Assembly (NCBI GenBank): GCA_965224245.1
Contig: OZ245046.1
Location: forward strand, 928,001 to 992,000
DNA length: 64,000 bases
Direction: 5' to 3'
Source of the DNA: Candidatus Eiseniibacteriota bacterium
GTDB lineage: Bacteria; Eisenbacteria; RBG-16-71-46; CAZAMP01
This document shows, piece by piece, positions 1 to 64,000 of this stretch (the stretch's first letter is position 1; each line of letters starts with the position of its first letter). The notes beneath the pieces were generated by a model, which was given only the letters and a program-made list of their open reading frames with translations, was not told the DNA's origin and ran no database searches. Made by a program: the position numbers and the translations under genes.

Positions 1-1263
1 GATTGCCTCGGAACCATCGAGGACGAGCTCCGTCGCCCAGTCCTCCGCCTCCGCCCCCAGGAACGTCGAGTAGACGAGCGTCGTTCCCTCGTCGCCGAGG
101 CAGGTCACAAAGGCGTCGATCTCGCCTCCCCCGTAGGTAGGCGCGAGCGCCCCCGGCGTGGTGGGGAAGTCCGCGGAGTAAGTCATGCCGGTGATGTAGG
201 CGCGGTCCGCGTCGTCGAGGCTGAGCGAGAACGCCGCGTCGCGAGCGGAACCGCCGAGGTAGGTCGACCACACGAGGTCACTGCCATCGGGACTCAGTGC
301 GCAGACGAACGCGTCGTAGTCCCCGGAGAGGTCGGGTTGCACGACACCGATCGTGGTGTCGAGGTCCACCGCATTGGTGTATCCGGCCACGATGATGCGG
401 CCCTCGCTGTCTTCGGCCAGTCCGTGGACGGCCTCATCACCAGTCCCCCCGACGTATGTGGACCAATGGATGACGGGGTCGATGACGAGCGCCAGGCCGT
501 CGTCCCGTTCGGGAACGTCGAATCCGAACCGGTGCCCATCGATGGATCGGTAGCGGCAAATCACCGGACGCCGCTCACCGTCGTCGAGCTCGTACCACGT
601 CGCGGGCGGAGGCTGGAGGATGGGACCGAGCGCCGTGAGCAGACTCAGGCTTCCGTCGCCACCGATCTCATATCCGAGTGTGCCGTCACAACGCACGACA
701 ACCTGCTCGAGGTCACTCCCCGGCGCGAGCAGGAGATCGTACTCGAGCGATCCCTGGCACTCGCGCAGCCGGACGTCGACGCCGTCGTACATGTCGCGGT
801 ACACGAGGTCGGCGTAGCTTCCGACGGCTCTGGCCTCGCAGCCGTCGCGGAAGTAGCTATGAGTACCGCCGCGGCTGGCGCCGGGCTCGATCCACGACGC
901 GCCCGCGGTGCCCTCGAAGACCAGTTCGATGCCTAGCCGCCCGGCCAGCAACCCATCGGAGGCTGGCCTGCGCAGCTGGAGCACCACGGACTCATCGCGA
1001 ACGTGGATGGTCATGCCGCGTGCTTGTGCGAGATAGCGGGTGTCCGGGTCCCACTGACCACCATTCTCGATGAACGAGAACGGCAGCTTCGCGATCGGCG
1101 TGATGTCAGCGCGGACATCGGTCGCCTCAGCATCTGCAGTCGCGAAGCCGAGACAGAGAACGCTGACCAGGAGGGCTGATGTTCCCTCAGACATCTTGCG
1201 AGACGCAATTGCCAGGCGTGATCTCCCGAACCTGCACTCACGATGCTCTTCCCTGTGGTACAT
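1..1263 (-). CDS. Exported SBBP-type beta-propeller repeat protein, running off the left window edge
   Basis: Hand translation is open from ATG 1263 (GAGGGAG RBS; alternative ATG 1194) to the edge. Contains hydrophobic ALLVSVLCLGFATADA, FIENGGQWD, LEYDLLLAPG, LVIDPVIHWSTYVGG, and repeated WSTYLGG / G.T.SADFPTTPGA / DAFV motifs. Absent from the ORF track because there is no stop in the window. Confidence 0.8.
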   Translation of the reverse strand, partial: MYHREEHRECRFGRSRLAIASRKMSEGTSALLVSVLCLGFATADAEATDVRADITPIAKLPFSFIENGGQWDPDTRYLAQARGMTIHVRDESVVLQLRRPASDGLLAGRLGIELVFEGTAGASWIEPGASRGGTHSYFRDGCEARAVGSYADLVYRDMYDGVDVRLRECQGSLEYDLLLAPGSDLEQVVVRCDGTLGYEIGGDGSLSLLTALGPILQPPPATWYELDDGERRPVICRYRSIDGHRFGFDVPERDDGLALVIDPVIHWSTYVGGTGDEAVHGLAEDSEGRIIVAGYTNAVDLDTTIGVVQPDLSGDYDAFVCALSPDGSDLVWSTYLGGSARDAAFSLSLDDADRAYITGMTYSADFPTTPGALAPTYGGGEIDAFVTCLGDEGTTLVYSTFLGAEAEDWATELVLDGSEAI

Positions 1264-1494
1264 GTCTTCGCTCCCTCGTTCTCGTTGGCGTGTGGCCGGG
1301 TATGTGCTGTGTCCCGACTGCGTGGCAAAGCCGGAGGGTTCAACGGGACATGCGCAGAATGAGGGCGAGACCCATCAGGCGAAGAGGAGCTCGTCCCGCA
1401 TGGGTGCGGGACCGGATGACTTGCTCGGTCGAGCTCTCGGGATCACATGCAGGAGGCGAAATCGTGATCACAGGTGACCAGGGGAAACGGCGGC

Positions 1495-2673
1495 TCACTT
1501 CCATTGCTGCCGACCTTTGATCCGCCCCCACGTGGTCTGGATGGTCGGTGTTGCACCACAGCCGTGCTCCCAGGCCCCGATCAGCCCGCAGTCATCACCA
1601 TCGGGATGGTTGCCGGGGAGGCAGGGGGAGTCGGCGTCCAGCGTGAGCTCACCATTCAGCGGGTCACAGAAGAGCGGATCGGCCGAGAAGTTTCCGTTCA
1701 TACCGAGCTGATCCTCCAGGCAGTCCGACCAGTCGCCACCGGAGTTGCCAAACAGGTTGCAGCAGGTGAGCCTCACCGTCGTGCAGCCCAGAATGGCTCG
1801 CCCATCTCTACCGAACGCGATGATCGTGTTGATGAGAGTGAGTTGGCCGTCAAGGTTGGAGATGCCGGAGCCTGCCTCCGCGGCGTTTCCCCAGAGTGTA
1901 CAGCGGGTGAGCGTGGCGCTGGAGGTTTCGCGAAGGTACAGAGCGCCGCCTTCGCCCGCGAGTGCCGGACACTCATTCGCCAGAAAGGTGCAGCTGTCCA
2001 GCGTGGGTGCGGAGCCTGGGCCGATGCCCATTCCGCCACCCCGGCCGCCGCGGCCCGAGGCGGCCCAGTTCTGTTCGAACGCGCAGTTGGTGAGGCTCGG
2101 GGATGAGTTCTGACAGTACAATCCTCCGCCGTGATTGCTGGAGTTCTGCACGAACCTGCAGCCGTCGAGGGTGGCATTCGAGTCCCCGAGGTAGAGACCG
2201 CCGCCTTCGCCTCCCGGGTCAAACATGTCGGCGGACACGGAGTTCCCGAGGAACGTGCACGTTCGGATCGTGGGGGAGGACCCTTCGCAGTACATCCCGC
2301 CTCCGGACTGTTCGTGCCGTCGACCATTTGAGATCGTCACCCCCTCGAGCACGGACATTGGCCCTTCCCCGGTGTTCAGGATGAAACCACGGTCCTGCTC
2401 CTCGCAGTCGATGATGCAGGCATCCGGGTCGCCACTCCGGGAGCGGACCGTGATTGCCTTTCCCAGGTAGTCAATCCCCCGGTTCCCGGGTCCGGTGAAG
2501 GTGCCGTTGGTCAGCTCGACGATGTCCCCGTCCTCGGCAGCATCGATCGCGGCCTGAATCGTGGGGAAATCCCCAGTACCGTCAGGGATGACGACATGAG
2601 TAGCGGCCATGAGTGCGAACGGGGTCAACAAGGACAGCATGAAAGCTCCGGACCAGGTACGTAGTACTCTCAT
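1495..2673 (-). CDS. Exported right-handed parallel beta-helix (pectin-lyase-fold/PMP-like) protein with C-terminal TWGRIK tail
   Basis: GAGGAG RBS, signal peptide, DFPTIQAAIDAA..GD, repeated GGG[LM]Y / C.F..N motifs, N.SADPLFCD...L..DSPC; ends TTWGRIKGRQQWK. Confidence 0.85.
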   Translation of the reverse strand: MRVLRTWSGAFMLSLLTPFALMAATHVVIPDGTGDFPTIQAAIDAAEDGDIVELTNGTFTGPGNRGIDYLGKAITVRSRSGDPDACIIDCEEQDRGFILNTGEGPMSVLEGVTISNGRRHEQSGGGMYCEGSSPTIRTCTFLGNSVSADMFDPGGEGGGLYLGDSNATLDGCRFVQNSSNHGGGLYCQNSSPSLTNCAFEQNWAASGRGGRGGGMGIGPGSAPTLDSCTFLANECPALAGEGGALYLRETSSATLTRCTLWGNAAEAGSGISNLDGQLTLINTIIAFGRDGRAILGCTTVRLTCCNLFGNSGGDWSDCLEDQLGMNGNFSADPLFCDPLNGELTLDADSPCLPGNHPDGDDCGLIGAWEHGCGATPTIQTTWGRIKGRQQWK

Positions 2674-2816
2674 TCGTAGTCTCCTCGAAGAAACGTCGAC
2701 GGTTTTTCAGGGCTTGCGCTGCAATGTGACCTCGTGGGCCCTCGAGAGATCGAGTCGGTTCGTTGGCGATCACTAGGACATGCGTAGTTAGCGAAGAAAC
2801 CCCATCATCTCATAGA

Positions 2817-3275
2817 TGTTCGGCGTCAGAGCTGATGGGACACGATCAAGTCTAATCGCAACGGTCACTTCTGGGATGTATTCTTTGAATCGTCATCCAA
2901 GGAGCGGACCTGATGTCGAAGAAGACTGGCGCGGAAGCGGCGGTTCGTGAGTTCCGCCGCAAGAACCGCCGTAAGTTCTCATCGGAAGAGAAGATCCGGA
3001 TCGTTCTGGAAGGTCTCCGGGGTGAGGAGACGATTGGGCGAGTCGGACGGTCAATGAGGCACACGGCGTCCGAGAAGCTCGAGATCATCCGACTGGTCCG
3101 CGGGCGTGAGATCCGTTCGGCCAGGGCGCTCGTGAAGCGAGAGACCCTGCGGCGCAGAAGGCGCTACAATCCAGGCTTGCCGGTCACGAGAAAGGACGTC
3201 GTCCGGCCAGCCGACGTGAGGGAAGTGTCCATAGCGATGAGCCGCGAGGTGTCCCAAAGGCCCTGACGACGAACA
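2817..3275 (+). mobile_element. Internally deleted, non-autonomous IS3-family-like element (459 bp)
   Basis: 27-bp terminal inverted repeats: TGTTCGGCGTCAGAGCTGATGGGACAC (2817-2843) vs the reverse complement of 3249-3275, TGTTCGTCGTCAGGGCCTTTGGGACAC (22/27 match). Encloses ORF 2913-3266 made of transposase pieces. Confidence 0.8.
2913..3266 (+). pseudogene. Transposase remnant: OrfA start, OrfB start and OrfB end joined, catalytic core missing
   Basis: RRKFSSEEKIRIVLEGLRGEETI (OrfA HTH start), MRHTASEKLEIIRLV (OrfB start), RGREI...KRETLRRRR (OrfB end); no DDE domain. Confidence 0.7.
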
Positions 3276-3282
3276 CGTAATC

Positions 3283-5580
3283 CTACTCGCTCAGCCCCAG
3301 TCGCTCGATCAGCTCGTCCCACCGCGGATCTCCGTGAAGGGAGCGGAAGCCGGGCTCGGTGTTCAGAAGGGGAAGGCCACTATCCTGGTTCGCGTGCGTG
3401 CGTTCGAGCCACATGAATGCGGCATCGACATCACCGCGCACCGCGTAGCAGGTCGCGATCTGATACGCCGCATCATGCGCCTGGGTCTCGATGAGAGTCG
3501 AGAGTGCGGCGTCCGACGCATCGTGATTGCCACGGGCGTGGTGCACCTGGCAGAGCGCGGTGAGGCGCCCCCAGTCCGTCCCATCCGATTCGGCCACGGT
3601 GAGAGCCTCGTCGAGTCGTCCCAGGCTGGTCAGCACGCTCGCCAGCAGTACCCGGACGCTGGACATTCCCGGCGAAAGCTCGATCACGCGCCGGAATGCA
3701 ACTTCGGCCTCCTCGAGACGTCCTGCCGCTCGGTACGTGCGGCCGAGCTGTCCCTGTCCGGCGACGTGCAGGGGATCCAGTTCGAGCAGACGGAGGATCA
3801 GAGTCTCGGATTCCTCGAAGCGCCTGAAGACGTGAGCGAGCGTCGCCTTCCACAGGAGGGCGTCCGGATTGTCCGGGTCGATCTCGAGGGACCTCTCGAG
3901 CAAGGCTCCGGCGCCGTCCCAGTCCCGGTCATACATGATCTGGATGGCGGCGAGTGAGCACAAGGCATCGACGAGATCCGGCTGCAGCTCGAGTGCTCGG
4001 CTCAGTGCCGCGCGCGCCCGGGGGAGTGCATCCTCGACAGAAAACGCCCCGTACCCGGCCCCGAGGAAGTACCCGCGAGACAACGACACCCACGCGCGCG
4101 CGTGATCGGGGCTCAGCTCGAGGGCCTGCTCGAGGTACTCGATCGCCTTCGGAAAGTCGTGCTGGGCACTCCGGGCGACGAGGTGCCGCCCGCGGAGGAA
4201 GAGCAGATGTGCCTCCCGGTTCTCTCCACGCCCCTGTGCCGCCGCGGCGATCTCCGCGACTGCGTCACCGGTCGCATTCGAGTCGGGCTCTTCACCGAGC
4301 AGGGTGGTGCGCAGTTCCTTCACCACGCAGCCTGCGATGTCGTCCTGAACCTCGAAGATGTCATCGAGGGTTCGATCGAACACCTCGGACCACATCTGGA
4401 ATCCATCGGATACCTTCACGAGCTGAACGGACACGCGAAGTCGAGTCCCGGCCTTGCGGACCGTGCCTTCCAGCAACGACGCTACCCGGAGCTTCTCGCC
4501 GACCACGGCCGGATCCTCGTGCCGACCCTGGAACTGGAATGACGACGTGCGTGCCGCAACGCGCAGTCCGCTGATCTTCGAGAGTACGTGCATGATCTCG
4601 TCGGCCAGACCGTCGGCGAAGTACTCATCGTCCTCGTCGCGGCTGCGGTTCACAAATGGAAGGACGGCGATCGACGGCACCCCGGACTGATCGGGGGCAG
4701 GCGTGGACACCGGGCCGGTCGCCGCGCCGGAGCTGCGGCGAAGGAGCTCGAGCTCGTTTCGCATGTCCTTCGCGGTCTGGACTCGCCGATCCGGGTCCTT
4801 CTCCAGGCAGCGGGTGATGATCCGTTCCAGGTCGGCCGGGGCGTCCGTGCGGATGGTGCGTAACGGCGCAGGCGTGTCCCGGAGGATCGCCGAGGTCAGG
4901 TCGGCAGTGGTGTCACCGGAAAACGGACGCCTGCCCGTCACGAGCTCATAGAGGATGATCCCCAGCGCAAAGAGATCACTTCGCGCGTCGACCTGCTCCC
5001 CGCGCAGCTGCTCGGGCGCCATGTAGGGAATCGTGCCGGCGATCTTGCCCGGAGTGGACACGGTCGGTGCGAGGGTCGGGAGCTCTGTCTCCGCACCCGG
5101 CTGATCGGCACCGGTCACGCTGGCGAGGCCGAAGTCGAGCACCTTCAAGCGCCCCTGGGTGGTGATCATGATGTTGCGCGGCTTGAGGTCTCGATGCACC
5201 ACCCCCCGGTCGTGCGCCGCGACCAGTGCCTCCGAGAGGGGAATGGCGAGATCCAGCAGGCTCGCGAGGGGGAGTCCGTCGCGTGGAAGATGGCGATCGA
5301 GCGTCGCGCCCTCGACCCGCTCCATGGTGATGAACCTGATCCCGTCGGCTTCTTCCAGCGAGAACAGGGTCACGATGTTGGGGTGGTTCAGGCCGGCAAC
5401 CGTCTTCGCCTCACGCTCGAGCAGGGCGAGCCGATCGGGGTGGTCGGCGAGTTCCGCTGGAAGCAGCTTGATCGCCACGTCGCGCTGTAGCTTCAGGTCG
5501 CGCGCGAGATAGACCTCACCCATGCCGCCCTGACCGAGCCGCTCGCGTATCTCGTAGTGGGCAAGTGTGTTCCCGACCAT
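3283..5580 (-). CDS. Cytoplasmic Hanks-type Ser/Thr protein kinase with TolB-like domain and TPR repeats
   Basis: LGQGGMGEVY, VAIK, HRDLKPRN, DFG, YMAPE; SIAVLPFVNRS...EYFADGLADEI..L; C-terminal TPR helices; no transmembrane segment. Confidence 0.92.
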   Translation of the reverse strand: MVGNTLAHYEIRERLGQGGMGEVYLARDLKLQRDVAIKLLPAELADHPDRLALLEREAKTVAGLNHPNIVTLFSLEEADGIRFITMERVEGATLDRHLPRDGLPLASLLDLAIPLSEALVAAHDRGVVHRDLKPRNIMITTQGRLKVLDFGLASVTGADQPGAETELPTLAPTVSTPGKIAGTIPYMAPEQLRGEQVDARSDLFALGIILYELVTGRRPFSGDTTADLTSAILRDTPAPLRTIRTDAPADLERIITRCLEKDPDRRVQTAKDMRNELELLRRSSGAATGPVSTPAPDQSGVPSIAVLPFVNRSRDEDDEYFADGLADEIMHVLSKISGLRVAARTSSFQFQGRHEDPAVVGEKLRVASLLEGTVRKAGTRLRVSVQLVKVSDGFQMWSEVFDRTLDDIFEVQDDIAGCVVKELRTTLLGEEPDSNATGDAVAEIAAAAQGRGENREAHLLFLRGRHLVARSAQHDFPKAIEYLEQALELSPDHARAWVSLSRGYFLGAGYGAFSVEDALPRARAALSRALELQPDLVDALCSLAAIQIMYDRDWDGAGALLERSLEIDPDNPDALLWKATLAHVFRRFEESETLILRLLELDPLHVAGQGQLGRTYRAAGRLEEAEVAFRRVIELSPGMSSVRVLLASVLTSLGRLDEALTVAESDGTDWGRLTALCQVHHARGNHDASDAALSTLIETQAHDAAYQIATCYAVRGDVDAAFMWLERTHANQDSGLPLLNTEPGFRSLHGDPRWDELIERLGLSE

Positions 5581-5690
5581 GACCCCCTCCGGTTGAGTCC
5601 GGGGATCGTACCCTACCGGTGCGTCCCCCGGGGAGTGCTGACTGCGGGCCAGTGAGGGGGCAAGGCGGCAGGCCGGCTCACGGTCGCTCC

Positions 5691-8258
5691 ATGTCGCAGC
5701 TCGAGCCCGGCCAGAGGAGCAACCCTAAGGGCCGGCCCAAGGGTACGAAGCTCACCGATCGCCTGAGCACCGAGTTCCCCGGTTCGCCGTACGTGCATGT
5801 CGGCACCGGGGTCTCGATATCGGCTTCGGACGATGTGACGGGTTCGGACGCCTCCGGCATCGAACCGCGCATGGCCATGGATGTCTACTCGAACGTCACG
5901 TACTACCAGGCCAGCATGGCCATCACGCCGGAGGGTACCGACCACGTTTTCGGCGACCGGATCTCGACGACCGGGTTCGGGGTCCTGGATGAGAGCCTCG
6001 TGTCGGTCTACAACTCGTCGTCGTCTCCGGGGCCGCTACTGACTGCCACGTTGAGGGTCAGCTTCTACGATGCCTCGGACTGGCCGACCTATCCGAACGG
6101 GTATCCGACGACACTGTTCGGGTGGTACGAACAGGTGTGGGATTTCGGGACCGGCCTGGCGCCGGGCGAAGGCGCCCTCATCTCCGCCACTGGGTTGGCC
6201 GGATTCGGGATCGCTCTCACCTCCACGACTCTCCTCGTGACGCACCAGGTCGTGAGCCACACCGGAAACGTGACGGGGTTGGGGGTCGGGCTCTACCATC
6301 CGCCGACGACCGGTAACAGTGACGCCGAGTACTGGTTCGTCGACACGCCCGACTATCCGGCCGGCATGTACTACCAGTCGTTTCCCCTCGGGAACATCCC
6401 CTTGCGCATTGCGGTCCTCCCGACGGTCCCTCCGGGGGAAGATGTACTCCACGACCAGTCGGACTTCGTCGTCGATGGACCTCGCTTCGCCGACGTCATC
6501 GGCCTCTTCGACGCCTACTACGGCTACAGCGACATCACCGTCGACGGTGACGGCTGGAACATCGAACGCATCGTCAGCTACTACTCGCTCGACATTCCGG
6601 ACTGGGGCTCGGGCGTGTTCGAGGGCAGGATCAACATCTTCCCGAAGACCGGTTCGTTGCCGTTATGGCCGGGCCACAGTCCCTATGGCGCTCCCTTGGT
6701 GCCGATGTCCGCGTCGCACGCCGGTGACCACTGGGTCGTCACGGCCTGGGGACTGGACATCGATCTGGCGCCGGGCGAGTACTGGATCGGGATGACACCG
6801 TCGAACGGATACCTTGCTTCGGAGGGGCACCTGTCGTCGGGCACGTACGTCGGAAACGCAACGGCGACGCTGTTTCCGGAAACGTTCTTCGACCCGCCCT
6901 ACTGGGCGAACCAGCATCCAGGTGTGGATGCGGCGTTGCTGATCAAGGGCACCCGACTCTGCTCAGGTCCGGTCATCGACGTGGATGAGACACCGATCGA
7001 CATCCCCTCGATCCCGCTCAACGGCTTCCACGTTCTGAACACGTTCCTGGTGGGCAATGACGGCTGCGCGCCGCTCGACTTCGTGATCAGCGGGGACTGC
7101 CCGGGAGTCGAAGCCTCGGGCACGGTCCCTCCGGGCGGCGTGGCCGCTCCGGTGATGATTCTGTTCCCGTTCGGATACGCACCCGGCTCCTACTCCTGCT
7201 GGATGACGGTCAGCTCCAACGATCCGGACACGCCGGTGGTCAATGTCCCGATCAACTTCACCGTCACCGGCACGGTCTCCGATGCCACGCCGGGCGTGTG
7301 CTATGCCACCCAGGGCCCCGGGGGTTTCAGTGACTGGATCGCGATCGATCCCACGACCGGGGAGGGGACACCCACCGGAACGACCATCTTCCCCGTGGTG
7401 GGCCTGACCATCGCTGACGACGGACGCATCTGGGCGCCGTACGACAACAAGCTGTACTACCTCGATGCCACCACCGGCGCGATGATCCAGTACGCGGTGG
7501 TCGGATGCTGGGAAGAGATCGCGGCCTTCGAGGGCAACCTGTACGGCATCGACTGCGCCGACCAGCTATGGGAGCTGGATCTCGGAACCGGTGTACAGAG
7601 CGGCCCCTTCACGGTGGTCTCGCCGTCCGTGGACGGGCTCGACATCGACCCGACGACCGGGGTGCTCTGGGTGTCGGAAGCCCACAGCGGCCCCGGGACG
7701 GACAACCTCTACGTGATCAACCTCTTCTCCGGCGATCTGGAGCCACTCCTGGTCGGTTCGCTGGGACTCGGGCTACCGATCGGAGGTATCGCGTTCGACG
7801 ATGACGGGAATCTCTTCGCCGTGGTGGGGGACGGCTCGAGTCCGTCCGAGTTCGTGTCGATCGACAAGGGCACCGGCGCCGCGACGGTCATCGGGGAGAC
7901 GGGTTCGACCCACCTCGCCGGGCTCGCGATGATCGGCAGCGGTCTTCTGAGTGCCCCGAACGACGAGGCTCCGATCCCGACGACCGTCTCGTTCCGCGTG
8001 GCGTCGCCGAACCCGTTCCGCAGCGGCACGTCTCTGTCGTTCGAGTTGCCTGAGGCGAGACCCGTGAGGCTCGTCATCTTCGACACGACCGGCCGCCAGG
8101 TACGGACCCTGGTCGATGGAACCTACCCTGCCGCCGCGCACCGCGCGGTGTGGGACGGCCGCGATCTATCCGGGCGCACAGTGGCGCCCGGGGTCTACTT
8201 CGCGCGGATCCGGGCAGGGGAATACGAGTCGGTCCAGCGACTCACGCTGATCCGGTGA
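5691..8258 (+). CDS. Multidomain protein (Ig-like + beta-propeller) with FlgD-Ig/T9SS-type CTD; N-terminus appears chimeric and lacks a signal peptide
   Basis: ORF 5619-8258, first ATG at 5691. Ig-like TVSSNDPDTPVVNVPINFTV, propeller-like repeats, CTD SPNPFRSGTSLSFELP...WDGRDLSGRTVAPGVYFARI. Confidence 0.75.
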   Translation: MSQLEPGQRSNPKGRPKGTKLTDRLSTEFPGSPYVHVGTGVSISASDDVTGSDASGIEPRMAMDVYSNVTYYQASMAITPEGTDHVFGDRISTTGFGVLDESLVSVYNSSSSPGPLLTATLRVSFYDASDWPTYPNGYPTTLFGWYEQVWDFGTGLAPGEGALISATGLAGFGIALTSTTLLVTHQVVSHTGNVTGLGVGLYHPPTTGNSDAEYWFVDTPDYPAGMYYQSFPLGNIPLRIAVLPTVPPGEDVLHDQSDFVVDGPRFADVIGLFDAYYGYSDITVDGDGWNIERIVSYYSLDIPDWGSGVFEGRINIFPKTGSLPLWPGHSPYGAPLVPMSASHAGDHWVVTAWGLDIDLAPGEYWIGMTPSNGYLASEGHLSSGTYVGNATATLFPETFFDPPYWANQHPGVDAALLIKGTRLCSGPVIDVDETPIDIPSIPLNGFHVLNTFLVGNDGCAPLDFVISGDCPGVEASGTVPPGGVAAPVMILFPFGYAPGSYSCWMTVSSNDPDTPVVNVPINFTVTGTVSDATPGVCYATQGPGGFSDWIAIDPTTGEGTPTGTTIFPVVGLTIADDGRIWAPYDNKLYYLDATTGAMIQYAVVGCWEEIAAFEGNLYGIDCADQLWELDLGTGVQSGPFTVVSPSVDGLDIDPTTGVLWVSEAHSGPGTDNLYVINLFSGDLEPLLVGSLGLGLPIGGIAFDDDGNLFAVVGDGSSPSEFVSIDKGTGAATVIGETGSTHLAGLAMIGSGLLSAPNDEAPIPTTVSFRVASPNPFRSGTSLSFELPEARPVRLVIFDTTGRQVRTLVDGTYPAAAHRAVWDGRDLSGRTVAPGVYFARIRAGEYESVQRLTLIR

Positions 8259-8491
8259 TATGGAATGACCCTGTCAAGAGGCGATTCTCTCGGGTCAGGA
8301 GGGGGTCGCCTCTTGGTTTGTGTCGAGATGCTCGGGATGACGGCGATCGGCGGCGGCTTCGACGACGAGTCGGCGCTGCCGATGGCGACACATTGCAGAT
8401 GTGCGCCATGTGGGCCGAGTTCGAGCCCCGGTCGGACTACCGCGTGAGGCAGTCGAAGACCGATCTAATTCTCTCGGGGAACGACGTTCGG

Positions 8492-8647
8492 TTCGTGCGG
8501 ACCAACGTCTGGGTCGGTCCCCGCAAGGCCGGTGGGTACGAATGTGAGCTCGACGTCGTGGCCATCGATCCCCACAAGGAGCGAATCCTTCACTACGAGC
8601 CGACGATGGGTGCTCTCTCGTGGGAGAAGCGGGAGGAGAGGTTTGAG
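8492..8647 (+). pseudogene. Fragment of a PD-(D/E)XK restriction-endonuclease-like protein
   Basis: FVRTNVWVGPRKAGGYECELDVVAIDPHKERILHYEP has an E-x-D-V-V-A...E nuclease-like pattern; no own start or proper end. Confidence 0.45.
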
Positions 8648-8676
8648 AGACAACCTGACGACGGAAGTCATCCCCA

Positions 8677-8780
8677 TGGTCAGCTCCGGGTTTCCAGCGG
8701 CTGTGCCAGATGTTCTGACGACGAGCGAAACGAGCGCAGGAGGTAGGGGCCAGATGTCAAGACGTCAACGGAGACAGCGT
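8677..8780 (+). mobile_element. Possible IS3-family left-end relic
   Basis: TGGTCAGCTCCGGGTTTCC resembles IS3-type IRL; followed by AGGAGG and ATG 8754 (MSRRQRRQ, OrfA-like), then similarity stops. Confidence 0.35.
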
Positions 8781-8867
8781 CCACGAGTTGTTGGTCCCGT
8801 CAAAGCCAAGGCGGGTCGTGCAGGCGACCACTCGCGTGAATTCACTGCTTGCGGGTACGGTGTGTGC

Positions 8868-9524
8868 ATGGCCCTGCTCACCGCGAGCCTCGCCCCTGCG
8901 CTGGGCGATCCCAGTGTGCTCTTCGAGCAGCTGCCGGGCCTCGGCGAGTCACTTGCCGAGAGTAAATGCGTCTCACACCTCGACGGGGAGATCATCGACG
9001 CCGAAGCGGGTGATGGGTTTCAGGTCCCCGCCGCCACCATCGAGCGCATCGAGTGGTGGGGGCACTGGCATCGAGCTGAGCCCAATCCCATCAGCGCGTT
9101 CTGGGTTCGGATGTACGGGGTCGGTCCCGAAGGAGGCCCGTGGACGCTCCAGTACGAAGCACGCATCACTGACTATGAGTGGGAGCCGTACGCCCCATTG
9201 GCCCGCGTCTACCAGTTCGGCGCCGATCTCATCAGTCCCATCGTGGTGGACGAGCAGATGCTGTTCCTGTCCATTCAAGCAGAGGACCGGCACGACTATT
9301 ACTGGAAGCTCCACGCCAGTGACGAGGGGGACGGCGTCGAGGGTTGGATTCGCTGCGCCAGCGCCGCGGGAGCGTGCTTCAGCCACGACTGGGCACCGTT
9401 CTCAGAATCGTACTCCTGCCCCGGTCTCTTCTCGCCGGATTTGGCCTTTCGCCTGCTCGGTACTCAGTTCTCCACGCCGACGCGATCGAGGAGCTGGGCG
9501 TCGATGAAGGCCGTTTACCGTTGA
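8868..9524 (+). CDS. Small exported beta-sandwich-type hypothetical protein with C-terminal SWASMK tail
   Basis: Within ORF 8532-9524. MALLTASLAPALG is signal-like; GFQVPAATIERIEWWG...DLAFRLLG; ends SRSWASMKAVYR. Start uncertain (GTG 8836 would need a frameshift in the GTGTGTG run). Confidence 0.65.
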   Translation: MALLTASLAPALGDPSVLFEQLPGLGESLAESKCVSHLDGEIIDAEAGDGFQVPAATIERIEWWGHWHRAEPNPISAFWVRMYGVGPEGGPWTLQYEARITDYEWEPYAPLARVYQFGADLISPIVVDEQMLFLSIQAEDRHDYYWKLHASDEGDGVEGWIRCASAAGACFSHDWAPFSESYSCPGLFSPDLAFRLLGTQFSTPTRSRSWASMKAVYR

Positions 9525-9668
9525 GGTCCGCCCTGCGGGCGGCCTCGATCAGCTCAGCTGCAGTTGGTCCTGGCGCCGGCCGTCATCCTCTTGCCGTTGG
9601 ATGTACTCCCGGATCACGCCCTCGTCTCGACCGACCGTGGAGACGAAGCAGCCACGCGCCCAGAAGAC
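9524..9668 (-). mobile_element. tnpA: IS200/IS605-family TnpA C-terminal remnant with adjacent end hairpin
   Basis: Minus-strand translation VFWARGCFVSTVGRDEGVIREYIQRQEDDGRRQDQLQLS* (stop 9549-9551) matches the Y1 TnpA C-terminal signature. Hairpin GAGGTCCGCCCTGCGGGCGGCCTC lies at about 9523-9546. Confidence 0.8.
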
Positions 9669-9669
9669 G

Positions 9670-12600
9670 CTAGGGCCGGGACCGCGCGATCACGAGCTTT
9701 CGCGTGGCCGAGCTCAGCGCGTTCCTCACGCGCACGAAGTAGACGCCGCTGGTCACGTCGACGCCGTTGGTGCTCTTCCCGTCCCAGGTGACCGTGTGCA
9801 TGGGACCTCGGAACGACCCCGTGGCGACCGTCCGGACGCGCCTTCCGAGGACGTCGAGGATCATGACTTCCGTCGGTATGGGCGCGCCTCCCAAACTCGA
9901 CGCGAACGTGATCGACAGGCTACCTCCCCGGTACGGTACCGGACGCAGGACCGGGATCTGGACGGACGGCGTCGCGCCCGTATTCACCGTCTCACCCAGA
10001 TACAGTTCCTCGCCGAGACCGTTGATTGCGAACAACCGATACGAGTCGCCAGTCCTGCCATCGATGTCGTGATGGCTCGTCCCGGTCGTGTGCGTCACCA
10101 GCACGACGTACTCACCGCTACTCGACTTGTCCAGGCGATACCCGCTGAGGTCCTGGGGCCCGGGGTCGGTGTCCCATGAGACCACGAGTCCCGATCCGCT
10201 CGATGACGGCGAGACACGGAGCATGAGAAGCGAGACCGAGGTCTCGATCGTGAAGAGCGACTCGCTCTCGGCGATAGAGTGTCGGTAGATGAAGGTGCCA
10301 AAGTCGTTGGCATCCTCGCGGCGCTCCACTCGAACGAGCGAGAACCTCGACGGTGTATGGGGCACGAGCACGTCGTAGCTTCCGCCCGACACGCCCGTGG
10401 CAACCGACGTGTACGTGCTGCCACCGTCGACCGAGAGCGCGACGTCCACCGTTCCCTCACCGTCCCACGTCACCGATCTCGTTGCGCCGACGGGCCATAC
10501 GTCGCCCCCGGATGGACTCGCCAGCTCCACTGCGCCCGAGGCGTATCTGAGATCCTGGCTCGACGCATCCCGGTAGCCGATGTGCGGGTTGCCCTGGGCA
10601 TCCAGGTCGATCGAGGTGAACCAACCCACGGCTCCGTCTGCTTCTACCGTCTCTATCCTCCAGCTGCCCCAGATCTTCACGGCGTATCGGAGATCGGCAG
10701 TGCCCCAATCGTAGTAGCTGATGTGAGGACGACCTTCCGTGTCGAGCACGATCGATGTGAACTCTCCTCCGCTTGCCTCCGGTCCGTCCACGGCCTCGAT
10801 GGTCCAACCCCCTGATGTCTTGACCGCATACTTGAGATCGAAGTTCGTTGCGTCGTAGTAACTGATGTGGGGCCTGCCCTCGTCATCGATCGCAATCCAC
10901 GAGTGAAAGCCAACCGATCCCGTCACATCGACGGTGTCCGTCGCCCAGAATCCACCCGTCTTCACCGCATACTTGAGACTCGCATTCGTGACATCGTGAT
11001 AGCTGATGTGAGGAACATCGTCGTCATCGACTGCGATCGACGTGTACGTGCCCACCGTTCCCGTGGCGTCGACCGTCTCGAGAGTCCAGCTGCCACCCGT
11101 CTTGACCGCGTATCGGAGGTCGCCGTTCGTCCAGTCGTAGTGGCTGATGTGCGGATTGTCCTGCCCATCCATCGCGATCGAGCCGAACTCGCCCTTGACG
11201 TCCACCGCATCTACCGTCTCCGTCGTCCAGGTACCGCCGGTTCTCGTCGCGTACTTGAGATCGAAGTTCGTGACGTCGCGGTAGCAAACGTGCGGGACTC
11301 CCTCGCTATCCAGTGCAATTCGTGTGAACTGACCCACAACACCGGCCGCGTCCACCGTCTCTGTCACCCAGCTGCTCCCCGACTTGACCGCGTACTTCAG
11401 GTCTGCGTTTGTGCCGTCGTAGTAACTCATGTGCGGAACACCCCGCGCATCGAGTGTTAGCGACGCGTCAAAGCCCACGTCGCCCACCGCGTCCACCGTC
11501 GTCGTCCACCAGGGCACTACGCGGTCGGGGGAGATGTCGAACAAGGCGGGAGACGCCGACGACGAGAACGGGCTCGACCGTTCGATTCTTACGCGGGCGT
11601 GTTCCGTGTCGATTGCGGGCACGCTCACCATCGCACTGCCACCAGTCACAAACGACGTCAGCGGCACATACGAGAGACCACCATCGGCGGAGAGCAGGAT
11701 ATCCACGTCGCCGGCCCCTCTCCACGTCACCGTCTCCTGAGAGCCGCGAACCCAATGGTCACCGCCGAGAGGAGACGTGAGGTGGATCGCCGAATCGCTC
11801 AGCCTGAGATCCCTGTCTCCGTCCTGGTAGTAGCTGATCAATGGGTTGTCCTGACGGTCGAGGGCAATCGACGAAAACCTCCCGGCCCCGGATTGATCCA
11901 CCGTCTCGGTCAACCAGCCTCCACCACTCGTTCTCGCGGCGTGTTTCAGGGCGCCGGCGGCGCCGTCGTAGTAGCTGATGCGGGGAAGCCCTCCGCTGTT
12001 GATCGCGATCGATGTGTGGGAGCCTGTCGCGTCGACCGTCTCGATCAACCACGCGGCCATCTTCGCGGCGTACTTGAGCGCGCCGGTTCCATCGTCCCTG
12101 TAACTGATGTGCGGAATGCCCTGGGCGTCGAGCGCAAGCGATATGTACGTAATCGAGGACGCCGATGCACTCGCCGTCTCTATCTGCCAACCCCCCGCGG
12201 CGTTCACCGCGTAGACGAGTTCCAGAGTCGTGAAGTCCAGATACGCGACGTGCGGTCTGTCGAGTCCGTCGACTGCGATGGACGTGTACCTACCGACATC
12301 TCCGACGATGTCGACGTTGTCGATCGTCCATGAGCCGCCGCTCTTGAGAGCGTATCTCAGGTTACCGTTGGTCGCATCGTAGTAGGTGATGTGGGGCCTG
12401 CCCTGTCCGTCGAGGTCGAGCGCGCAGTACGATCCGACATCGCCGGCGGCATCGACCGTCTCGGTGCTCCAGCTCCCACCGGTCTTGACGGTGTACTTCA
12501 GGTCGCCGTCGCTGAAGTCGTAGTGGCAAATGTGAGGAACGCCCTGTTCGTCGATTGCAATGGACGTGTACTGACCGACCCAGTTCGTGGCAAAAGGCGT

Positions 12601-12840
12601 CTCGATTACCCAGGTGCCATTCGATCTCGTTGCGTACTTGAGGTCGCGATTGAGCTCATCGAAGTAGCTGACGTGAGGATTGCCCTGGGCGTCCAGAGCG
12701 AGCGACGTGTACTGACCGACCTGACCGCCCGTATCGACGTCTTCGTGTACGAACGGCGTGGTCGCACGAGCGACGGTGCCGATCGTCGATACGCTCGTGA
12801 TGCAAACCACGATCATCACGGAACAGCGGGCGTTGGTCAT
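9670..12840 (-). CDS. Exported double 7-bladed beta-propeller protein (ETVD..G.VG..TSIALD..G.PHISYYD...DLKYA repeats) + Ig-like + FN3-like + FlgD-Ig CTD
   Basis: Likely start ATG 12840 (AGGA upstream, signal peptide MTNARCSVMIVVCITSVSTIGTVARA). 7 repeats, Ig-like LTSP.GG..W..GS...VTW, 7 repeats, second Ig-like domain, FN3-like domain, CTD. Paralog of 29358-32525. Confidence 0.88.
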   Translation of the reverse strand: MTNARCSVMIVVCITSVSTIGTVARATTPFVHEDVDTGGQVGQYTSLALDAQGNPHVSYFDELNRDLKYATRSNGTWVIETPFATNWVGQYTSIAIDEQGVPHICHYDFSDGDLKYTVKTGGSWSTETVDAAGDVGSYCALDLDGQGRPHITYYDATNGNLRYALKSGGSWTIDNVDIVGDVGRYTSIAVDGLDRPHVAYLDFTTLELVYAVNAAGGWQIETASASASSITYISLALDAQGIPHISYRDDGTGALKYAAKMAAWLIETVDATGSHTSIAINSGGLPRISYYDGAAGALKHAARTSGGGWLTETVDQSGAGRFSSIALDRQDNPLISYYQDGDRDLRLSDSAIHLTSPLGGDHWVRGSQETVTWRGAGDVDILLSADGGLSYVPLTSFVTGGSAMVSVPAIDTEHARVRIERSSPFSSSASPALFDISPDRVVPWWTTTVDAVGDVGFDASLTLDARGVPHMSYYDGTNADLKYAVKSGSSWVTETVDAAGVVGQFTRIALDSEGVPHVCYRDVTNFDLKYATRTGGTWTTETVDAVDVKGEFGSIAMDGQDNPHISHYDWTNGDLRYAVKTGGSWTLETVDATGTVGTYTSIAVDDDDVPHISYHDVTNASLKYAVKTGGFWATDTVDVTGSVGFHSWIAIDDEGRPHISYYDATNFDLKYAVKTSGGWTIEAVDGPEASGGEFTSIVLDTEGRPHISYYDWGTADLRYAVKIWGSWRIETVEADGAVGWFTSIDLDAQGNPHIGYRDASSQDLRYASGAVELASPSGGDVWPVGATRSVTWDGEGTVDVALSVDGGSTYTSVATGVSGGSYDVLVPHTPSRFSLVRVERREDANDFGTFIYRHSIAESESLFTIETSVSLLMLRVSPSSSGSGLVVSWDTDPGPQDLSGYRLDKSSSGEYVVLVTHTTGTSHHDIDGRTGDSYRLFAINGLGEELYLGETVNTGATPSVQIPVLRPVPYRGGSLSITFASSLGGAPIPTEVMILDVLGRRVRTVATGSFRGPMHTVTWDGKSTNGVDVTSGVYFVRVRNALSSATRKLVIARSRP

Positions 12841-13077
12841 TTGTGGAGTTCCTACCAGCACCACGACGACGACCTCGCGTACACGGCCGCAGTTTGCGGC
12901 TGTTACCTCTACTATTATATCCCGGTGGCGACGAGGTGGACGGCGTAGTGTCCGAGCACTGGAACACGCGGAAACAGGCCCACTTACGAGACCCAGGGTC
13001 TCTGGATGAGTGAGTCCATCCACCTGCGAGTGCTTCCGGCCACGTTCTCCCAGCGCCGACGTCAGGGTCGTTTCACG

Positions 13078-13443
13078 TCATCGCACGGCGTTGATCTTTC
13101 GGGCCCGATGCGCGTCCGCCGTCTTCAAGCGGAGGAAGTAGACGCCTGGCGGACCTCATCACCGAGGAGCAGGGGACACCGTGTTCCGAGGATCCGAGGA
13201 CAAAGCAGACCGAGGTTGACACCTCCGGGGACGGTGTCCCGGATCAGGGTCAACACTCGGCGACCCAGAACGTCGAACAGCGACACCTCGATCTCGGTCG
13301 GGACATCGACCGAGTAGGTGAACTGGCTTCCGGCTCGCGAGGGGTTGGGAACGATGGCACCCAGGTGAACGCGCGGGTCGACGATAGAGCTCGTGACGTC
13401 CAGCGGTCTTGGACACTCGACGCAGAGGTCATCGATGTAGAAC
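13078..13443 (-). pseudogene. 3' remnant of a CTD-bearing exported protein, cut by IS481 and internally disrupted
   Basis: FYIDDLCVEC...IVPNPSRAGSQFTYSVDVPTEIEVSLFDVLGRRVLTL, then in another frame GVYFLRLKTADAHRARKINAVR* (stop 13078-13080). Confidence 0.75.
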
Positions 13444-14437
13444 TGTAGGGATGTCAGACCTCTTGAGACCTTTTGTGCTTCCCTGTTGTGGTCATTCTCA
13501 GGAGGTGTTCCGTGAGAAGAACTCGGTTGGCCTGGAAGAAGATGGTCCTGGAGTATGCCGAGCTCTGCGGTAGCAATGCGAAGGCCTGTCGCGAGTTCGA
13601 GGTGCCCAGGTCGACGTTCTATCGCTGGAAGAGCAAGCGAGCCCTTGGTGGTGACGGCGAGCTTCGTGACAAGAAGCCCATCGCCAAGAGCTGGCCGAAT
13701 CAGCTCTCTCCCGCAGTGGTCGAGAAGATCCTGCACCTGCGACGCACGTACCACCTTGGACCCCAGCGGATCGCCTGGTACCTCGAGCGCTACCACGGCA
13801 TCAAGACGTCGCGGGCGACGGTCTACCGCACCCTCGTTCGCAACGGCATGCCCCGGCTGCCTCGGAAGGTGGGACGGCGGGCACTCCACACCCGCCGCTA
13901 CGCGAAGCGGGTTCCTGGTCATCACATCCAGGTGGACGTGACGTTCCTGTCTCTGGCGACGACAGAGGGCAAGCGAGTTCGTCGGTATCAGTACACGGCC
14001 ATCGATGACGCCACTCGGATCCGCGCGCTGAGGATCTACGACCGCCACAATCAGAAGAACGCCATCCACTTCATCGACTACGTCGTCGAGAAGTTCCCCT
14101 TCCGCATCCACACCGTGCGCACCGATCGCGGTCATGAGTTCCAGGCCCAGTTCCACTGGCACGTCGAGGACAGGGGCATCCGCCACGTCTACATCAAGCC
14201 GCGATCCCCGCAGCTCAACGGAAAGGTCGAGAGATCCCATCGGACGGACAAGGAGGAGTTCCACCAGCTTCTGACGTACACTGATGACGTGGATCTCAAC
14301 CAGAAGCTCGAGGAATGGGAGAGCTTCTACAATCTCAGCCGGCCGCACGGAGCGTTCAAGGGCAAGACCCCCTACGAGGCGATGAGGTCTCTCTTGGAAT
14401 AGGCGTAGATGAGTCTCGCGAGGTCCGAGCTATCACA
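13444..14437 (+). mobile_element. IS481-family insertion sequence
   Basis: Ends TGT...ACA with imperfect IR (TCAGACCTCTTGAGAC vs TCGGACCTCGCGAGAC on the opposite end); single transposase ORF; no target duplication seen. Right end could be 14439. Confidence 0.85.
13512..14402 (+). CDS. IS481-family DDE transposase
   Basis: GTG 13512 after AGGAGG; HTH ACREFEVPRSTFYRW; IQVDV, AIDDATR, TDRGHEF, SPQLNGKVERSHRT, YNLSRPH. Confidence 0.92.
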   Translation: MRRTRLAWKKMVLEYAELCGSNAKACREFEVPRSTFYRWKSKRALGGDGELRDKKPIAKSWPNQLSPAVVEKILHLRRTYHLGPQRIAWYLERYHGIKTSRATVYRTLVRNGMPRLPRKVGRRALHTRRYAKRVPGHHIQVDVTFLSLATTEGKRVRRYQYTAIDDATRIRALRIYDRHNQKNAIHFIDYVVEKFPFRIHTVRTDRGHEFQAQFHWHVEDRGIRHVYIKPRSPQLNGKVERSHRTDKEEFHQLLTYTDDVDLNQKLEEWESFYNLSRPHGAFKGKTPYEAMRSLLE

Positions 14438-14537
14438 CAGCGCGCGAGAGTACCGTCACTCCCTCAGCCGGCTCGCCTTCATCGGCGCAACGAGTACCAT
14501 GTCCTCGCCCGGGTGCGGCCACAGGGGCACGCCTCGG

Positions 14538-17500
14538 TCAACGCCAGTCACCCGCGACGACGAAGCCCGCCCAGAAGAACGGATGCGCGCTCGACCCCGA
14601 AGCCCGGCGAGCCACGAGCACGTCGAGGCTCGCCCCGCGCGCGGCATCGTCGATCGGCAGCGCCTCGACGAAGCGTTTCTGGTAGAACGCGCGCATCCAC
14701 GCCCGCGCGGACTCGTCTTCGACGGCCCAGAGGCTCATCACGATCGTGCCGACGCCGGCAGTCTCGAATGCACGGCGAAGACCGAGCACCCCCTCGCCGG
14801 TGGTGATCGTACCCAGGCCCGTGTCGCAGGCCGAGAGCACCGCCAGGTCGACCGCCGTGAGATCCAGCGACGCGATTTCCTCCGCGGTCAGAATGCCGTC
14901 CTCGTCGGCGGGTGTCGCCTCGGCGCGGAGATTGGCACCCGCCAGCGCCAGTCCGGAGAGAAGAAGCGGATTCTCTCCCGCGTCGGCACCCGGCCCCTGC
15001 GTGGCGCGAGCGACGCCGCCGATCCCTCGCCGTGACGGCGCCGAACGGCACTGTTCTCCGAGAAAGAAGCCGTGCGTTGCCAGGTGCAGAACTCGATACC
15101 CGGGGGCCGACTCCTTGAAGTGAGCCTCGCTCGCCTCGCGTCCGATCCTGAGGTACGGCTCGGGCAGTGCGGCGCGACGCCAGAGCTCGGCCACCTCGCG
15201 CGCCTCTTCCACCGCCGCAGGCAGGTCCTCGAAACGAAGCGCCCGGAAATCGCCACAAGCCGACCGCCGCCCGCGATTCCGCGGTGCCGACCCGGGCGAT
15301 GCGTGCGGAGGATCGCCCGTCCACGTCGCCGCCGCACTCGCGGGTCCAACTGGGGTCGCCGGGCCGACATGCGCCGTCGCACCGTCGGCGATCCCGAGCC
15401 GTGTTGGGTCTCCGGAGCCGGCGAACGGTGCCGGGGAGTCGAAGCTCGGGCCCCCGAGCGCGAGCAACGCCCCGGTGGAAGCGTTCCTCGGCGGTTGCAC
15501 GAGATCTCGCTCCGCGGACAGATGGTGAAGTGTAGGTCCCGTTTCGAGGAGAAAGTGCGCATCCTCGAGCGGCAGGGAGGAGAAGCTGACGAGGTGGAGC
15601 GGCCCCGCGGGTACGACGAAGACTCGACTGGCGTTTTCCAGAAGAGAGGCCAGCGGGTCCCAGATCAGCTCCGCAAGCTCCCGTCCGGCGCGGGTGTAGC
15701 GGCGCACGTCATCTCCGTCGTGACCGGGGGCGCTCCCGAACGTCGCCTCCTTGCGCCAGGTCGATATCGCGGCGTCGACCAGCGCCGCGTCTCCGATGGG
15801 GACCAAGGACACGCGACCGCCATCCGACAGCACGAAGGCGACATAGACCGGACTCCCATCTCGCAGCCCCCGGTCCGACACGTGTGCGAAGGCGATGAGC
15901 GCGGCACGCGGTTCGAGGGTCTGCATCACCTCGGACAACCCGGTTCGCTCCCGCGTCAGCTCGTGCCGAAAGGAAGCGCTTCGAGCCGCCAGCGCCTCTT
16001 CGAGCGACTCCTTTTCGTGACGAGCCGCATCGAGAGCGGTCCGGTACTCCGCGGGCTCGGCGTCCCCGATCCCGCGCACGACGAGGTCCGCCAGGCGCTT
16101 TCGCGACGCGGCGGTTCTGGCGGCGAGCTCCCGTGTCTCGGCGTCACCGGCGAGCCATACACGACGGTTGCGTGCCGCCATCTCGTCGAGGACGAGTGCA
16201 CGCGCCTTGATCAAGGCGTCCCAGGCGTCCTGGATCACGCGACGATCGCGCTGGTCGAGCGCGATGGAGATCGCAATGTCGAGCCCGGCCTCACGGTATG
16301 CGGCGTATGTCAGCGCCTCGCGTTCCGGAAGTGATCTCGACGTCAACCGGAAGTGAGCACGGAAGATCTCTTCCGACCGGAGCGCCAGGCGCGCTGCCGT
16401 GCGCCAATCACCCGTCGCCAACGAGTTGAGCGAGCGCTCTCGTAAGACCTCGCTCAGGACCGGATGCTCGGGTCCGAGAGAACGTTCGAAGATCTCCTGC
16501 GCTCGGGCGATGTGCCGTTCGCAGTCCTCGAGCTCGCCGAAGTGCGCGTGATGTCGGGCGAGCTCGAGATGTGTCTCGGCCACCTTCGGGTGCCCGTCGC
16601 CCAGCACGCCCTCACGCAGGCGCAGCGCCCGCTCCATGTCCTCTCGAACTCCGTGCACGCGACCGAGCTCGCGATGCGCCATTGCCCTCGCCGCGACGAT
16701 GCTGGCGATCTCGAGCTGGTTCGCGTCGGGATCGGCTTCGAGAATCGTGAGCGCGCGCTCGAGGTATGCGAGTCCGGAATCATACTCCCTCTGAGCGAGC
16801 AGGAGCGATCCGAGCTTCGACAATCGGCGACCCAGCCACACGCTCTCCGGTGCATGCGCCTCGCTTATCGCAACGGCACGCTCCAGTAGAAGCCGTGCAT
16901 CCTCCAGATTGCCCATCTCGGAGTACAGGACGGCCAGGTTGGACATGACCGTGGCGAGCTTCGGATGCGTCGGCGGGAGCGTCCGCTCGCGGATCCGAAG
17001 CGCCTCCTCGTATGCGCTTCTGGCCCCGGAGTAGTCTCCGGTCGTGTAGCGCAGAATGCCGAGCGAGCTGTAGTTCGCGGCCAGAATCGGGCTGTCCGGG
17101 GGGCCGTACAGCGTGTTCAGCTGGATGGCTCTTTCCAGGTAGGCATGCGCCGCATCGAGCTCGTCCGTGCGCCACGTGAGCATGCTGAGATTGCCGAGAA
17201 CGCTCGCGGCTCGGAGCGGTTCGAGGCCTGGAAGCGCGTCGTAGATCGCGAGCGCTCGCAGATAGCATGCACGCGCCACCGAGAGATCGTCGCTCTGGAA
17301 GTTCACGAGGCCGAGCGCGTTCAACGTGCGTGCCAGCTCGAGCGAGTCGACGGGCGCCGAGGCCTCCTGGATGGACAGCGCCTCCTCGAACGCCGTCTCG
17401 GCATCCGCCAGTCGACCGCGCACGCGCAGCGCGGATCCGAGATTCCTGACGCTGAGTGCAACGTCTAGGCCCGCAACGCCGACGATGGATTTCTTGATGT

Positions 17501-17819
17501 CGATCGCGCGCCGGGCGACGGCCTGTGCCTCGTCCTCGCCGGCCTTGCCACCGCGCCAGAGTGCCTCGGCGAGAAGATCGAGCACCCGGGCGGTCTCGAT
17601 CGTCCGGGCACCGGACTCGGCCTCGACGTCGGCCAGCAGCTCGCGAGCGGCGTTCTCAGCCGTCGCGTACCCGCCTTCGGCGAGCATCACGCGGATCTCT
17701 TCGAGTGGATCGAACGCGGAGCTCTCCGATGCGCTTGCCATCGTCACGATGCCGATCAGCAGCCCGACGCACAGGACCGTCGGACCTCCACTCGAGGCGA
17801 GATGCATGTCTATTCGCAT
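14538..17819 (-). CDS. Exported TPR-CHAT (caspase HetF-associated, clan CD) protease
   Basis: GAGGAG RBS before ATG 17819; signal-like VLCVGLLIGIVTMASA; tandem TPRs; CHAT domain with catalytic His (HLATHGFF) and Cys (LSACDTGLG); ends HPFFWAGFV. Confidence 0.92.
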   Translation of the reverse strand: MRIDMHLASSGGPTVLCVGLLIGIVTMASASESSAFDPLEEIRVMLAEGGYATAENAARELLADVEAESGARTIETARVLDLLAEALWRGGKAGEDEAQAVARRAIDIKKSIVGVAGLDVALSVRNLGSALRVRGRLADAETAFEEALSIQEASAPVDSLELARTLNALGLVNFQSDDLSVARACYLRALAIYDALPGLEPLRAASVLGNLSMLTWRTDELDAAHAYLERAIQLNTLYGPPDSPILAANYSSLGILRYTTGDYSGARSAYEEALRIRERTLPPTHPKLATVMSNLAVLYSEMGNLEDARLLLERAVAISEAHAPESVWLGRRLSKLGSLLLAQREYDSGLAYLERALTILEADPDANQLEIASIVAARAMAHRELGRVHGVREDMERALRLREGVLGDGHPKVAETHLELARHHAHFGELEDCERHIARAQEIFERSLGPEHPVLSEVLRERSLNSLATGDWRTAARLALRSEEIFRAHFRLTSRSLPEREALTYAAYREAGLDIAISIALDQRDRRVIQDAWDALIKARALVLDEMAARNRRVWLAGDAETRELAARTAASRKRLADLVVRGIGDAEPAEYRTALDAARHEKESLEEALAARSASFRHELTRERTGLSEVMQTLEPRAALIAFAHVSDRGLRDGSPVYVAFVLSDGGRVSLVPIGDAALVDAAISTWRKEATFGSAPGHDGDDVRRYTRAGRELAELIWDPLASLLENASRVFVVPAGPLHLVSFSSLPLEDAHFLLETGPTLHHLSAERDLVQPPRNASTGALLALGGPSFDSPAPFAGSGDPTRLGIADGATAHVGPATPVGPASAAATWTGDPPHASPGSAPRNRGRRSACGDFRALRFEDLPAAVEEAREVAELWRRAALPEPYLRIGREASEAHFKESAPGYRVLHLATHGFFLGEQCRSAPSRRGIGGVARATQGPGADAGENPLLLSGLALAGANLRAEATPADEDGILTAEEIASLDLTAVDLAVLSACDTGLGTITTGEGVLGLRRAFETAGVGTIVMSLWAVEDESARAWMRAFYQKRFVEALPIDDAARGASLDVLVARRASGSSAHPFFWAGFVVAGDWR

Positions 17820-17875
17820 CGTCATCTCCTCGACGGACGGTCCGCACAATCATAGCGCAGAGGAGGGGGGGTTGC

Positions 17876-19639
17876 TCAGGGAGGGCTCGGACCGGGGTTC
17901 TCGAGCACGACTTCACGCAGCCAGACGCCTCGGACCGTCTCACGTCGGTCCGTGAGACGCTCGACCATCCCGAAGACACGGCCGACGCCGTCGCCGGTCC
18001 CCGGAGCGGCACCCGACGAGAGCCCCCCGATCCCGCGCAGCCGACCGATCGCTCGTTCACCCAGCCGAACCGCGGCAACGTCAACGGGCGCATCGGCTTT
18101 GGGCAGTCCGAGCTCGACGATCTCGCGCTCGAAGTCATCGAGCCTCTCGACGCTCGCCACGATCAGCACGTGCTCGCGTCCACCGGAAGTCGTCACCTTC
18201 CAGTAGTACTCTTCTCCGTGGAGAGGGCCCGGGAGTCGATGAGACTCGTCGGCCTTCAGGGGATTGTCGAGATCGTATCCGGGCAGTGGAAAGAGAAGAA
18301 ACGCGTCGCCGCTCTCGTCCTCCGAGACCACGTACACGTAGACATCGCGCGATGCCTGGACCACCAGGAAGAGCTCGTCTCCGGGCGACACGGTCGATCC
18401 GGGTACGAGTCGCTGCGAGGCCGCATCGGCGTGCCGGAGGAGTCGCGCCTCGACCTGATAGCTTTGACCGGCGGCGAGGAACGCTCCGGAGCGAACGAGA
18501 AGCGTGAACAGCACGATACCCGCCGCAATCAGGAGCATCCAGCGCCCACGCCGAAACGCGGGGATCGCCTCCACGCGATCGAGCGTTGCGGTAAGCGCTT
18601 CCTCCATTGCGCCGGCGCTCTCGAACCGCTCCTGGGGATCGGACGCGAGTGCGCGCTCCACGGTCTGCGCGAAGGCAGGGATGACGTCGGGCCTGGCATC
18701 GCGGAGCAACGTCTTGCGTCGTTCGGCGTGCGCCTGGCGCAGCTCGCGGAGGCTCTTCGCCTCGACCGGGTACGCTCCGGTCACCAGATGATGAAGGAGC
18801 ACACCGAGCGAGTAGAGGTCGGACCGAGGACTGGCGACGCCGTCGCGGAGCACCTCGGGCGCCATGTACAGCGGCGTGCCCGCTCTTCCGTGCACCTCGG
18901 CACCACCGTCGGGCGCGTCCTCATCGATCTCACGTCCGATGCCGAAGTCCATCAACACGATCCGGCCTCCGGCCTCGCGCATGACGTTCTGTGGCTTCAC
19001 GTCACGGTGAACGAGACCCGCGGCGTGCACGGCCGCCAACGCTCGACAGACGTCGACGCCGATGAGGGCCGCTTCGCGCGGGCTGAAGCGTCCGCGCGAA
19101 GCCAGAATCTCCTCGAGGGATTCCCCGCGGACGAGCTCCATCCAGATCCCGATCATCCCGTCGCGCGCATCGGCCCCGTGCACGGTCACGACGTTCGGGT
19201 GTCGAATGCGGGCGAGACGCCTCCCCTCGTCCACCACGGCCGGCACGGCGTCGGTCTCTGCAGGGTCGGAGGTCGTGCGATCGGGTCCCGCCCGGGGTCT
19301 GATCAGCTTCAGCGCTACCTCCCGCACGAGGCGCGCATCCCGGGCTCGATAGACCTCTGCAAACGACCCGGTCGCGATCCTGTCGATGATCTCGAGATTA
19401 CCCCAGCGCCACGGCATGGTGACGTCCAAGGGATCGTCGGGCCACTGCTCACCCGGAGGTTCGCCGATCCAGGCCTGGGATCGATGGAACTCGGCGATGC
19501 CCTCGACCACACGGAGCAAGTGCAGCGTGTCCCGGTCGCCCGGACCCACGCACGCGTCCTCGACCGCGTCCCAGTCGATGGCGCGGCCGTCCGAGATCGA
19601 CGCGGCGAGATCGATCAGTCGATTCTCTCCGGCGCTCAT
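17876..19639 (-). CDS. Membrane Ser/Thr protein kinase with N-terminal helical extension and C-terminal DUF4384-like domain
   Basis: GSFAEVY, VALK, HRDVKPQN, DFG, YMAPE; TM WMLLIAAGIVLFTLLV; PGDELFLVVQASRDVYVYVVSEDESG..FLLFP; ATGA overlap with the sigma gene. Confidence 0.9.
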   Translation of the reverse strand: MSAGENRLIDLAASISDGRAIDWDAVEDACVGPGDRDTLHLLRVVEGIAEFHRSQAWIGEPPGEQWPDDPLDVTMPWRWGNLEIIDRIATGSFAEVYRARDARLVREVALKLIRPRAGPDRTTSDPAETDAVPAVVDEGRRLARIRHPNVVTVHGADARDGMIGIWMELVRGESLEEILASRGRFSPREAALIGVDVCRALAAVHAAGLVHRDVKPQNVMREAGGRIVLMDFGIGREIDEDAPDGGAEVHGRAGTPLYMAPEVLRDGVASPRSDLYSLGVLLHHLVTGAYPVEAKSLRELRQAHAERRKTLLRDARPDVIPAFAQTVERALASDPQERFESAGAMEEALTATLDRVEAIPAFRRGRWMLLIAAGIVLFTLLVRSGAFLAAGQSYQVEARLLRHADAASQRLVPGSTVSPGDELFLVVQASRDVYVYVVSEDESGDAFLLFPLPGYDLDNPLKADESHRLPGPLHGEEYYWKVTTSGGREHVLIVASVERLDDFEREIVELGLPKADAPVDVAAVRLGERAIGRLRGIGGLSSGAAPGTGDGVGRVFGMVERLTDRRETVRGVWLREVVLENPGPSPP

Positions 19640-20229
19640 TCGCGCATCTCCCTGGCGAGCTTCACCAGCGCTCGCGATACCGTCATGCGGGCTGCGTCGG
19701 CCGACGACTTGCTCAGCGCTACGGCAATGTGGCCGTAGCTACAGCCCATCTCGATCCGTGCGATGACCGCTTCGCGCTCGACCTCGCCGAGGCGCGCGAG
19801 CGCGGACTCGTATCGCCCGACCATCTCGCGTCCGATCGTCTCGTCGAGTGGAGACGGAGTTCGATCGTGATCCGAGTGCCAGATCTCATCCGGACCCGGC
19901 GCCCGGGTCGCACGACGCACCTCGTCGCGGATCCGGTTCAGAACGGCTTGCCGCATGTACGCCTGAAGCGCCCCCTCGCCGCGGTTCTGGAAGTCGTCAA
20001 TCCGGTCGAGGGTGCGAAGCACCGTGTCTTGCACGAGGTCGTCGGTATCGAGAAGGCCGCGCGCGCGGTTCGGGAGTCGGCCGGACGCCCATCGGCGCAG
20101 CCTCGGAAGGTAGCGTGCGCAGAGGCGGTCCAGGGCTCCTCGATCGCCCCGTCTGGCGAGCTCGAGAAGCTCGACGGACGACTCCATCGGGTTCCCGGCG
20201 TGATCGGGGGTCCGGTCGTCTCCGGCCAT
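19636..20229 (-). CDS. ECF-type RNA polymerase sigma-70 factor
   Basis: LARRGDRGALDRL..RYLPRL, DTDDLVQDT, region 4 LARLGEVEREAVIARIEMGCSY..IA...ARMTVSRAL; start uncertain (20271, 20229 or 20187). Confidence 0.92.
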   Translation of the reverse strand: MAGDDRTPDHAGNPMESSVELLELARRGDRGALDRLCARYLPRLRRWASGRLPNRARGLLDTDDLVQDTVLRTLDRIDDFQNRGEGALQAYMRQAVLNRIRDEVRRATRAPGPDEIWHSDHDRTPSPLDETIGREMVGRYESALARLGEVEREAVIARIEMGCSYGHIAVALSKSSADAARMTVSRALVKLAREMRE

Positions 20230-20340
20230 CCTTCCGTCCGCTCCAGGGTTCGCGCCGAACTGCGCGGTCAATCATACCCAGGATGACGGCTCGTGCCCGC
20301 TACCAAATCGACGAACCCGACCAGATTCGCTCGCTCGTCG

Positions 20341-20886
20341 TCATCGGACGAGCACCATCCGGTGCGTCTTCACGTACGCATCCGCCTCGAACCGGATGAA
20401 GTAGATCCCCGAGGCCACCGGGCTGCCGTGGTCATCGCGCCCGGCCCACCGAACCGACTTGTATCCGGGCTGCTCGTCGCCGTTCACGAGCGTTCGGACG
20501 AGACGCCCGGACGGCGCGTACACGCGCAAACGCACGGTGCCCCCGGGTGGGGGAACGTCGTACCGGATCTTCGTGACCGGATTGAACGGGTTCGGCGTGT
20601 TTGGATGAAGTCGGAACTGCTCTGGAAACGGGCCGCTCGGGTCGTGCGTGGAGAGAAGGGTCGTGGTGTCCGGCCGCGCCTCCCGGAAGCCCGAGGCGAT
20701 ACCGTAGCTCGTCGAGCCGGCCCGTCCCGCGATCGCCTGACCGTGTGTCGTGCGGAGCGCATACCGGCTCGTGGCCGTGCCGGAGCCGCCGGCGCTGAAC
20801 ACGTGACGCACGATCCCGACGGACGCGACGGCACTCGAACCACCGGCAACGAGCGCGACGAGCCAGATGAGGTCTCTGATCTTCAC
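20341..20886 (-). CDS. Small exported protein: short Gly/Ser-rich N-domain plus FlgD-Ig CTD
   Basis: AGGAGGAG RBS, signal peptide, VFSAGGSG..TSRYALRTTHGQAIAG..GSTSYGIASGF, then PNPFNPVTKIRY...SGIYFIRF. Confidence 0.85.
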   Translation of the reverse strand: MKIRDLIWLVALVAGGSSAVASVGIVRHVFSAGGSGTATSRYALRTTHGQAIAGRAGSTSYGIASGFREARPDTTTLLSTHDPSGPFPEQFRLHPNTPNPFNPVTKIRYDVPPPGGTVRLRVYAPSGRLVRTLVNGDEQPGYKSVRWAGRDDHGSPVASGIYFIRFEADAYVKTHRMVLVR

Positions 20887-20952
20887 GACTACGTCTCCTC
20901 CTCTCCAGAACGCGCACCTTCGAGCTCTCGGCGACGGTGCATCGGTAGAACC

Positions 20953-22821
20953 TCACTGCAGGCTGATGAGAACCAGTACGAGCCCCTGACCGCTCGACAG
21001 CGCCGACATCGCCTTGCCGACGATCGCTCCCGAGGAGCGCGACGGGTCGACGGCACGCATGACGTGACCCGGTGTCTCCGATGTCGTCAAGGGATCGCCG
21101 GGCTCGATCGGTCCCGCCGCCGCGTCGGCGAGCGCGTACACGCGCCCGCCGATCGCGACGTGCTGATCTCCTTCGAGCACGCCGACCTGAGCCAGCGTGA
21201 GTCCGGGTCGCACGCCGCCGGCGCCGCTGATGACTCCCGCCACGCGGCGGTCGTACGCGTGCCGGCTCATGGCGAGGTGCCCGGGCCGCTCGCGGTCGAT
21301 CACGACGACGGTTCCCGGCACCAGCGTCTCGGAATCGGACATTGGAAACGGCTCCGCCACGTCGGAGCCGCCGGTGATCTCGAGCACCCGGGTCGTCGTC
21401 GTACCCGACATGCCGTCCAGCTCGATGGTGGTGGTATAGCCGCCGTTCTCGACCTGGACGTTGCCCGGGACCCCGCCCCCGATGCGGACGCCGCCGGCCG
21501 CTCGGACGAACATCTGGTTCTCGGCGGTCGTGTTGAGGTCCATGTCCAGTCCGTCCGCGATCGCGATGGATCCGTAGTGCCAGACGTTGGCGCGGCGTCC
21601 GACGGCGAACGAGTAGCCGCCCCCCGCGAAGCAGTCTCGGCCGCCGGCGACGGCGGAGTAGTGGCCCGCGGCGCTGTTTCCATACCCACCCGCAACCACG
21701 CTGTAATCGCCGAGGGCTTCGTTCTGCCGTCCGGCACCCGCACGCGCGTGGGAGCCGCTCGCAACGTTGTCCTCACCGCCGCCGATGGCCGCGTAGTCGC
21801 CGCTGGCCTCGTTGCCGTAACCGCCGGCGACTGTCGCGCCGAATCCGCTGGCCGTGTTGCTCGCCCCGCCGCCGACCGCGGCCAGCGCGGAGTTGAGGAC
21901 ATCGGCATCGTCGCTGCCGGCCGTGTTGCCGTTGCCCCCGGCGATCGTTCCCCAGGAATCGGTGACGACGTTCGGGGAGGGAGTGCCCAGAACCTGGACG
22001 CCACCGCCACCGATCGTGGCGCCCTTGACGTCCGCGCTCACCGAGTTGATGCTCATCCCGCCGATCACGTTGGGGCCCGAAGCGGTCGTTCCGTCATACG
22101 CAACCGGTTCCAGCCGGAGCGCGATCGCGTTGTCCACCTTGAACACCAGGCGCTGGTCGTCGGTCGTTCCGATGAACTCGGAGCCGGGATCGGTTCCCGC
22201 GTTTCCATCGAGCAACCAGACGTCCGACATCATGATGTCGGAGGCCGAGGTCTGAGTGGTTCCGTCGGGAAACTTGAACCCGCCCGAGGTCGACCATACG
22301 GTCTCCGAAACCGTCACGTTCCCCGTGGCGGTGAGATCTCCGGATACGGTGAAGTCGTGGAGCGCTCGCTCGGCCGACTCGGCATGAAGGGCGAACGGTG
22401 CGCTCACGATTCGCTGATCGTCCATCTGCTCGAAGGGCTCTGCGAGATCCGTCGTCAGCCAGATCCGGAGGTAGCATTCGGAGCTCTCGTCGAGAAGATC
22501 CGTCGTGAGCGCGTCCATCGGCGCTTCACCGAGATCGACGCTGTATACGCCCTCGTCGACGTCGACGGAAACATACCAGTCCGTGGGCTCGCTGCCGCCG
22601 ACGCTGGATCCGTCGTGGGACCAGAGCGTGTTTGCACCGGCATCGACGATCGCGAACTTGAAGTACGCCGTGCCATCGAACGCGGTGTCCGGTTCTCCGT
22701 CGGAATCGGTGTCCTCCTCGAGAACGCCCTGAGTATTCATGATCGTTGCCTGCGCGTGCACCTCGGCACAGAACGCGAAGCCGAGCGTGATCCACGCGAG
22801 ACTGACGAGAGTCGTGTTCAT
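20953..22821 (-). CDS. Exported fibre/adhesin-like protein with Gly-rich 14-aa repeats and peptidase-G2-like C-terminal chaperone domain
   Basis: True start likely ATG 22821 (GGAGG RBS, signal MNTTLVSLAWITLGFAFCAEVHA); the ORF-track extension overlaps the upstream gene. Repeats GG..N.ASG..[SA].[VI].GG; C-terminal GSDVAEPF...AYDRRVAGVISG...GKAM. Confidence 0.8.
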   Translation of the reverse strand: MNTTLVSLAWITLGFAFCAEVHAQATIMNTQGVLEEDTDSDGEPDTAFDGTAYFKFAIVDAGANTLWSHDGSSVGGSEPTDWYVSVDVDEGVYSVDLGEAPMDALTTDLLDESSECYLRIWLTTDLAEPFEQMDDQRIVSAPFALHAESAERALHDFTVSGDLTATGNVTVSETVWSTSGGFKFPDGTTQTSASDIMMSDVWLLDGNAGTDPGSEFIGTTDDQRLVFKVDNAIALRLEPVAYDGTTASGPNVIGGMSINSVSADVKGATIGGGGVQVLGTPSPNVVTDSWGTIAGGNGNTAGSDDADVLNSALAAVGGGASNTASGFGATVAGGYGNEASGDYAAIGGGEDNVASGSHARAGAGRQNEALGDYSVVAGGYGNSAAGHYSAVAGGRDCFAGGGYSFAVGRRANVWHYGSIAIADGLDMDLNTTAENQMFVRAAGGVRIGGGVPGNVQVENGGYTTTIELDGMSGTTTTRVLEITGGSDVAEPFPMSDSETLVPGTVVVIDRERPGHLAMSRHAYDRRVAGVISGAGGVRPGLTLAQVGVLEGDQHVAIGGRVYALADAAAGPIEPGDPLTTSETPGHVMRAVDPSRSSGAIVGKAMSALSSGQGLVLVLISLQ

Positions 22822-22835
22822 GATCGGCGCCTCCG

Positions 22836-25415
22836 CTATTTGATCTCCACGACACCGGGACCCCACCCGGTGACGCGGCCGTGTTTGTAGAACGCGATCG
22901 GGGCTTCCGTGTAGGTCCCCGGTCGGATCGCGATCGTCGTGCCGATGCCGGCGGCATCGATGGCCTCGCCGACGGTGTCGTACGGGCTGGCCATCGAACC
23001 GTTCTCGAAGCCCGAAGCCTGCTCGTCCACGTACACGACATCCAGAGGCCGACATCGAAACATCCCGCGGCCATGCGTGGCGGCGATGAGGTTGTCGCCA
23101 CACCAGAAGAGGTCGTCGACTTCGACGTTTGCGGGTCCCTCGTTGGCGGGATAGTTCGTCATCACGCTCCAGCGCTGTCCGCGATTCTCGGACGCGAATA
23201 CGCCGAGATCCGTCCCGGCGTACATCCAGTCCGTGTTCGCGGGATGGAACTGGATCGTGTTCACCGGGATGGCCGGGAGATCGTCCGGAGCATCTCCTGA
23301 CCGCTGGACCCACGTCGATCCACCGTCGAAGGTGACCCACACGTTGTCCGGTTCATATCGGGAATAGGTGACCGCGACGATGTTGACCTCGTCCGGACAG
23401 ATCGCGATGTCGGTGACCCACCGGCTCACCGGTCCGGCGATCGTCGTCCACGTCGTCCCCCCGTTTCCGGACATACCGAGCGTGCCGTCGTCGTAGCCCA
23501 CCCAGACGAAGTTCCGGTCCGACTGAGCGACGTCGATGGCGCTGCAGAACGCATCGCTCGGGACGGGGCTTCGTACCTCGTACCAGCTCTCTGCGTAGTC
23601 AGACGTCTTCCAGATGCTCTTGCCGCCCGCGTAGAGAACGTGGGACGCCACGGGATCCATCGTGAACGGCGCGATGAAGAGCGCGGACACGCCGGCATCG
23701 CCGAGACCCGTCACCTTCGACGCCCACGTGGCGCCACCGTCATCGCTTCTCTTGATCTGGAGGTTTATGTACTCGCCGTACAGAATGCTCGGATCGTTGA
23801 AGTCCACGGCGCAGTATCCGCCATCTCCGGACTCGGCCTGAAACCAGCTGCCCGTCCCGCCCCCGGTGAGCCGCAGCGTGCTGTTGTCCTGCGTCCCGCC
23901 GATGATGACCGTACCCGCAGGATCGGATGCTCCACCGTAGAACTGCGTGATTCCGAGGTTGTCAGCGAGATTCGTCCAGCTGGTTTCGGTTGCCGTTCGA
24001 ATGTTCTGCACCATCTGGACGCCACCGTCGTTTCCGACGTAGACGCGAAGGTCGCTTCCACCGTAGCCCGGGATGGGCACGATCGCGTGTTGATCCGCGT
24101 GTGCGCTCGACCCATCGACGTGATAGAGATGCCAGTCGCTGATCTTCGTGAGCGTCACGCCCTCATCATCGCTTCTCCAGAGGTCGAGTCCGCCGACGAC
24201 CATGTCGAACGGAAACGTCTGGGGTGCCACCCAGATCGCATTCGCGTAGTCGCCGATGTTGCCGGCCGAATTGGAGAGGTAGCCGTAGCCCGTACACTGC
24301 CGAGTCCACAGTGAGCCGGTGTCGTCGGTGGAACGCCAGATCTCACCGTCATTGCGTTGCATCGAGATGTACATGTGCGCCGAGCCCTGGTGAAACGCCA
24401 CCTCACATCGCCCCGGGTCGACCGGGAAGCCGGGAGTGCTTCGGAAGGAAGTCCAGCTTGCACCGTCGTCCGGCGAGTAGTACCCATCGCTGGACGTACC
24501 GACGAGGATCCGGTTCGCGGAGGTCGGGTGGATCTCGATGTCGAGCGCCGGGCCCGTGGTCGCGAGCGCGGAGTCCCACGAGAGGCCTCCATCGGTGCTG
24601 CGCCACACCGTGTGTGGATGGACCGTCCAGTCGTCGGATCGGGTCGTCGCCCACAGCTCTCCGCTGCGGGCCGGATGGTGCGCGAGGCGGGTCACCCATC
24701 GGAACATCTCGTTGTCCGTGCTTGACAGCTGGAACCACGTGCTCCCGTGATTCGTGCTCTTGAAGATGCCCGCGCCCGGCAGTCCGCCCCCCAGCTGGTC
24801 TCCTCCGCTCAGGAACCCCTCGCCGGTCGACGCGTACAGGACTTCGGCATCGAACGGGTCCTGGACGATCGACGTGACGCCGAGGTTCGCCATGAAGTCG
24901 TCGATCAGCTGCCAGCTGCTCGCGGTCGGCGGACGCTTCCAGAGTCCGCCGGTGACGCCACCGATCCACAGCGTGCCGTCTGACTCGATGTGAAGCGCTC
25001 GTACGCGTCCGCCGATGTTCCCCGGGCCCAGCCAGTCCCAGTTCCAGATCCCGGCGTCTCGCTGCCCCGAACGCATCCGGTCCACTTGGTCCTTGGCGGA
25101 GGCCAGCGCTCCGATGGGGATCTGGCCGTCCTCGCCGGCTCGTTGGCGGCGCCGCTCCTCGGCCAGACCGTGCGGGTGCTCGGGGATGCGGTCACTCTCG
25201 GTAGTCAGCTTCGTGCCGGTCACATGCTCGCTACGCTCGATGCCCGGCGGATGAGCCGGCTCCTGCACCGGAACTCCGGTGCGCTGGTCGAGGATCGGAA
25301 GGACCACGGCGGTGCCGATCGCGATCGCGACCGCCGAGCGTTCGAGCGTTCGTGTACGGGTTCGTCGTTTCACGTGGCTCGCCTCCATCATCGGGAGCCG
25401 GTTCACTGTCCCCAC
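22836..25415 (-). CDS. BNR/Asp-box (VPS10/sialidase-like) beta-propeller protein with C-terminal DUF1565-like domain
   Basis: W.WLGPGNIGGRVRAL, many S.D.G.[ST]W Asp-boxes, HADQHAI, GNDGGV, GGTQDN, AATHGRGMF; tail VYVD.....NGS..SPYDTV.EAI...PGTY. Start uncertain (ATG 25391 possible). Confidence 0.85.
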   Translation of the reverse strand: MGTVNRLPMMEASHVKRRTRTRTLERSAVAIAIGTAVVLPILDQRTGVPVQEPAHPPGIERSEHVTGTKLTTESDRIPEHPHGLAEERRRQRAGEDGQIPIGALASAKDQVDRMRSGQRDAGIWNWDWLGPGNIGGRVRALHIESDGTLWIGGVTGGLWKRPPTASSWQLIDDFMANLGVTSIVQDPFDAEVLYASTGEGFLSGGDQLGGGLPGAGIFKSTNHGSTWFQLSSTDNEMFRWVTRLAHHPARSGELWATTRSDDWTVHPHTVWRSTDGGLSWDSALATTGPALDIEIHPTSANRILVGTSSDGYYSPDDGASWTSFRSTPGFPVDPGRCEVAFHQGSAHMYISMQRNDGEIWRSTDDTGSLWTRQCTGYGYLSNSAGNIGDYANAIWVAPQTFPFDMVVGGLDLWRSDDEGVTLTKISDWHLYHVDGSSAHADQHAIVPIPGYGGSDLRVYVGNDGGVQMVQNIRTATETSWTNLADNLGITQFYGGASDPAGTVIIGGTQDNSTLRLTGGGTGSWFQAESGDGGYCAVDFNDPSILYGEYINLQIKRSDDGGATWASKVTGLGDAGVSALFIAPFTMDPVASHVLYAGGKSIWKTSDYAESWYEVRSPVPSDAFCSAIDVAQSDRNFVWVGYDDGTLGMSGNGGTTWTTIAGPVSRWVTDIAICPDEVNIVAVTYSRYEPDNVWVTFDGGSTWVQRSGDAPDDLPAIPVNTIQFHPANTDWMYAGTDLGVFASENRGQRWSVMTNYPANEGPANVEVDDLFWCGDNLIAATHGRGMFRCRPLDVVYVDEQASGFENGSMASPYDTVGEAIDAAGIGTTIAIRPGTYTEAPIAFYKHGRVTGWGPGVVEIK

Positions 25416-25445
25416 GGGCTGGGTTAGACCTGCTCCCGGGTCTTA

Positions 25446-25481
25446 CCCCCGAAAACGAACGAGCCCCCGAAACCGAACGAG
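25446..25481. repeat. 18-bp tandem repeat (2 copies) in the divergent intergenic region
   Basis: CCCCCGAAAACGAACGAG followed by CCCCCGAAACCGAACGAG (17/18 identical). Confidence 0.7.
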
Positions 25482-25908
25482 CGCTTTCTGGAAACCGCGA
25501 AGCCCGGACATTGAGCCTCGCCGACGTGTCTGCGGAGGCCAAGAACTGGGTGCACGAGCACTCCGACGCAAAGATGCACGTGCTCGTGGTGGGTGGAGCC
25601 TCGCCGGACAGGTTTTCGCGCTTCTAGCAACGGGCGGCACCCGATCGCCCGTTCGGGGCCACGCACGGCCTCGTGTGTGACCGCTCGGGCCTTCCGACGG
25701 TCGGTCACGGATCGTGTCCTGATCCTCCCCGGGGGTCGATCCCGTTCGTCTCGCACATTCCCCGCTGACCCCAGCCTCTGAGCCACTCACCCCCTCATTG
25801 TGGTCAGACCCTCGACCAGCGTGTGTACTGGGTCCGAATGTCGCTCGGAGCGACAGCGACCTGGAGGGTGGTGGCCTCCAAGAACTCCGCCAGAAAGGAA
25901 GCCAGCCC

Positions 25909-28900
25909 ATGCGCATGGTTCACCGGGATCCAGAGCGAATCGACGCGGTTCTCGCGCTTCTCACCGGGTGCGCGTCGGTTCTGGTCGGTCTGACGATCAC
26001 GTCGCTCGGTCTCGCCGGCCTGCCGGGCTCCGCCCGGGCCGGCTCGCAGAGCTTCACCGAGGACTTCACCACCACCACGTTCAAGGACCCGGTCTACACC
26101 ACCGCCGACTGGGACACCGTTTCGGGCGAGCTCAAGCTGCTGCCTTTCGTGCCTTCTCTCGTCGGGGCCTACGACACGCCGGGTTCCGCGCAGGGCGTCA
26201 CGGTGGCGGGTGGCCTGGCCCTCGTGGCGGACGGGAGCTCCGGTCTCCAGATCGTGGACATCACCGATCCGTCGGCGCCGACGCTCGTCGGGACCTACGA
26301 TACGCCGGGTTTCGCGCAGGGCGTCACGGTGGCGGGTGACCTGGCCCTCCTGGCGGACGGGAGCTCCGGTCTCCAGATCGTGGACATCACCGACCCGTCC
26401 TCGCCGATGCTCCTCGGGACCTACGATACCCCGGACTACGCCTATGGTGTCACCGTGGCGGGGGATCTGGCATTCGTGGTGGACGACCAGTCCGGTCTCC
26501 AGATCGTGGACATCACCGATCCGACGGCGCCGACACCCGTCGGATCCTACGACACGCCCGCAAACGCCGTTGGCGTCACGGTGGCGGGGGATCTCGCCTT
26601 CGTGGCGGACTACGCGTCCGGTCTCCAGATCGTGGACATCACCGATCCGTCGTCGCCCACGCTCGTGGGGACCTGCGATACGTCGGGTTTCGCGCAGGGC
26701 GTCACGGTGGCGGGTGACCTGGCCCTCGTGGCGGACGGGAGCTCCGGTCTCCAGATCGTGGACATCACCGATCCCTCGTCGCCCACGTCCATCGGGGCCT
26801 ACGATACGTCGGGGTTCGCCCTCGGCGTCACGGTGACGGGTGATGTCGCCCTGGTAGCGGACGATGTGTCCGGTCTCCAGCTCGTGGACGTCACCGATCC
26901 CTCGGCGCCCACGCTCATCGGGACCTACGATACGTCGGGATCCGCTTACGGTGTCGCGGTGGCGGGCGGGCGCCTGGCCTTCGTGGCAGACGATGCTTCC
27001 GGTCTGCGGATCGTGAACGTCGCCGATACATCGCCGGTGACGTTTGTCGGGGCCCACGACACCCCGGGTCGGGCCTATGGCGTCTCGGTGGCGGGGGACC
27101 TCGCCTTCGTGGCGGACGATACGACCGGCCTCCAGATCGTGGACATCGCCGATCCATCGTCGCCGACGCTCGTCGGGACCTACGATACGCCGGACCTCGC
27201 CCGTGGCGTTACAGTGGCGGGGGACCTGGCCTTCGTGGCGGACGGGAACGCCGGCCTCCAGATCGTGGATGTCACCGATCCGTCGGCACCGACCCTCGTG
27301 GGGGTCTACGATACGCCGGGCTTCGCCTCTAACGTCACGGCGGCGGGGGACCTGGCCCTCGTGGCGGTCGGGAGCTCCGGCCTCCAGATCGTGGACATCA
27401 CCGATCCGTCGGCGCCGACGCTCGTCGGGACCTACAGCACGTGGCAACCCATCCTGGGCGTGACGGTGGCGGGGGACCTCGCCTTCGTGGCGGCCTACGG
27501 TAACGGGCTCCAGATTGTGGACATCAGCAATCCGTCCGCACCGACGCTCGTCGGGAGCCACGATACGCCGGGCCTCGCCCACGGCGTCGCGGTGGCGGGG
27601 GATCTCGCCTTCGTGGCGGACTACGAGTCCGGTCTCCAGATCGTGGACATCACCGATCCGTCAGCACCGACGCTCGTCGGGACCTACGATACGCCGGGCC
27701 GCGCCCACGAAGTCGCGGTGGCGGGGAACCTCGCCTTCGTGGCGGACTGGGACTGGCTTTCCGGTCTCCAGATCCTGGACATCACCGATCCATCGGCGCC
27801 GACGCTCGTCGGGAACTACGATAGCCCGGACTCCCCCTATGCCGTCACGGTGGCGGGGGACCACGCCTTCGTCGCGGACAGGAACTCCGGTCTCCGGATC
27901 GTCGAGTTCGCCCAGCATGACTGGGGCACGACGATCCAGAACGCCGGTCGGTCGCTGGTCGTGGACGGTGCGGACGACGCCATCGTGCGCGCCCGACTGA
28001 CGTCGACGCAGCTCGACGGCGTTCCCTGGATCTGGGAGCTGAGCTCCGACACGGGAGAGAACTGGACGCCGATCGCGCCCACGAGCACGTGGACCCGTTT
28101 GACGGATCCCGGAAGCGATCTCGTGTGGCGCTCGACGCAAGAGGTGGCAGGCGCCGTGAACCCCAGCGTGTCGGAGCTGACGATCGATTGGCTGAACGCG
28201 TTCGCACCGCTCCTTTCGATCACGGATGTGCCGGACGACCAGGGGAGACGCGTCGAGCTCTCGTTCACGCGGTCGGGCTACGACTTCGCCGACGAGGTGG
28301 AGCTGCCGGTGGTCGGGTACGCGGTCTATCTCCGGGTCGACGACGAGGCGAGAGCCGCCGAGGTCGTGAAGGACGGCGCGGCGCCGGCGCCGGCCGAGCT
28401 GGAGGGTTCTCCGCTCGACTCCTACGGGGCCTCCCGGGTCCGTGCGCTGGGAGATGACCGCTTCGTCCTCGGGGGTGATCTGGCGCGCGGGAGTGCGTTC
28501 CCTCCCGGTGTCTGGGAATCGGTGGCGTGGGTGCTGCCCACCCAGAGCGATCAGTACACGAGGGAGACGTTCACGTTCGCCGACTCGACGTCGGCCGGCA
28601 ACCACTGGTCGGTGTTTCTCACGGCCACGCACACCTCGGACCCGTCGATCTGGTTCACCAGCTACCCCGACAGCGCCTACTCGGTCGACAACATCCCGCC
28701 GAGCATTCCGACCGGGCTGGCGCTCGTGGGCACGGAGCTCTCCTGGGATTCCGCGTCCGAGTCCGACTTCGAGTACCACAGCGTGTACGGCTCGGCGACG
28801 GCGGGGTTCGATGGCACGGCAGCCCTGATCGGGTACACGGTCGATCCGACCTACGACGTGTCCAGCGAGTCGTATGCGTTCTATCACGTGACCACGACCG

Positions 28901-29253
28901 ATCACGCGGGCAACGAGGGCGAGGCGGCGAGCGTGGAAGGGACGCTGCTCTCATCGCCGGACGCATCGATCCCGACGGTGTACGCGCTGTCCCCGCCGGG
29001 CCCGAACCCGTTCCGTGGCCGGGCGGCCATGACGTTCGCGCTGCCCGAAGCGGGGAAGGTGCGGCTCGCGATCTACGACGCGAGCGGTCGCGCGGTACGG
29101 ACCCTGGCGAATGGGACGCACGGGGCGGCCGTCCATCGTGTGGTCTGGGATGCTCGCGATGACGGCGGCCGGCTGGTGGGTCCGGGTGTTTACTTCGCTC
29201 GGATCTCGGCGGGGGCGTACGAGGCCGATCGTCGTCTCACCGTGATCCGTTAG
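25909..29253 (+). CDS. Exported LVIVD-repeat protein (14 repeats) with FN3-like module and FlgD-Ig CTD
   Basis: AAGGAAG RBS, ATG 25909, signal ending GSARA; 14 repeats of about 42 aa (YDTPG.A.GVTVAGDLAFVAD..SGLQIVDITDPSAP); CTD GPNPFR...GVYFARI. Confidence 0.9.
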   Translation: MRMVHRDPERIDAVLALLTGCASVLVGLTITSLGLAGLPGSARAGSQSFTEDFTTTTFKDPVYTTADWDTVSGELKLLPFVPSLVGAYDTPGSAQGVTVAGGLALVADGSSGLQIVDITDPSAPTLVGTYDTPGFAQGVTVAGDLALLADGSSGLQIVDITDPSSPMLLGTYDTPDYAYGVTVAGDLAFVVDDQSGLQIVDITDPTAPTPVGSYDTPANAVGVTVAGDLAFVADYASGLQIVDITDPSSPTLVGTCDTSGFAQGVTVAGDLALVADGSSGLQIVDITDPSSPTSIGAYDTSGFALGVTVTGDVALVADDVSGLQLVDVTDPSAPTLIGTYDTSGSAYGVAVAGGRLAFVADDASGLRIVNVADTSPVTFVGAHDTPGRAYGVSVAGDLAFVADDTTGLQIVDIADPSSPTLVGTYDTPDLARGVTVAGDLAFVADGNAGLQIVDVTDPSAPTLVGVYDTPGFASNVTAAGDLALVAVGSSGLQIVDITDPSAPTLVGTYSTWQPILGVTVAGDLAFVAAYGNGLQIVDISNPSAPTLVGSHDTPGLAHGVAVAGDLAFVADYESGLQIVDITDPSAPTLVGTYDTPGRAHEVAVAGNLAFVADWDWLSGLQILDITDPSAPTLVGNYDSPDSPYAVTVAGDHAFVADRNSGLRIVEFAQHDWGTTIQNAGRSLVVDGADDAIVRARLTSTQLDGVPWIWELSSDTGENWTPIAPTSTWTRLTDPGSDLVWRSTQEVAGAVNPSVSELTIDWLNAFAPLLSITDVPDDQGRRVELSFTRSGYDFADEVELPVVGYAVYLRVDDEARAAEVVKDGAAPAPAELEGSPLDSYGASRVRALGDDRFVLGGDLARGSAFPPGVWESVAWVLPTQSDQYTRETFTFADSTSAGNHWSVFLTATHTSDPSIWFTSYPDSAYSVDNIPPSIPTGLALVGTELSWDSASESDFEYHSVYGSATAGFDGTAALIGYTVDPTYDVSSESYAFYHVTTTDHAGNEGEAASVEGTLLSSPDASIPTVYALSPPGPNPFRGRAAMTFALPEAGKVRLAIYDASGRAVRTLANGTHGAAVHRVVWDARDDGGRLVGPGVYFARISAGAYEADRRLTVIR

Positions 29254-29279
29254 AGGTTGAGGCAGGCAAGGGGCAGCGT

Positions 29280-29313
29280 TCGAGCCCCGGCCGGTGGACC
29301 GGTCGGGGCTCGA
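29280..29313. terminator. GC-rich hairpin between convergent genes
   Basis: TCGAGCCCCGGCCGGT-GG-ACCGGTCGGGGCTCGA; related hairpin at 50576-50613; no U-tract. Confidence 0.6.
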
Positions 29314-29357
29314 TGACATCTCTACTGCTCGGTTGCGACTGACGCTCGAGTGCGCCA

Positions 29358-32300
29358 CTACCTGACGATCACCAGTGTTCGCGAGTGGTCGGTGACACCG
29401 TTGCTCTCACGAAGGAAGTAGGTTCCGCTCGGTACCCTCACGCCCGAGCCATCCGTCCCGTCCCATGTGACGCGATGGAATGGAGGTCTGAACTTGCCCC
29501 GCGCCAGCGTCCGGATCTTGCGACCGCGCGGGTCGTAGATCGCGACCTCGGTTTCGACGACGGACCCATTCACGGTCGTGGTTGCGAACTCGACGGTGAG
29601 GATGCGTCCCCTGAACGGCGTTGGATAGGCGCGCAATCCCCCCGTGAACGACGGGCTCAGATCGGCTGACGCCTCCCCGAGATGGAATTCGTCACCTAGA
29701 CCGTTGATCGCAAAGAGGCGATACCTGTCGCCGTCTCTTCCCTCCGCGTCGTGATGGACCGACTCGCGTGTACGGGAAACGAGCGTGGAGTAGTCGCCCT
29801 GCGCCGGTCTCTTGTCGAGCCGGTAGCCGGCGAGATCCGGGGGACCGGGGTCCGTATCCCAGCTGATCGTCAACCCGGATCCGTTCTCGGGCCGATGGAC
29901 GCGCATGTTCAACAGTGCGATTGAAGTCTCGATCGTGAACAGGGAGTCGCTCTCCGACCTGGAGTACTGATAGACATGAGTACCGAAGTCGTTGGCATTC
30001 TCGCGACGTTCCACTCTGACGCGTGAGAACCTCGATGGCGTGTGTGGAACGACGAGATCGTGCGACCCACCCGATACGTTCGTGGCGATCGGCATGTAAG
30101 AGCTCCCGCCGTCAACCGAGAGCAAGATGTCCACGACACCAATGCCGTCCCACGTGACGGTTCGGGTCGATCCGACGGGCCAGATCATGCCGCCCGAAGG
30201 ACGCGACACCGCGATCGCCCCGGTCGTGTAGAGGAGATCGCCGTTCGTGTTGTCATAGTACACGGCGTGCGGAGCCATGTCGGAGCGCAGCGCGAGCGAG
30301 GTCCCCAGGCCGACGTCACCAGTTGCATCGATGGTTTCAATGACCCAGTTCGTGCCGGTCTTCACTGAGTACCTCAGGCTCAGGCCTGTTCCATCATAGT
30401 ATGCGATTCGTGGTTTCCCGGTGGCGTTCAGGGCGAGCGACGAGAACGCGCCGACGTCTCCAGCGGCGTCGACGACCTCTATCGCCCACGTCCCCTGATA
30501 CCTGGCTGCGTACTTGAGATCGCCGTTCGTCTCATCGTAGTAGCTCACATGCGGGTTGCCACTCGCGTCCAGCCGCAGCGATGTATGCAGACCCACTTCG
30601 CCGGGGACGTCAACCACCTCGGACGTCCAGAAGCCACCGTCCTTCACCGCGTAGTTCAGGTCGCCGGCCGCGCGATAGGAGACATGGGGTCGGCCCGCGT
30701 CATCGATCACGAGCGATGAATAGAGGCCTGAGCCAAGAGACGCATCCGCCGTCTCGGCACTCCATGCGCCTCCCGTCCTGTCGGCGTAGCGGAGGGTCAT
30801 GTTCGAGAGGTCGTAGTAGCTGATGTGCGGAACGCCGTTCGCGTCGAGTGCGAGCGAGGTGAACCAGCCGACGACTCCTGTCGTGTCTACCACCTCGAGC
30901 GTCCAGGCGCCGCCGGTGCCGGTCGCGTACTTGAGGTCGCCATTCGTGTCGTCGTAGTAGCTGATGTGTGCGACGCCATCGTCGTCCATCTCGAGCGAAG
31001 AGAAAGCTCCGACGTCGGCCCCGGCGTCCACCGTTTCAACTGACCATTCCCCTGCGGCTCGGCGCGCGTACTTGAGATCGAGGTTGGCCACGTCGTGGTA
31101 CGCGACATGAGGTGCGTCGCCATGAAGCGACAGAGAGGGGAGAAAGCCGACGAGTCCCGTCTCGTCGACGGACTCCCTCCACCATGGAGAGACCCGATTG
31201 GGAACGATCGCGAACGTCTCAGACGTGGAGGAAGAGTACGGGGTGCTCCGAACGACCTTCACCCTCGCGCTGGAGGTCGCCGTCCCCGGCACGTCGATCA
31301 ACACGCTGCCGCCGCTCACACTGGAGATCGCGGTCGTGTACTCGGCACCACCGTCCAGGGAGAGCAGGATGTCGACGGTGCCCGTGCCGTCCCACGCAAC
31401 CATGCCCCGCCCGCCCCGGAGCCACGCATCGCCGTTGCCGGGCGACGTCAGCTGGATCGACGAACTCGCGAGCTTGAGTGCTCCGTTGGTGTTGTCGTGG
31501 TAGGCAATCGATGGGTTGCCGTGGGCATCGAGCGCCAGCGACGTCTGAAGGCCGACGACACCGATGGCATCGACTACCTCGATGCTCCAGTCTCCGTCGA
31601 TCAGCGCGGCGTACTTCACGTCTTGATCGGCGATGTAGTAGTAGCTGATCCGCGGCTCGCCAAGCGGAGACAAGACGAGTGAAGAAGCGGTGCCGACACT
31701 CGAGAAGCCGTCGACCGTCTCCAGCGGCCAGGTGGCCCCATCCTTCCAGGCGTACATCAGGTCGTCGGAGCCTTCGTTGAAGTACGTGATGTGCGGTCTG
31801 CCCCACGCATCCACGGCGATCGAGGTGTGTGCGCCCACCTGTGCCGATGAATCGACGGTCTCGCTCATCCAGACCCCATCGTGCATGACGGCATGCTTGA
31901 GGTTGTAGTTCGTGATGTCGAGGTAAGCGATGTGTGGAGTGCCGTGGTTGTCGAGCGCGAGGGACGACCAGGATCCGACGTGGCCGGTGGTGTCCACCGC
32001 CTCGGTTGCCCAGATCCCGTTCGACTTGAAGGCGTATCTGAGATCACTGCTGTCGCCATCGTAGTACGAGATGTGGATGTTGTCGTCGGCATCAACCGCC
32101 AGAGACGTGTGGTTGTACACGAAGCTTGCGTCAACCGTCTCCACCGTCCATACACCGCGCCGCCGTGAGGCATACTTGAGGTTGAAGTTGTCGAAGTCCT
32201 CGTAGCTCACGTGGAGGTCTCCATGGGAGTCCAGCGCCAGTGAGGAGTACTGCCCTACGAACGCCGCGCTGTCGATGGTCTCGAAGGTCCACACCCCCGC

Positions 32301-32525
32301 CGCCTTTCTCCCGTACTCGAGGGTGTTGCCGTTACCCACGTACGCGACATGGAAACGGCCCTCGTCATCGATGAGCAGGGACGGAAACTGGCCCGTGGTG
32401 AGGCCGTCCGCGTCCACGGTCTCGACCTGGAACGGAGTCGCCGGGAAGACGAGTGCGGGTGACGCGATGATCAGCGCCAGAGTCAGTAGTGTGACGGAAC
32501 TGTCGAGTCGGGGGAAGCGGGACAT
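29358..32525 (-). CDS. Exported double 7-bladed beta-propeller protein + Ig-like + FN3-like + FlgD-Ig CTD; paralog of 9670-12840
   Basis: GGGAG RBS, signal peptide, 7+7 E[TV]VD..G.VG..SSLALD..G.PHISYYD repeats; shares HTPSRFS.VRVERRE.ANDFGT and WDTDPGP.DL.GYRLDK with its paralog. Confidence 0.9.
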   Translation of the reverse strand: MSRFPRLDSSVTLLTLALIIASPALVFPATPFQVETVDADGLTTGQFPSLLIDDEGRFHVAYVGNGNTLEYGRKAAGVWTFETIDSAAFVGQYSSLALDSHGDLHVSYEDFDNFNLKYASRRRGVWTVETVDASFVYNHTSLAVDADDNIHISYYDGDSSDLRYAFKSNGIWATEAVDTTGHVGSWSSLALDNHGTPHIAYLDITNYNLKHAVMHDGVWMSETVDSSAQVGAHTSIAVDAWGRPHITYFNEGSDDLMYAWKDGATWPLETVDGFSSVGTASSLVLSPLGEPRISYYYIADQDVKYAALIDGDWSIEVVDAIGVVGLQTSLALDAHGNPSIAYHDNTNGALKLASSSIQLTSPGNGDAWLRGGRGMVAWDGTGTVDILLSLDGGAEYTTAISSVSGGSVLIDVPGTATSSARVKVVRSTPYSSSTSETFAIVPNRVSPWWRESVDETGLVGFLPSLSLHGDAPHVAYHDVANLDLKYARRAAGEWSVETVDAGADVGAFSSLEMDDDGVAHISYYDDTNGDLKYATGTGGAWTLEVVDTTGVVGWFTSLALDANGVPHISYYDLSNMTLRYADRTGGAWSAETADASLGSGLYSSLVIDDAGRPHVSYRAAGDLNYAVKDGGFWTSEVVDVPGEVGLHTSLRLDASGNPHVSYYDETNGDLKYAARYQGTWAIEVVDAAGDVGAFSSLALNATGKPRIAYYDGTGLSLRYSVKTGTNWVIETIDATGDVGLGTSLALRSDMAPHAVYYDNTNGDLLYTTGAIAVSRPSGGMIWPVGSTRTVTWDGIGVVDILLSVDGGSSYMPIATNVSGGSHDLVVPHTPSRFSRVRVERRENANDFGTHVYQYSRSESDSLFTIETSIALLNMRVHRPENGSGLTISWDTDPGPPDLAGYRLDKRPAQGDYSTLVSRTRESVHHDAEGRDGDRYRLFAINGLGDEFHLGEASADLSPSFTGGLRAYPTPFRGRILTVEFATTTVNGSVVETEVAIYDPRGRKIRTLARGKFRPPFHRVTWDGTDGSGVRVPSGTYFLRESNGVTDHSRTLVIVR

Positions 32526-32880
32526 GTACGCTCCCTTCGCCTTGGATCGGTTCCATGCGCGATCGAAGCGACCGCCGTTACGTGGAAGCCGCAGGCAGAA
32601 ACCACGAGGCCAGGACGATATCGATTATACCCGAATGCCCGGAGGATGGTCAGACGCGGCCCTCCCAACCGATCCGATCACGACGACGTGCCCTTTCGGC
32701 ATGCGACCGACTCGAGGTGTGGGCGTTCGGCGCTTTCCCGAGCCCAGGGGAGCGGCCAGAGAGGAGAAGTCCCGGGGGCCGGAGCGTTCTCTCGCTCCTC
32801 GACCGACAGACGCTCGACCCCGGGGAACGCGGCCGCTCGAGACCCGGCATCAAGCCAGGTCAGCTTGGAGGCTCCGCAAG

Positions 32881-33131
32881 ATGAGGAACTCGGATCGCAT
32901 TCTCGGCTTCGGGTCCGCTCTGGTGGTGGTCCTCTCCTTCGGGATGGTCGGGAGCTCACATGCACAGCTGCTGAACGGAGCTTCGAGGATCCGGATGCCT
33001 CCGAAGGTGGGATCTGGACTCCCTTCCCATGCTCACGGGGCGCCCCATTCTCGGAGGGGCAGGTGCCTTCGGCGCTCGCGAGACCGGAGGCATCGATGTC
33101 ACGGATACCCGGTTCTCGCGTCGTGGCTTGA
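32881..33131 (+). pseudogene. Frameshifted relic of an exported protein
   Basis: GGAGG upstream, signal peptide MRNSDRILGFGSALVVVLSFGMVGSSHA-QLLNG; continues as SFEDPDASEGG only after a frame change near 32980, then degrades. Confidence 0.5.
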
Positions 33132-33289
33132 ATGTTCCCGCACGAGGCGCACAGCTCTCACGGACCTCGGGGAGGACTCGTGTGGAGGCGACATGAGGAT
33201 CATCCTGCTCGAGGAACGACGCATCGCGGTGCGATCGAAATCGCTGGCGGGTCTCGATCACACCGCGACGCCGGTTCACGGTCGCGCAT

Positions 33290-36200
33290 CTACTTCAGCA
33301 GCGACATCTTCCGCAGGATGATCTCGTCTCCAGCCTCGAATCGCGTGATGTAGACGCCGCTTCCCAGCTCGCGACCAGTATCGTCGCGGCCGTCCCAGGA
33401 CGTCACGTAGCGACCCGCCGCGAGGCGCTCATCGACGAGAGTTCGTACCCGGCGGCCGGTCACGTCGAAGATGACGAGTGATGCATCCGCATCCACGGAC
33501 AGACCGAACTCGATGCGCGTCGTCGGATTGAACGGGTTCGGGTAGTTCCGTATCAGGACGAACTCCGGTATCGACTCCTCCAAGACGCCGACGGGCCCGC
33601 TGCTTCCAGTGCACGCGACGTCAGTACACGCCTCCGTGCCGAGCTCGATCGTGCAGGCGAAGTCACCCACGTCGGTGGGCGTGAAGCGAACCTCGACGAC
33701 CAGCGAGTCGTTCGTGCCGAGCTCGAAGGACCCGTCTCCAGTCACGATGCTGAATGGATCGCAGCTCTCACTGACGGTGCCGCTCAGCAGGCCGTAGCCA
33801 CTGTTCCGGATCGTGAATGCCACCGTCAGCGAATCGCCCACCTCGACCGTGCCGAAGTCCAGGGTCTCGGGCTCGACGCTGCAGATGGGCGGCGGCGGCT
33901 CCTCGAACACCCTCACCGTGATCTCCTCCTCATCAAGGAGAGGTGGGGTGCCGTCGTCGGTGACGCGCACGGCGAAGGTGTACTCGCCGGGCGCCTGACC
34001 GGCCACGGGCGTCCAGCTGAACACGCCGGTCGTGGGATCGATGCTGGCTCCCGTGGGCACCGCCCCCTCGAGGCTGAACACGAGCGTGTTCACCGGTGAG
34101 TTGCCGGCGGTGGCGATCTCGAGGCCGGCGCCTCCGTTGTACATCTCCGCGATCTCAGCGGGCGACAGGGCGCGGTTCCAGACCGCCACGTCGTCCATCC
34201 CTCCCTGGTAGTAGTTCGCGTTGGGTGTCTTGAGGCCGAGATACTCGGGTGTGAACGTGTCGGGGATCGTTCCCGTCGCGATCAGCTCCGCGTTTCGATA
34301 CACCATCACGGCGTCACCGCTTCGCGTGGTCGTGAACAGCTGCCAGAGATCGTTGACGAAGTCGGGCTCCGAGGTCATCACCGTCGTCACGTTGTTCCAC
34401 TTGGCGCGAACCCCATCTGCCTCCAACCGCAGCCAATCCGCGTTGGCCCCGTCGCCAAACACGATGGCCGAGCTGCTGGTGAGCGAATCGACGTTCTGGG
34501 GCGCGACCCAGGCCGAGACCGAGAAGTCGCGTGCGAGGGACATGTCGCCGAAGTCCACGTAGTCGTCGGCGCCGTCCAGCTGCAGAGCACCGCCTCCGAG
34601 GACGAACTCGCCCGGGAGCTGGCTGACGGACGCCCCGTTGATCGGCGTTCCGTCGTGGGTTCCCGTCCCACTGGCAAAGGTGGAGTCGAAGGGCCAGTGG
34701 GCGACCAGCCCATCGGAAAGCCCGACCAGGAGGTCCGAATCGCTCGCCGTGGCCGTGAACGTCAATTCGGTATCCAGCACCGCGACCTGGTCCCCGATGG
34801 GGTCGAGCGCCGGGGCCGTGTTGACCTCGGTAACGGTGACGAGGACGGTCTCCTCGTCCGCCAGCGGCGGCGACCCATCATCCTCCACGCGCACGACGAC
34901 GGTGTAGACGCCGGCCCCCTGGCTTTCTGACGGGATCCAGGTGAACACCCCGGTCACCGGATCGATCGCCATGCCGGCGATCTCCGCGCCTCCGAGGCTG
35001 TAGGTCAAGAAGTTGGCGGGAATGTCGGGATCCACCGTGGTTGCGGTGAACGTGAGGAGCGTCTCCTCCGCGATCTCCTGATCCGGGATGACGTCGATCA
35101 CCGGCGGTCGGTTGACCTCGTTGACGGTGACCGTGAAGTCCTCGGTGTCGAACAGGCTCTCGTCGCCTGAATCCGTCGCCTTGACCGTGAGCGGATACAG
35201 CGCTGGGCCCTGGGTCTCATCGGGCGTCCAGTCGAACACGCCGGTGACGGGTTCGATGCTGGCACCGGCAGGCACCACGCCCTCCAGGGAGAAGACCACC
35301 GATCCATCGCTCTCCTCGAGGACGACGCGACCGTTCCCGTCGTTGTAGAGCGCGTCGACCTCTGCGGGGTCGAGCGCCCGGGACCAGATCGCCATGTCGT
35401 CCACGATGCCCCCGTAGAAGTTGCCGCCGGAGATCTTGCAGCCAATGTACTCGGGCGTGAAGGGCTGGGTGTGCGTGAACGTCGTGACCACGGTGTTGTC
35501 CCGATACACCGTGACGAGACTGCCACTTCTCACCAGCACGAAGTGCTGCCAGATCCCATTGGTGAAGTCCGGCTCGGTCGTGCCGACGACCGTCGTTCCG
35601 CTCCACTTCGCCCGGACGCCCTCGAGCTCCAGGCGCAGCCAGTCGAGGTTGTCCAGGTCACCGAGCAGGACGCCGTTGGCGCCGCCGGCCGTGCCGCTCT
35701 GGATGGCCTCGGGCATGAGCCAGGCCGAGATGCTCAGATCTCCCGTGAGCGCGACGTCGCCGACGTCGAGGTAGTCACCCACCCCGTCGAGATAGAGTGC
35801 GCCGGCTCCCAGCTTGATGTCGGTCGTGATGATTCCGGGATCCCCGACGCCCGTACCGTGGTGGTTTCCGGTGACGTCTTCATAGCCCGTGTCGAAGGGC
35901 CAGTACGCGGCCAGGCTCTGGCTGAAGTCGGGATCGAGCACGACCATGCCGTCGCCGCCGTTGTACAGAGCATCAACCTCGGAGACATCCAGCGCGCGCG
36001 ACCAGATGGCCAGGTCGTCCATGGTGCCCTGGTAGAAGTTGCCGCCGGAGATCTTGCAGCCAATGTACTCGGGCGTGAACGGCTGGGTATGTGTGAACGT
36101 CGTGACCACGGCGTTGTCACGATACACGGTGACGAGACTGCCGCTTCTGACGAGCACGAAGTGCTGCCAGGCCCCGTTGGTGAAGTCCGGTTCGGTCGTG

Positions 36201-36913
36201 CCGACGACCGTCGATCCGTTCCACTTCGCCCGGACGCCTTCGAGCTCCAGGCGCAACCAGTCGAGGTTGTCCAGGTCACCTAGCAGGACGCCGTTGGCTC
36301 CGCCGGTCGTGCCGCTCTGGATGGCCTCGGGCTTGATCCAGACCGAGATGCTCAGGTCTCCCGTGAGCGCGATGTCGCCAACGTCGAGGTAGTCACCCAC
36401 GCCGTCGAGATACAGCGCGCCGATGCCCAGCTTGGTGTCGCTCGTGACGATCTCCGGATCGCCCACGCCGGTCCCGTCGTGGCCGCCGGTGGCATCCTCA
36501 TAGCCCAGGTCGAAAGGATAGTAAGCCTCGAGGCCATTGGAGAGATCCGAGCCGGAGTTGCCAGCGAGAGTGACGAGAAAGGACAGGTTCTCCTCCTCGT
36601 CCACGATCTTGTCCTCGATGGGATCGATCACCGGCGCGATGGGACCGCCGTCCTCGACCGTCACGGTGATCGTCTCCTCATCGAAGTAGGAGGGCACGCC
36701 GTCGTCGGTGACGCGAACCGTGAACGTGTACTCACCCGGCGTCTGCCCCGCATCGGGAACCCAGCTGAATACGCCGCTCGACGCACCGATGCTCGCACCC
36801 GCGGGTACGTCGCCTTCGAGGCCGAAGGTGAGGACGTTCAGCGGCGTGCCGCCGATGTCGCCGATGGCGAGACCGCTGCCGCCATTGTAGAGGATGGCCA
36901 GTTCCTCGTCGCC
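33290..36913 (-). pseudogene. 5'-truncated large adhesin: LamG-like jellyrolls + cadherin/putative-Ig repeats + ASH-like Ig + FlgD-Ig CTD
   Basis: ORF 33290-36697 stays open upstream as GDEELAILYNGGSG...FTVRVTDDG to about 36913 (in-frame TGA 36935-36937), with no start or signal peptide. Three full LamG domains (DD[LMV]A[IV]W.RAL...LYN.G); NYPNPFNPTTRIEF CTD. Confidence 0.8.
35341..36530. repeat. Recent tandem duplication of a LamG domain (period 618 nt)
   Basis: Long identical stretches such as GATCTTGCAGCCAATGTACTCGGGCGTGAA recur 618 nt apart; protein GVLLGDLDNLDWLRLELEGVRAKW occurs twice. Confidence 0.85.
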
Positions 36914-36914
36914 G

Positions 36915-37394
36915 CGGTGCCGTCTCGGAGCGGTTCATGCAGCTCTGGTGGTCGTGGCCTCCCTGATGGGCGGCGGGGTCTCGGCGACGAACAAGCACAT
37001 CGAGGACTTCACGACCACCGCATACATGGACAGCAGTACGACGGCCCACTGGGACACCGACGCTCAGAAGCTCCATCTGTGGGAATTCCAGATGACCGAG
37101 CTCGGAAGCTACGCCACCGCCGCAGGCTCCTCACCGGATGTAGTCATGCACGGGGGGTATGCCTACTTCATCGACCAGACGGGTCTCACGATCTTCGACA
37201 TCAGCGATCGGGCGAATCCGACGCCGATTGGCAATCTCCCGCTCGGCGGCGAGGGCGTCGGTGTGTTCGTGTCCGGGACGAGGGCACTCGTCGCCGACGG
37301 GTCCTGGGGCCTACGGATCGTCAACGTCAGTGATCCAACATCCCCGACGCTCATCAGTACCTACAACACCACCAGTTTCGCGATCTGGAGTTGA
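36915..37394 (+). pseudogene. Fragment of an LVIVD-repeat exported protein, truncated at both ends
   Basis: Partial signal AALVVVASLMGGGVSA, EDFTTTAYMD..TTAHWDT module (as in 25909 and 63049), two LVIVD repeats, then stop inside an IS-like end. Confidence 0.75.
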
Positions 37395-37440
37395 CCCGGC
37401 TTCGTGGACACCGAACCACTACGATGTGGCCAGGAGGTCC
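37386..37440 (+). mobile_element. IS3-family terminal inverted-repeat relic
   Basis: TGGAGTTGACCCGGCTTCGTGGACACC resembles IS3-type ends and starts exactly where LVIVD homology breaks off. Confidence 0.5.
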
Positions 37441-37505
37441 TCGATCGAGCGGATCGCGGCGCATCGGACCACGATCGGTCCCGAGGCTCCGACGACCTGC
37501 TCACT

Positions 37506-40500
37506 TCACCGTACCACCACCAGGCGCAGCTGGGTGCTCGCGCCCGCGCTCAACGCACGCAGGAAGTACACCCCACCCGGAACGAAGTTGCCCGACTCGT
37601 CCTGTCCATCCCAGGTCACTGACCTGTATCCGGCCTCATAGACGCCACGAGCAATCGTGCGCACGTGGCGGCCCCGCACGTCGTAGACGGACACGTCGGC
37701 CGCCCCCGCTCCCCCTCCGCGTCCGCTGGAGGTGGCAAACGATACGTTCAGGTCTCCGCCTCGGTACGGAAGTGGCCATGCGGCGAGTGTCGCTCGTGGG
37801 CCAAACACGGTCTCGCCCAGCAATTGCTCCTCGCCCAGGCCGTTGATGCCGACCAGGCGGTAACGCATGCCCACGGTGCCGCCCGGATCGTGGTACACGG
37901 TTTCACGGATCAGCGATGTGAGCACGGTCCAGACGTCGGGGCCCACGGGAGAGCGCTCGACCTTGTAGCCGGCGAGGTCGTCGGGACCGGGCTCCGTCTC
38001 CCAGCTCAGGAGCACGCCGCCAGCGTCTCCGGGCGACGCCCGCATGCGCAGGAGTGCGATCGACGCCTCGATGGTGAACGATGCGTTCGTGGTCGCCTCT
38101 CCGCCGACGCTCGGATCGGAGGGGACCAGCCGTAGCTCCGCGAATCGCGTTGGAAGGTGCGGGACGCGCACGGAAGCGTGGTTGGACGGTGAGCCGCCAA
38201 CACCCGAGAGGAGCGTGCGGTAGGTCGAACCGCCGTCGAGAGAAAGCTCGATGTCGGCCGTCTCTGCACCTTTCCAGAACATGTGCGCAAGCGATCCGAC
38301 GTTCCAGGTCTCGCCACCGGTGGGTGAATCGAGATGGAAGCGATTGAGATCCATCACGCCTACCCGTCCCTCACCGACATCCGGTCTGGCGAGCAGAACG
38401 TCGGCGAAGCCATCGCCGACGTGATCGCCACCACTGCCCACTCGATCGCCGAGTCGATCCCCGGGGGAGCCGAACCAGGTCAAGTCGGGCTCACCGTTCA
38501 TGTCGGGACCGCCAAAGAACACATCCACGCGCCCGGCATCGAGGCCCGCGACATCGGAAGCTCCGGACCCGACGACCAGGTCGCCAAAGCCATCGCCATT
38601 GAGGTCGGGGTGAATCGTCAACGCCTCGCCGAAACCATCGCCCGCGAGGCGTCCCGAGATTTCGAACGCCGGTACGTCGATTAGCTCGGGGGCTCCGTGG
38701 TAGACGTAGACACGGCCCGCATCCACGTCGAACTGGTCGTCGGCCGGCGCGCCGATGGCAAAGTCCGGGAAGCCGTCTCCATTCAGGTCGCCGCCTGCGC
38801 CGAGAGCATCTGCGAAGCCAATGCCGGCGATGGGCTCGTCGAGGACCAGGCTGTGTTGGCGGCCGCCGGAGTCGAAGCCGAGAAGGACATGGGCCTCGTT
38901 CTGATTGAGGTCCCGACCGAGGATGTCGTCGAAGCCGTCCCCGTTCACGTCGCCCAGCGCCACGATGCCGCGGATCGGTCTGTCGAAGTCCACGGTGGTA
39001 TCGACGGTGGGGCCGCCGTGGTAAACGAACATCCCTTCGTCGTCCGGTTCGACCGCTCCGAAGTCCTCGAAGCCGTCGCCGTTGAAGTCGCCCACTGAGC
39101 CGACCTCGGTGCCGTACAGTGGCTGCATGCCGTCGGCGAACGTCAGATCCACCACGGGATCGAACGTCGGTCCTCCATAGTAGACGTTCATGGCACCGCC
39201 GCCTTCGGCTCCGGGAACGCCCACCAGCAGGTCGGGATGCCCGTCGGCGTTGACGTCCGCGCAGCCGACGTCGCGACCGAACCTGTCCCCGTCATCCACT
39301 CCGAGAAGCACGACGTCGGGAACATCGTCCAGCGCCGGTCCACCGAAGAAGACATGGACTGCGCCCGCATCGGTACCGCTGGTGTCGTCTTCCGGCGATC
39401 CGACCGCGAAGTCGTCATGGCCGTCGCCATTCAGATCGCGTACGTTGAGGATCGAGTCACCGAAGCGCGCGCCGGAGGAGGATCCTCGCGGCGTCGGTGA
39501 TCACACCAGGCACGGGGACGCGGGCCTCGTTTACCTCGTCTCCACCGACGCCGCCGAGCGCCGTGAACCAGCTGACGCCGTCAGTCGACAAGTCGACGTT
39601 TGCACGATCGTGCCCGCGCCAGCGGACGAGAACTTCGCCTCCCGCGAGAAGCGGGGCCCCGTCGTTGGGCGACAGGATCACGTACGGAAAGACAGACTCC
39701 ACGACGACCCGGCCGCTACTCTCATTGGGAGCGCTGAAGGCAATGTCGTCGTACCCGTCGCCGTTCATGTCCGGGACGCCGGCAAGCCCCGTACCCAGTT
39801 GCCCGTCCATTACCCGTCCGCGGAAGCCGAGCGCCGGGGTCGCCGAGGGCGGCGAGCCACCGAGGAAGAGGTCAGCGCTGCCAGCGTCGAGCATTGAGCC
39901 GAGGTCAAAGGACGACGCACCCACGAGGAAGTCCGCGTAGCCGTCGCGGTTCACGTCACCCGCCGCCGCTACGTGGCTACCGAAGCGCTGGCCCACATGG
40001 ACACCGTCGAACTGCTCTGCCGTTGTCGTGAAGAGGTCGGACGTTCCGTAGACGAGGGCCACGGACCCACTCCCTTTCCACTCGGGAACGCCGACGAGGA
40101 GGTCGTCGAAACCTTCGCCGTCGACATCCCCGGCCCAGGCCAGGGAGTACCCGTTATCGCCGCTTGCTTCGACACCGGACACATCCACGCCGCTCTCGAA
40201 GGTCGGGGAGCCCAGGTAGATCACCCAATAGTTGCTGCTCCAGTCGGACGCGGCGACGTCGCTGAAGCCGTCGGCGTTGTAGTCGCCGCCGCCTGCCACC
40301 ACCTCGCCGAAGGCCGCACCTCCCCCGGGTCCCAGCGCGAGAAAGTCGTTCACAGTATCGGGGTTTGGTCCGCCCTGATAACCGATGATGGCGCCCGTCG
40401 TGGAGTAGCCTGGTACGCCGACGATGATGTCGTCGTAACCGTCCCCGTTCATGTCGCCGGCGCCGTCTACGTCGATCCCGAGGAGGTCCCCCGTGCCGCC

Positions 40501-40943
40501 GTCGACAATCCAGTCAGCCGTAGAAACGGCCCACCCCAGAACACGTGGACACGTCCGGCCCACGTTCCGCCCACGTTGGCGAAGGGATCACCGACGATGA
40601 TGTCGTCGTAGCCGTCCCCGTTCATGTCGCCCGCATTGGCCACGGAGGACCCGAATGACACCGGGACCCCGCTGGGGAGTAGCACGAGGTTGTAGCTCTC
40701 ACCGAGCAGCGGTCCTCCGAGGTAGACGAGGGCGATCCCATCGCCGTAGGAGGGAAAGCCGCTGACGAGATCCCCGTAGCCGTCGCCGTTGAAGTCACCC
40801 CCGGCGATCGAGGCCCCGTTCAGGGTTCCGGCGGGATGACCGAGGTTGTCGAGCAACGTGCGGCTCGAGATCGCATGTGCACAAGGGCTCGTGAGCGTCA
40901 GATGTGCCGTGACCACGACGAGGGACCAGCGATTGATGCTCAT
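37506..40943 (-). pseudogene. FG-GAP (integrin-alpha-like) double propeller + Ig-like + FN3-like + FlgD-Ig CTD, broken by two frameshifts
   Basis: GGAGG + ATG 40943, signal peptide; 14 D.NGDG..D repeats across three ORFs. Frameshift near 40522 (GGPF|TADWIVD) and deletion/frameshift near 39475 (ARILL|SGARFGD). Confidence 0.85.
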
Positions 40944-41619
40944 ACACACGCCTCCAGCCGAAAGGGGAAGGGAGTCATTCGTCGTCAAGAGCTAAAAGGG
41001 CAAGCAATGAGACGCTCACTCCGCCGATGGTGCTGGCAACTGGTCCCTCTGAGACCTCGGGCTTCGAGCACGCTTGGCCAATGCCCCACCCGTTGCTGGC
41101 TCCACCTCGCACCGTCGCTGCTTCGTCCTGCGAAGCCCTCGATGGTCCGGATGCCCTCATGTTCAGAGGATCATAACGCAGATTCGTGTATTCGAGTGTG
41201 TGACGGAGGAGGGCCAGTGCTCGATGAGCCGCGTCGGTCCATCCTCACCGAGTCTCCGCGCAGGGAGTGCGCTTCGACCAGTCTGCCGCTGAGATCCCGG
41301 CCACGGGCATGAGACGACCGAGAAAGCTCGATCGACTCCCACATGCGGACGTGGCTACGGATGCGGTTCAGCCAGCGACGGGCGTGATGACGCCGGAGGG
41401 CACGACGGGACGCGGGATTGGACGCGGGACACGTCCTGATACCAGCTGCCCGGTCGAGCCGGACGCTTCCATGTATCGTGATGTCCAGTGCCTCCCGGCC
41501 ATGCCATTCGCTGCGCGCTGATTGTCACGCCGGGCGATCCTTGTTCGGCCGGGACCAAGGCTCAGTGGCGACCGCACGGATGCGGTGCCACTGCTGTCGA
41601 CGATGTCGCTTCCAGTTTC

Positions 41620-41760
41620 GAATGCGCGGTGGTCAGCCAGCGTACCTTCGGTGCTTCCGGCCCCTCAAGCACCTCACCTCTAGTGCACGACGTGCCGTCA
41701 CCGCCGTGGCCCGAGAGCTCGTCAGCTTCGTGTGGATGCTGATGAAAGAAGTGGCTCCTC
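41620..41760 (+). mobile_element. IS110-family transposase C-terminal relic
   Basis: RRAVTAVARELVSFVWMLMKE matches the TAVAREL..F.W end of IS110 transposases; the rest is not recognisable. Confidence 0.55.
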
Positions 41761-41879
41761 GGCCGAGCCGGGGAGCCAGCGTTACCGTGTGGGAGGGAGG
41801 AGCCTCGCCCGCGTCAGCCCTGATGCTCGTCGAAAGCTGCTTCTCCCTCTAGTCGTTGCCTGACACCAGCCGTTCCATG

Positions 41880-43985
41880 TCAGCGAACCACGGTGATCTT
41901 CGCCGAGGCCGTTTGCTGACCGACGTCCAGGACCGCAATGTACACACCGGGGCCGACGGCGTGTCCCACCTCGTTCGTCGTGTCCCACTGCACGCGATGC
42001 CCGCCGGCGTGCTGTGGACCGCTCATGACTCGCTTGACGAGCCGTCCCCGCGCATCATGGATGCGAACCGCCACGTCCCCGCCGTGCTCGAGGGTGAACG
42101 CGATCACGGCCCGGGACTCCGAGGCATCGTACCGAGCACTCAGCTCGGCGGCCGGGCCTTCTCCCCGCCCGCCGAAGGAGACGATCTGGCCGTGCACCGA
42201 GTAGGCGAAGGTCCAGTCCTCGAGGGGGACATCGGGAATCGTCCCGATGAGCTGTGTGCCCGCTTCATCGGAGTACAGCTCGTAGAGATAGGAGAAGAGC
42301 TGCGCTTGATTGTCGTCGAAGTAGACGGGTCCGCACCAGTTGATCGAGAAGTTCTTGGCCGCGGGAACCGCCCCCGCCGGCGTTTCCTCGATGCTCATCC
42401 CCGTGCTGGCGACACCTCGTCCCCATACCTCGACGTCGATGGTCCATCCGCCGAGGACGGGCCACGTCACCTCCTCGCTGGTCACGACCTTCCGTCGTAC
42501 CCAGACCGTCTCTCCCTCGTCCACGAGCGCCGAGCCGAAGATCTGCGACTCGTAGAGCGGCGTACCGGTCGGCTCTGCGGTGCCGCCGACGGTCTCGCGG
42601 TGCCAGAGAAACCAGGGCTCCTCGAGATACTCGAGCGCTCGTCCCGCGTTGAGTCGACCCCTCCCCGTGTAGATGTCCTCACCGGTCTCCGGGTCCTCGC
42701 CGCTGACGACGATGTTGTCGGCGGATCGTTTGATGATGCCCTCGATGTCATCGTTGTAGAGCTGAGGACTGTGGCCGAGCATGAGCGTGGCAACGCCCGA
42801 GGCCTGTGGCGCGGCGACAGAGGTCCCCGAGTAGCAGCCGACGGTCGGTGCGCCGGTCGCGTCGCTGAGATCGACGGTCATGATGTGGCGCGCCGGTGCG
42901 ACCAGATCGAGGGTCTCTCCGTGACAGAACGGTCCCCATGTGCCGATGCCGATGTCGTCGTCCACATCCACGCCACCCACCGCGAGAATGCCGGGTCCCC
43001 GGTAGGAGGCGGGATACGTCTCGTCGTTCGCATACGGGGGACTCTCGCAATGGTTGTTTCCGGTCGCGGCGACAGCCAGGTGATTGAGAAGGTAGATGTC
43101 GCGGAACCCGCTGCGCTTCACGTCGTTGAAGAGCCCGATGTAGCTGTGGTTGCTCACGTCCGAGTTGTCCACCGTCACGATGTCGCGTAGCTCCTGGGCG
43201 GTAGCGGTCAGCCTTCTGGAGTGGATGTTCGTCTTCCAGTCCAGTCCGCGGATGTACGCGCCGTTGCATCCGGTGGCCGCGGCGACCCCTGCAACGTGCA
43301 TGCCGTGTTTGCTGCTGAAGGTCGTGCCGTTCCAGCTGAGGATCCGGCTTCCGAAGTCAGGATGGACGCCCGGAGGAAACGGGGCGTCCATGATCACCAG
43401 AGTGGTGGCGCTGGATCCGGTCGTGATGTTCCAGGCCGTCTCGGCATCGATGTCCGTGCTCCCGGAGTCGTAGTTCGAACCGTTGCACAGGAACGTGGCG
43501 CCGTCGCTGTTGAGGTACCACTGATCCGGGTATCGCGGATCGGTCAGAAAGCAGGTGTAGGACACGAGCTCGTCGTCCGTCGTCACACCCGCGACGTGCA
43601 CGTCGGACAGGGACTCGAGCGCGTCGGCGAACTTCTGATGATCCGCCAGGGACCTCCCGTCCGGGAGGTACAGCAGGTAGTACTCGCTGTAGTCCGTCAG
43701 TCGCACGGTCTCACCCGTCCGCGCGGTCGCATACAGGTCCTTCGCCGGATCGAATCCGGGCCACATTCGCTCGACCTCGGTCACCCCCCACTGCTGGAGC
43801 GTCGACAGCACGGCAGGGGAGGTGACCGCGCCGGGCTGTGACGGGATCACGGGCTGGGTTCTCGGGGCGTCGACGACCCCCGATCGCAAAATGACGTACA
43901 CATGCTCCGGTGTGGGCGCCGAAGCTCGAGCGGCGCCGATCGCGCAGCTCAGCAGCACCAGGCTGCACAGCGTCCTGACCATCAC
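41880..43985 (-). CDS. Exported S8 (subtilisin-like) serine peptidase with FlgD-Ig CTD
   Basis: GGAGG RBS, signal peptide, propeptide; triad LVIMD, KHGMHVAGVAAA, SGTSVAAPQASG; oxyanion AATGN; CTD. Confidence 0.9.
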   Translation of the reverse strand: MMVRTLCSLVLLSCAIGAARASAPTPEHVYVILRSGVVDAPRTQPVIPSQPGAVTSPAVLSTLQQWGVTEVERMWPGFDPAKDLYATARTGETVRLTDYSEYYLLYLPDGRSLADHQKFADALESLSDVHVAGVTTDDELVSYTCFLTDPRYPDQWYLNSDGATFLCNGSNYDSGSTDIDAETAWNITTGSSATTLVIMDAPFPPGVHPDFGSRILSWNGTTFSSKHGMHVAGVAAATGCNGAYIRGLDWKTNIHSRRLTATAQELRDIVTVDNSDVSNHSYIGLFNDVKRSGFRDIYLLNHLAVAATGNNHCESPPYANDETYPASYRGPGILAVGGVDVDDDIGIGTWGPFCHGETLDLVAPARHIMTVDLSDATGAPTVGCYSGTSVAAPQASGVATLMLGHSPQLYNDDIEGIIKRSADNIVVSGEDPETGEDIYTGRGRLNAGRALEYLEEPWFLWHRETVGGTAEPTGTPLYESQIFGSALVDEGETVWVRRKVVTSEEVTWPVLGGWTIDVEVWGRGVASTGMSIEETPAGAVPAAKNFSINWCGPVYFDDNQAQLFSYLYELYSDEAGTQLIGTIPDVPLEDWTFAYSVHGQIVSFGGRGEGPAAELSARYDASESRAVIAFTLEHGGDVAVRIHDARGRLVKRVMSGPQHAGGHRVQWDTTNEVGHAVGPGVYIAVLDVGQQTASAKITVVR

Positions 43986-44521
43986 TCACCTCCATCTCGA
44001 ACGACTCACAGTATCCGGCGTCGAACGGCGCGCGACCGTTCGCGTCCAGCTCCTCGACCGACCCCAAACGCAATTGCCGGGCCAGTCGTGCCAGCACGTC
44101 ACAAGTCGCATGGTGAAGGGAAGGTGGGTCGAGGCGGTCGCGACGGTCACATCGCGGAGCGGCCCTGATTCGTACGACGCTGCCTGACGCTCGTGTGCGG
44201 GTCCGCACCAACCCGGGCACCCTTCCTCGCCTGGCTGGCCGCCAACGGGGAGGGAGATCCATGGCAGGAGTGACATTGATCACGCTGGATGTGCGGGAAC
44301 CGCTGGTCCGGCTGGCGCGCGGGGGTGATTCACACGACGGTGGTCATCCTCGGATTGCTCCGCGCACCGCTCGGCGACCTCGGCGGCATTGATGCGGCTG
44401 TCGTTTGCGCCGACGAGGGGCTACGCGGTACACTGCCATGCGACCAGCCCGTTGGAGTCGGGGAAGCCGGGTTTGACGGCTCATCCTCCCCGAGCGGAGG
44501 ATGAACGCGCTTCTCCAAAAG

Positions 44522-44578
44522 GGATCCTCTCCTAGGCCGCTCTGCGCACGACTCCGAGTGCGCGAGGATCCAAGGCTC
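44522..44578. repeat. Structured intergenic repeat, copy 1
   Basis: GGATCCTCTCCTAGGCCGCTCTGCGCAC-gactccga-GTGCGCGAGGATCCAAGGCTC; arms identical to 47558-47615; overlaps the perfect palindrome TCCAAGGCTCATGAGCCTTGGA (44569-44590). Confidence 0.9.
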
Positions 44579-44635
44579 ATGAGCCTTGGAGCATCCGGTT
44601 CGCCACGCTGGATGCGGTCCCATTGGAGGAGCCCG

Positions 44636-46669
44636 ATGATCCCGACACTCACCCGTCGTCTCGCCACGATCGGCGCGCTCTCCGCGCTTTGCCTCCCGGC
44701 CGGACACGCCGGCCCGCTGACCGACAGGGGCACGCAACCCGGATTGGCCTTTCCCATTCTCTCACCCGGCGACTGTGGTGGCTGCCACGCCAACTACTCC
44801 GGCCACAACATCGAGCCCTTCGACACGTGGGCCGGCTCGATGATGGCTCAGGCCTCACGCGATCCGCTGTTCTGGGCCGCGTTGGACGTCGCCGAGGAAG
44901 ACCTTCCCGGAGCGGGCGACTTCTGCCTGCGCTGCCACGTCCCCACGGGATGGTTGGCCGGGCGTTCCGAACCCCCGGGCGGCTCCACCGACGGATGTGG
45001 CTTCGAGGGGAAGATGGATGAGCGCGACAAGGACCTTGAAGGGGTTTCCTGCCATCTCTGCCACCGCATGATGATCAACCCCGCCCCTCCCGGCGGCGAG
45101 GAGAGCGTGTACTACGAGAACGGCCAGTTCTGGATCGACGACAGCGATTGCGGGGGACAGGGAGAGCCCTGCCGCCGCGGTCCCTACGACTACCCGGCCG
45201 ATGGCACAGAGCCGCCGCCGCACGCATGGGAACACTCGCAGTACCACGAGGACTCCGACAACTGCGGCAACTGCCACAACGTCACCAATCCGGTGAAGAA
45301 TCTCATCACCGACGGTGTGGACACCGGTATCCCGTATCCGATCGAGCGGACGTTCAAGGAGTGGGAGCAGAGCGACTTCGGGCAGCCCGGTTCAGGTACC
45401 TTCCTGACGTGTCAAAACTGCCACATGCCCGATGCGACCGTGAATCCGGCTCACGCCTGTAGTGACGGGATCAACAACCACACCGGTGATCTCCCCATCC
45501 ATCAGCTCGCGGGCGGCAACGCCTGGATCCCGGAGGTTCTGCGCTTGGAGTATCCCAACCTCGACCTGAACTCCGAGTTCATCGCCACGCGGGACTGGGC
45601 GCTGTTCATGCTGCAGAACGCGTCGGCGGAGATCACGATGGCCGCTCCGGACACCGTGGTCCACGGTACGAACCTGCCGCTCACGGTGCAGGTCACCAAC
45701 CTCACCGGGCACAAGCTACCCACCGGATACCCGGAGGGACGGCGGATGTGGATCAACCTCCAGGTGAGGGACGGAGTCGACAACCTGATCTGGGAGAGCG
45801 GCGCCTACGACGACGTCAACGGCGTTCTGACCCACGATTCGGCGATCAAGGTGTACCACTCAGAGCCGGGCATCCACGATTACAACGGCACCGGGGAGTG
45901 CGACTGCGAAGACACGTCGGGGAACCGGCTGTTTCACTTCGTGCTGAACGACTGCATCAAGGTCGACAATCGCATTCCACCGCTCGGTTTCATTGGGATG
46001 AACGATCCCGAGACCCAGCCGATCGCCTACACCTATCCGGAGACGTCTCCCGGATCCGGTGTGCTGGTGAACTACGATCTGACCTCGTACTCAGTCCCCA
46101 TCCCGGTGGATACGCCGACGCCGCTCAGCGTGACGGCCACTCTGCGCTACCAGACTACGAGCAAGGAGTACGTGGACTTCCTGCGGGACGAGGCGATCGA
46201 CAACGGGTTCCCTCCTGACTGCATCGAACGGTCGGATGGATTCCCCACCGAGACCCGCGGAGAGATTCTGCATCAAATGTGGATGGACCACGGTCGCTGC
46301 CCGCCGGTGGACATGGTCTCGTCGTTGGCCACGGTCGAGGTGACCGACGAGCTCCTCGACGCGATCGAGCCTGGGGCCTCGCGTCCACTGAGCCTCGCGC
46401 GGAGCGTGCCGAACCCCGCGTCGGCGGCGACTGGCGGTGCAGTGATCTCGTGCTTCGTGGCGCGAGCGGGGTACGCCCGGATCGAAATCCATGACGTGAG
46501 TGGTCGCGTCGTGCGGGTACTGACGGATCGACACATTCCCGCGGGACCGTTCTCCGTCCGCTGGGACGGACGCGACGCCCGGGGTCGGGTCGTCGCGCCC
46601 GGCGCCTACCACTACCGCCTCACCATGGGTGAGAAGCAGCTGACCCGACGGCTCATCGTGGTGCGGTAG
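44636..46669 (+). CDS. Exported multiheme (5 x CxxCH) c-type cytochrome with FlgD-Ig CTD
   Basis: GGAGGA RBS + ATG 44636, signal ending PAGHA; CGGCH, CLRCH, CHLCH, CGNCH, CQNCH; GHKLPTGYPEGRRMW; CTD VPNP...WDGRDARGRVVAPGAY. Confidence 0.9.
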   Translation: MIPTLTRRLATIGALSALCLPAGHAGPLTDRGTQPGLAFPILSPGDCGGCHANYSGHNIEPFDTWAGSMMAQASRDPLFWAALDVAEEDLPGAGDFCLRCHVPTGWLAGRSEPPGGSTDGCGFEGKMDERDKDLEGVSCHLCHRMMINPAPPGGEESVYYENGQFWIDDSDCGGQGEPCRRGPYDYPADGTEPPPHAWEHSQYHEDSDNCGNCHNVTNPVKNLITDGVDTGIPYPIERTFKEWEQSDFGQPGSGTFLTCQNCHMPDATVNPAHACSDGINNHTGDLPIHQLAGGNAWIPEVLRLEYPNLDLNSEFIATRDWALFMLQNASAEITMAAPDTVVHGTNLPLTVQVTNLTGHKLPTGYPEGRRMWINLQVRDGVDNLIWESGAYDDVNGVLTHDSAIKVYHSEPGIHDYNGTGECDCEDTSGNRLFHFVLNDCIKVDNRIPPLGFIGMNDPETQPIAYTYPETSPGSGVLVNYDLTSYSVPIPVDTPTPLSVTATLRYQTTSKEYVDFLRDEAIDNGFPPDCIERSDGFPTETRGEILHQMWMDHGRCPPVDMVSSLATVEVTDELLDAIEPGASRPLSLARSVPNPASAATGGAVISCFVARAGYARIEIHDVSGRVVRVLTDRHIPAGPFSVRWDGRDARGRVVAPGAYHYRLTMGEKQLTRRLIVVR

Positions 46670-46689
46670 TACCGTCACATTCCTGTTCT

Positions 46690-47005
46690 CTACGGCACGA
46701 TCGCCACCATCCCGGACGTGCCCCAGCGGCGCAGCACTGCAGGTTTTGCGCAGCACCATGGCCTCGTGATAGGTGCCAGGCGCGATCATGACGTCCCCGC
46801 CCGGGAACGCCGCACCGTGGCCTTCTCCGATGCGATTCCAGGGAGCCGCCGCTGATCCGTCCTCCCATCCACTGGAGCTCCAGTCAACGTGGACGGTGGC
46901 ACGCCCCGCATTCGTGAGGGTCACGACCGAACTGTGCTCGTCAGCCCATTCGACGGTGGCGACAATACCGTTGGACAGGTCAACGAACGACTCACCGGGG
47001 AGCGG
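46690..47005 (-). pseudogene. 3' fragment of a protein with the same DUF1565-like tail as 22836-25415
   Basis: VHVDWSSSGWEDGSAAAPWNRIGEG...IAPGTYHE, frameshift in an A-run, PAVLRRWGTSGMVAIVP*; no 5' end. Confidence 0.7.
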
Positions 47006-47339
47006 CCGGGGGATCTGTGCCTCTCGCGCCGTGCCTACGACCGCAGGGTGGCCGGTGTCGTCGGCGGCGCGGGTGGTCTGTCCGTGGGCGCCGTACTCGG
47101 CAATCTCCCCGGCACGGCCCGGACAGCGCCCGTGGCGCTCGGCGGTCGGGTATGGGTCAAGTGCGATGCCTCCGCACATGCGATCGTCGCGGGTGACCTG
47201 CTCACGACGTCCGCCGTTCCCGGCCACGCCATGAAGGTCACCGACCACGACCGGGCCCGGGGTGCGATCATCGGGCAAGGCCATGACGGAGCTCGCGGCC
47301 GGGCGTGGACTGGTCTTGGTTCGGGTGCGTCGTCGATGA
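46998..47339 (+). pseudogene. 3' fragment of a paralog of the fibre protein 20953-22821
   Basis: ERPGDLCLSRRAYDRRVAGVVGGAGG...GDLLTTSAVPGHAMK...GAIIG, frameshift, KAMTELAAGRGLVLV; no 5' end. Confidence 0.8.
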
Positions 47340-47557
47340 AGGCGCTGCGCGACCCCATCGAGGTGTGCGGACCTCGCGCCGAAGCCCGTATACGTAGAAC
47401 CCCCTATCGTCCCGAGCGGCTCGTCCGTGGTTCGATTCGAGGTTTGAGTGGGTGTATCGACCGCCAGACATGGCGTGTCTCCGACTCGAGCCAGGAAGCC
47501 ATGCATTGACGGCTCGCCGCCCCATGACCCGGGCGAGCGATGGTGACTCTCCGAATC

Positions 47558-47615
47558 GGATCCTCTCCTAGGCCGCTCTGCGCACACTTCTCCGGTGCGC
47601 GAGGATCCAAGGCTC
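47558..47615. repeat. Structured intergenic repeat, copy 2
   Basis: GGATCCTCTCCTAGGCCGCTCTGCGCAC-acttctccg-GTGCGCGAGGATCCAAGGCTC. Confidence 0.9.
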
Positions 47616-47832
47616 GCAGTCTCGACCCAATGTCAAGACGTCGAGCGTTGCGGAAGCGGTCTGGGTCGATGGAGTCTCGACCCCGCGAAAGTCAGTCGCG
47701 GAAGCTCCTGAGGTCCACTACCTGCCTGTGCGCGCCGACGTCGGTGCGTTGCCACCCATGTGACGCCCGGAGGCGGCCTGTCAGACCAACCTCGTGGTGT
47801 CTAGCGACGCTGACCGCACCTTGGAGGCCGAC

Positions 47833-50553
47833 ATGTCACGATGGTCACCCGTTCTCCTGCTGATGATGTTCTGGCATGGACCCGCGTCCTCCTCCACCTA
47901 CGAGATCGATCCGGCCGGTGGGGGCGATTTCGCCACCATCCAGGAAGCGATCGACTTCGCCGTGAACGGAGACATCATCGAGCTGACCGACGGTACGTTT
48001 ACCGGTACGGGAAACGTGGACCTGGACTTCGGAGGGAAACAGCTCATCGTTCGGTCGCAGGGCGGTGATCCTTGGAACTGCATCATCGACTGTGACGGGA
48101 GCGCTGGAACGCCGCATCGCGCTTTCATCTTCGAGAACGGGGAAGACAGCAACTCGAGAGTCGAGAACATCGCGATGATCTATGGTTACCAGACCTCGGG
48201 GGGGGCGGTATTGGTGACCGATGGTGGGCCAGTGTTCAGCGGTTGCGTGTTCTCGCGGTGTCAGGCATCGTCGGGCGGCGTGGTACGGGCGGAGGGGATG
48301 CTCTCGTTTCCGAGGTTCGAGTACTGCACCTTCGTCGACAACAGAGCAGCATCCACCGGCGCCATCGCATCGGTCTTATCCCAGGCGGTGCTGTACGTCT
48401 ACGACACAACCGCCTACCGGAACGGATCTGGTGGAGAAACTCTGTTTCAGTTCTCCTTCGATACCAGCGCGCACATCGAACGGACCATCATCGCGTTCAA
48501 CGACTGCACCGCTCCAGTCCAGAGCGATCCGGGTGCGGGACTGTCCGTCTCCTGCACCGACATCCATGGGAACTCGGGCGGCGACTGGATCGGTTCGGTC
48601 GCGGGTCTGGAGGGGGTGAGCGACAACTTCTCGCTGGACCCGTTGTTCTGTGATGCGGGCGGTGCTGACTTCACCCTTCACTCGAACTCGCCCTGCTCGG
48701 CGACGAGTGGGTTCTCCACGTGCGGACAGATCGGGGCCTGGCCGGACGGGTGCGGGCCGCAGGGGTTCGTGGTGGATCCGTCGGGAGCCGGGGACTACCC
48801 GACCATCCAAGCCGCGCTGGACGCCGCGCCCCCCGGGGAGACGGTGGAGCTGACCGACGGGACCTTCACCGGTGATGGGAATCGCGACCTGAGCTTCGGG
48901 GGTAAGGCGCTGACGCTCCGTTCCATCAGCGCCGATGCCACACTCTGCATCATCGACTGTCAAGGATCGGCCGGGGATCCGCACCGCGGCTTCGTGGTTG
49001 AGGATGGCGAAACACAGAGTACCCGCGTTGAAGACATCACCATCGCGAACGGATACGCGACGATCCGGGGCGGTGCCATTCTGGTCACGAAGGGTGACGC
49101 CACCTTCGAGCGGTGCATCTTCCGCGACTGCGCCGCGCTCAACGGCGGGGTCTACGGGACCGAGAACCTGGGGAGCACTCTGCACCTGTACTCGTGTCTG
49201 ATGGTGGACAACATCGGCTCCGGGGGCGCGGTGGGCTCGGTGATCGAGAGCGCCTCATCGGTTCTGTTCCACTGTACGATCGCTCGGAACGGTGACGGGA
49301 GCGGTCCACTGATCCTGCTCCAGGAGACCTCGACCCTCATCCAGGACACGATCATCGCATTCAACGACTGCACCCTGCCGGTGTGGTGCATTCTCACCTA
49401 CGTCGCGATCGAGTGCAGCGACGTCTTCGGGAACAGCGGCGGCGACTGGGTCGGGTGTCTCGAGGACCTCGAGGGTATGGGCGGCAACGTCTCCCTGGAC
49501 CCCCACTTCTGCGACCCGGACGCGGACGACTTCTCCCTCAATGTCGTCTCCCCCTGCGGTGCCGAGCTGTCGACCTGTGGGCGCATCGGCGCGTTCGACG
49601 TCGCGTGTTCCTGGGCCTTGGGGGACGTCACGGATGTGCCCAATGATCAGGGACGCGAGACCTACGTCAGCTGGGACCGATTCCCGTACGATGCCCCGGG
49701 CAACCCGGAGACCATCACCCACTACAGCCTCTTCCGACGGATCGATCCCCTGTCGCGGTGTGGCGACGGCGCGGCCGGCGATCACGCGCGTGACTATCCC
49801 CCAGGAAGCTGGAGCTACTTGCTGAGCGTGCCCGCGTACGGCGAGGACACATACACGGTCGTGGCCCCGACCGCCTGCGACTCGACGGTCAGTGAGGGGC
49901 TGTGCTGGTCCGTCTTCTTCGTGCGTGCCGGGACGGATGACCCGTTCACCTACTACGACGCAGTGCCCGACAGCGGGTACTCGGTGGACAACCTGGCCCC
50001 CGGCATCCCGACCGGACTCGTTCTCGGGGACACCGATCTCTCCTGGGATGCCGCGACGGAGGAGGATTTCCAGCATCACTCGGTGTATGGATCAGCGTCG
50101 ATGGAGTTCGACCCGACGGCGACACTGATCGGGTACACGATCGACCCGACGTATGACGTGAGCGCCGAGTCGTACGGGTTCTATCACGTGACGACGACCG
50201 ATCACGCGGGGAACGAGGGGGAGGCCGCGAGCGTGGAAGGCGCCTTGCTCTCGTCGCCCGAGATCACCATTCCGGCGGCCTTCGCACTGTCGAACGCCGG
50301 TCCCAATCCGTTCCGTGCGGGCACGTCTCTGACGATTGCGCTGCCGGAGGCGCGCGAGGTGCGACTGACGATCCACGATGTGAGCGGTCGCCTGGTCCGA
50401 AGTCTGGTAACGGGGCCATACACCGCGGGCTTCCACCCGGTGATCTGGGATGCGCGAGACGATGGTGCTCGTCGCGTGGGCCCGGGGATCTACTTCGCGT
50501 GGATCCAGGCAGGGGAGTACGAGGCGGTCCGGCGGCTCACGATGATCCGCTGA
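47833..50553 (+). CDS. Exported protein with two tandem beta-helix modules, FN3-like module and FlgD-Ig CTD
   Basis: GGAGG + ATG 47833, signal peptide; two GD[FY].TIQ.A[IL]D...ELTDGTFTG.GN.DL.FGGK modules homologous to 1495-2673; C-terminal part homologous to 25909-29253. Confidence 0.9.
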   Translation: MSRWSPVLLLMMFWHGPASSSTYEIDPAGGGDFATIQEAIDFAVNGDIIELTDGTFTGTGNVDLDFGGKQLIVRSQGGDPWNCIIDCDGSAGTPHRAFIFENGEDSNSRVENIAMIYGYQTSGGAVLVTDGGPVFSGCVFSRCQASSGGVVRAEGMLSFPRFEYCTFVDNRAASTGAIASVLSQAVLYVYDTTAYRNGSGGETLFQFSFDTSAHIERTIIAFNDCTAPVQSDPGAGLSVSCTDIHGNSGGDWIGSVAGLEGVSDNFSLDPLFCDAGGADFTLHSNSPCSATSGFSTCGQIGAWPDGCGPQGFVVDPSGAGDYPTIQAALDAAPPGETVELTDGTFTGDGNRDLSFGGKALTLRSISADATLCIIDCQGSAGDPHRGFVVEDGETQSTRVEDITIANGYATIRGGAILVTKGDATFERCIFRDCAALNGGVYGTENLGSTLHLYSCLMVDNIGSGGAVGSVIESASSVLFHCTIARNGDGSGPLILLQETSTLIQDTIIAFNDCTLPVWCILTYVAIECSDVFGNSGGDWVGCLEDLEGMGGNVSLDPHFCDPDADDFSLNVVSPCGAELSTCGRIGAFDVACSWALGDVTDVPNDQGRETYVSWDRFPYDAPGNPETITHYSLFRRIDPLSRCGDGAAGDHARDYPPGSWSYLLSVPAYGEDTYTVVAPTACDSTVSEGLCWSVFFVRAGTDDPFTYYDAVPDSGYSVDNLAPGIPTGLVLGDTDLSWDAATEEDFQHHSVYGSASMEFDPTATLIGYTIDPTYDVSAESYGFYHVTTTDHAGNEGEAASVEGALLSSPEITIPAAFALSNAGPNPFRAGTSLTIALPEAREVRLTIHDVSGRLVRSLVTGPYTAGFHPVIWDARDDGARRVGPGIYFAWIQAGEYEAVRRLTMIR

Positions 50554-50575
50554 GAGACGCGACACGTCTGATACG

Positions 50576-50613
50576 GTTCGAGCCCCACGCGGTTGCCCGC
50601 CTGGGGTTCGAAC
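50576..50613. terminator. GC-rich hairpin between convergent genes
   Basis: GTTCGAGCCCCA...TGGGGTTCGAAC stem; homologous to 29280-29313. Confidence 0.6.
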
Positions 50614-50637
50614 TGCTTCGCAGCAAACCGCTACCCG

Positions 50638-51978
50638 CTACCGATACCGGGCCTTGAGCTTCGACCAGGTCGCCGACTCCACGGGGGTGTCGCCCCCCAG
50701 CTTCTCGACCTGATCCTGGAACTCCTGGACGGTGTAGCCCGCGATGGCGTCCACCTGGAGCTGGGTCCGTTGCGCGTCGATGAACGTCGTCAGCTCCGCA
50801 CTTCCCAGCTCCTCGAACTCGTCGAGCAGTGCGTTGAGGCGATCCTCCATGTCCTGGGTGATGACGACGCCGTCGCCGGTGCCGTCCACGAGTGCCTCCA
50901 GCGCGTCGATCCAGTCGGGGATGGCCTGATGGACGCGATAGAAGAAAGTGGGGCGGCCCAGCACCGCGCGCCAGATCTGTGGGGAGAGGTCGTCGTACCG
51001 GGCGATGTAGTACTGCCCTTCCTCGGTGCCGGCCAGGATCTCGTCGCGGTACCGCTGAAGCACCGTCACCATGCGACTGAGCTCACCTCCGCCGCGTGTC
51101 AGAAGGCGGAGGGGCCAGGACCAGTCGCAGATGCCGTACTTCTGGCAGCCGAGCGGGCAATCCCCAAGGCTGGTGAGCCTGAGCAGCCCCGCGACACCGC
51201 AGAGAGCGCACTCCTGAGCGCCACCGCTTTCTGCGAAGAGGATGGCGGCCCTGAGGTCGAGGATGTGATCGAGCCCTCCGGGCATGGGGCCGGTCTCCAG
51301 CGAGAACGACTCCACGCGGAACGGCTCGGGTCCGGGCCACGGGGAGAAGACGACGGTGGCCTCGTCCACGCCGTCGAAGGTGACCGACCCCTCCCAGGGC
51401 ACCATGGTGGACGTCCAGCGGAGGCTGACGGGAGCCTCCGGAACGCGATTGAGGCGAATCGTGATCGGAAGGTCCTGGCCACCGTAGCCGGCGAACCAGT
51501 AGTCACCCGCCGGGTCGGCGAAGGCATCGCCGACGTCGATCGTGGGCTCCAGGGGGGCTCCATCGAAGTCGTCGTCGAGAAGGGTCACGGTGGTGGAGAC
51601 GAAATCCCCCGGATCGGCACCATCGAACGAGATGATCGTGACGGTGAAGGACTCGTCCGACTCGTAGAACTCGTCGTCGAAGAGATCGATGGCCACTTCC
51701 TTGTCCTGCGGATCGCCGATGTCCCACTGGACTCCGATGGAGAGCCCCACGTAGTCCACAGTCTCGGTCGCGGTCCCGCCCTCGGTGCTGCAGTAGATGA
51801 AGACAGAAGCGGCCGGAGGTTCGGACAGCCGCACCGTGGCAACCGCCTGGGATGCATCTTCGGCGACGGAGTAGCTGTCCGAGACGAAGCTCACGGTGGC
51901 GGCGTGCGCGTGTGGCGTGAACATGCTCGCGATCACGACACCGGCCGCTCCCAAGGCCGGAGACGAAAGGTGACGCAT
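50638..51978 (-). CDS. Exported Calx-beta domain protein with CFI-box-CTERM-like helical domain and TWSKLK tail
   Basis: GGAGG + ATG 51978, signal ending HAHA; VSF.SDSYSVAED...GGTATETVDY...DDEFYESDESFTV; LQRYRDEILAGTEEGQYYIARYDDLSP; ends SATWSKLKARYR. Confidence 0.8.
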   Translation of the reverse strand: MRHLSSPALGAAGVVIASMFTPHAHAATVSFVSDSYSVAEDASQAVATVRLSEPPAASVFIYCSTEGGTATETVDYVGLSIGVQWDIGDPQDKEVAIDLFDDEFYESDESFTVTIISFDGADPGDFVSTTVTLLDDDFDGAPLEPTIDVGDAFADPAGDYWFAGYGGQDLPITIRLNRVPEAPVSLRWTSTMVPWEGSVTFDGVDEATVVFSPWPGPEPFRVESFSLETGPMPGGLDHILDLRAAILFAESGGAQECALCGVAGLLRLTSLGDCPLGCQKYGICDWSWPLRLLTRGGGELSRMVTVLQRYRDEILAGTEEGQYYIARYDDLSPQIWRAVLGRPTFFYRVHQAIPDWIDALEALVDGTGDGVVITQDMEDRLNALLDEFEELGSAELTTFIDAQRTQLQVDAIAGYTVQEFQDQVEKLGGDTPVESATWSKLKARYR

Positions 51979-52141
51979 CGGGGCCTCCATGCGTGTATGA
52001 CGGTCGATCAGCTCGACGGTGGGCTCGGCATGGTCGCAGCGATCTCGGTCCGGACGACGTACGTCCGCCCCACTCCCTCAACGATACCAGAGGCGCATCC
52101 CACTGCGGGAGATGTGAACCGACGCAGCTCGCCCCGCGCAC

Positions 52142-53950
52142 CTAGAGGAGTGAAAGCAGACCGATCACCGTGATCGCCATGACGAGACTCAGGCCGATCC
52201 CGAAGCGCGCGAAGTCGCGCGCCCGGTAGCCGCCAGGGCCCATCACCATGAGGTTCCACTGGGACATGGGGAGCACGAAGGCGCAGCTGCAGCCGTAGGC
52301 CACGGCCAGGAGCGCGCGTTCCAGCGGTATGTGACTGCCGAGCGCGAACTCGGCCGCGATGGGAGCGATGATGACCGCCGCCGCACTGTTGGAGCTGGTC
52401 ACCGAGACGGCTGCCGCCAGGAAGAACAGACTTCCGAGCATGGCGGGCTTTCCGAGGGGGGCGGTGACCGAGAGCAGCGCCTGTGCGGCGGTCGAGGCCA
52501 CGCCCGTCGTTTCCAGCGCCAATCCGAGGGGGAGGGTGCCGGCGATGAGGAAGACGACCTTCCACTCGATCGCCCGATGCGCGTCCTCCAGCGCCACGCA
52601 GCGAGTGACCACCATGAGCAGTGCGGCGGCCAGTGCGCTCACGGCGAGCGGCGCGAGGCCCAGGATCGGAGGCAGGATCGCCACCAGCAGCAACAGAAGT
52701 GCCAGTGGTGCGCGTGCCACATCCGCTGCCTCCGACTGGTCGCTGAGCACGATGTAGTCCGGATCGCGCGAGAGCGTGCGAACGCTCTCCGCCGGCCCCG
52801 AGACGAGCAACGCATCCCCCATCTCCAGCGGGATCTTCGCCGGATTCCTCACCGGGGCGTTTCGTCTCCAGAGGGAGATCACGTTGAGTCCGTATCGCTT
52901 GCGGAAGTGGAGCTCGCGGAGCGAGTGGCCGAAGACCGGCGAACGCGGCGAGATGGCGACCTCGGCGAGCATCTGACCCCGACCGAGGATGTGCTCGATC
53001 GCACGGGGTCCGGCGAGACCGAACTGCAGGAGCTCGTCCTCGGCGAAACCCCAGGCGGCCTCGTCGTCGCCCTCCACGTAGAGCGTATCGCCGGGCTCCA
53101 GTCGGAGCTCCGGGTCGGGCGTGAGCGCGTGGGAGACGAGACCGCGCTGGCGATGCACGAGCACGATGCTGAGCCCGTGGCGACCGCGGATGTCGGCCTC
53201 GGCGATGGTCTGTCCCGCGACCGAGGACTGTGGCACGACCCGCATGAGGCAGAGGTCGCGGGTGAGCCCGTAGCTCATCGCCAGCTCCTCGGGCAGGCGT
53301 GCGGCCCGCAGGCGGTCCTCGGTCGGGCGATCGGGGAGCAGCTTGCGTCCGATCGTGAGCGTGAAGAGAATCCCGGTCACCACGATCGGCAGTCCGATCA
53401 ACACGAAACGAAAGACGGAGAACGGCTCGCCCGTTCGGCCCTCCAGGTAGCCCGATACCAGCAGGTTCGGGGGTGTCCCGATGACGGTGAGCGTGCCTCC
53501 GAGCACCGAGGCCGAGGCCATGGGCAGGAGGAGTCGTGACGGCGAGAGCATGCACCGGCGAGAGAGCGTGACGGCCGCGGGAAGGAACAGGGCGGTGGAG
53601 GCGGCATTGCTCATGAACCCCGAGACGGTGGCGGTGGCGGACATGATCATCAGCACGATTCTGCGCTCGCTGCGGCTTGCCAGCCGCATGATGGTGCCCG
53701 CGACGAGCCCCGCGAGACCGCTGCTCTGCAGCCCCGCGCCGACGACGAAGATGGCCCCCAGCGCAATGACGGCGGGGTTTCCGAAGCCGTGTAGCACCGT
53801 GATCGGATCGTCGAAGATGCCCGTGATCGCGAGCAACACGGGGATGCCCAGTGCCACGATCTCCGGAGGAAGCCACTTCCGCACGAACGTGACCACTGCC
53901 GCGACGAGAATGCCGATGACGATCCAGCCCTGAGGTTCCATGCGGGGCAT
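52142..53950 (-). CDS. SLC13/DASS-family permease with two TrkA-C (RCK-C) domains
   Basis: Many TM segments, GFGNPAVI, SGFMSN, LGGTLTVIGTPPNL, two RCK-C repeats, NLMVMGPGGYR..DF.RFG; start approximate. Confidence 0.9.
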   Translation of the reverse strand: MPRMEPQGWIVIGILVAAVVTFVRKWLPPEIVALGIPVLLAITGIFDDPITVLHGFGNPAVIALGAIFVVGAGLQSSGLAGLVAGTIMRLASRSERRIVLMIMSATATVSGFMSNAASTALFLPAAVTLSRRCMLSPSRLLLPMASASVLGGTLTVIGTPPNLLVSGYLEGRTGEPFSVFRFVLIGLPIVVTGILFTLTIGRKLLPDRPTEDRLRAARLPEELAMSYGLTRDLCLMRVVPQSSVAGQTIAEADIRGRHGLSIVLVHRQRGLVSHALTPDPELRLEPGDTLYVEGDDEAAWGFAEDELLQFGLAGPRAIEHILGRGQMLAEVAISPRSPVFGHSLRELHFRKRYGLNVISLWRRNAPVRNPAKIPLEMGDALLVSGPAESVRTLSRDPDYIVLSDQSEAADVARAPLALLLLLVAILPPILGLAPLAVSALAAALLMVVTRCVALEDAHRAIEWKVVFLIAGTLPLGLALETTGVASTAAQALLSVTAPLGKPAMLGSLFFLAAAVSVTSSNSAAAVIIAPIAAEFALGSHIPLERALLAVAYGCSCAFVLPMSQWNLMVMGPGGYRARDFARFGIGLSLVMAITVIGLLSLL

Positions 53951-54305
53951 GGTAGTCCACCCGGGCGGCAAGTGGGACGCGGATTTGCCCGGAGAATGGG
54001 TCCAGCTCTCCATCGGGTGAGTGGCCAACACATGAACGTCTTCTGGAGTGTCGGGAGTCCTACCGAGTCGGGCGTCGAGGTCCCCTTCTCGAACGCAGCC
54101 GGGGACCGGCGCACTTCGGGAACCGAGACGAGCTGCTGGAAGCGACGATGGTCACCTCTGCCGTCGGGGTCCCTCTGTCGTCTCATCTGTGAACGCGAGC
54201 CTGGCGGGAGTACAATCAGGGCCGACCACACCGCTCGCGCCGCAGCCGCGCATGGCTCACCCTGCCCTGGGTGACGTCGGTTTGGCCCCATCAGGAGGTA
54301 CCGCC

Positions 54306-56555
54306 ATGATGGATGCTGACGGCCACGAGTCAGATCACGGGAGAGCTCCTTTCCGCACGATCCCCATCCTTCGGGTTCACTGCCTCGCGTGGAACGGCTC
54401 GTGCACGGCGTTCCTGGCTGCCGGCGCTCTGAGCGTGTGTCTCGCGCATGCCGCGGCGACGGGAGCGTGCATCGACTACGGAGACTATCTGCACTGGGTC
54501 GGGAACGTCGATGTGCCGAACGCTCGCGACGTGGCGATCTCCGGCAGCTACGCCTACGTCGCGGGCGGGGATTCTGGACTTCTCGTTCTCGACGTCACGA
54601 CTCCGGAGTCCCCGGTCATGGTGGGGAGCGTCAGCACGCCGGGCTTCGCCAGCCGCGTTGCGGTCTCGGGGAGCCATGCCTACGTGGCGGTGGAGTCGGG
54701 GCTCCAGGTGGTGGAGATCACGACCCCGGAGTCGCCGGCGATCGTGGGGAGCGTGGCCACCCCGGGTGTTGCCAACGGTGTCGCGGTTGCCGGGAGCTAC
54801 GCCTACGTCATGGATGGAGAGGGTCTTCAGGTCGTGGACATCACGACGCCGGAGTCGCCCGCGATCGTGGGGAGCGTCGCCACCCCGGGTTCTTCCCACG
54901 GTGTTGCGATTGCTGGGAGCTACGCCTACGTCGCGGACGTGTCCTCGGGTCTTCAGGTCGTGGACATCACGACGCCGGGGTCACCGACCATCGTGGGGAG
55001 CGCGAGCACACCGGGGCGCGCCTTCGGCGTCGTGGTCTCCGGGAGCCATGCCTACGTCGCGGACGAGCTCTCGGGTCTGCAGGTCGTTGACGTCACGACG
55101 CCGGAGTCGCCGACCATCGTGGGGAGCGTCGACACATCGGGCGAGGCGATGGGTGTCGCAATCTCCGGGAGCACCGCCTACGTTGCGGATGGGTCCTCGA
55201 CGCTCCAGGTCCTGGACATCGCGACGCCGGAGTCACCAGCCATCGTCGGGAGCGTCGGCACGTTGGGCCATGGCTTCAACGTGCTGATCTTCGGGAGCTA
55301 CACCTACGTCGCGGCCGGAGAGTCGGGTCTTCAGGTGGTGGATGTCGCATCGCCGGAGTCCCCGGCCGCCGTCGGAAGCGCTGACACCCCCTTCCATGCT
55401 GACCAGGTCGCCGTCTCTGGAAGCTACGCCTACGTCACGGACAGCGAGTCGGGTCTTCAGGTGCTCGACATCGCGACACCCACGATGCCGATGATCGTGG
55501 GTAGCGTCGACACGCCGGGTACAGCCTACGGCGTCGCGGTCTCCGGGAGCCACGCGTATGTCGCGGACAACGAAGCGGGTCTCCAGGTGGTGGACATCGC
55601 GACGCCGGAGTCACCGATGATCGTGGGCAGCGCCGACACGCCGGCTTTTGCCCGGAGCGTCGCCGTCTCCGGGAGCCACGCTTACGTCGGAGATGCGGGT
55701 CTCCAGGTGGTCGACATCGCGACGCCGGAGTCGCCGACGGTCGTGGGGAGTGTGGGCTCTCCACTGTTTGGCGTCAGCGGTGTGGCGGTCTCCGGCAACT
55801 ACGCCTACGTCGTGGACGAGAGCTGGGGACTCTGGGTCGTGGACATCACGATGCCGGAGTCGCCCGCGATCGTGGGCGACGCCAGCACATCGGACATTGC
55901 CCTGGGCGTCGTGGTCTCCGGTAGCTACGCCTACGTCGCGGTTGGAGTGTCGGGTCTTCAGGTGGTGGACATCACGACGCCGGAGGCACCGGCCATCGTG
56001 GGGGGCGTCGACACGCCGGGTCAGGTGTGGGCCATTGCGATCCAGAAGGGTCACGCCTACGTGGCCGATGGCTTCCCGGGCCTTCGGGTGGTGGACATCA
56101 CGGAGCCGACCTCGCCGACCATGGTGGGGGACGTTCCCCTGGACGCCTACGACGTCGCGATCTCCGGGAGCTACGCCTGCGTCGTGGGGGGGATCTCGGG
56201 GGGTCTTCACATCTTGCCGCTGCAGTGCGACGTGACTCCTGTCGACCCCGGTGGACCACCGCCCTCCGAGGTCGTACCGGCGCTACGACTCGTGGGTAGC
56301 CCCAACCCGTTCTCGAGCTTCACACGCGTGTCCTTCGCCCTGCCGACGGAAGGCCCGGCATCGCTCGAGGTGTTCGACGTCGGTGGACGGTTCGTGGCCG
56401 CTCGGGATCTCGGCTGGCTCGAGGCCGGCGTTCACGGGATCGACGTCGATGGGCGGGATGCCGACGGCCGCCGGATTCCTCCGGGCGTCTGGTTCGTGCG
56501 GCTACAGACCCCGGAGGGGGTGAGCGAGACGTTGAGGATGGTCCGGGCTCAGTAG
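54306..56555 (+). CDS. Exported LVIVD-repeat protein (14 repeats) with FlgD-Ig CTD
   Basis: AGGAGG + ATG 54306; signal ending LAHAAA; CIDYGDYLHW start; 14 repeats VGSV.TPG.A.GVAVSGSYAYVAD..SGLQVVDI.TPESP; SPNPFSSFTRVSF CTD. Confidence 0.88.
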   Translation: MMDADGHESDHGRAPFRTIPILRVHCLAWNGSCTAFLAAGALSVCLAHAAATGACIDYGDYLHWVGNVDVPNARDVAISGSYAYVAGGDSGLLVLDVTTPESPVMVGSVSTPGFASRVAVSGSHAYVAVESGLQVVEITTPESPAIVGSVATPGVANGVAVAGSYAYVMDGEGLQVVDITTPESPAIVGSVATPGSSHGVAIAGSYAYVADVSSGLQVVDITTPGSPTIVGSASTPGRAFGVVVSGSHAYVADELSGLQVVDVTTPESPTIVGSVDTSGEAMGVAISGSTAYVADGSSTLQVLDIATPESPAIVGSVGTLGHGFNVLIFGSYTYVAAGESGLQVVDVASPESPAAVGSADTPFHADQVAVSGSYAYVTDSESGLQVLDIATPTMPMIVGSVDTPGTAYGVAVSGSHAYVADNEAGLQVVDIATPESPMIVGSADTPAFARSVAVSGSHAYVGDAGLQVVDIATPESPTVVGSVGSPLFGVSGVAVSGNYAYVVDESWGLWVVDITMPESPAIVGDASTSDIALGVVVSGSYAYVAVGVSGLQVVDITTPEAPAIVGGVDTPGQVWAIAIQKGHAYVADGFPGLRVVDITEPTSPTMVGDVPLDAYDVAISGSYACVVGGISGGLHILPLQCDVTPVDPGGPPPSEVVPALRLVGSPNPFSSFTRVSFALPTEGPASLEVFDVGGRFVAARDLGWLEAGVHGIDVDGRDADGRRIPPGVWFVRLQTPEGVSETLRMVRAQ

Positions 56556-56605
56556 TGGATCGCATCTGCGCCGTGATCTGACCGACGGCGCATGGAAGTC
56601 CGCGC

Positions 56606-57487
56606 TCATCTCCTCGGTGACGCGATGGGGCGGCCCGGGATGAGCTCAGATCTCGGGTCGCTCCCCCTCCGAATCCACACGAACGACATCATCGCCAGCC
56701 CGCCGAAGGTCAACGCGCTCAGTCCCGCGACGATCGATCGCGTCGCGTCGCCACCGGCCAGGGAACCCTCCGCGAGCAGTGACTGCACCTGATCCGGTCG
56801 CGCCACGAGCCACAACAGGAACACGGCGTCCACGAGACCGTGCACGATCATCCCCGGTATCGTGGATCTCGTGACGCGCGCCAGGATGCCCCAGCCCACG
56901 GCTCCGATCACGTACAGAGGCAAGATGACCAGAGCCGGCTGATGCGCCAGCGCGAACACGATGGCCACGGTGAGAACGGCCGGAACGGTGCCGTGACGCT
57001 CCTCGATGGGCACCTGCATGTATCCCCTGAACGCGGCTTCCTCGACGACACCCGTCATGAGCGCGAGCGTCAGGGCCAGCGCTACCGCGGTGATCAGTGG
57101 GAGCTCTGGCAGTACCGCGATCAATCCCAGAGCTCCCTCCGGCACCTCGATCAGGCTGTATCCGAGGATCACCAGCGAGGCGACGGTCATGCCGAGCATG
57201 GCGCCCGCGATGGTCACGGCCCCGATGTGGCCGCGAGGTGGGCACGCCCGAAGCCAGCGTCGTCGTACGGCACCGGTCGAGTGCGGAGGACCGTCTCCCC
57301 GCAGGTAGCGGAACAGCCCCCACAGTAGAAGTAGCTCCACCGGCACGGCCCATGGAATCGAAGGCGAGGTGGTGAGATTGATCTGAACCAGAATCGAGAA
57401 CGGCACCACACCGAGCAGCTGCACGCCGAGCCCGGTGAGAAGCGCTCGTACCAGGATCGGAATCCTCTGCCATGCACGCATGATCAT
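56606..57487 (-). CDS. CPBP-family (Abi/CAAX) intramembrane glutamic endopeptidase
   Basis: EEAAFRGY, FALAH and HGLVD motifs in a multi-TM protein; ATGA overlap with the TetR gene. Confidence 0.9.
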   Translation of the reverse strand: MIMRAWQRIPILVRALLTGLGVQLLGVVPFSILVQINLTTSPSIPWAVPVELLLLWGLFRYLRGDGPPHSTGAVRRRWLRACPPRGHIGAVTIAGAMLGMTVASLVILGYSLIEVPEGALGLIAVLPELPLITAVALALTLALMTGVVEEAAFRGYMQVPIEERHGTVPAVLTVAIVFALAHQPALVILPLYVIGAVGWGILARVTRSTIPGMIVHGLVDAVFLLWLVARPDQVQSLLAEGSLAGGDATRSIVAGLSALTFGGLAMMSFVWIRRGSDPRSELIPGRPIASPRR

Positions 57488-58167
57488 GACGTCACCTCTC
57501 TCGTGTCGACGCCGAGGTCGCCGGCGAGGTAGCGATACAAGGCGTCCGCGAGCTCGGTCGTGAGCTGCTCGTCGGTGAGCGAGAGGGCCACCACCTGGGG
57601 CGTGCCTCCGAGTACGACACGCTCGCGAATGGTTGCCATCACCATGTGGAGTCCGACCTCCAGCGCGAGGCGGGGCTGGGGATGACCCGTTTCATCCTCG
57701 CACTCACCGAGGAACCCATGGACCATTTCGAGGATGCGGGCCGCCGCTTCATGGATCGTGTCCGGGATCAGGTCGGGCTGACGGTAGTTTCGAAGCACGA
57801 GCGCCCGGATGAGCCCTCGCTGGCGTCGGGCCGTGTCGACCAGCCACTGAACCACCGTCGTCACGCGGCTCCGGAGCGCATCGCTCTCGTCGCGCGTTCG
57901 CGCAATCAGCCCGCCGAGCTCGTTCTCGATCTCGGCGTAGTGCAGTTCGAGGAGATGAGGTAGAAGCGCGTCCTTGCTGCCGAAGCGCTCGTAGAAGCTC
58001 CCCACCGAGAAGTCGCCGCGGGCCGCGATCTCCGCCACGGTCAGCTCCTCGAGCGTCTTCTTCTCCAGGGCACTGCGTGCGGCGGCGAGGATCCGCGAGA
58101 GAGTCTCCTTGCTTCGCTTCTGCACGGGCGCGTTCAGGGCGAGTCGGCGGTCCGGGGCGTCTCGCAC
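57484..58167 (-). CDS. TetR/AcrR-family transcriptional regulator
   Basis: AAGGAG + GTG 58167; QKRSKETLSRILAAA...LTVAEIAARGDFSVGSFYERFGSKDALL. Confidence 0.92.
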   Translation of the reverse strand: MRDAPDRRLALNAPVQKRSKETLSRILAAARSALEKKTLEELTVAEIAARGDFSVGSFYERFGSKDALLPHLLELHYAEIENELGGLIARTRDESDALRSRVTTVVQWLVDTARRQRGLIRALVLRNYRQPDLIPDTIHEAAARILEMVHGFLGECEDETGHPQPRLALEVGLHMVMATIRERVVLGGTPQVVALSLTDEQLTTELADALYRYLAGDLGVDTREVTS

Positions 58168-58197
58168 GGTGGGTCTCCTTTGCTCATGAGATCGACT

Positions 58198-58221
58198 GAA
58201 CCAGAATACATATTCTGGTTC
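58198..58221. promoter_or_regulatory. Probable TetR operator
   Basis: Perfect 11-bp inverted repeat GAACCAGAATA-CA-TATTCTGGTTC, 30 bp upstream of the TetR start. Confidence 0.75.
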
Positions 58222-58381
58222 TGATTTGTTGCATCGACCGGCGGGCCACATTCAATCAGTGGGAGAGACGCGGTTTCGGGGCTCTAAATGCTTGCAGTCG
58301 TGTCGTATACGAGGGGGTGAGCATTTGCGAGGGTATTGCCGGGCTCATCGAGACCTGGTAGCGCCGAGCCGCAAGCCGCAC

Positions 58382-58665
58382 TCACTCGCGGTAGGCCTCC
58401 AGGAAGGCCTGTGTCCGCACGGCGTAGTCGTCGTAGAACTCGTGGTTGGCGGCGAGGATGCGGATCTGCGAGAGCGTCTTGCCCTGCTGCAGATCGGTGA
58501 GCGCGAGAAGGGTGGGGAAGTCCTCGGGATGGCTGTTCAACGTACCCCGCAGGGTCTCGGGGTCGCCGACGACGTAGCCCTCTGCATCGAAGTGGTCCGA
58601 TGCAAGTAGCTCGGCGGCCACCATGGCCGAGGTGGTCGCGTCCACGCCCACGATGCGCTCGTGTG
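58382..58665 (-). pseudogene. Orphan 3' fragment of an unidentified protein
   Basis: Only the last ~93 codons of ORF 58382-59944 look protein-like (HERIVGVD...TQAFLEAYRE*); no start before the MBL gene. Confidence 0.4.
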
Positions 58666-58710
58666 AGGTTGTGTCAAGTCCTGCCTGCAGACGTGTCGAC
58701 CAGCCGTCCC

Positions 58711-59664
58711 TCAGAACCGGATCTCGGTTCCGAGGCCGGCCGGCACGAAGTCGTCTCCGTAGGCATCCATGAGTACCTTGAAGCCGAGGTGCCCGGTGCA
58801 GTGGGCCGGCGCGAGCCGTGCGACCTCCAGCTCCCGCTCGAGGCGCCGAGCCACGCCCTCCAGCTCGGTCCGGGTGTACGGAAGCAGGTGGAAGCCACCC
58901 ATCACCAGCGAGATGGGTTGGCCGAGCTCCTGCTTCGAGTGTCGCACGATCGTCTCGACGGTGCTGTGGGAGCAGCCGACGAGAACGACGCTTCCCTCGT
59001 CCGTGTCCAGGACCATGGAGAGCTCGGGCAGCTCGATGTAGCTGGCCTCTGCTGTCGACTCCTCTCCCTGGAGCCCGAGATTGGGGTAGCGACTGAACGT
59101 TCCGAGAAAGGGCGACGTGGTTGCCACCAGCGTGACGCCATCCGCGACCTCGGTCGTGGCCGTCACGTACTCGACGTTCGCCTTCCAGAACCGGCCGCTC
59201 GATCGGAGGACGATCTCGTCCCGGTCTCCACCGAAGTACCGCATCTCCACGGGGAGCTCGTTCACGATCTCCGGATCCGTTCCACCGATGTTGAACGCCA
59301 GCGGTGCCGCACCCCCGAAGAAGTCCTGCGGGAAGTAGATGCGGACATCCGGATTGACGTCGAGCAGGTAGTCGAAGCCCGAGATGTGATCGGCGTGGGA
59401 GTGTGACGCCACCGCGAAATCTATGGTCGTGAGATCGATGCCGAGTGCCTGCACGTTCGTGCGGAGGATGTCGGCGTCGGTCCCGGCATCGAAGAGGATC
59501 CGTGTCTCGCCGTACTCCACGTACGCAGAGAAGCCGAAGTCGTGAACGGTGCCGGGGATGGATGGTCCGAAGGCATCGTAGAGGTTGACGATCCGGCCGG
59601 ATCCCTTCGCCGCCCCGGCGAAAAGAAGCAGGCTGGCGGTCATGATCAGTGATGACCTGCTCAT
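58711..59664 (-). CDS. MBL-fold metallo-hydrolase, probably exported
   Basis: GGGAGA + ATG 59664, signal-like N-terminus; ILFDAG, SHSHADH, GCSH, GGFHL, PAHCTG. Confidence 0.88.
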   Translation of the reverse strand: MSRSSLIMTASLLLFAGAAKGSGRIVNLYDAFGPSIPGTVHDFGFSAYVEYGETRILFDAGTDADILRTNVQALGIDLTTIDFAVASHSHADHISGFDYLLDVNPDVRIYFPQDFFGGAAPLAFNIGGTDPEIVNELPVEMRYFGGDRDEIVLRSSGRFWKANVEYVTATTEVADGVTLVATTSPFLGTFSRYPNLGLQGEESTAEASYIELPELSMVLDTDEGSVVLVGCSHSTVETIVRHSKQELGQPISLVMGGFHLLPYTRTELEGVARRLERELEVARLAPAHCTGHLGFKVLMDAYGDDFVPAGLGTEIRF

Positions 59665-60057
59665 CGATTCTCCCAGTGTGACGGGTGTGAACGTGCCAGT
59701 CGCCACGGGCGTTGCGACGATTCCATCCTATCCTACCCGGCTGACCGGCATCGCGTGATCCTCGCCGGTCGAACGTGCTCGGCGTGTCAGAGCTCGGGCC
59801 CAACCCGGTCACTCGGCGCAGGCTCGAAGACGGCTCTCCTCGCCAGCTTTGAAGGACTGTTCGATCGGTTGCGGTAACGTGCTGATGAAAGCCACGTTGT
59901 CGGGGTCGATGGACGGGCCGCGAGCGAGAGCGTGCACGCCTCACACGGCGCGCTGAGAGTCCGAGAATGATACAGGCGCATCATTGAGGTCATGCTGCGC
60001 AAATAAATAGAATCTCCCGGTAACTTTCCATCTATAGCACGACGCGTCACGAGCGAC

Positions 60058-60137
60058 ATGGACGAGACCATTCGTCTGGTCGAGCGTTCGGACGCTCCGG
60101 CGTCCGGCAGGCGCTGCGGGAGCTGGACGTCGCGCCC
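60058..60137 (+). mobile_element. Possible second relic of the IS3-like OrfB N-terminus
   Basis: ETIRLVERSDAP then, after a frame change, VRQALRELDVA; compare EKLEIIRLV in 2913-3266. Confidence 0.35.
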
Positions 60138-60225
60138 ACCGGAGTCAGCCGGCACCCCGTGCGGCAACGTCGGCTCCTCACCGACAGCGATCAGTCGTAG
60201 GGTCCTACGACGCAGGAGATCAATC

Positions 60226-62685
60226 ATGAAGGCGCGACAGGAAGTACGTGTGAGACCGTTCGCAGCCAACCCAGTGGGGCACGTCGCATGTGTCATGTCG
60301 CTCGCAGGGATCTTCTCCACAGCAGCCTCGGGCGACGGGGAGATCGTCGCGTGGGGATCCAACACCGCCGGACAATGCAACGTACCGGCGACTCTGAACA
60401 CGGGCTACGTCGCCGTCGGGGGAGGAGATTCGTTCAGCCTCGGACTGCAGGGGGATGGATCCGTCGTCGCCTGGGGAGCGAACCACTACGAGCAGTGCGG
60501 CGTACCCACGCCGAGTGGCGACCTCGTGGCCATCGCAGGAGGCATCGACTTCAGCCTCGGCCTCGAGCGCGACGGCTCGATCGTCGCCTGGGGAAGCAAC
60601 GAGCACGGGCAGTGCGACGTGCCGGACGTAGACGCGGTCTTCGTGGCCGTCGCGACGGGTGGCGTCACGCTGCCATACTGGAATGCGCCGGGTGGTGCCT
60701 ACTGGGGCCACGGCCTCGGACTCCAGGCCGACGGCTCGATCCTCGCCTGGGGAGGCGGACCGGGACCTCCACCGGAGCCGAACACCGATTTCGTGGCCGT
60801 CGCGGGAGGTATGGATCACAGCCTGGGACTCAAGGCCGATGGCACGATCGTCGCCTGGGGCTCGGCCTGGCCGGGCCCTCCACCGGGACCGAACGCGGAC
60901 TTCGTGGCCATCGCGGCAGGTGGGGGGGTGGCGCTTGCGAGGCATGGCGTCGTCGGCTCGTTCGGGCACAGCCTCGGTCTCAAAGTCGACGGCTCGATCG
61001 TTGCCTGGGGAGACAATACGTATGGGCAGTGCGACGTACCGGAGCCAAACACGGCATTTGTCGCCGTCTCGGCGGGCGGCGCCCATAGCTTCGGACTCAA
61101 GGCCGACGGTTCGATCGTCGCCTGGGGGAACGACGACTTCGGGCAGTGCGACGTGCCCACGCCGAATGCCGATTTCGTGGCCGTCGAGGCGGGCGGTGTA
61201 TTCGTAGCGGGCTTCCCTGGCTGGACGCGCGATAGCGGGCCGAATGTCGGCCTCAAGGCCGACGGCTCGATCGTCGCCTGGGGAAGCAACGACTTCGGGC
61301 AGTGCAACGTGCCGGCTACCCTGAACGAGGACTACGTGGCCCTCGAGGGAGGTAGCTCCTTCAGTCTCGGACTCCAGGGCGACGGCACCGTCGTTGCCTG
61401 GGGTGACAATCGCGACGGACAGTGCAACGTGCCAGCACCCAGCGCAGATTTCGTCGCGATCGCCGGTGGCGGCAACTCCAGCCTCGGCCTCGCGCTCGAT
61501 GGGGGGATCGTGGCGTGGGGGGGCAACGAGTTCGGCCAGTGCGACGTGCCCGAGCCGAACGCCGACTTCGTGGCCGTCTCGGCGGGCGTGTGGCACAGCC
61601 TGGGGCTCAGGTCCGACCGTACGATCGTGGCCTGGGGGGACAACTACTCCGGACGGTGCGATGTGCCCGAGCCGAACGCCGGCTTGGTGGCGATCGCCGC
61701 GGGGTGGTTTCACAGCATGGGTCTCAGGTCCGACGGGACCATCGCGGCCTGGGGGCATGATGGAGTCGGACAGTGTGACGTGCCGGCGCCGAACGCCGAC
61801 TTCGTGAGGATTGCGGCGGGCCGCCAGCACAGCCTCGGCCTCAAGTCCGACGGTTCGATCGTGGCCTGGGGTGACAACCGCGACGGCCAGTGCGACGTGC
61901 CGGTATCCAATGCGGAGTTCGTCGCGATTGCCGGTGGCGGTGACCACAGTCTGGGCCTCGAGTCCGACGGGACCATCGTGGCGTGGGGGGGCGACGCGTT
62001 CGGCCAGTGCAACGTGCCCGCGCCAAACGCGGACTTCGTGAGGATCGCGGCGGGGACGTTCCACAGCGTGGGGATCAAGGGCGACGCCTCGGTCCGCATA
62101 CTGCAGATGCTGGCGAATCTCCGCTCATCAGTCGCCGCCGCTGAGCTATCCCAGGGTACCGAGCAAAGCCTGCTCGCGAAAGTCGAATCCGTGGAACGAG
62201 CAGTCAATCGCGGGAACGAACGAGCGGCGGGGCGCGTGCTCGACGCATTGGTTCGTCACGTAGAGGCACAGCGAGGGCGTCACATCGACGACCCCGACGC
62301 CGACTCACTGAACCGGTCCGTCCGAGCCATCATTGCACTGCTCGCGTTCGACGCGGGAGACCGCATGGCCGACGGCACGCAGGTGGTGGACGGTGCCGGC
62401 CAGGGGTTCCGCCTCACGGCCAGTGGTCCCAACCCCGTCAGCCACGGGACCGTGATCCGGTACGACCTGATTCGACCGTCGCGCGTCGAGCTTCGCATCT
62501 ACGACGTGCGTGGGCGACTGGTTCGCGCGTACCAGAACGTCGGGATTCACGCTGGCTCCTACGACATGACCTGGGATGGACGTGACGACGCCGGCGTGAG
62601 GGTGGCAGGCGGGACGTACTTCGTGAAGCTGACGGCAGGCGAGGTGACCCGGACGCGGAGGGTGGTGGTTCTGGGCGGGAAGTAG
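60226..62685 (+). CDS. Exported RCC1/BLIP-II-like repeat protein (14 repeats) with FIMAH-like helical domain and FlgD-Ig CTD
   Basis: AGGAG + ATG 60226; 14 [IV][VLA]AWG repeats (G.N..GQC.VP.PN..FVAIA.G..HSLGL..DG); helical SLLAKVESV...VEAQRGRHI; GPNP...WDGRDDAGVRVAGGTYF. Confidence 0.88.
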   Translation: MKARQEVRVRPFAANPVGHVACVMSLAGIFSTAASGDGEIVAWGSNTAGQCNVPATLNTGYVAVGGGDSFSLGLQGDGSVVAWGANHYEQCGVPTPSGDLVAIAGGIDFSLGLERDGSIVAWGSNEHGQCDVPDVDAVFVAVATGGVTLPYWNAPGGAYWGHGLGLQADGSILAWGGGPGPPPEPNTDFVAVAGGMDHSLGLKADGTIVAWGSAWPGPPPGPNADFVAIAAGGGVALARHGVVGSFGHSLGLKVDGSIVAWGDNTYGQCDVPEPNTAFVAVSAGGAHSFGLKADGSIVAWGNDDFGQCDVPTPNADFVAVEAGGVFVAGFPGWTRDSGPNVGLKADGSIVAWGSNDFGQCNVPATLNEDYVALEGGSSFSLGLQGDGTVVAWGDNRDGQCNVPAPSADFVAIAGGGNSSLGLALDGGIVAWGGNEFGQCDVPEPNADFVAVSAGVWHSLGLRSDRTIVAWGDNYSGRCDVPEPNAGLVAIAAGWFHSMGLRSDGTIAAWGHDGVGQCDVPAPNADFVRIAAGRQHSLGLKSDGSIVAWGDNRDGQCDVPVSNAEFVAIAGGGDHSLGLESDGTIVAWGGDAFGQCNVPAPNADFVRIAAGTFHSVGIKGDASVRILQMLANLRSSVAAAELSQGTEQSLLAKVESVERAVNRGNERAAGRVLDALVRHVEAQRGRHIDDPDADSLNRSVRAIIALLAFDAGDRMADGTQVVDGAGQGFRLTASGPNPVSHGTVIRYDLIRPSRVELRIYDVRGRLVRAYQNVGIHAGSYDMTWDGRDDAGVRVAGGTYFVKLTAGEVTRTRRVVVLGGK

Positions 62686-62694
62686 CGGAAGCTC

Positions 62695-62725
62695 CGCCGC
62701 CGGTGGATCTCACGAATCGGCGGCG
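62695..62725 (+). terminator. Possible hairpin after the RCC1-repeat gene
   Basis: CGCCGCCGGT...ATCGGCGGCG stem; no U-tract. Confidence 0.35.
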
Positions 62726-63048
62726 TGATGACTGAGGCATCGACGAACGGCGTTCGAGCCACGGCAGCGTTTCGACCCGGGTTCACTGTTCAGGCACGAG
62801 CCGTCGTGATCGGCTCGACGAGACCAGGTCACGCGGAATCATCCATCCCACAGTGCCCTGTGCGGTTGCGCGGCTTCGACGTCGGCTGTCAGAATAGTTC
62901 CAAAGGTGCGCTAGTCCGGCTCACGTTGCATCCCACCAGCCCGGAGAATCCGGTCGTTCCGGCACCGGTGAAGTCGGTCCTTCACTTCCCGACGGAACCC
63001 CCCCATGGTCGATGTGCGGTGCCGGGCCACAAGGAACTGGAGTCCCGG

Positions 63049-64000
63049 ATGCTCCCGCCTGTTGCTTCCCCCGACCAACATGACGCCGGATCCTCGCGAC
63101 GCGATCTCTGCAATCGGATCGGGGTAGTCCCCTGCATCGTACTGCTCGTCCACGTGGTGGTCGCATCGGCGCGGGCCGGCTCCTACACCGAGGACTTCAC
63201 CACCACGACCTACATGGACCCCGCCGCGACGACGGCGGAGTGGGATACCGCGGGTGGGGAGATCCGATTGCCGGCATTCGCGCCCACGGTTCTCGCGACC
63301 GTCCCCGTGTTTCAACCCCAGGCGATCGCCACCGACGGTGACCTCGCCTACCTCATGGACAACAACGGGAACCTGGTCATCGTGGACATAGTGGTCCCCG
63401 AATCGCCGGTGGTTTGAAACACGCTGCCCCTGGGGACCACCGAGAACGCGGTGGAGGTTTCCGGCAATCTGGCCTACGTCGCATCGTCCACCGATGGGTT
63501 GCGTGTGATCGACGTGCAGTTCCATACGACGGCGGCGCAGCTCGGCTCCACGCCGACCGCACACTGGGCCTGGGACGTATCCGTTCACGGAGACGTGGCC
63601 TACGTGGCCGATGCGGACTCGGGTCTCACCGTGGTGGACGTGACCGTGCCGACGGCGCCCTCCGTCGTGGGTCGCGCCTCCCTGGGTGATCGATGCCGGG
63701 CCGTCGCGGTCGAAGGCGATCGCGCTTACGCGACATTCGAGGATTCGGGGCTGGTGGTATTCGACGTCGGGGACCCGGCCAGCCCCACCGTGATCGCGAC
63801 CCTGCCGCTGAGCAGCAACCTGCCCCGTGACGTCGCCGTTCTGGGAAACCGCGCGTATGTCGCTGATCTCGTCGATGGCCTGGTGATCGTGGATGTGACC
63901 GATCCCGCGTCTCCGGTGCAGCTCGGGTCGGTCCGGCCCGGCGGGAATCCGAAGTGCCTGGAGGTGAACGGGCATCTGGTCTACCTGGGCGACGGAGCCA
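63049..64000 (+). pseudogene. LVIVD-repeat exported protein with in-frame TGA at 63415-63417; runs off the right edge
   Basis: ATG 63049, signal ending ASARA, GSYTEDFTTTTYMD module; after ESPVV* the same frame continues NTLPLGTTENAVEVSGNLAYVASSTDGLRVIDV... with no further stop. Confidence 0.8.

Follow-up and report, generated by a model that had tools for sequence, protein, structure and literature searches.

A candidate trans-envelope module in Candidatus Eiseniibacteriota: an ECF sigma factor, a DUF4384 receptor kinase and an exported CHAT protease with a shared, co-varying Arg-Gly motif

Several described systems bring together parts of the machinery considered in this work. In ECF43-type pairs, such as EcfP-PknT of Vibrio parahaemolyticus and EcfK-PknS of Xanthomonas citri, an ECF sigma factor is encoded beside a single-pass Ser/Thr kinase with about 80 extra residues at its N-terminus and, in the periplasm, a sensor domain built of TPRs (PMC13147305, PMC7826278). 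As described in one of these reports, the cognate Hanks-type kinase phosphorylates the sigma factor, the phospho-acceptor being a Thr within an uncharged, QTTA-type region 2.2 (PMC13147305). DdvA is a zinc-binding anti-sigma factor whose C-terminus is a periplasmic TPR-CHAT part with a His/Cys dyad; it is linked to an ECF sigma factor, and cleavage by its CHAT part is the proposed trigger (PMC11506125; 8rw5, 8rot). In Craspase (type III-E CRISPR), which is cytoplasmic and RNA-guided, the TPR-CHAT protease Csx29 cleaves Csx30, the protein that holds the ECF sigma factor RpoE via Csx31; some Csx30 substrates carry DUF4384 at their end, and this domain is often fused to protease domains (10.1101/2022.08.17.504292). 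The orthocaspase/caspase-DUF4384 fusions likewise associate it with a clan CD protease (PMC7475262). Craspase cleaves after Met or Leu (PMC11506125); among clan CD relatives, separase (PMC11506125) and orthocaspases (PMC6426788) cleave after Arg. In our literature search, we found no description of a module composed of an ECF sigma factor, a DUF4384 kinase and a TPR-CHAT protein.

Herein, we describe such a candidate module in the window, by which we mean the whole analysed stretch of 64,000 nucleotides (contig OZ245046.1, positions 928,001 to 992,000) from a Candidatus Eiseniibacteriota bacterium. Its features are as follows:

19636..20271, minus strand: ECF-type sigma factor (Pfam, NCBIfam, homologue alignment, gene adjacency)
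17876..19639, minus strand: single-pass Hanks-type Ser/Thr kinase (Pfam, catalytic motifs, ectodomain profile)
18023..18037, minus strand: kinase motif RGIGG, aa 535-539 (family conservation, AF2 model)
14538..17849, minus strand: predicted exported TPR-CHAT protease (Pfam, Foldseek, invariant dyad, hydrophobic leader)
15015..15029, minus strand: CHAT motif RGIGG, aa 941-945, in an insertion between the catalytic strands (AF2, conservation)

The three genes are co-oriented, and the sigma factor stop and the kinase start share an ATGA (gaATGAgc), just as the initial annotation of this DNA had described. The adjacent Hanks-type kinase gene that characterizes ECF43 is thus present, here with an overlap, and the sigma factor gene lies immediately upstream of the kinase gene in 87 of the 94 homologous loci with sufficient flank. 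The sigma factor probably starts at Met29 (20187) or Met15 (20229). Judging by the ECF models that it matches, the protein is an ECF sigma factor (sigma-70 group 4): it scores above the cut-offs of Pfam Sigma70_r2 (2.3e-09; 37.4 bits, cut-off 24) and Sigma70_ECF (1.8e-05; 25.1 bits, cut-off 21.1) and of NCBIfam sigma70-ECF (63.7 bits, cut-off 42.9). The Pfam r4_2 score of 19.5 lies below its cut-off of 25.7, as do the 77.9 bits obtained with the nearest NCBIfam subfamily, Sig-70_plancto1 (cut-off 183.75). The region 2.2 motif DTDDLVQD (20026-20049) includes Thr76, and the Thr of D-T-x-D is invariant in all 86 aligned sigma homologues from module loci. A conserved Thr at this place is common to ECF43-type factors; the surrounding motif, however, is acidic here (D-T-[DSE]-D), unlike the QTTA type. 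Since these acidic DxxD residues are retained (first Asp in 68/86, last Asp in 86/86), the charge-switch logic of ECF43 need not apply.

By its Pkinase profile (PF00069; 5.5e-42, 144.4 bits, aa 84-345), the second protein belongs to the Hanks-type Ser/Thr kinases, and its catalytic motifs are complete (VALK at 108, HRD at 211, DFG at 231, APE at 260). Like the ECF43-type kinases, it begins with an extension of about 80 aa, after which come the kinase domain (18605-19390), a TM helix (18494-18541) and a predicted periplasmic ectodomain of the DUF4384 type with a C-terminal extension (17879-18460). A single hydrophobic segment, WMLLIAAGIVLFTLLV (aa 367-382), is preceded by RRGR, and DUF4384 (PF14326, aa 417-497) is matched at 2.2e-14 (53.7 bits, cut-off 27), so that the one TM helix and the C-terminal DUF4384-like domain noted earlier are both recovered. 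The sensor is therefore predicted to be a DUF4384 sandwich, in contrast to the TPRs of the ECF43 type. Foldseek returned no solved structure close to this ectodomain, its best E-value being 0.019. The ectodomain profile matches 84 of the 206 genomes of the phylum.

The CHAT protein likely starts with the ATG at 17819 and has a predicted signal peptide reaching to about 17730 (ASA|SE), the N-terminus being MRIDMHLASSGGPTVLCVGLLIGIVTMASA|SE. TPRs (TPR_12, 3.1e-50; roughly 16350-17567) are followed by the CHAT domain (PF12770, 5.6e-60, 203.7 bits, aa 720-1101; 14547-15692) with His926 (15072-15074) and Cys1008 (14826-14828). The signal-like leader and the intact dyad reported in the initial annotation are thus both there. 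All 43 CHAT homologues keep the His, the Cys and the loop Arg. In Foldseek, Csx29 was the best match (8eey_B, 5.2e-09), followed by DdvA (8rw5, 8.4e-07) and then by separase and gingipain R. Profile, His-then-Cys order and fold place the protein among the CHAT / clan CD peptidases, with predicted catalysis. It is also important to note that Cys934 (15048-15050), seven residues upstream of the CHAT motif, forms an evolutionary pair with Cys865 (15255-15257): both are present in 28 and both absent in 15 of the 43 CHAT domains, with no discordant case. This concordance (43/43) and a hydrophobic leader in 41 of 42 homologous CHAT frames fit a topology in which the kinase ectodomain and the protease both face the periplasm, the shared compartment on which the earlier proposal depended.

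Resemblance to DdvA lies in a periplasmic TPR-CHAT part with a His/Cys dyad that is coupled to an ECF sigma factor, with CHAT cutting as an equally proposed trigger. In the module, however, TPR-CHAT is a separate protein with its own signal peptide, its membrane partner is a kinase, and the proposed target bears a motif also present in the protease; the ECF43 type, too, has no exported CHAT protease of its own that carries a matching motif. A DdvA-like anti-sigma factor was considered and rejected, as the CHAT protein has a cleavable-looking signal peptide and no anti-sigma domain. The module is like Craspase in that an ECF sigma factor shares one pathway with a TPR-CHAT protease and also, for some groups of Csx30, with DUF4384. 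By contrast, its CHAT protein is predicted to be exported, and the proposed cut follows Arg. Craspase itself (Cas7-11, Csx30, Csx31) was also rejected, in view of this export and since a Pfam scan of 12 proteins from the window showed no Cas protein. As for the orthocaspase-DUF4384 fusions, the module differs in having separate polypeptides, DUF4384 on the kinase and the shared motif as the link. We found no mention of such a motif in the available parts of the literature on these fusions (PMC7475262, 10.1101/2022.08.17.504292).

The positions and codons of the two RGIGG sites had been given correctly in the initial annotation. In the window pair alone, such sharing is at chance level: kinase and CHAT protein have two pentamers in common (ESLEE and RGIGG) against 1.93 expected (2000 shuffles), and at least one is shared in 16.4% of shuffles when the CHAT domain is compared with the ectodomain only. 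Across homologues, the sharing is clearly above chance: each family conserves the motif, and partners show co-variation in it. The kinase copy falls in the family consensus L-R-G-[IV]-G-G-[LVM], with Arg in 154/154 and Arg-Gly in 152/154 ectodomain representatives; R142 is invariant in alignment A3. The similarity between the two proteins begins at the Arg and extends up to about 11 residues C-terminal of it, whereas N-terminal of the Arg they differ (R-L-R in kinases, G-[TLSA]-R in CHAT proteins).

Co-variation of the R-G motif between protease loop and kinase tail in homologous operons had been suggested as a check on the proposal, and it was found. Over the 12 residues from the Arg, identity was 6.02 for cognate against 4.59 for non-cognate pairs, a value that none of 20000 permutations reached (n=45); over the nine variable positions, it was 3.33 against 1.99. 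With 34 clusters at 60% identity, the result persisted in all 200 resamplings (0/500 permutations); at 50% identity, where only 7 clusters are left, the median p was 0.012 and the maximum 0.176. When partners were permuted within genomes (7 genomes, 19 pairs), the observed value was reached in 130 of 100000 permutations; the neighbour was the best within-genome motif match for only 11 of the 19 kinases. In genome G095, the cognate assignment of all four systems ranks first of 24 possible ones. Rare kinase states were matched by the partner in 17 of 90 cases against 4.0 expected (14 loci, 12 genomes; 0/20000), and in many loci the CHAT loop resembles its cognate kinase past the core as well. 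Several loci carry identical motifs in both partners: RGVGELADA (L101), RGIGGMAPA (L080), RGIGLL (L065) and RSIGGL (L001). Each motif position offers just 2-3 independent phylogenetic pairs, which leaves strict tests underpowered; among ten mutual-nearest-neighbour pairs of loci, a sample of low power, cognates were better in six, worse in three and tied in one (sign test p=0.25). Codon identity at positions with the same amino acid is nearly equal in cognate (123/267) and non-cognate pairs (4160/9073), so gene conversion is not the cause, and the view that differing codons reflect conservation at the protein level holds at scale. Together with the topology, these patterns support the view that protease and kinase ectodomain are functionally linked in a direct and pair-specific way.

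Of the 89 loci with sufficient flank, 52 have a neighbouring CHAT gene (downstream in 43, convergent in 5, upstream of the sigma factor gene in 4) and 37 do not. For kinases of the latter kind, an unlinked CHAT protein of the same clade was found in 5/5 genomes tested, each with the R-G motif in its loop; beyond the core, the match is close in two of them (G202, G006) and weaker in a third (G199), and G010 has several candidates. Among the 206 genomes, kinase and CHAT occur together in 72, the kinase alone in 12 and CHAT alone in 18; the remaining 104 have neither. In two fairly complete genomes (G001, G022), the kinase motif is kept and a search for a loop-bearing CHAT protein found none. In G037, the single near-complete assembly (4 contigs) among those examined that also has no loop-bearing CHAT, the kinase motif has decayed to AMLSG. 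No third conserved gene was found to accompany the module. The suggestion that the sigma factor might drive the neighbouring exported-protein genes gained no support: a search for an upstream k-mer in common found none, and, except for one 795-aa protein at 6 loci, the neighbours are not conserved beside it.

Such evidence induces us to propose, with a probability of roughly 0.4, a conserved trans-envelope module in which the motif is read pair-specifically, most likely by the CHAT protease, which would cut after the Arg and thereby alter the kinase and, in turn, the sigma factor. One pair-specific site would read both peptides, and such a single reader would insulate each system from its paralogues. 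The P1-P1' bond would be that of the exposed Arg-Gly, the protease would use its own loop for autoprocessing or as a pseudosubstrate, and the tail of the kinase would be a substrate in trans. Cleavage after Arg535 would separate the three final beta strands from the rest of the ectodomain and alter kinase activity; the sigma factor would be the next target of the kinase, as in ECF43-type systems, with the invariant region 2.2 residue Thr76 as a possible site of action. From the earlier idea that the protease cuts or binds the kinase ectodomain via RGIGG, the pair-specific link thus stands on co-variation and topology, and the tie to exported neighbours finds no support. It is tempting to go further and suppose a receptor kinase that is activated by proteolysis and has a co-evolving peptide barcode, where each CHAT protease would recognize and cut only the kinase bearing its variant and its own R-G-[IV]-G-G-x copy would serve as pseudosubstrate or activation site; we regard this fuller version as somewhat unlikely.

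A cut after the motif Arg is plausible, and non-proteolytic docking or strand competition fits about equally, although as an account of the whole system we consider it somewhat unlikely. The CHAT loop and the kinase strand would then compete for one site, which could lie on the cognate DUF4384 sandwich, at an edge or in a groove, or else in the TPR groove of the CHAT protein; complex formation would set kinase activity, and the protease would act on other substrates, or only once docked. Extended peptides are commonly bound by TPR domains. In the AF2 models, the residues right after the kinase Arg (537-542, fragment 144-149) form a beta strand inside the ectodomain fold (block pLDDT about 79) between two disordered linkers, and the CHAT copy lies in a disordered loop, free to extend (fragment 258-276, pLDDT <50). 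As modelled, the kinase motif is a packed strand and not a free tail, which counts against cleavage. So does the fact that the shared part lies only C-terminal of the Arg, with co-variation reaching +8 to +11, beyond the usual reach of clan CD proteases; this pattern, typical of a binding epitope, suits a docking peptide or strand no less well than it suits a protease site. Nevertheless, both motif Arg residues sit at exposed low-confidence linkers, and an invariant Arg with a near-invariant Gly at a disordered-linker edge in both proteins resembles a scissile bond. The invariant dyad indicates that catalysis is under selection, and no site co-varying with the motif was found.

Alternatively, the motif in each protein might serve for recognition by some other periplasmic factor, for example a chaperone, a processing protease or a sorting/anchoring enzyme, with no contact between kinase and protease through it. 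The core R-G-[IV]-G-G is near-uniform across systems, as a common tag would be, and the loci without an adjacent CHAT gene point the same way. However, the variants of paralogues in one genome fit the partner from their own system, there is strong genome-level co-occurrence of the kinase with the CHAT clade, and the lack of a third conserved gene also speaks against an external reader, which we find improbable. Least probable of all, in our view, is that each family keeps the motif by coincidence or for structural reasons of its own, with no functional link behind the similarity. Gly-rich turns are common, the window pair shares no more pentamers than chance predicts, and the phylogenetically strict tests stay below significance; yet independence is rejected by the permutation, within-genome and rare-state tests, several unrelated loci have identical 8-9-mers, unlinked partners carry matching motifs, and the kinase motif decayed in G037.

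The module bears on how kinase-linked ECF sigma factors sense the cell exterior and on the targets of periplasmic CHAT proteases, for which the DdvA model itself awaits a substrate. It offers a concrete, testable answer, in which both bond and partner are named and specificity variants exist in nature, in an ectodomain family of at least 780 protein clusters (those matched at E<=1e-30). If the barcode reading is true, one periplasm could host several systems that work in parallel with no cross-talk, and cleavage at the Arg would expose an identical new N-terminus in protease and receptor, an end that may itself be the signal. As a specificity barcode, the motif would represent a new means of insulating paralogous signalling systems and a possible source of orthogonal protease/receptor pairs for synthetic biology.

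The module under study comprises three minus-strand genes of the window:

19636-20271, minus strand: sigma factor (Pfam Sigma70_r2 and Sigma70_ECF; NCBIfam sigma70-ECF above cut-off)
17876-19639, minus strand: kinase (Pkinase at aa 84-345, 5.5e-42; DUF4384 at aa 417-497, 2.2e-14)
14538-17849, minus strand: CHAT protein (TPRs; CHAT domain at the C-terminus, 5.6e-60)

The sigma stop overlaps the kinase start in an ATGA, and the CHAT frame opens 26 nt after the stop of the kinase. The catalytic motifs VALK, HRD, DFG and APE are all found in the kinase, along with a single hydrophobic helix at aa 367-382, just before which lies RRGR. The CHAT protein carries a His926 and Cys1008 dyad; it likely starts at Met11, followed by a predicted Sec signal peptide ending ASA/SE. 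The RGIGG motif begins at aa 535 of the kinase and aa 941 of the CHAT protein. The gene architecture proposed in the initial annotation is therefore borne out: three co-oriented genes with ATGA coupling, a kinase with one transmembrane segment and a C-terminal DUF4384-like domain, a TPR-CHAT protein with a signal-like N-terminus and an intact dyad, and RGIGG in both proteins, with coordinates and codons matching exactly. Taken alone, the pentamer shared within the window is not above chance. The kinase and CHAT protein have two pentamers in common vs 1.93 expected (2000 shuffles), and 16.4% of shuffles yield a common pentamer when the CHAT domain is compared with the ectodomain alone, i.e., the periplasmic DUF4384-type part of the kinase with its C-terminal extension. 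The case thus rests on the comparison with homologues.

The ectodomain profile matches 84 of the 206 genomes of the phylum. A HMMER search of 1.84 billion protein-cluster representatives returned 780, 1477 and 4593 clusters at E<=1e-30, 1e-10 and 1e-3, respectively, and the ectodomain was always C-terminal in the matching proteins. The first residue of the motif (hereafter the Arg) is present in all 154 ectodomain representatives and Arg-Gly in 152 of them, with L-R-G-[IV]-G-G-[LVM] as the kinase-motif consensus. The six longest ectodomain proteins checked contained extra TPRs and no kinase-CHAT fusion; in P0004, P0038, P0102, P0104 and P0107 (789-1063 aa) a TPR block lies between the kinase domain and DUF4384.

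Of the 100 homologous loci taken (genome G072 left out), 94 have enough flank to place the sigma gene, and in 87 of these it immediately precedes the kinase gene. Of the 89 loci whose flank suffices for a CHAT neighbour, 52 have one (43 downstream on the same strand, five convergent, four ending just upstream of sigma) and 37 do not; a hydrophobic N-terminal leader was found in 41 of 42 full-length CHAT frames. In raw genome counts, which ignore kinship and incompleteness and take G072 as one genome, 72 genomes have both partners, 12 have a kinase but no CHAT, 18 the reverse, and 104 lack both. A CHAT fragment is nonetheless present in G092, one of the kinase-only genomes, and its loop matches the kinase, with LRGVGGLT in both proteins. 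Five genomes in which the kinase lacks an adjacent CHAT were tested; each has an unlinked CHAT from the same clade, and all five show the R-G motif in the loop. Two of these unlinked pairs are close beyond the motif core, with RGIGGTEPS in the kinase and RGIGGTSPV in the CHAT of G202, and RGIGALVPE and RGIGLLIPE, respectively, in G006; the match is weaker in G199, and G010 has several candidate CHATs. No loop-bearing CHAT was found in G001 and G022, though the kinase motif is kept. None was found in G037 either (92% complete, 4 contigs), where the kinase motif has decayed to AMLSG; this kinase (locus L114, G037:C4:28517-39186) reads GRAMLSGSL in place of LRG[IV]GG. As a single natural case, such decay is consistent with a motif that depends on the protease.

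Both protein families are large in the window's own genome, with 16 CHAT matches and about 99 ORFs matching the kinase catalytic domain (E<=1e-3). Four kinases bear this ectodomain; three have a sigma gene upstream and a TPR-CHAT gene downstream, and kinase tail and CHAT loop agree at each.

Kinase tails and CHAT loops at the three complete loci of the window's own genome (contig C1).
Window: kinase tail RLRGIGGL; CHAT loop SRRGIGGV
C1:187480-192841: kinase tail LRRSIGGLGS; CHAT loop RTRSIGGLSA
C1:5477030-5485109: kinase tail RLRGAGAIAR; CHAT loop GLRGAGEIAV

The fourth ectodomain kinase (C1:5273725-5276175, tail HRGVGGLTPSAGE) is without a CHAT neighbour, and an orphan TPR-CHAT (C1:5817029-5820448, loop RRRAVSGLTPSAGV) lies 540 kb from it (loci L003 and L005). 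Directly after the motif, both proteins carry the 7-mer GLTPSAG, so that unlinked partners may be predictable by matching motifs. A ninth sigma paralogue is found at C1:3934464-3935940, followed by a 269-aa ORF that keeps only the kinases' conserved N-terminal extension (MPTDDHLLRLANDVSLGRTPDWDAE...) and may be a truncated or kinase-less partner of this sigma factor. About 8 kb from it, at 3943650-3947045, is a TPR-CHAT without the motif.

Co-variation between the partners was assessed in 45 linked pairs over a 12-residue stretch starting with the Arg, leaving out L123, a locus with a frameshifted CHAT gene. Identity was 6.02 in cognates (kinase and CHAT of the same locus) vs 4.59 in non-cognates, and 3.33 vs 1.99 over the nine variable positions; none of 20000 permutations reached either value. 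With one locus per cluster of 60% CHAT identity (34 clusters), 0 of 500 permutations did so in all 200 resamplings. At 50% identity (seven clusters) the median p was 0.012 and the maximum 0.176, and with three clusters the result was not significant. Ten mutual-nearest-neighbour locus pairs gave cognates better in six, worse in three and tied in one (sign test p=0.25), and tree-based per-position tests had two to three independent pairs each, too few to decide. Shared ancestry weighs less on two other tests, and both are positive. When partners were permuted only within genomes (seven genomes, 19 pairs), the observed score was reached in 130 of 100000 permutations, and the neighbour was the unique best match for 11 of the 19 kinases vs 7.0 expected. 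Rare kinase states (at most 3/45 in their column) recurred at the same partner position in 17 of 90 cases vs 4.0 expected (0/20000), the matched states being spread over 14 loci and 12 genomes. The initial annotation had looked to homologous operons for co-variation of the motif between protease loop and kinase tail, and it is found there.

Gene conversion as the source of this similarity was rejected, as positions with the same amino acid use the same codon in 123 of 267 cases in cognates and 4160 of 9073 in non-cognates. Codon use is alike in the two, so what is maintained is the similarity of the protein, as the differing codons of the two RGIGG copies had already been taken to mean. In both proteins the similarity begins at the Arg. 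On its N-terminal side, position -1 is Leu in 39 of 45 kinases and position -2 is Arg in 21 of 45, and in the CHAT -1 is Thr, Leu, Ser or Ala, with 30 of 45 showing Gly at -2; on the C-terminal side, matches extend to +8 to +11 in several loci. The shared motif contains an invariant Arg-Gly, and the residues behind it vary in a partner-specific way.

The motif loop of the CHAT domain is an insertion between the His strand and the Cys strand, and His, Cys and the loop Arg are each invariant in 43 aligned CHAT domains; adjacent CHATs of three loci (L097, L125, L133) have a loop without the motif. A Cys seven residues before the Arg goes with another about 70 residues upstream: 28 domains have both, 15 have neither and none has just one, a pattern that suggests a disulfide and would fit export. 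The CHAT model (mean pLDDT 83.0; motif loop, fragment 258-276, below 50) best matched Csx29 (8eey_B, 5.2e-09), DdvA (8rw5, 8.4e-07), separases and gingipain R. The ectodomain is modelled as a beta sandwich (mean pLDDT 81.9), with no significant fold match in the PDB (best E-value 0.019). Here, the Arg terminates a disordered linker, the residues after it (fragment 144-149) form a strand (block pLDDT 79), and beyond lie a second disordered linker and two terminal strands. When the CHAT domain (424 aa, no TPRs) and the ectodomain (194 aa) were co-folded from separate alignments, the score was 0.00, which speaks neither for nor against binding.

How might the two copies work together? We infer that both peptides would be read by one pair-specific site. 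Cleavage by the CHAT protease at the candidate Arg-Gly site is our first-ranked reading, with a probability of about 0.4, on these grounds: kinase and CHAT protein both expose an invariant Arg-Gly, the His/Cys dyad never varies either, relatives from clan CD cleave on the C-terminal side of Arg, and some Craspase substrates carry a DUF4384 domain (10.1101/2022.08.17.504292). That the similarity is long and lies on the prime side alone favours docking or strand competition instead, as does the kinase copy being modelled as a strand inside the fold; this alternative we rank second, close behind cleavage. A third party reading both motifs is improbable, given that matches within a genome are paralogue-specific.

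Downstream, the probable target of the kinase is the sigma factor. Its Thr76, in the D-T-x-D of region 2.2, is invariant (86/86), and the stretch holding it is the one phosphorylated in ECF43 systems (PMC13147305). Acidic residues are kept in region 2.2, however, so a charge switch need not operate in this sigma factor. Among the k-mers of the 160-nt regions upstream of 85 sigma genes, none was enriched beyond shuffled controls, and therefore no regulon was inferred.

As for the neighbours, homologous loci do not keep the 407-aa ORF downstream of CHAT, the BNR/FlgD_ig protein or the sortilin-like protein beside the module. Just upstream of sigma, an exported 795-aa protein (20953-23340, minus strand) has no Pfam match and contains Gly-rich repeats of GGxGNxAxG type; from its internal start, the sequence MNTTLVSLAWITLGFAFCAEVHA resembles a signal peptide. 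Its homologues lie directly downstream of CHAT in six other loci (L065, L068, L074, L085, L098 and L100; E 1e-27 to 1e-36). An overlapping plus-strand ORF (20293-22890) is probably spurious. A FlgD_ig-type C-terminal domain ends many large neighbours (5619-8258, 9670-13023, 25798-29253), and a second kinase, which has TPRs, is encoded at 3283-5580.

Known systems with similar parts are the ECF43-type sigma/kinase pairs, DdvA-DdvS and Craspase. In the ECF43-kinase, DUF4384 and TPR-CHAT literature, neither a sigma/kinase/exported-CHAT module nor the shared motif was found described; supplements and Iyer et al. 2020, to which PMC13147305 points for the sensor domains of ECF43-linked kinases, lay outside this scope and may bear on the claim, and the latter may already include DUF4384 kinases. 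An STK atlas preprint mentions no more than the possibility of DUF4384 in one kinase family.

Overall, the shared motif first seen in the window is confirmed, and the observation is much stronger with comparative data. The interplay suggested in the initial annotation, in which CHAT cuts or binds the ectodomain at RGIGG, is supported in part: a direct and specific protease-kinase link emerges as likely, judging by the co-variation, and cleavage and the regulon stay proposals. What these genomes hold is a conserved sigma-kinase unit with an exported CHAT partner, be it linked or unlinked.
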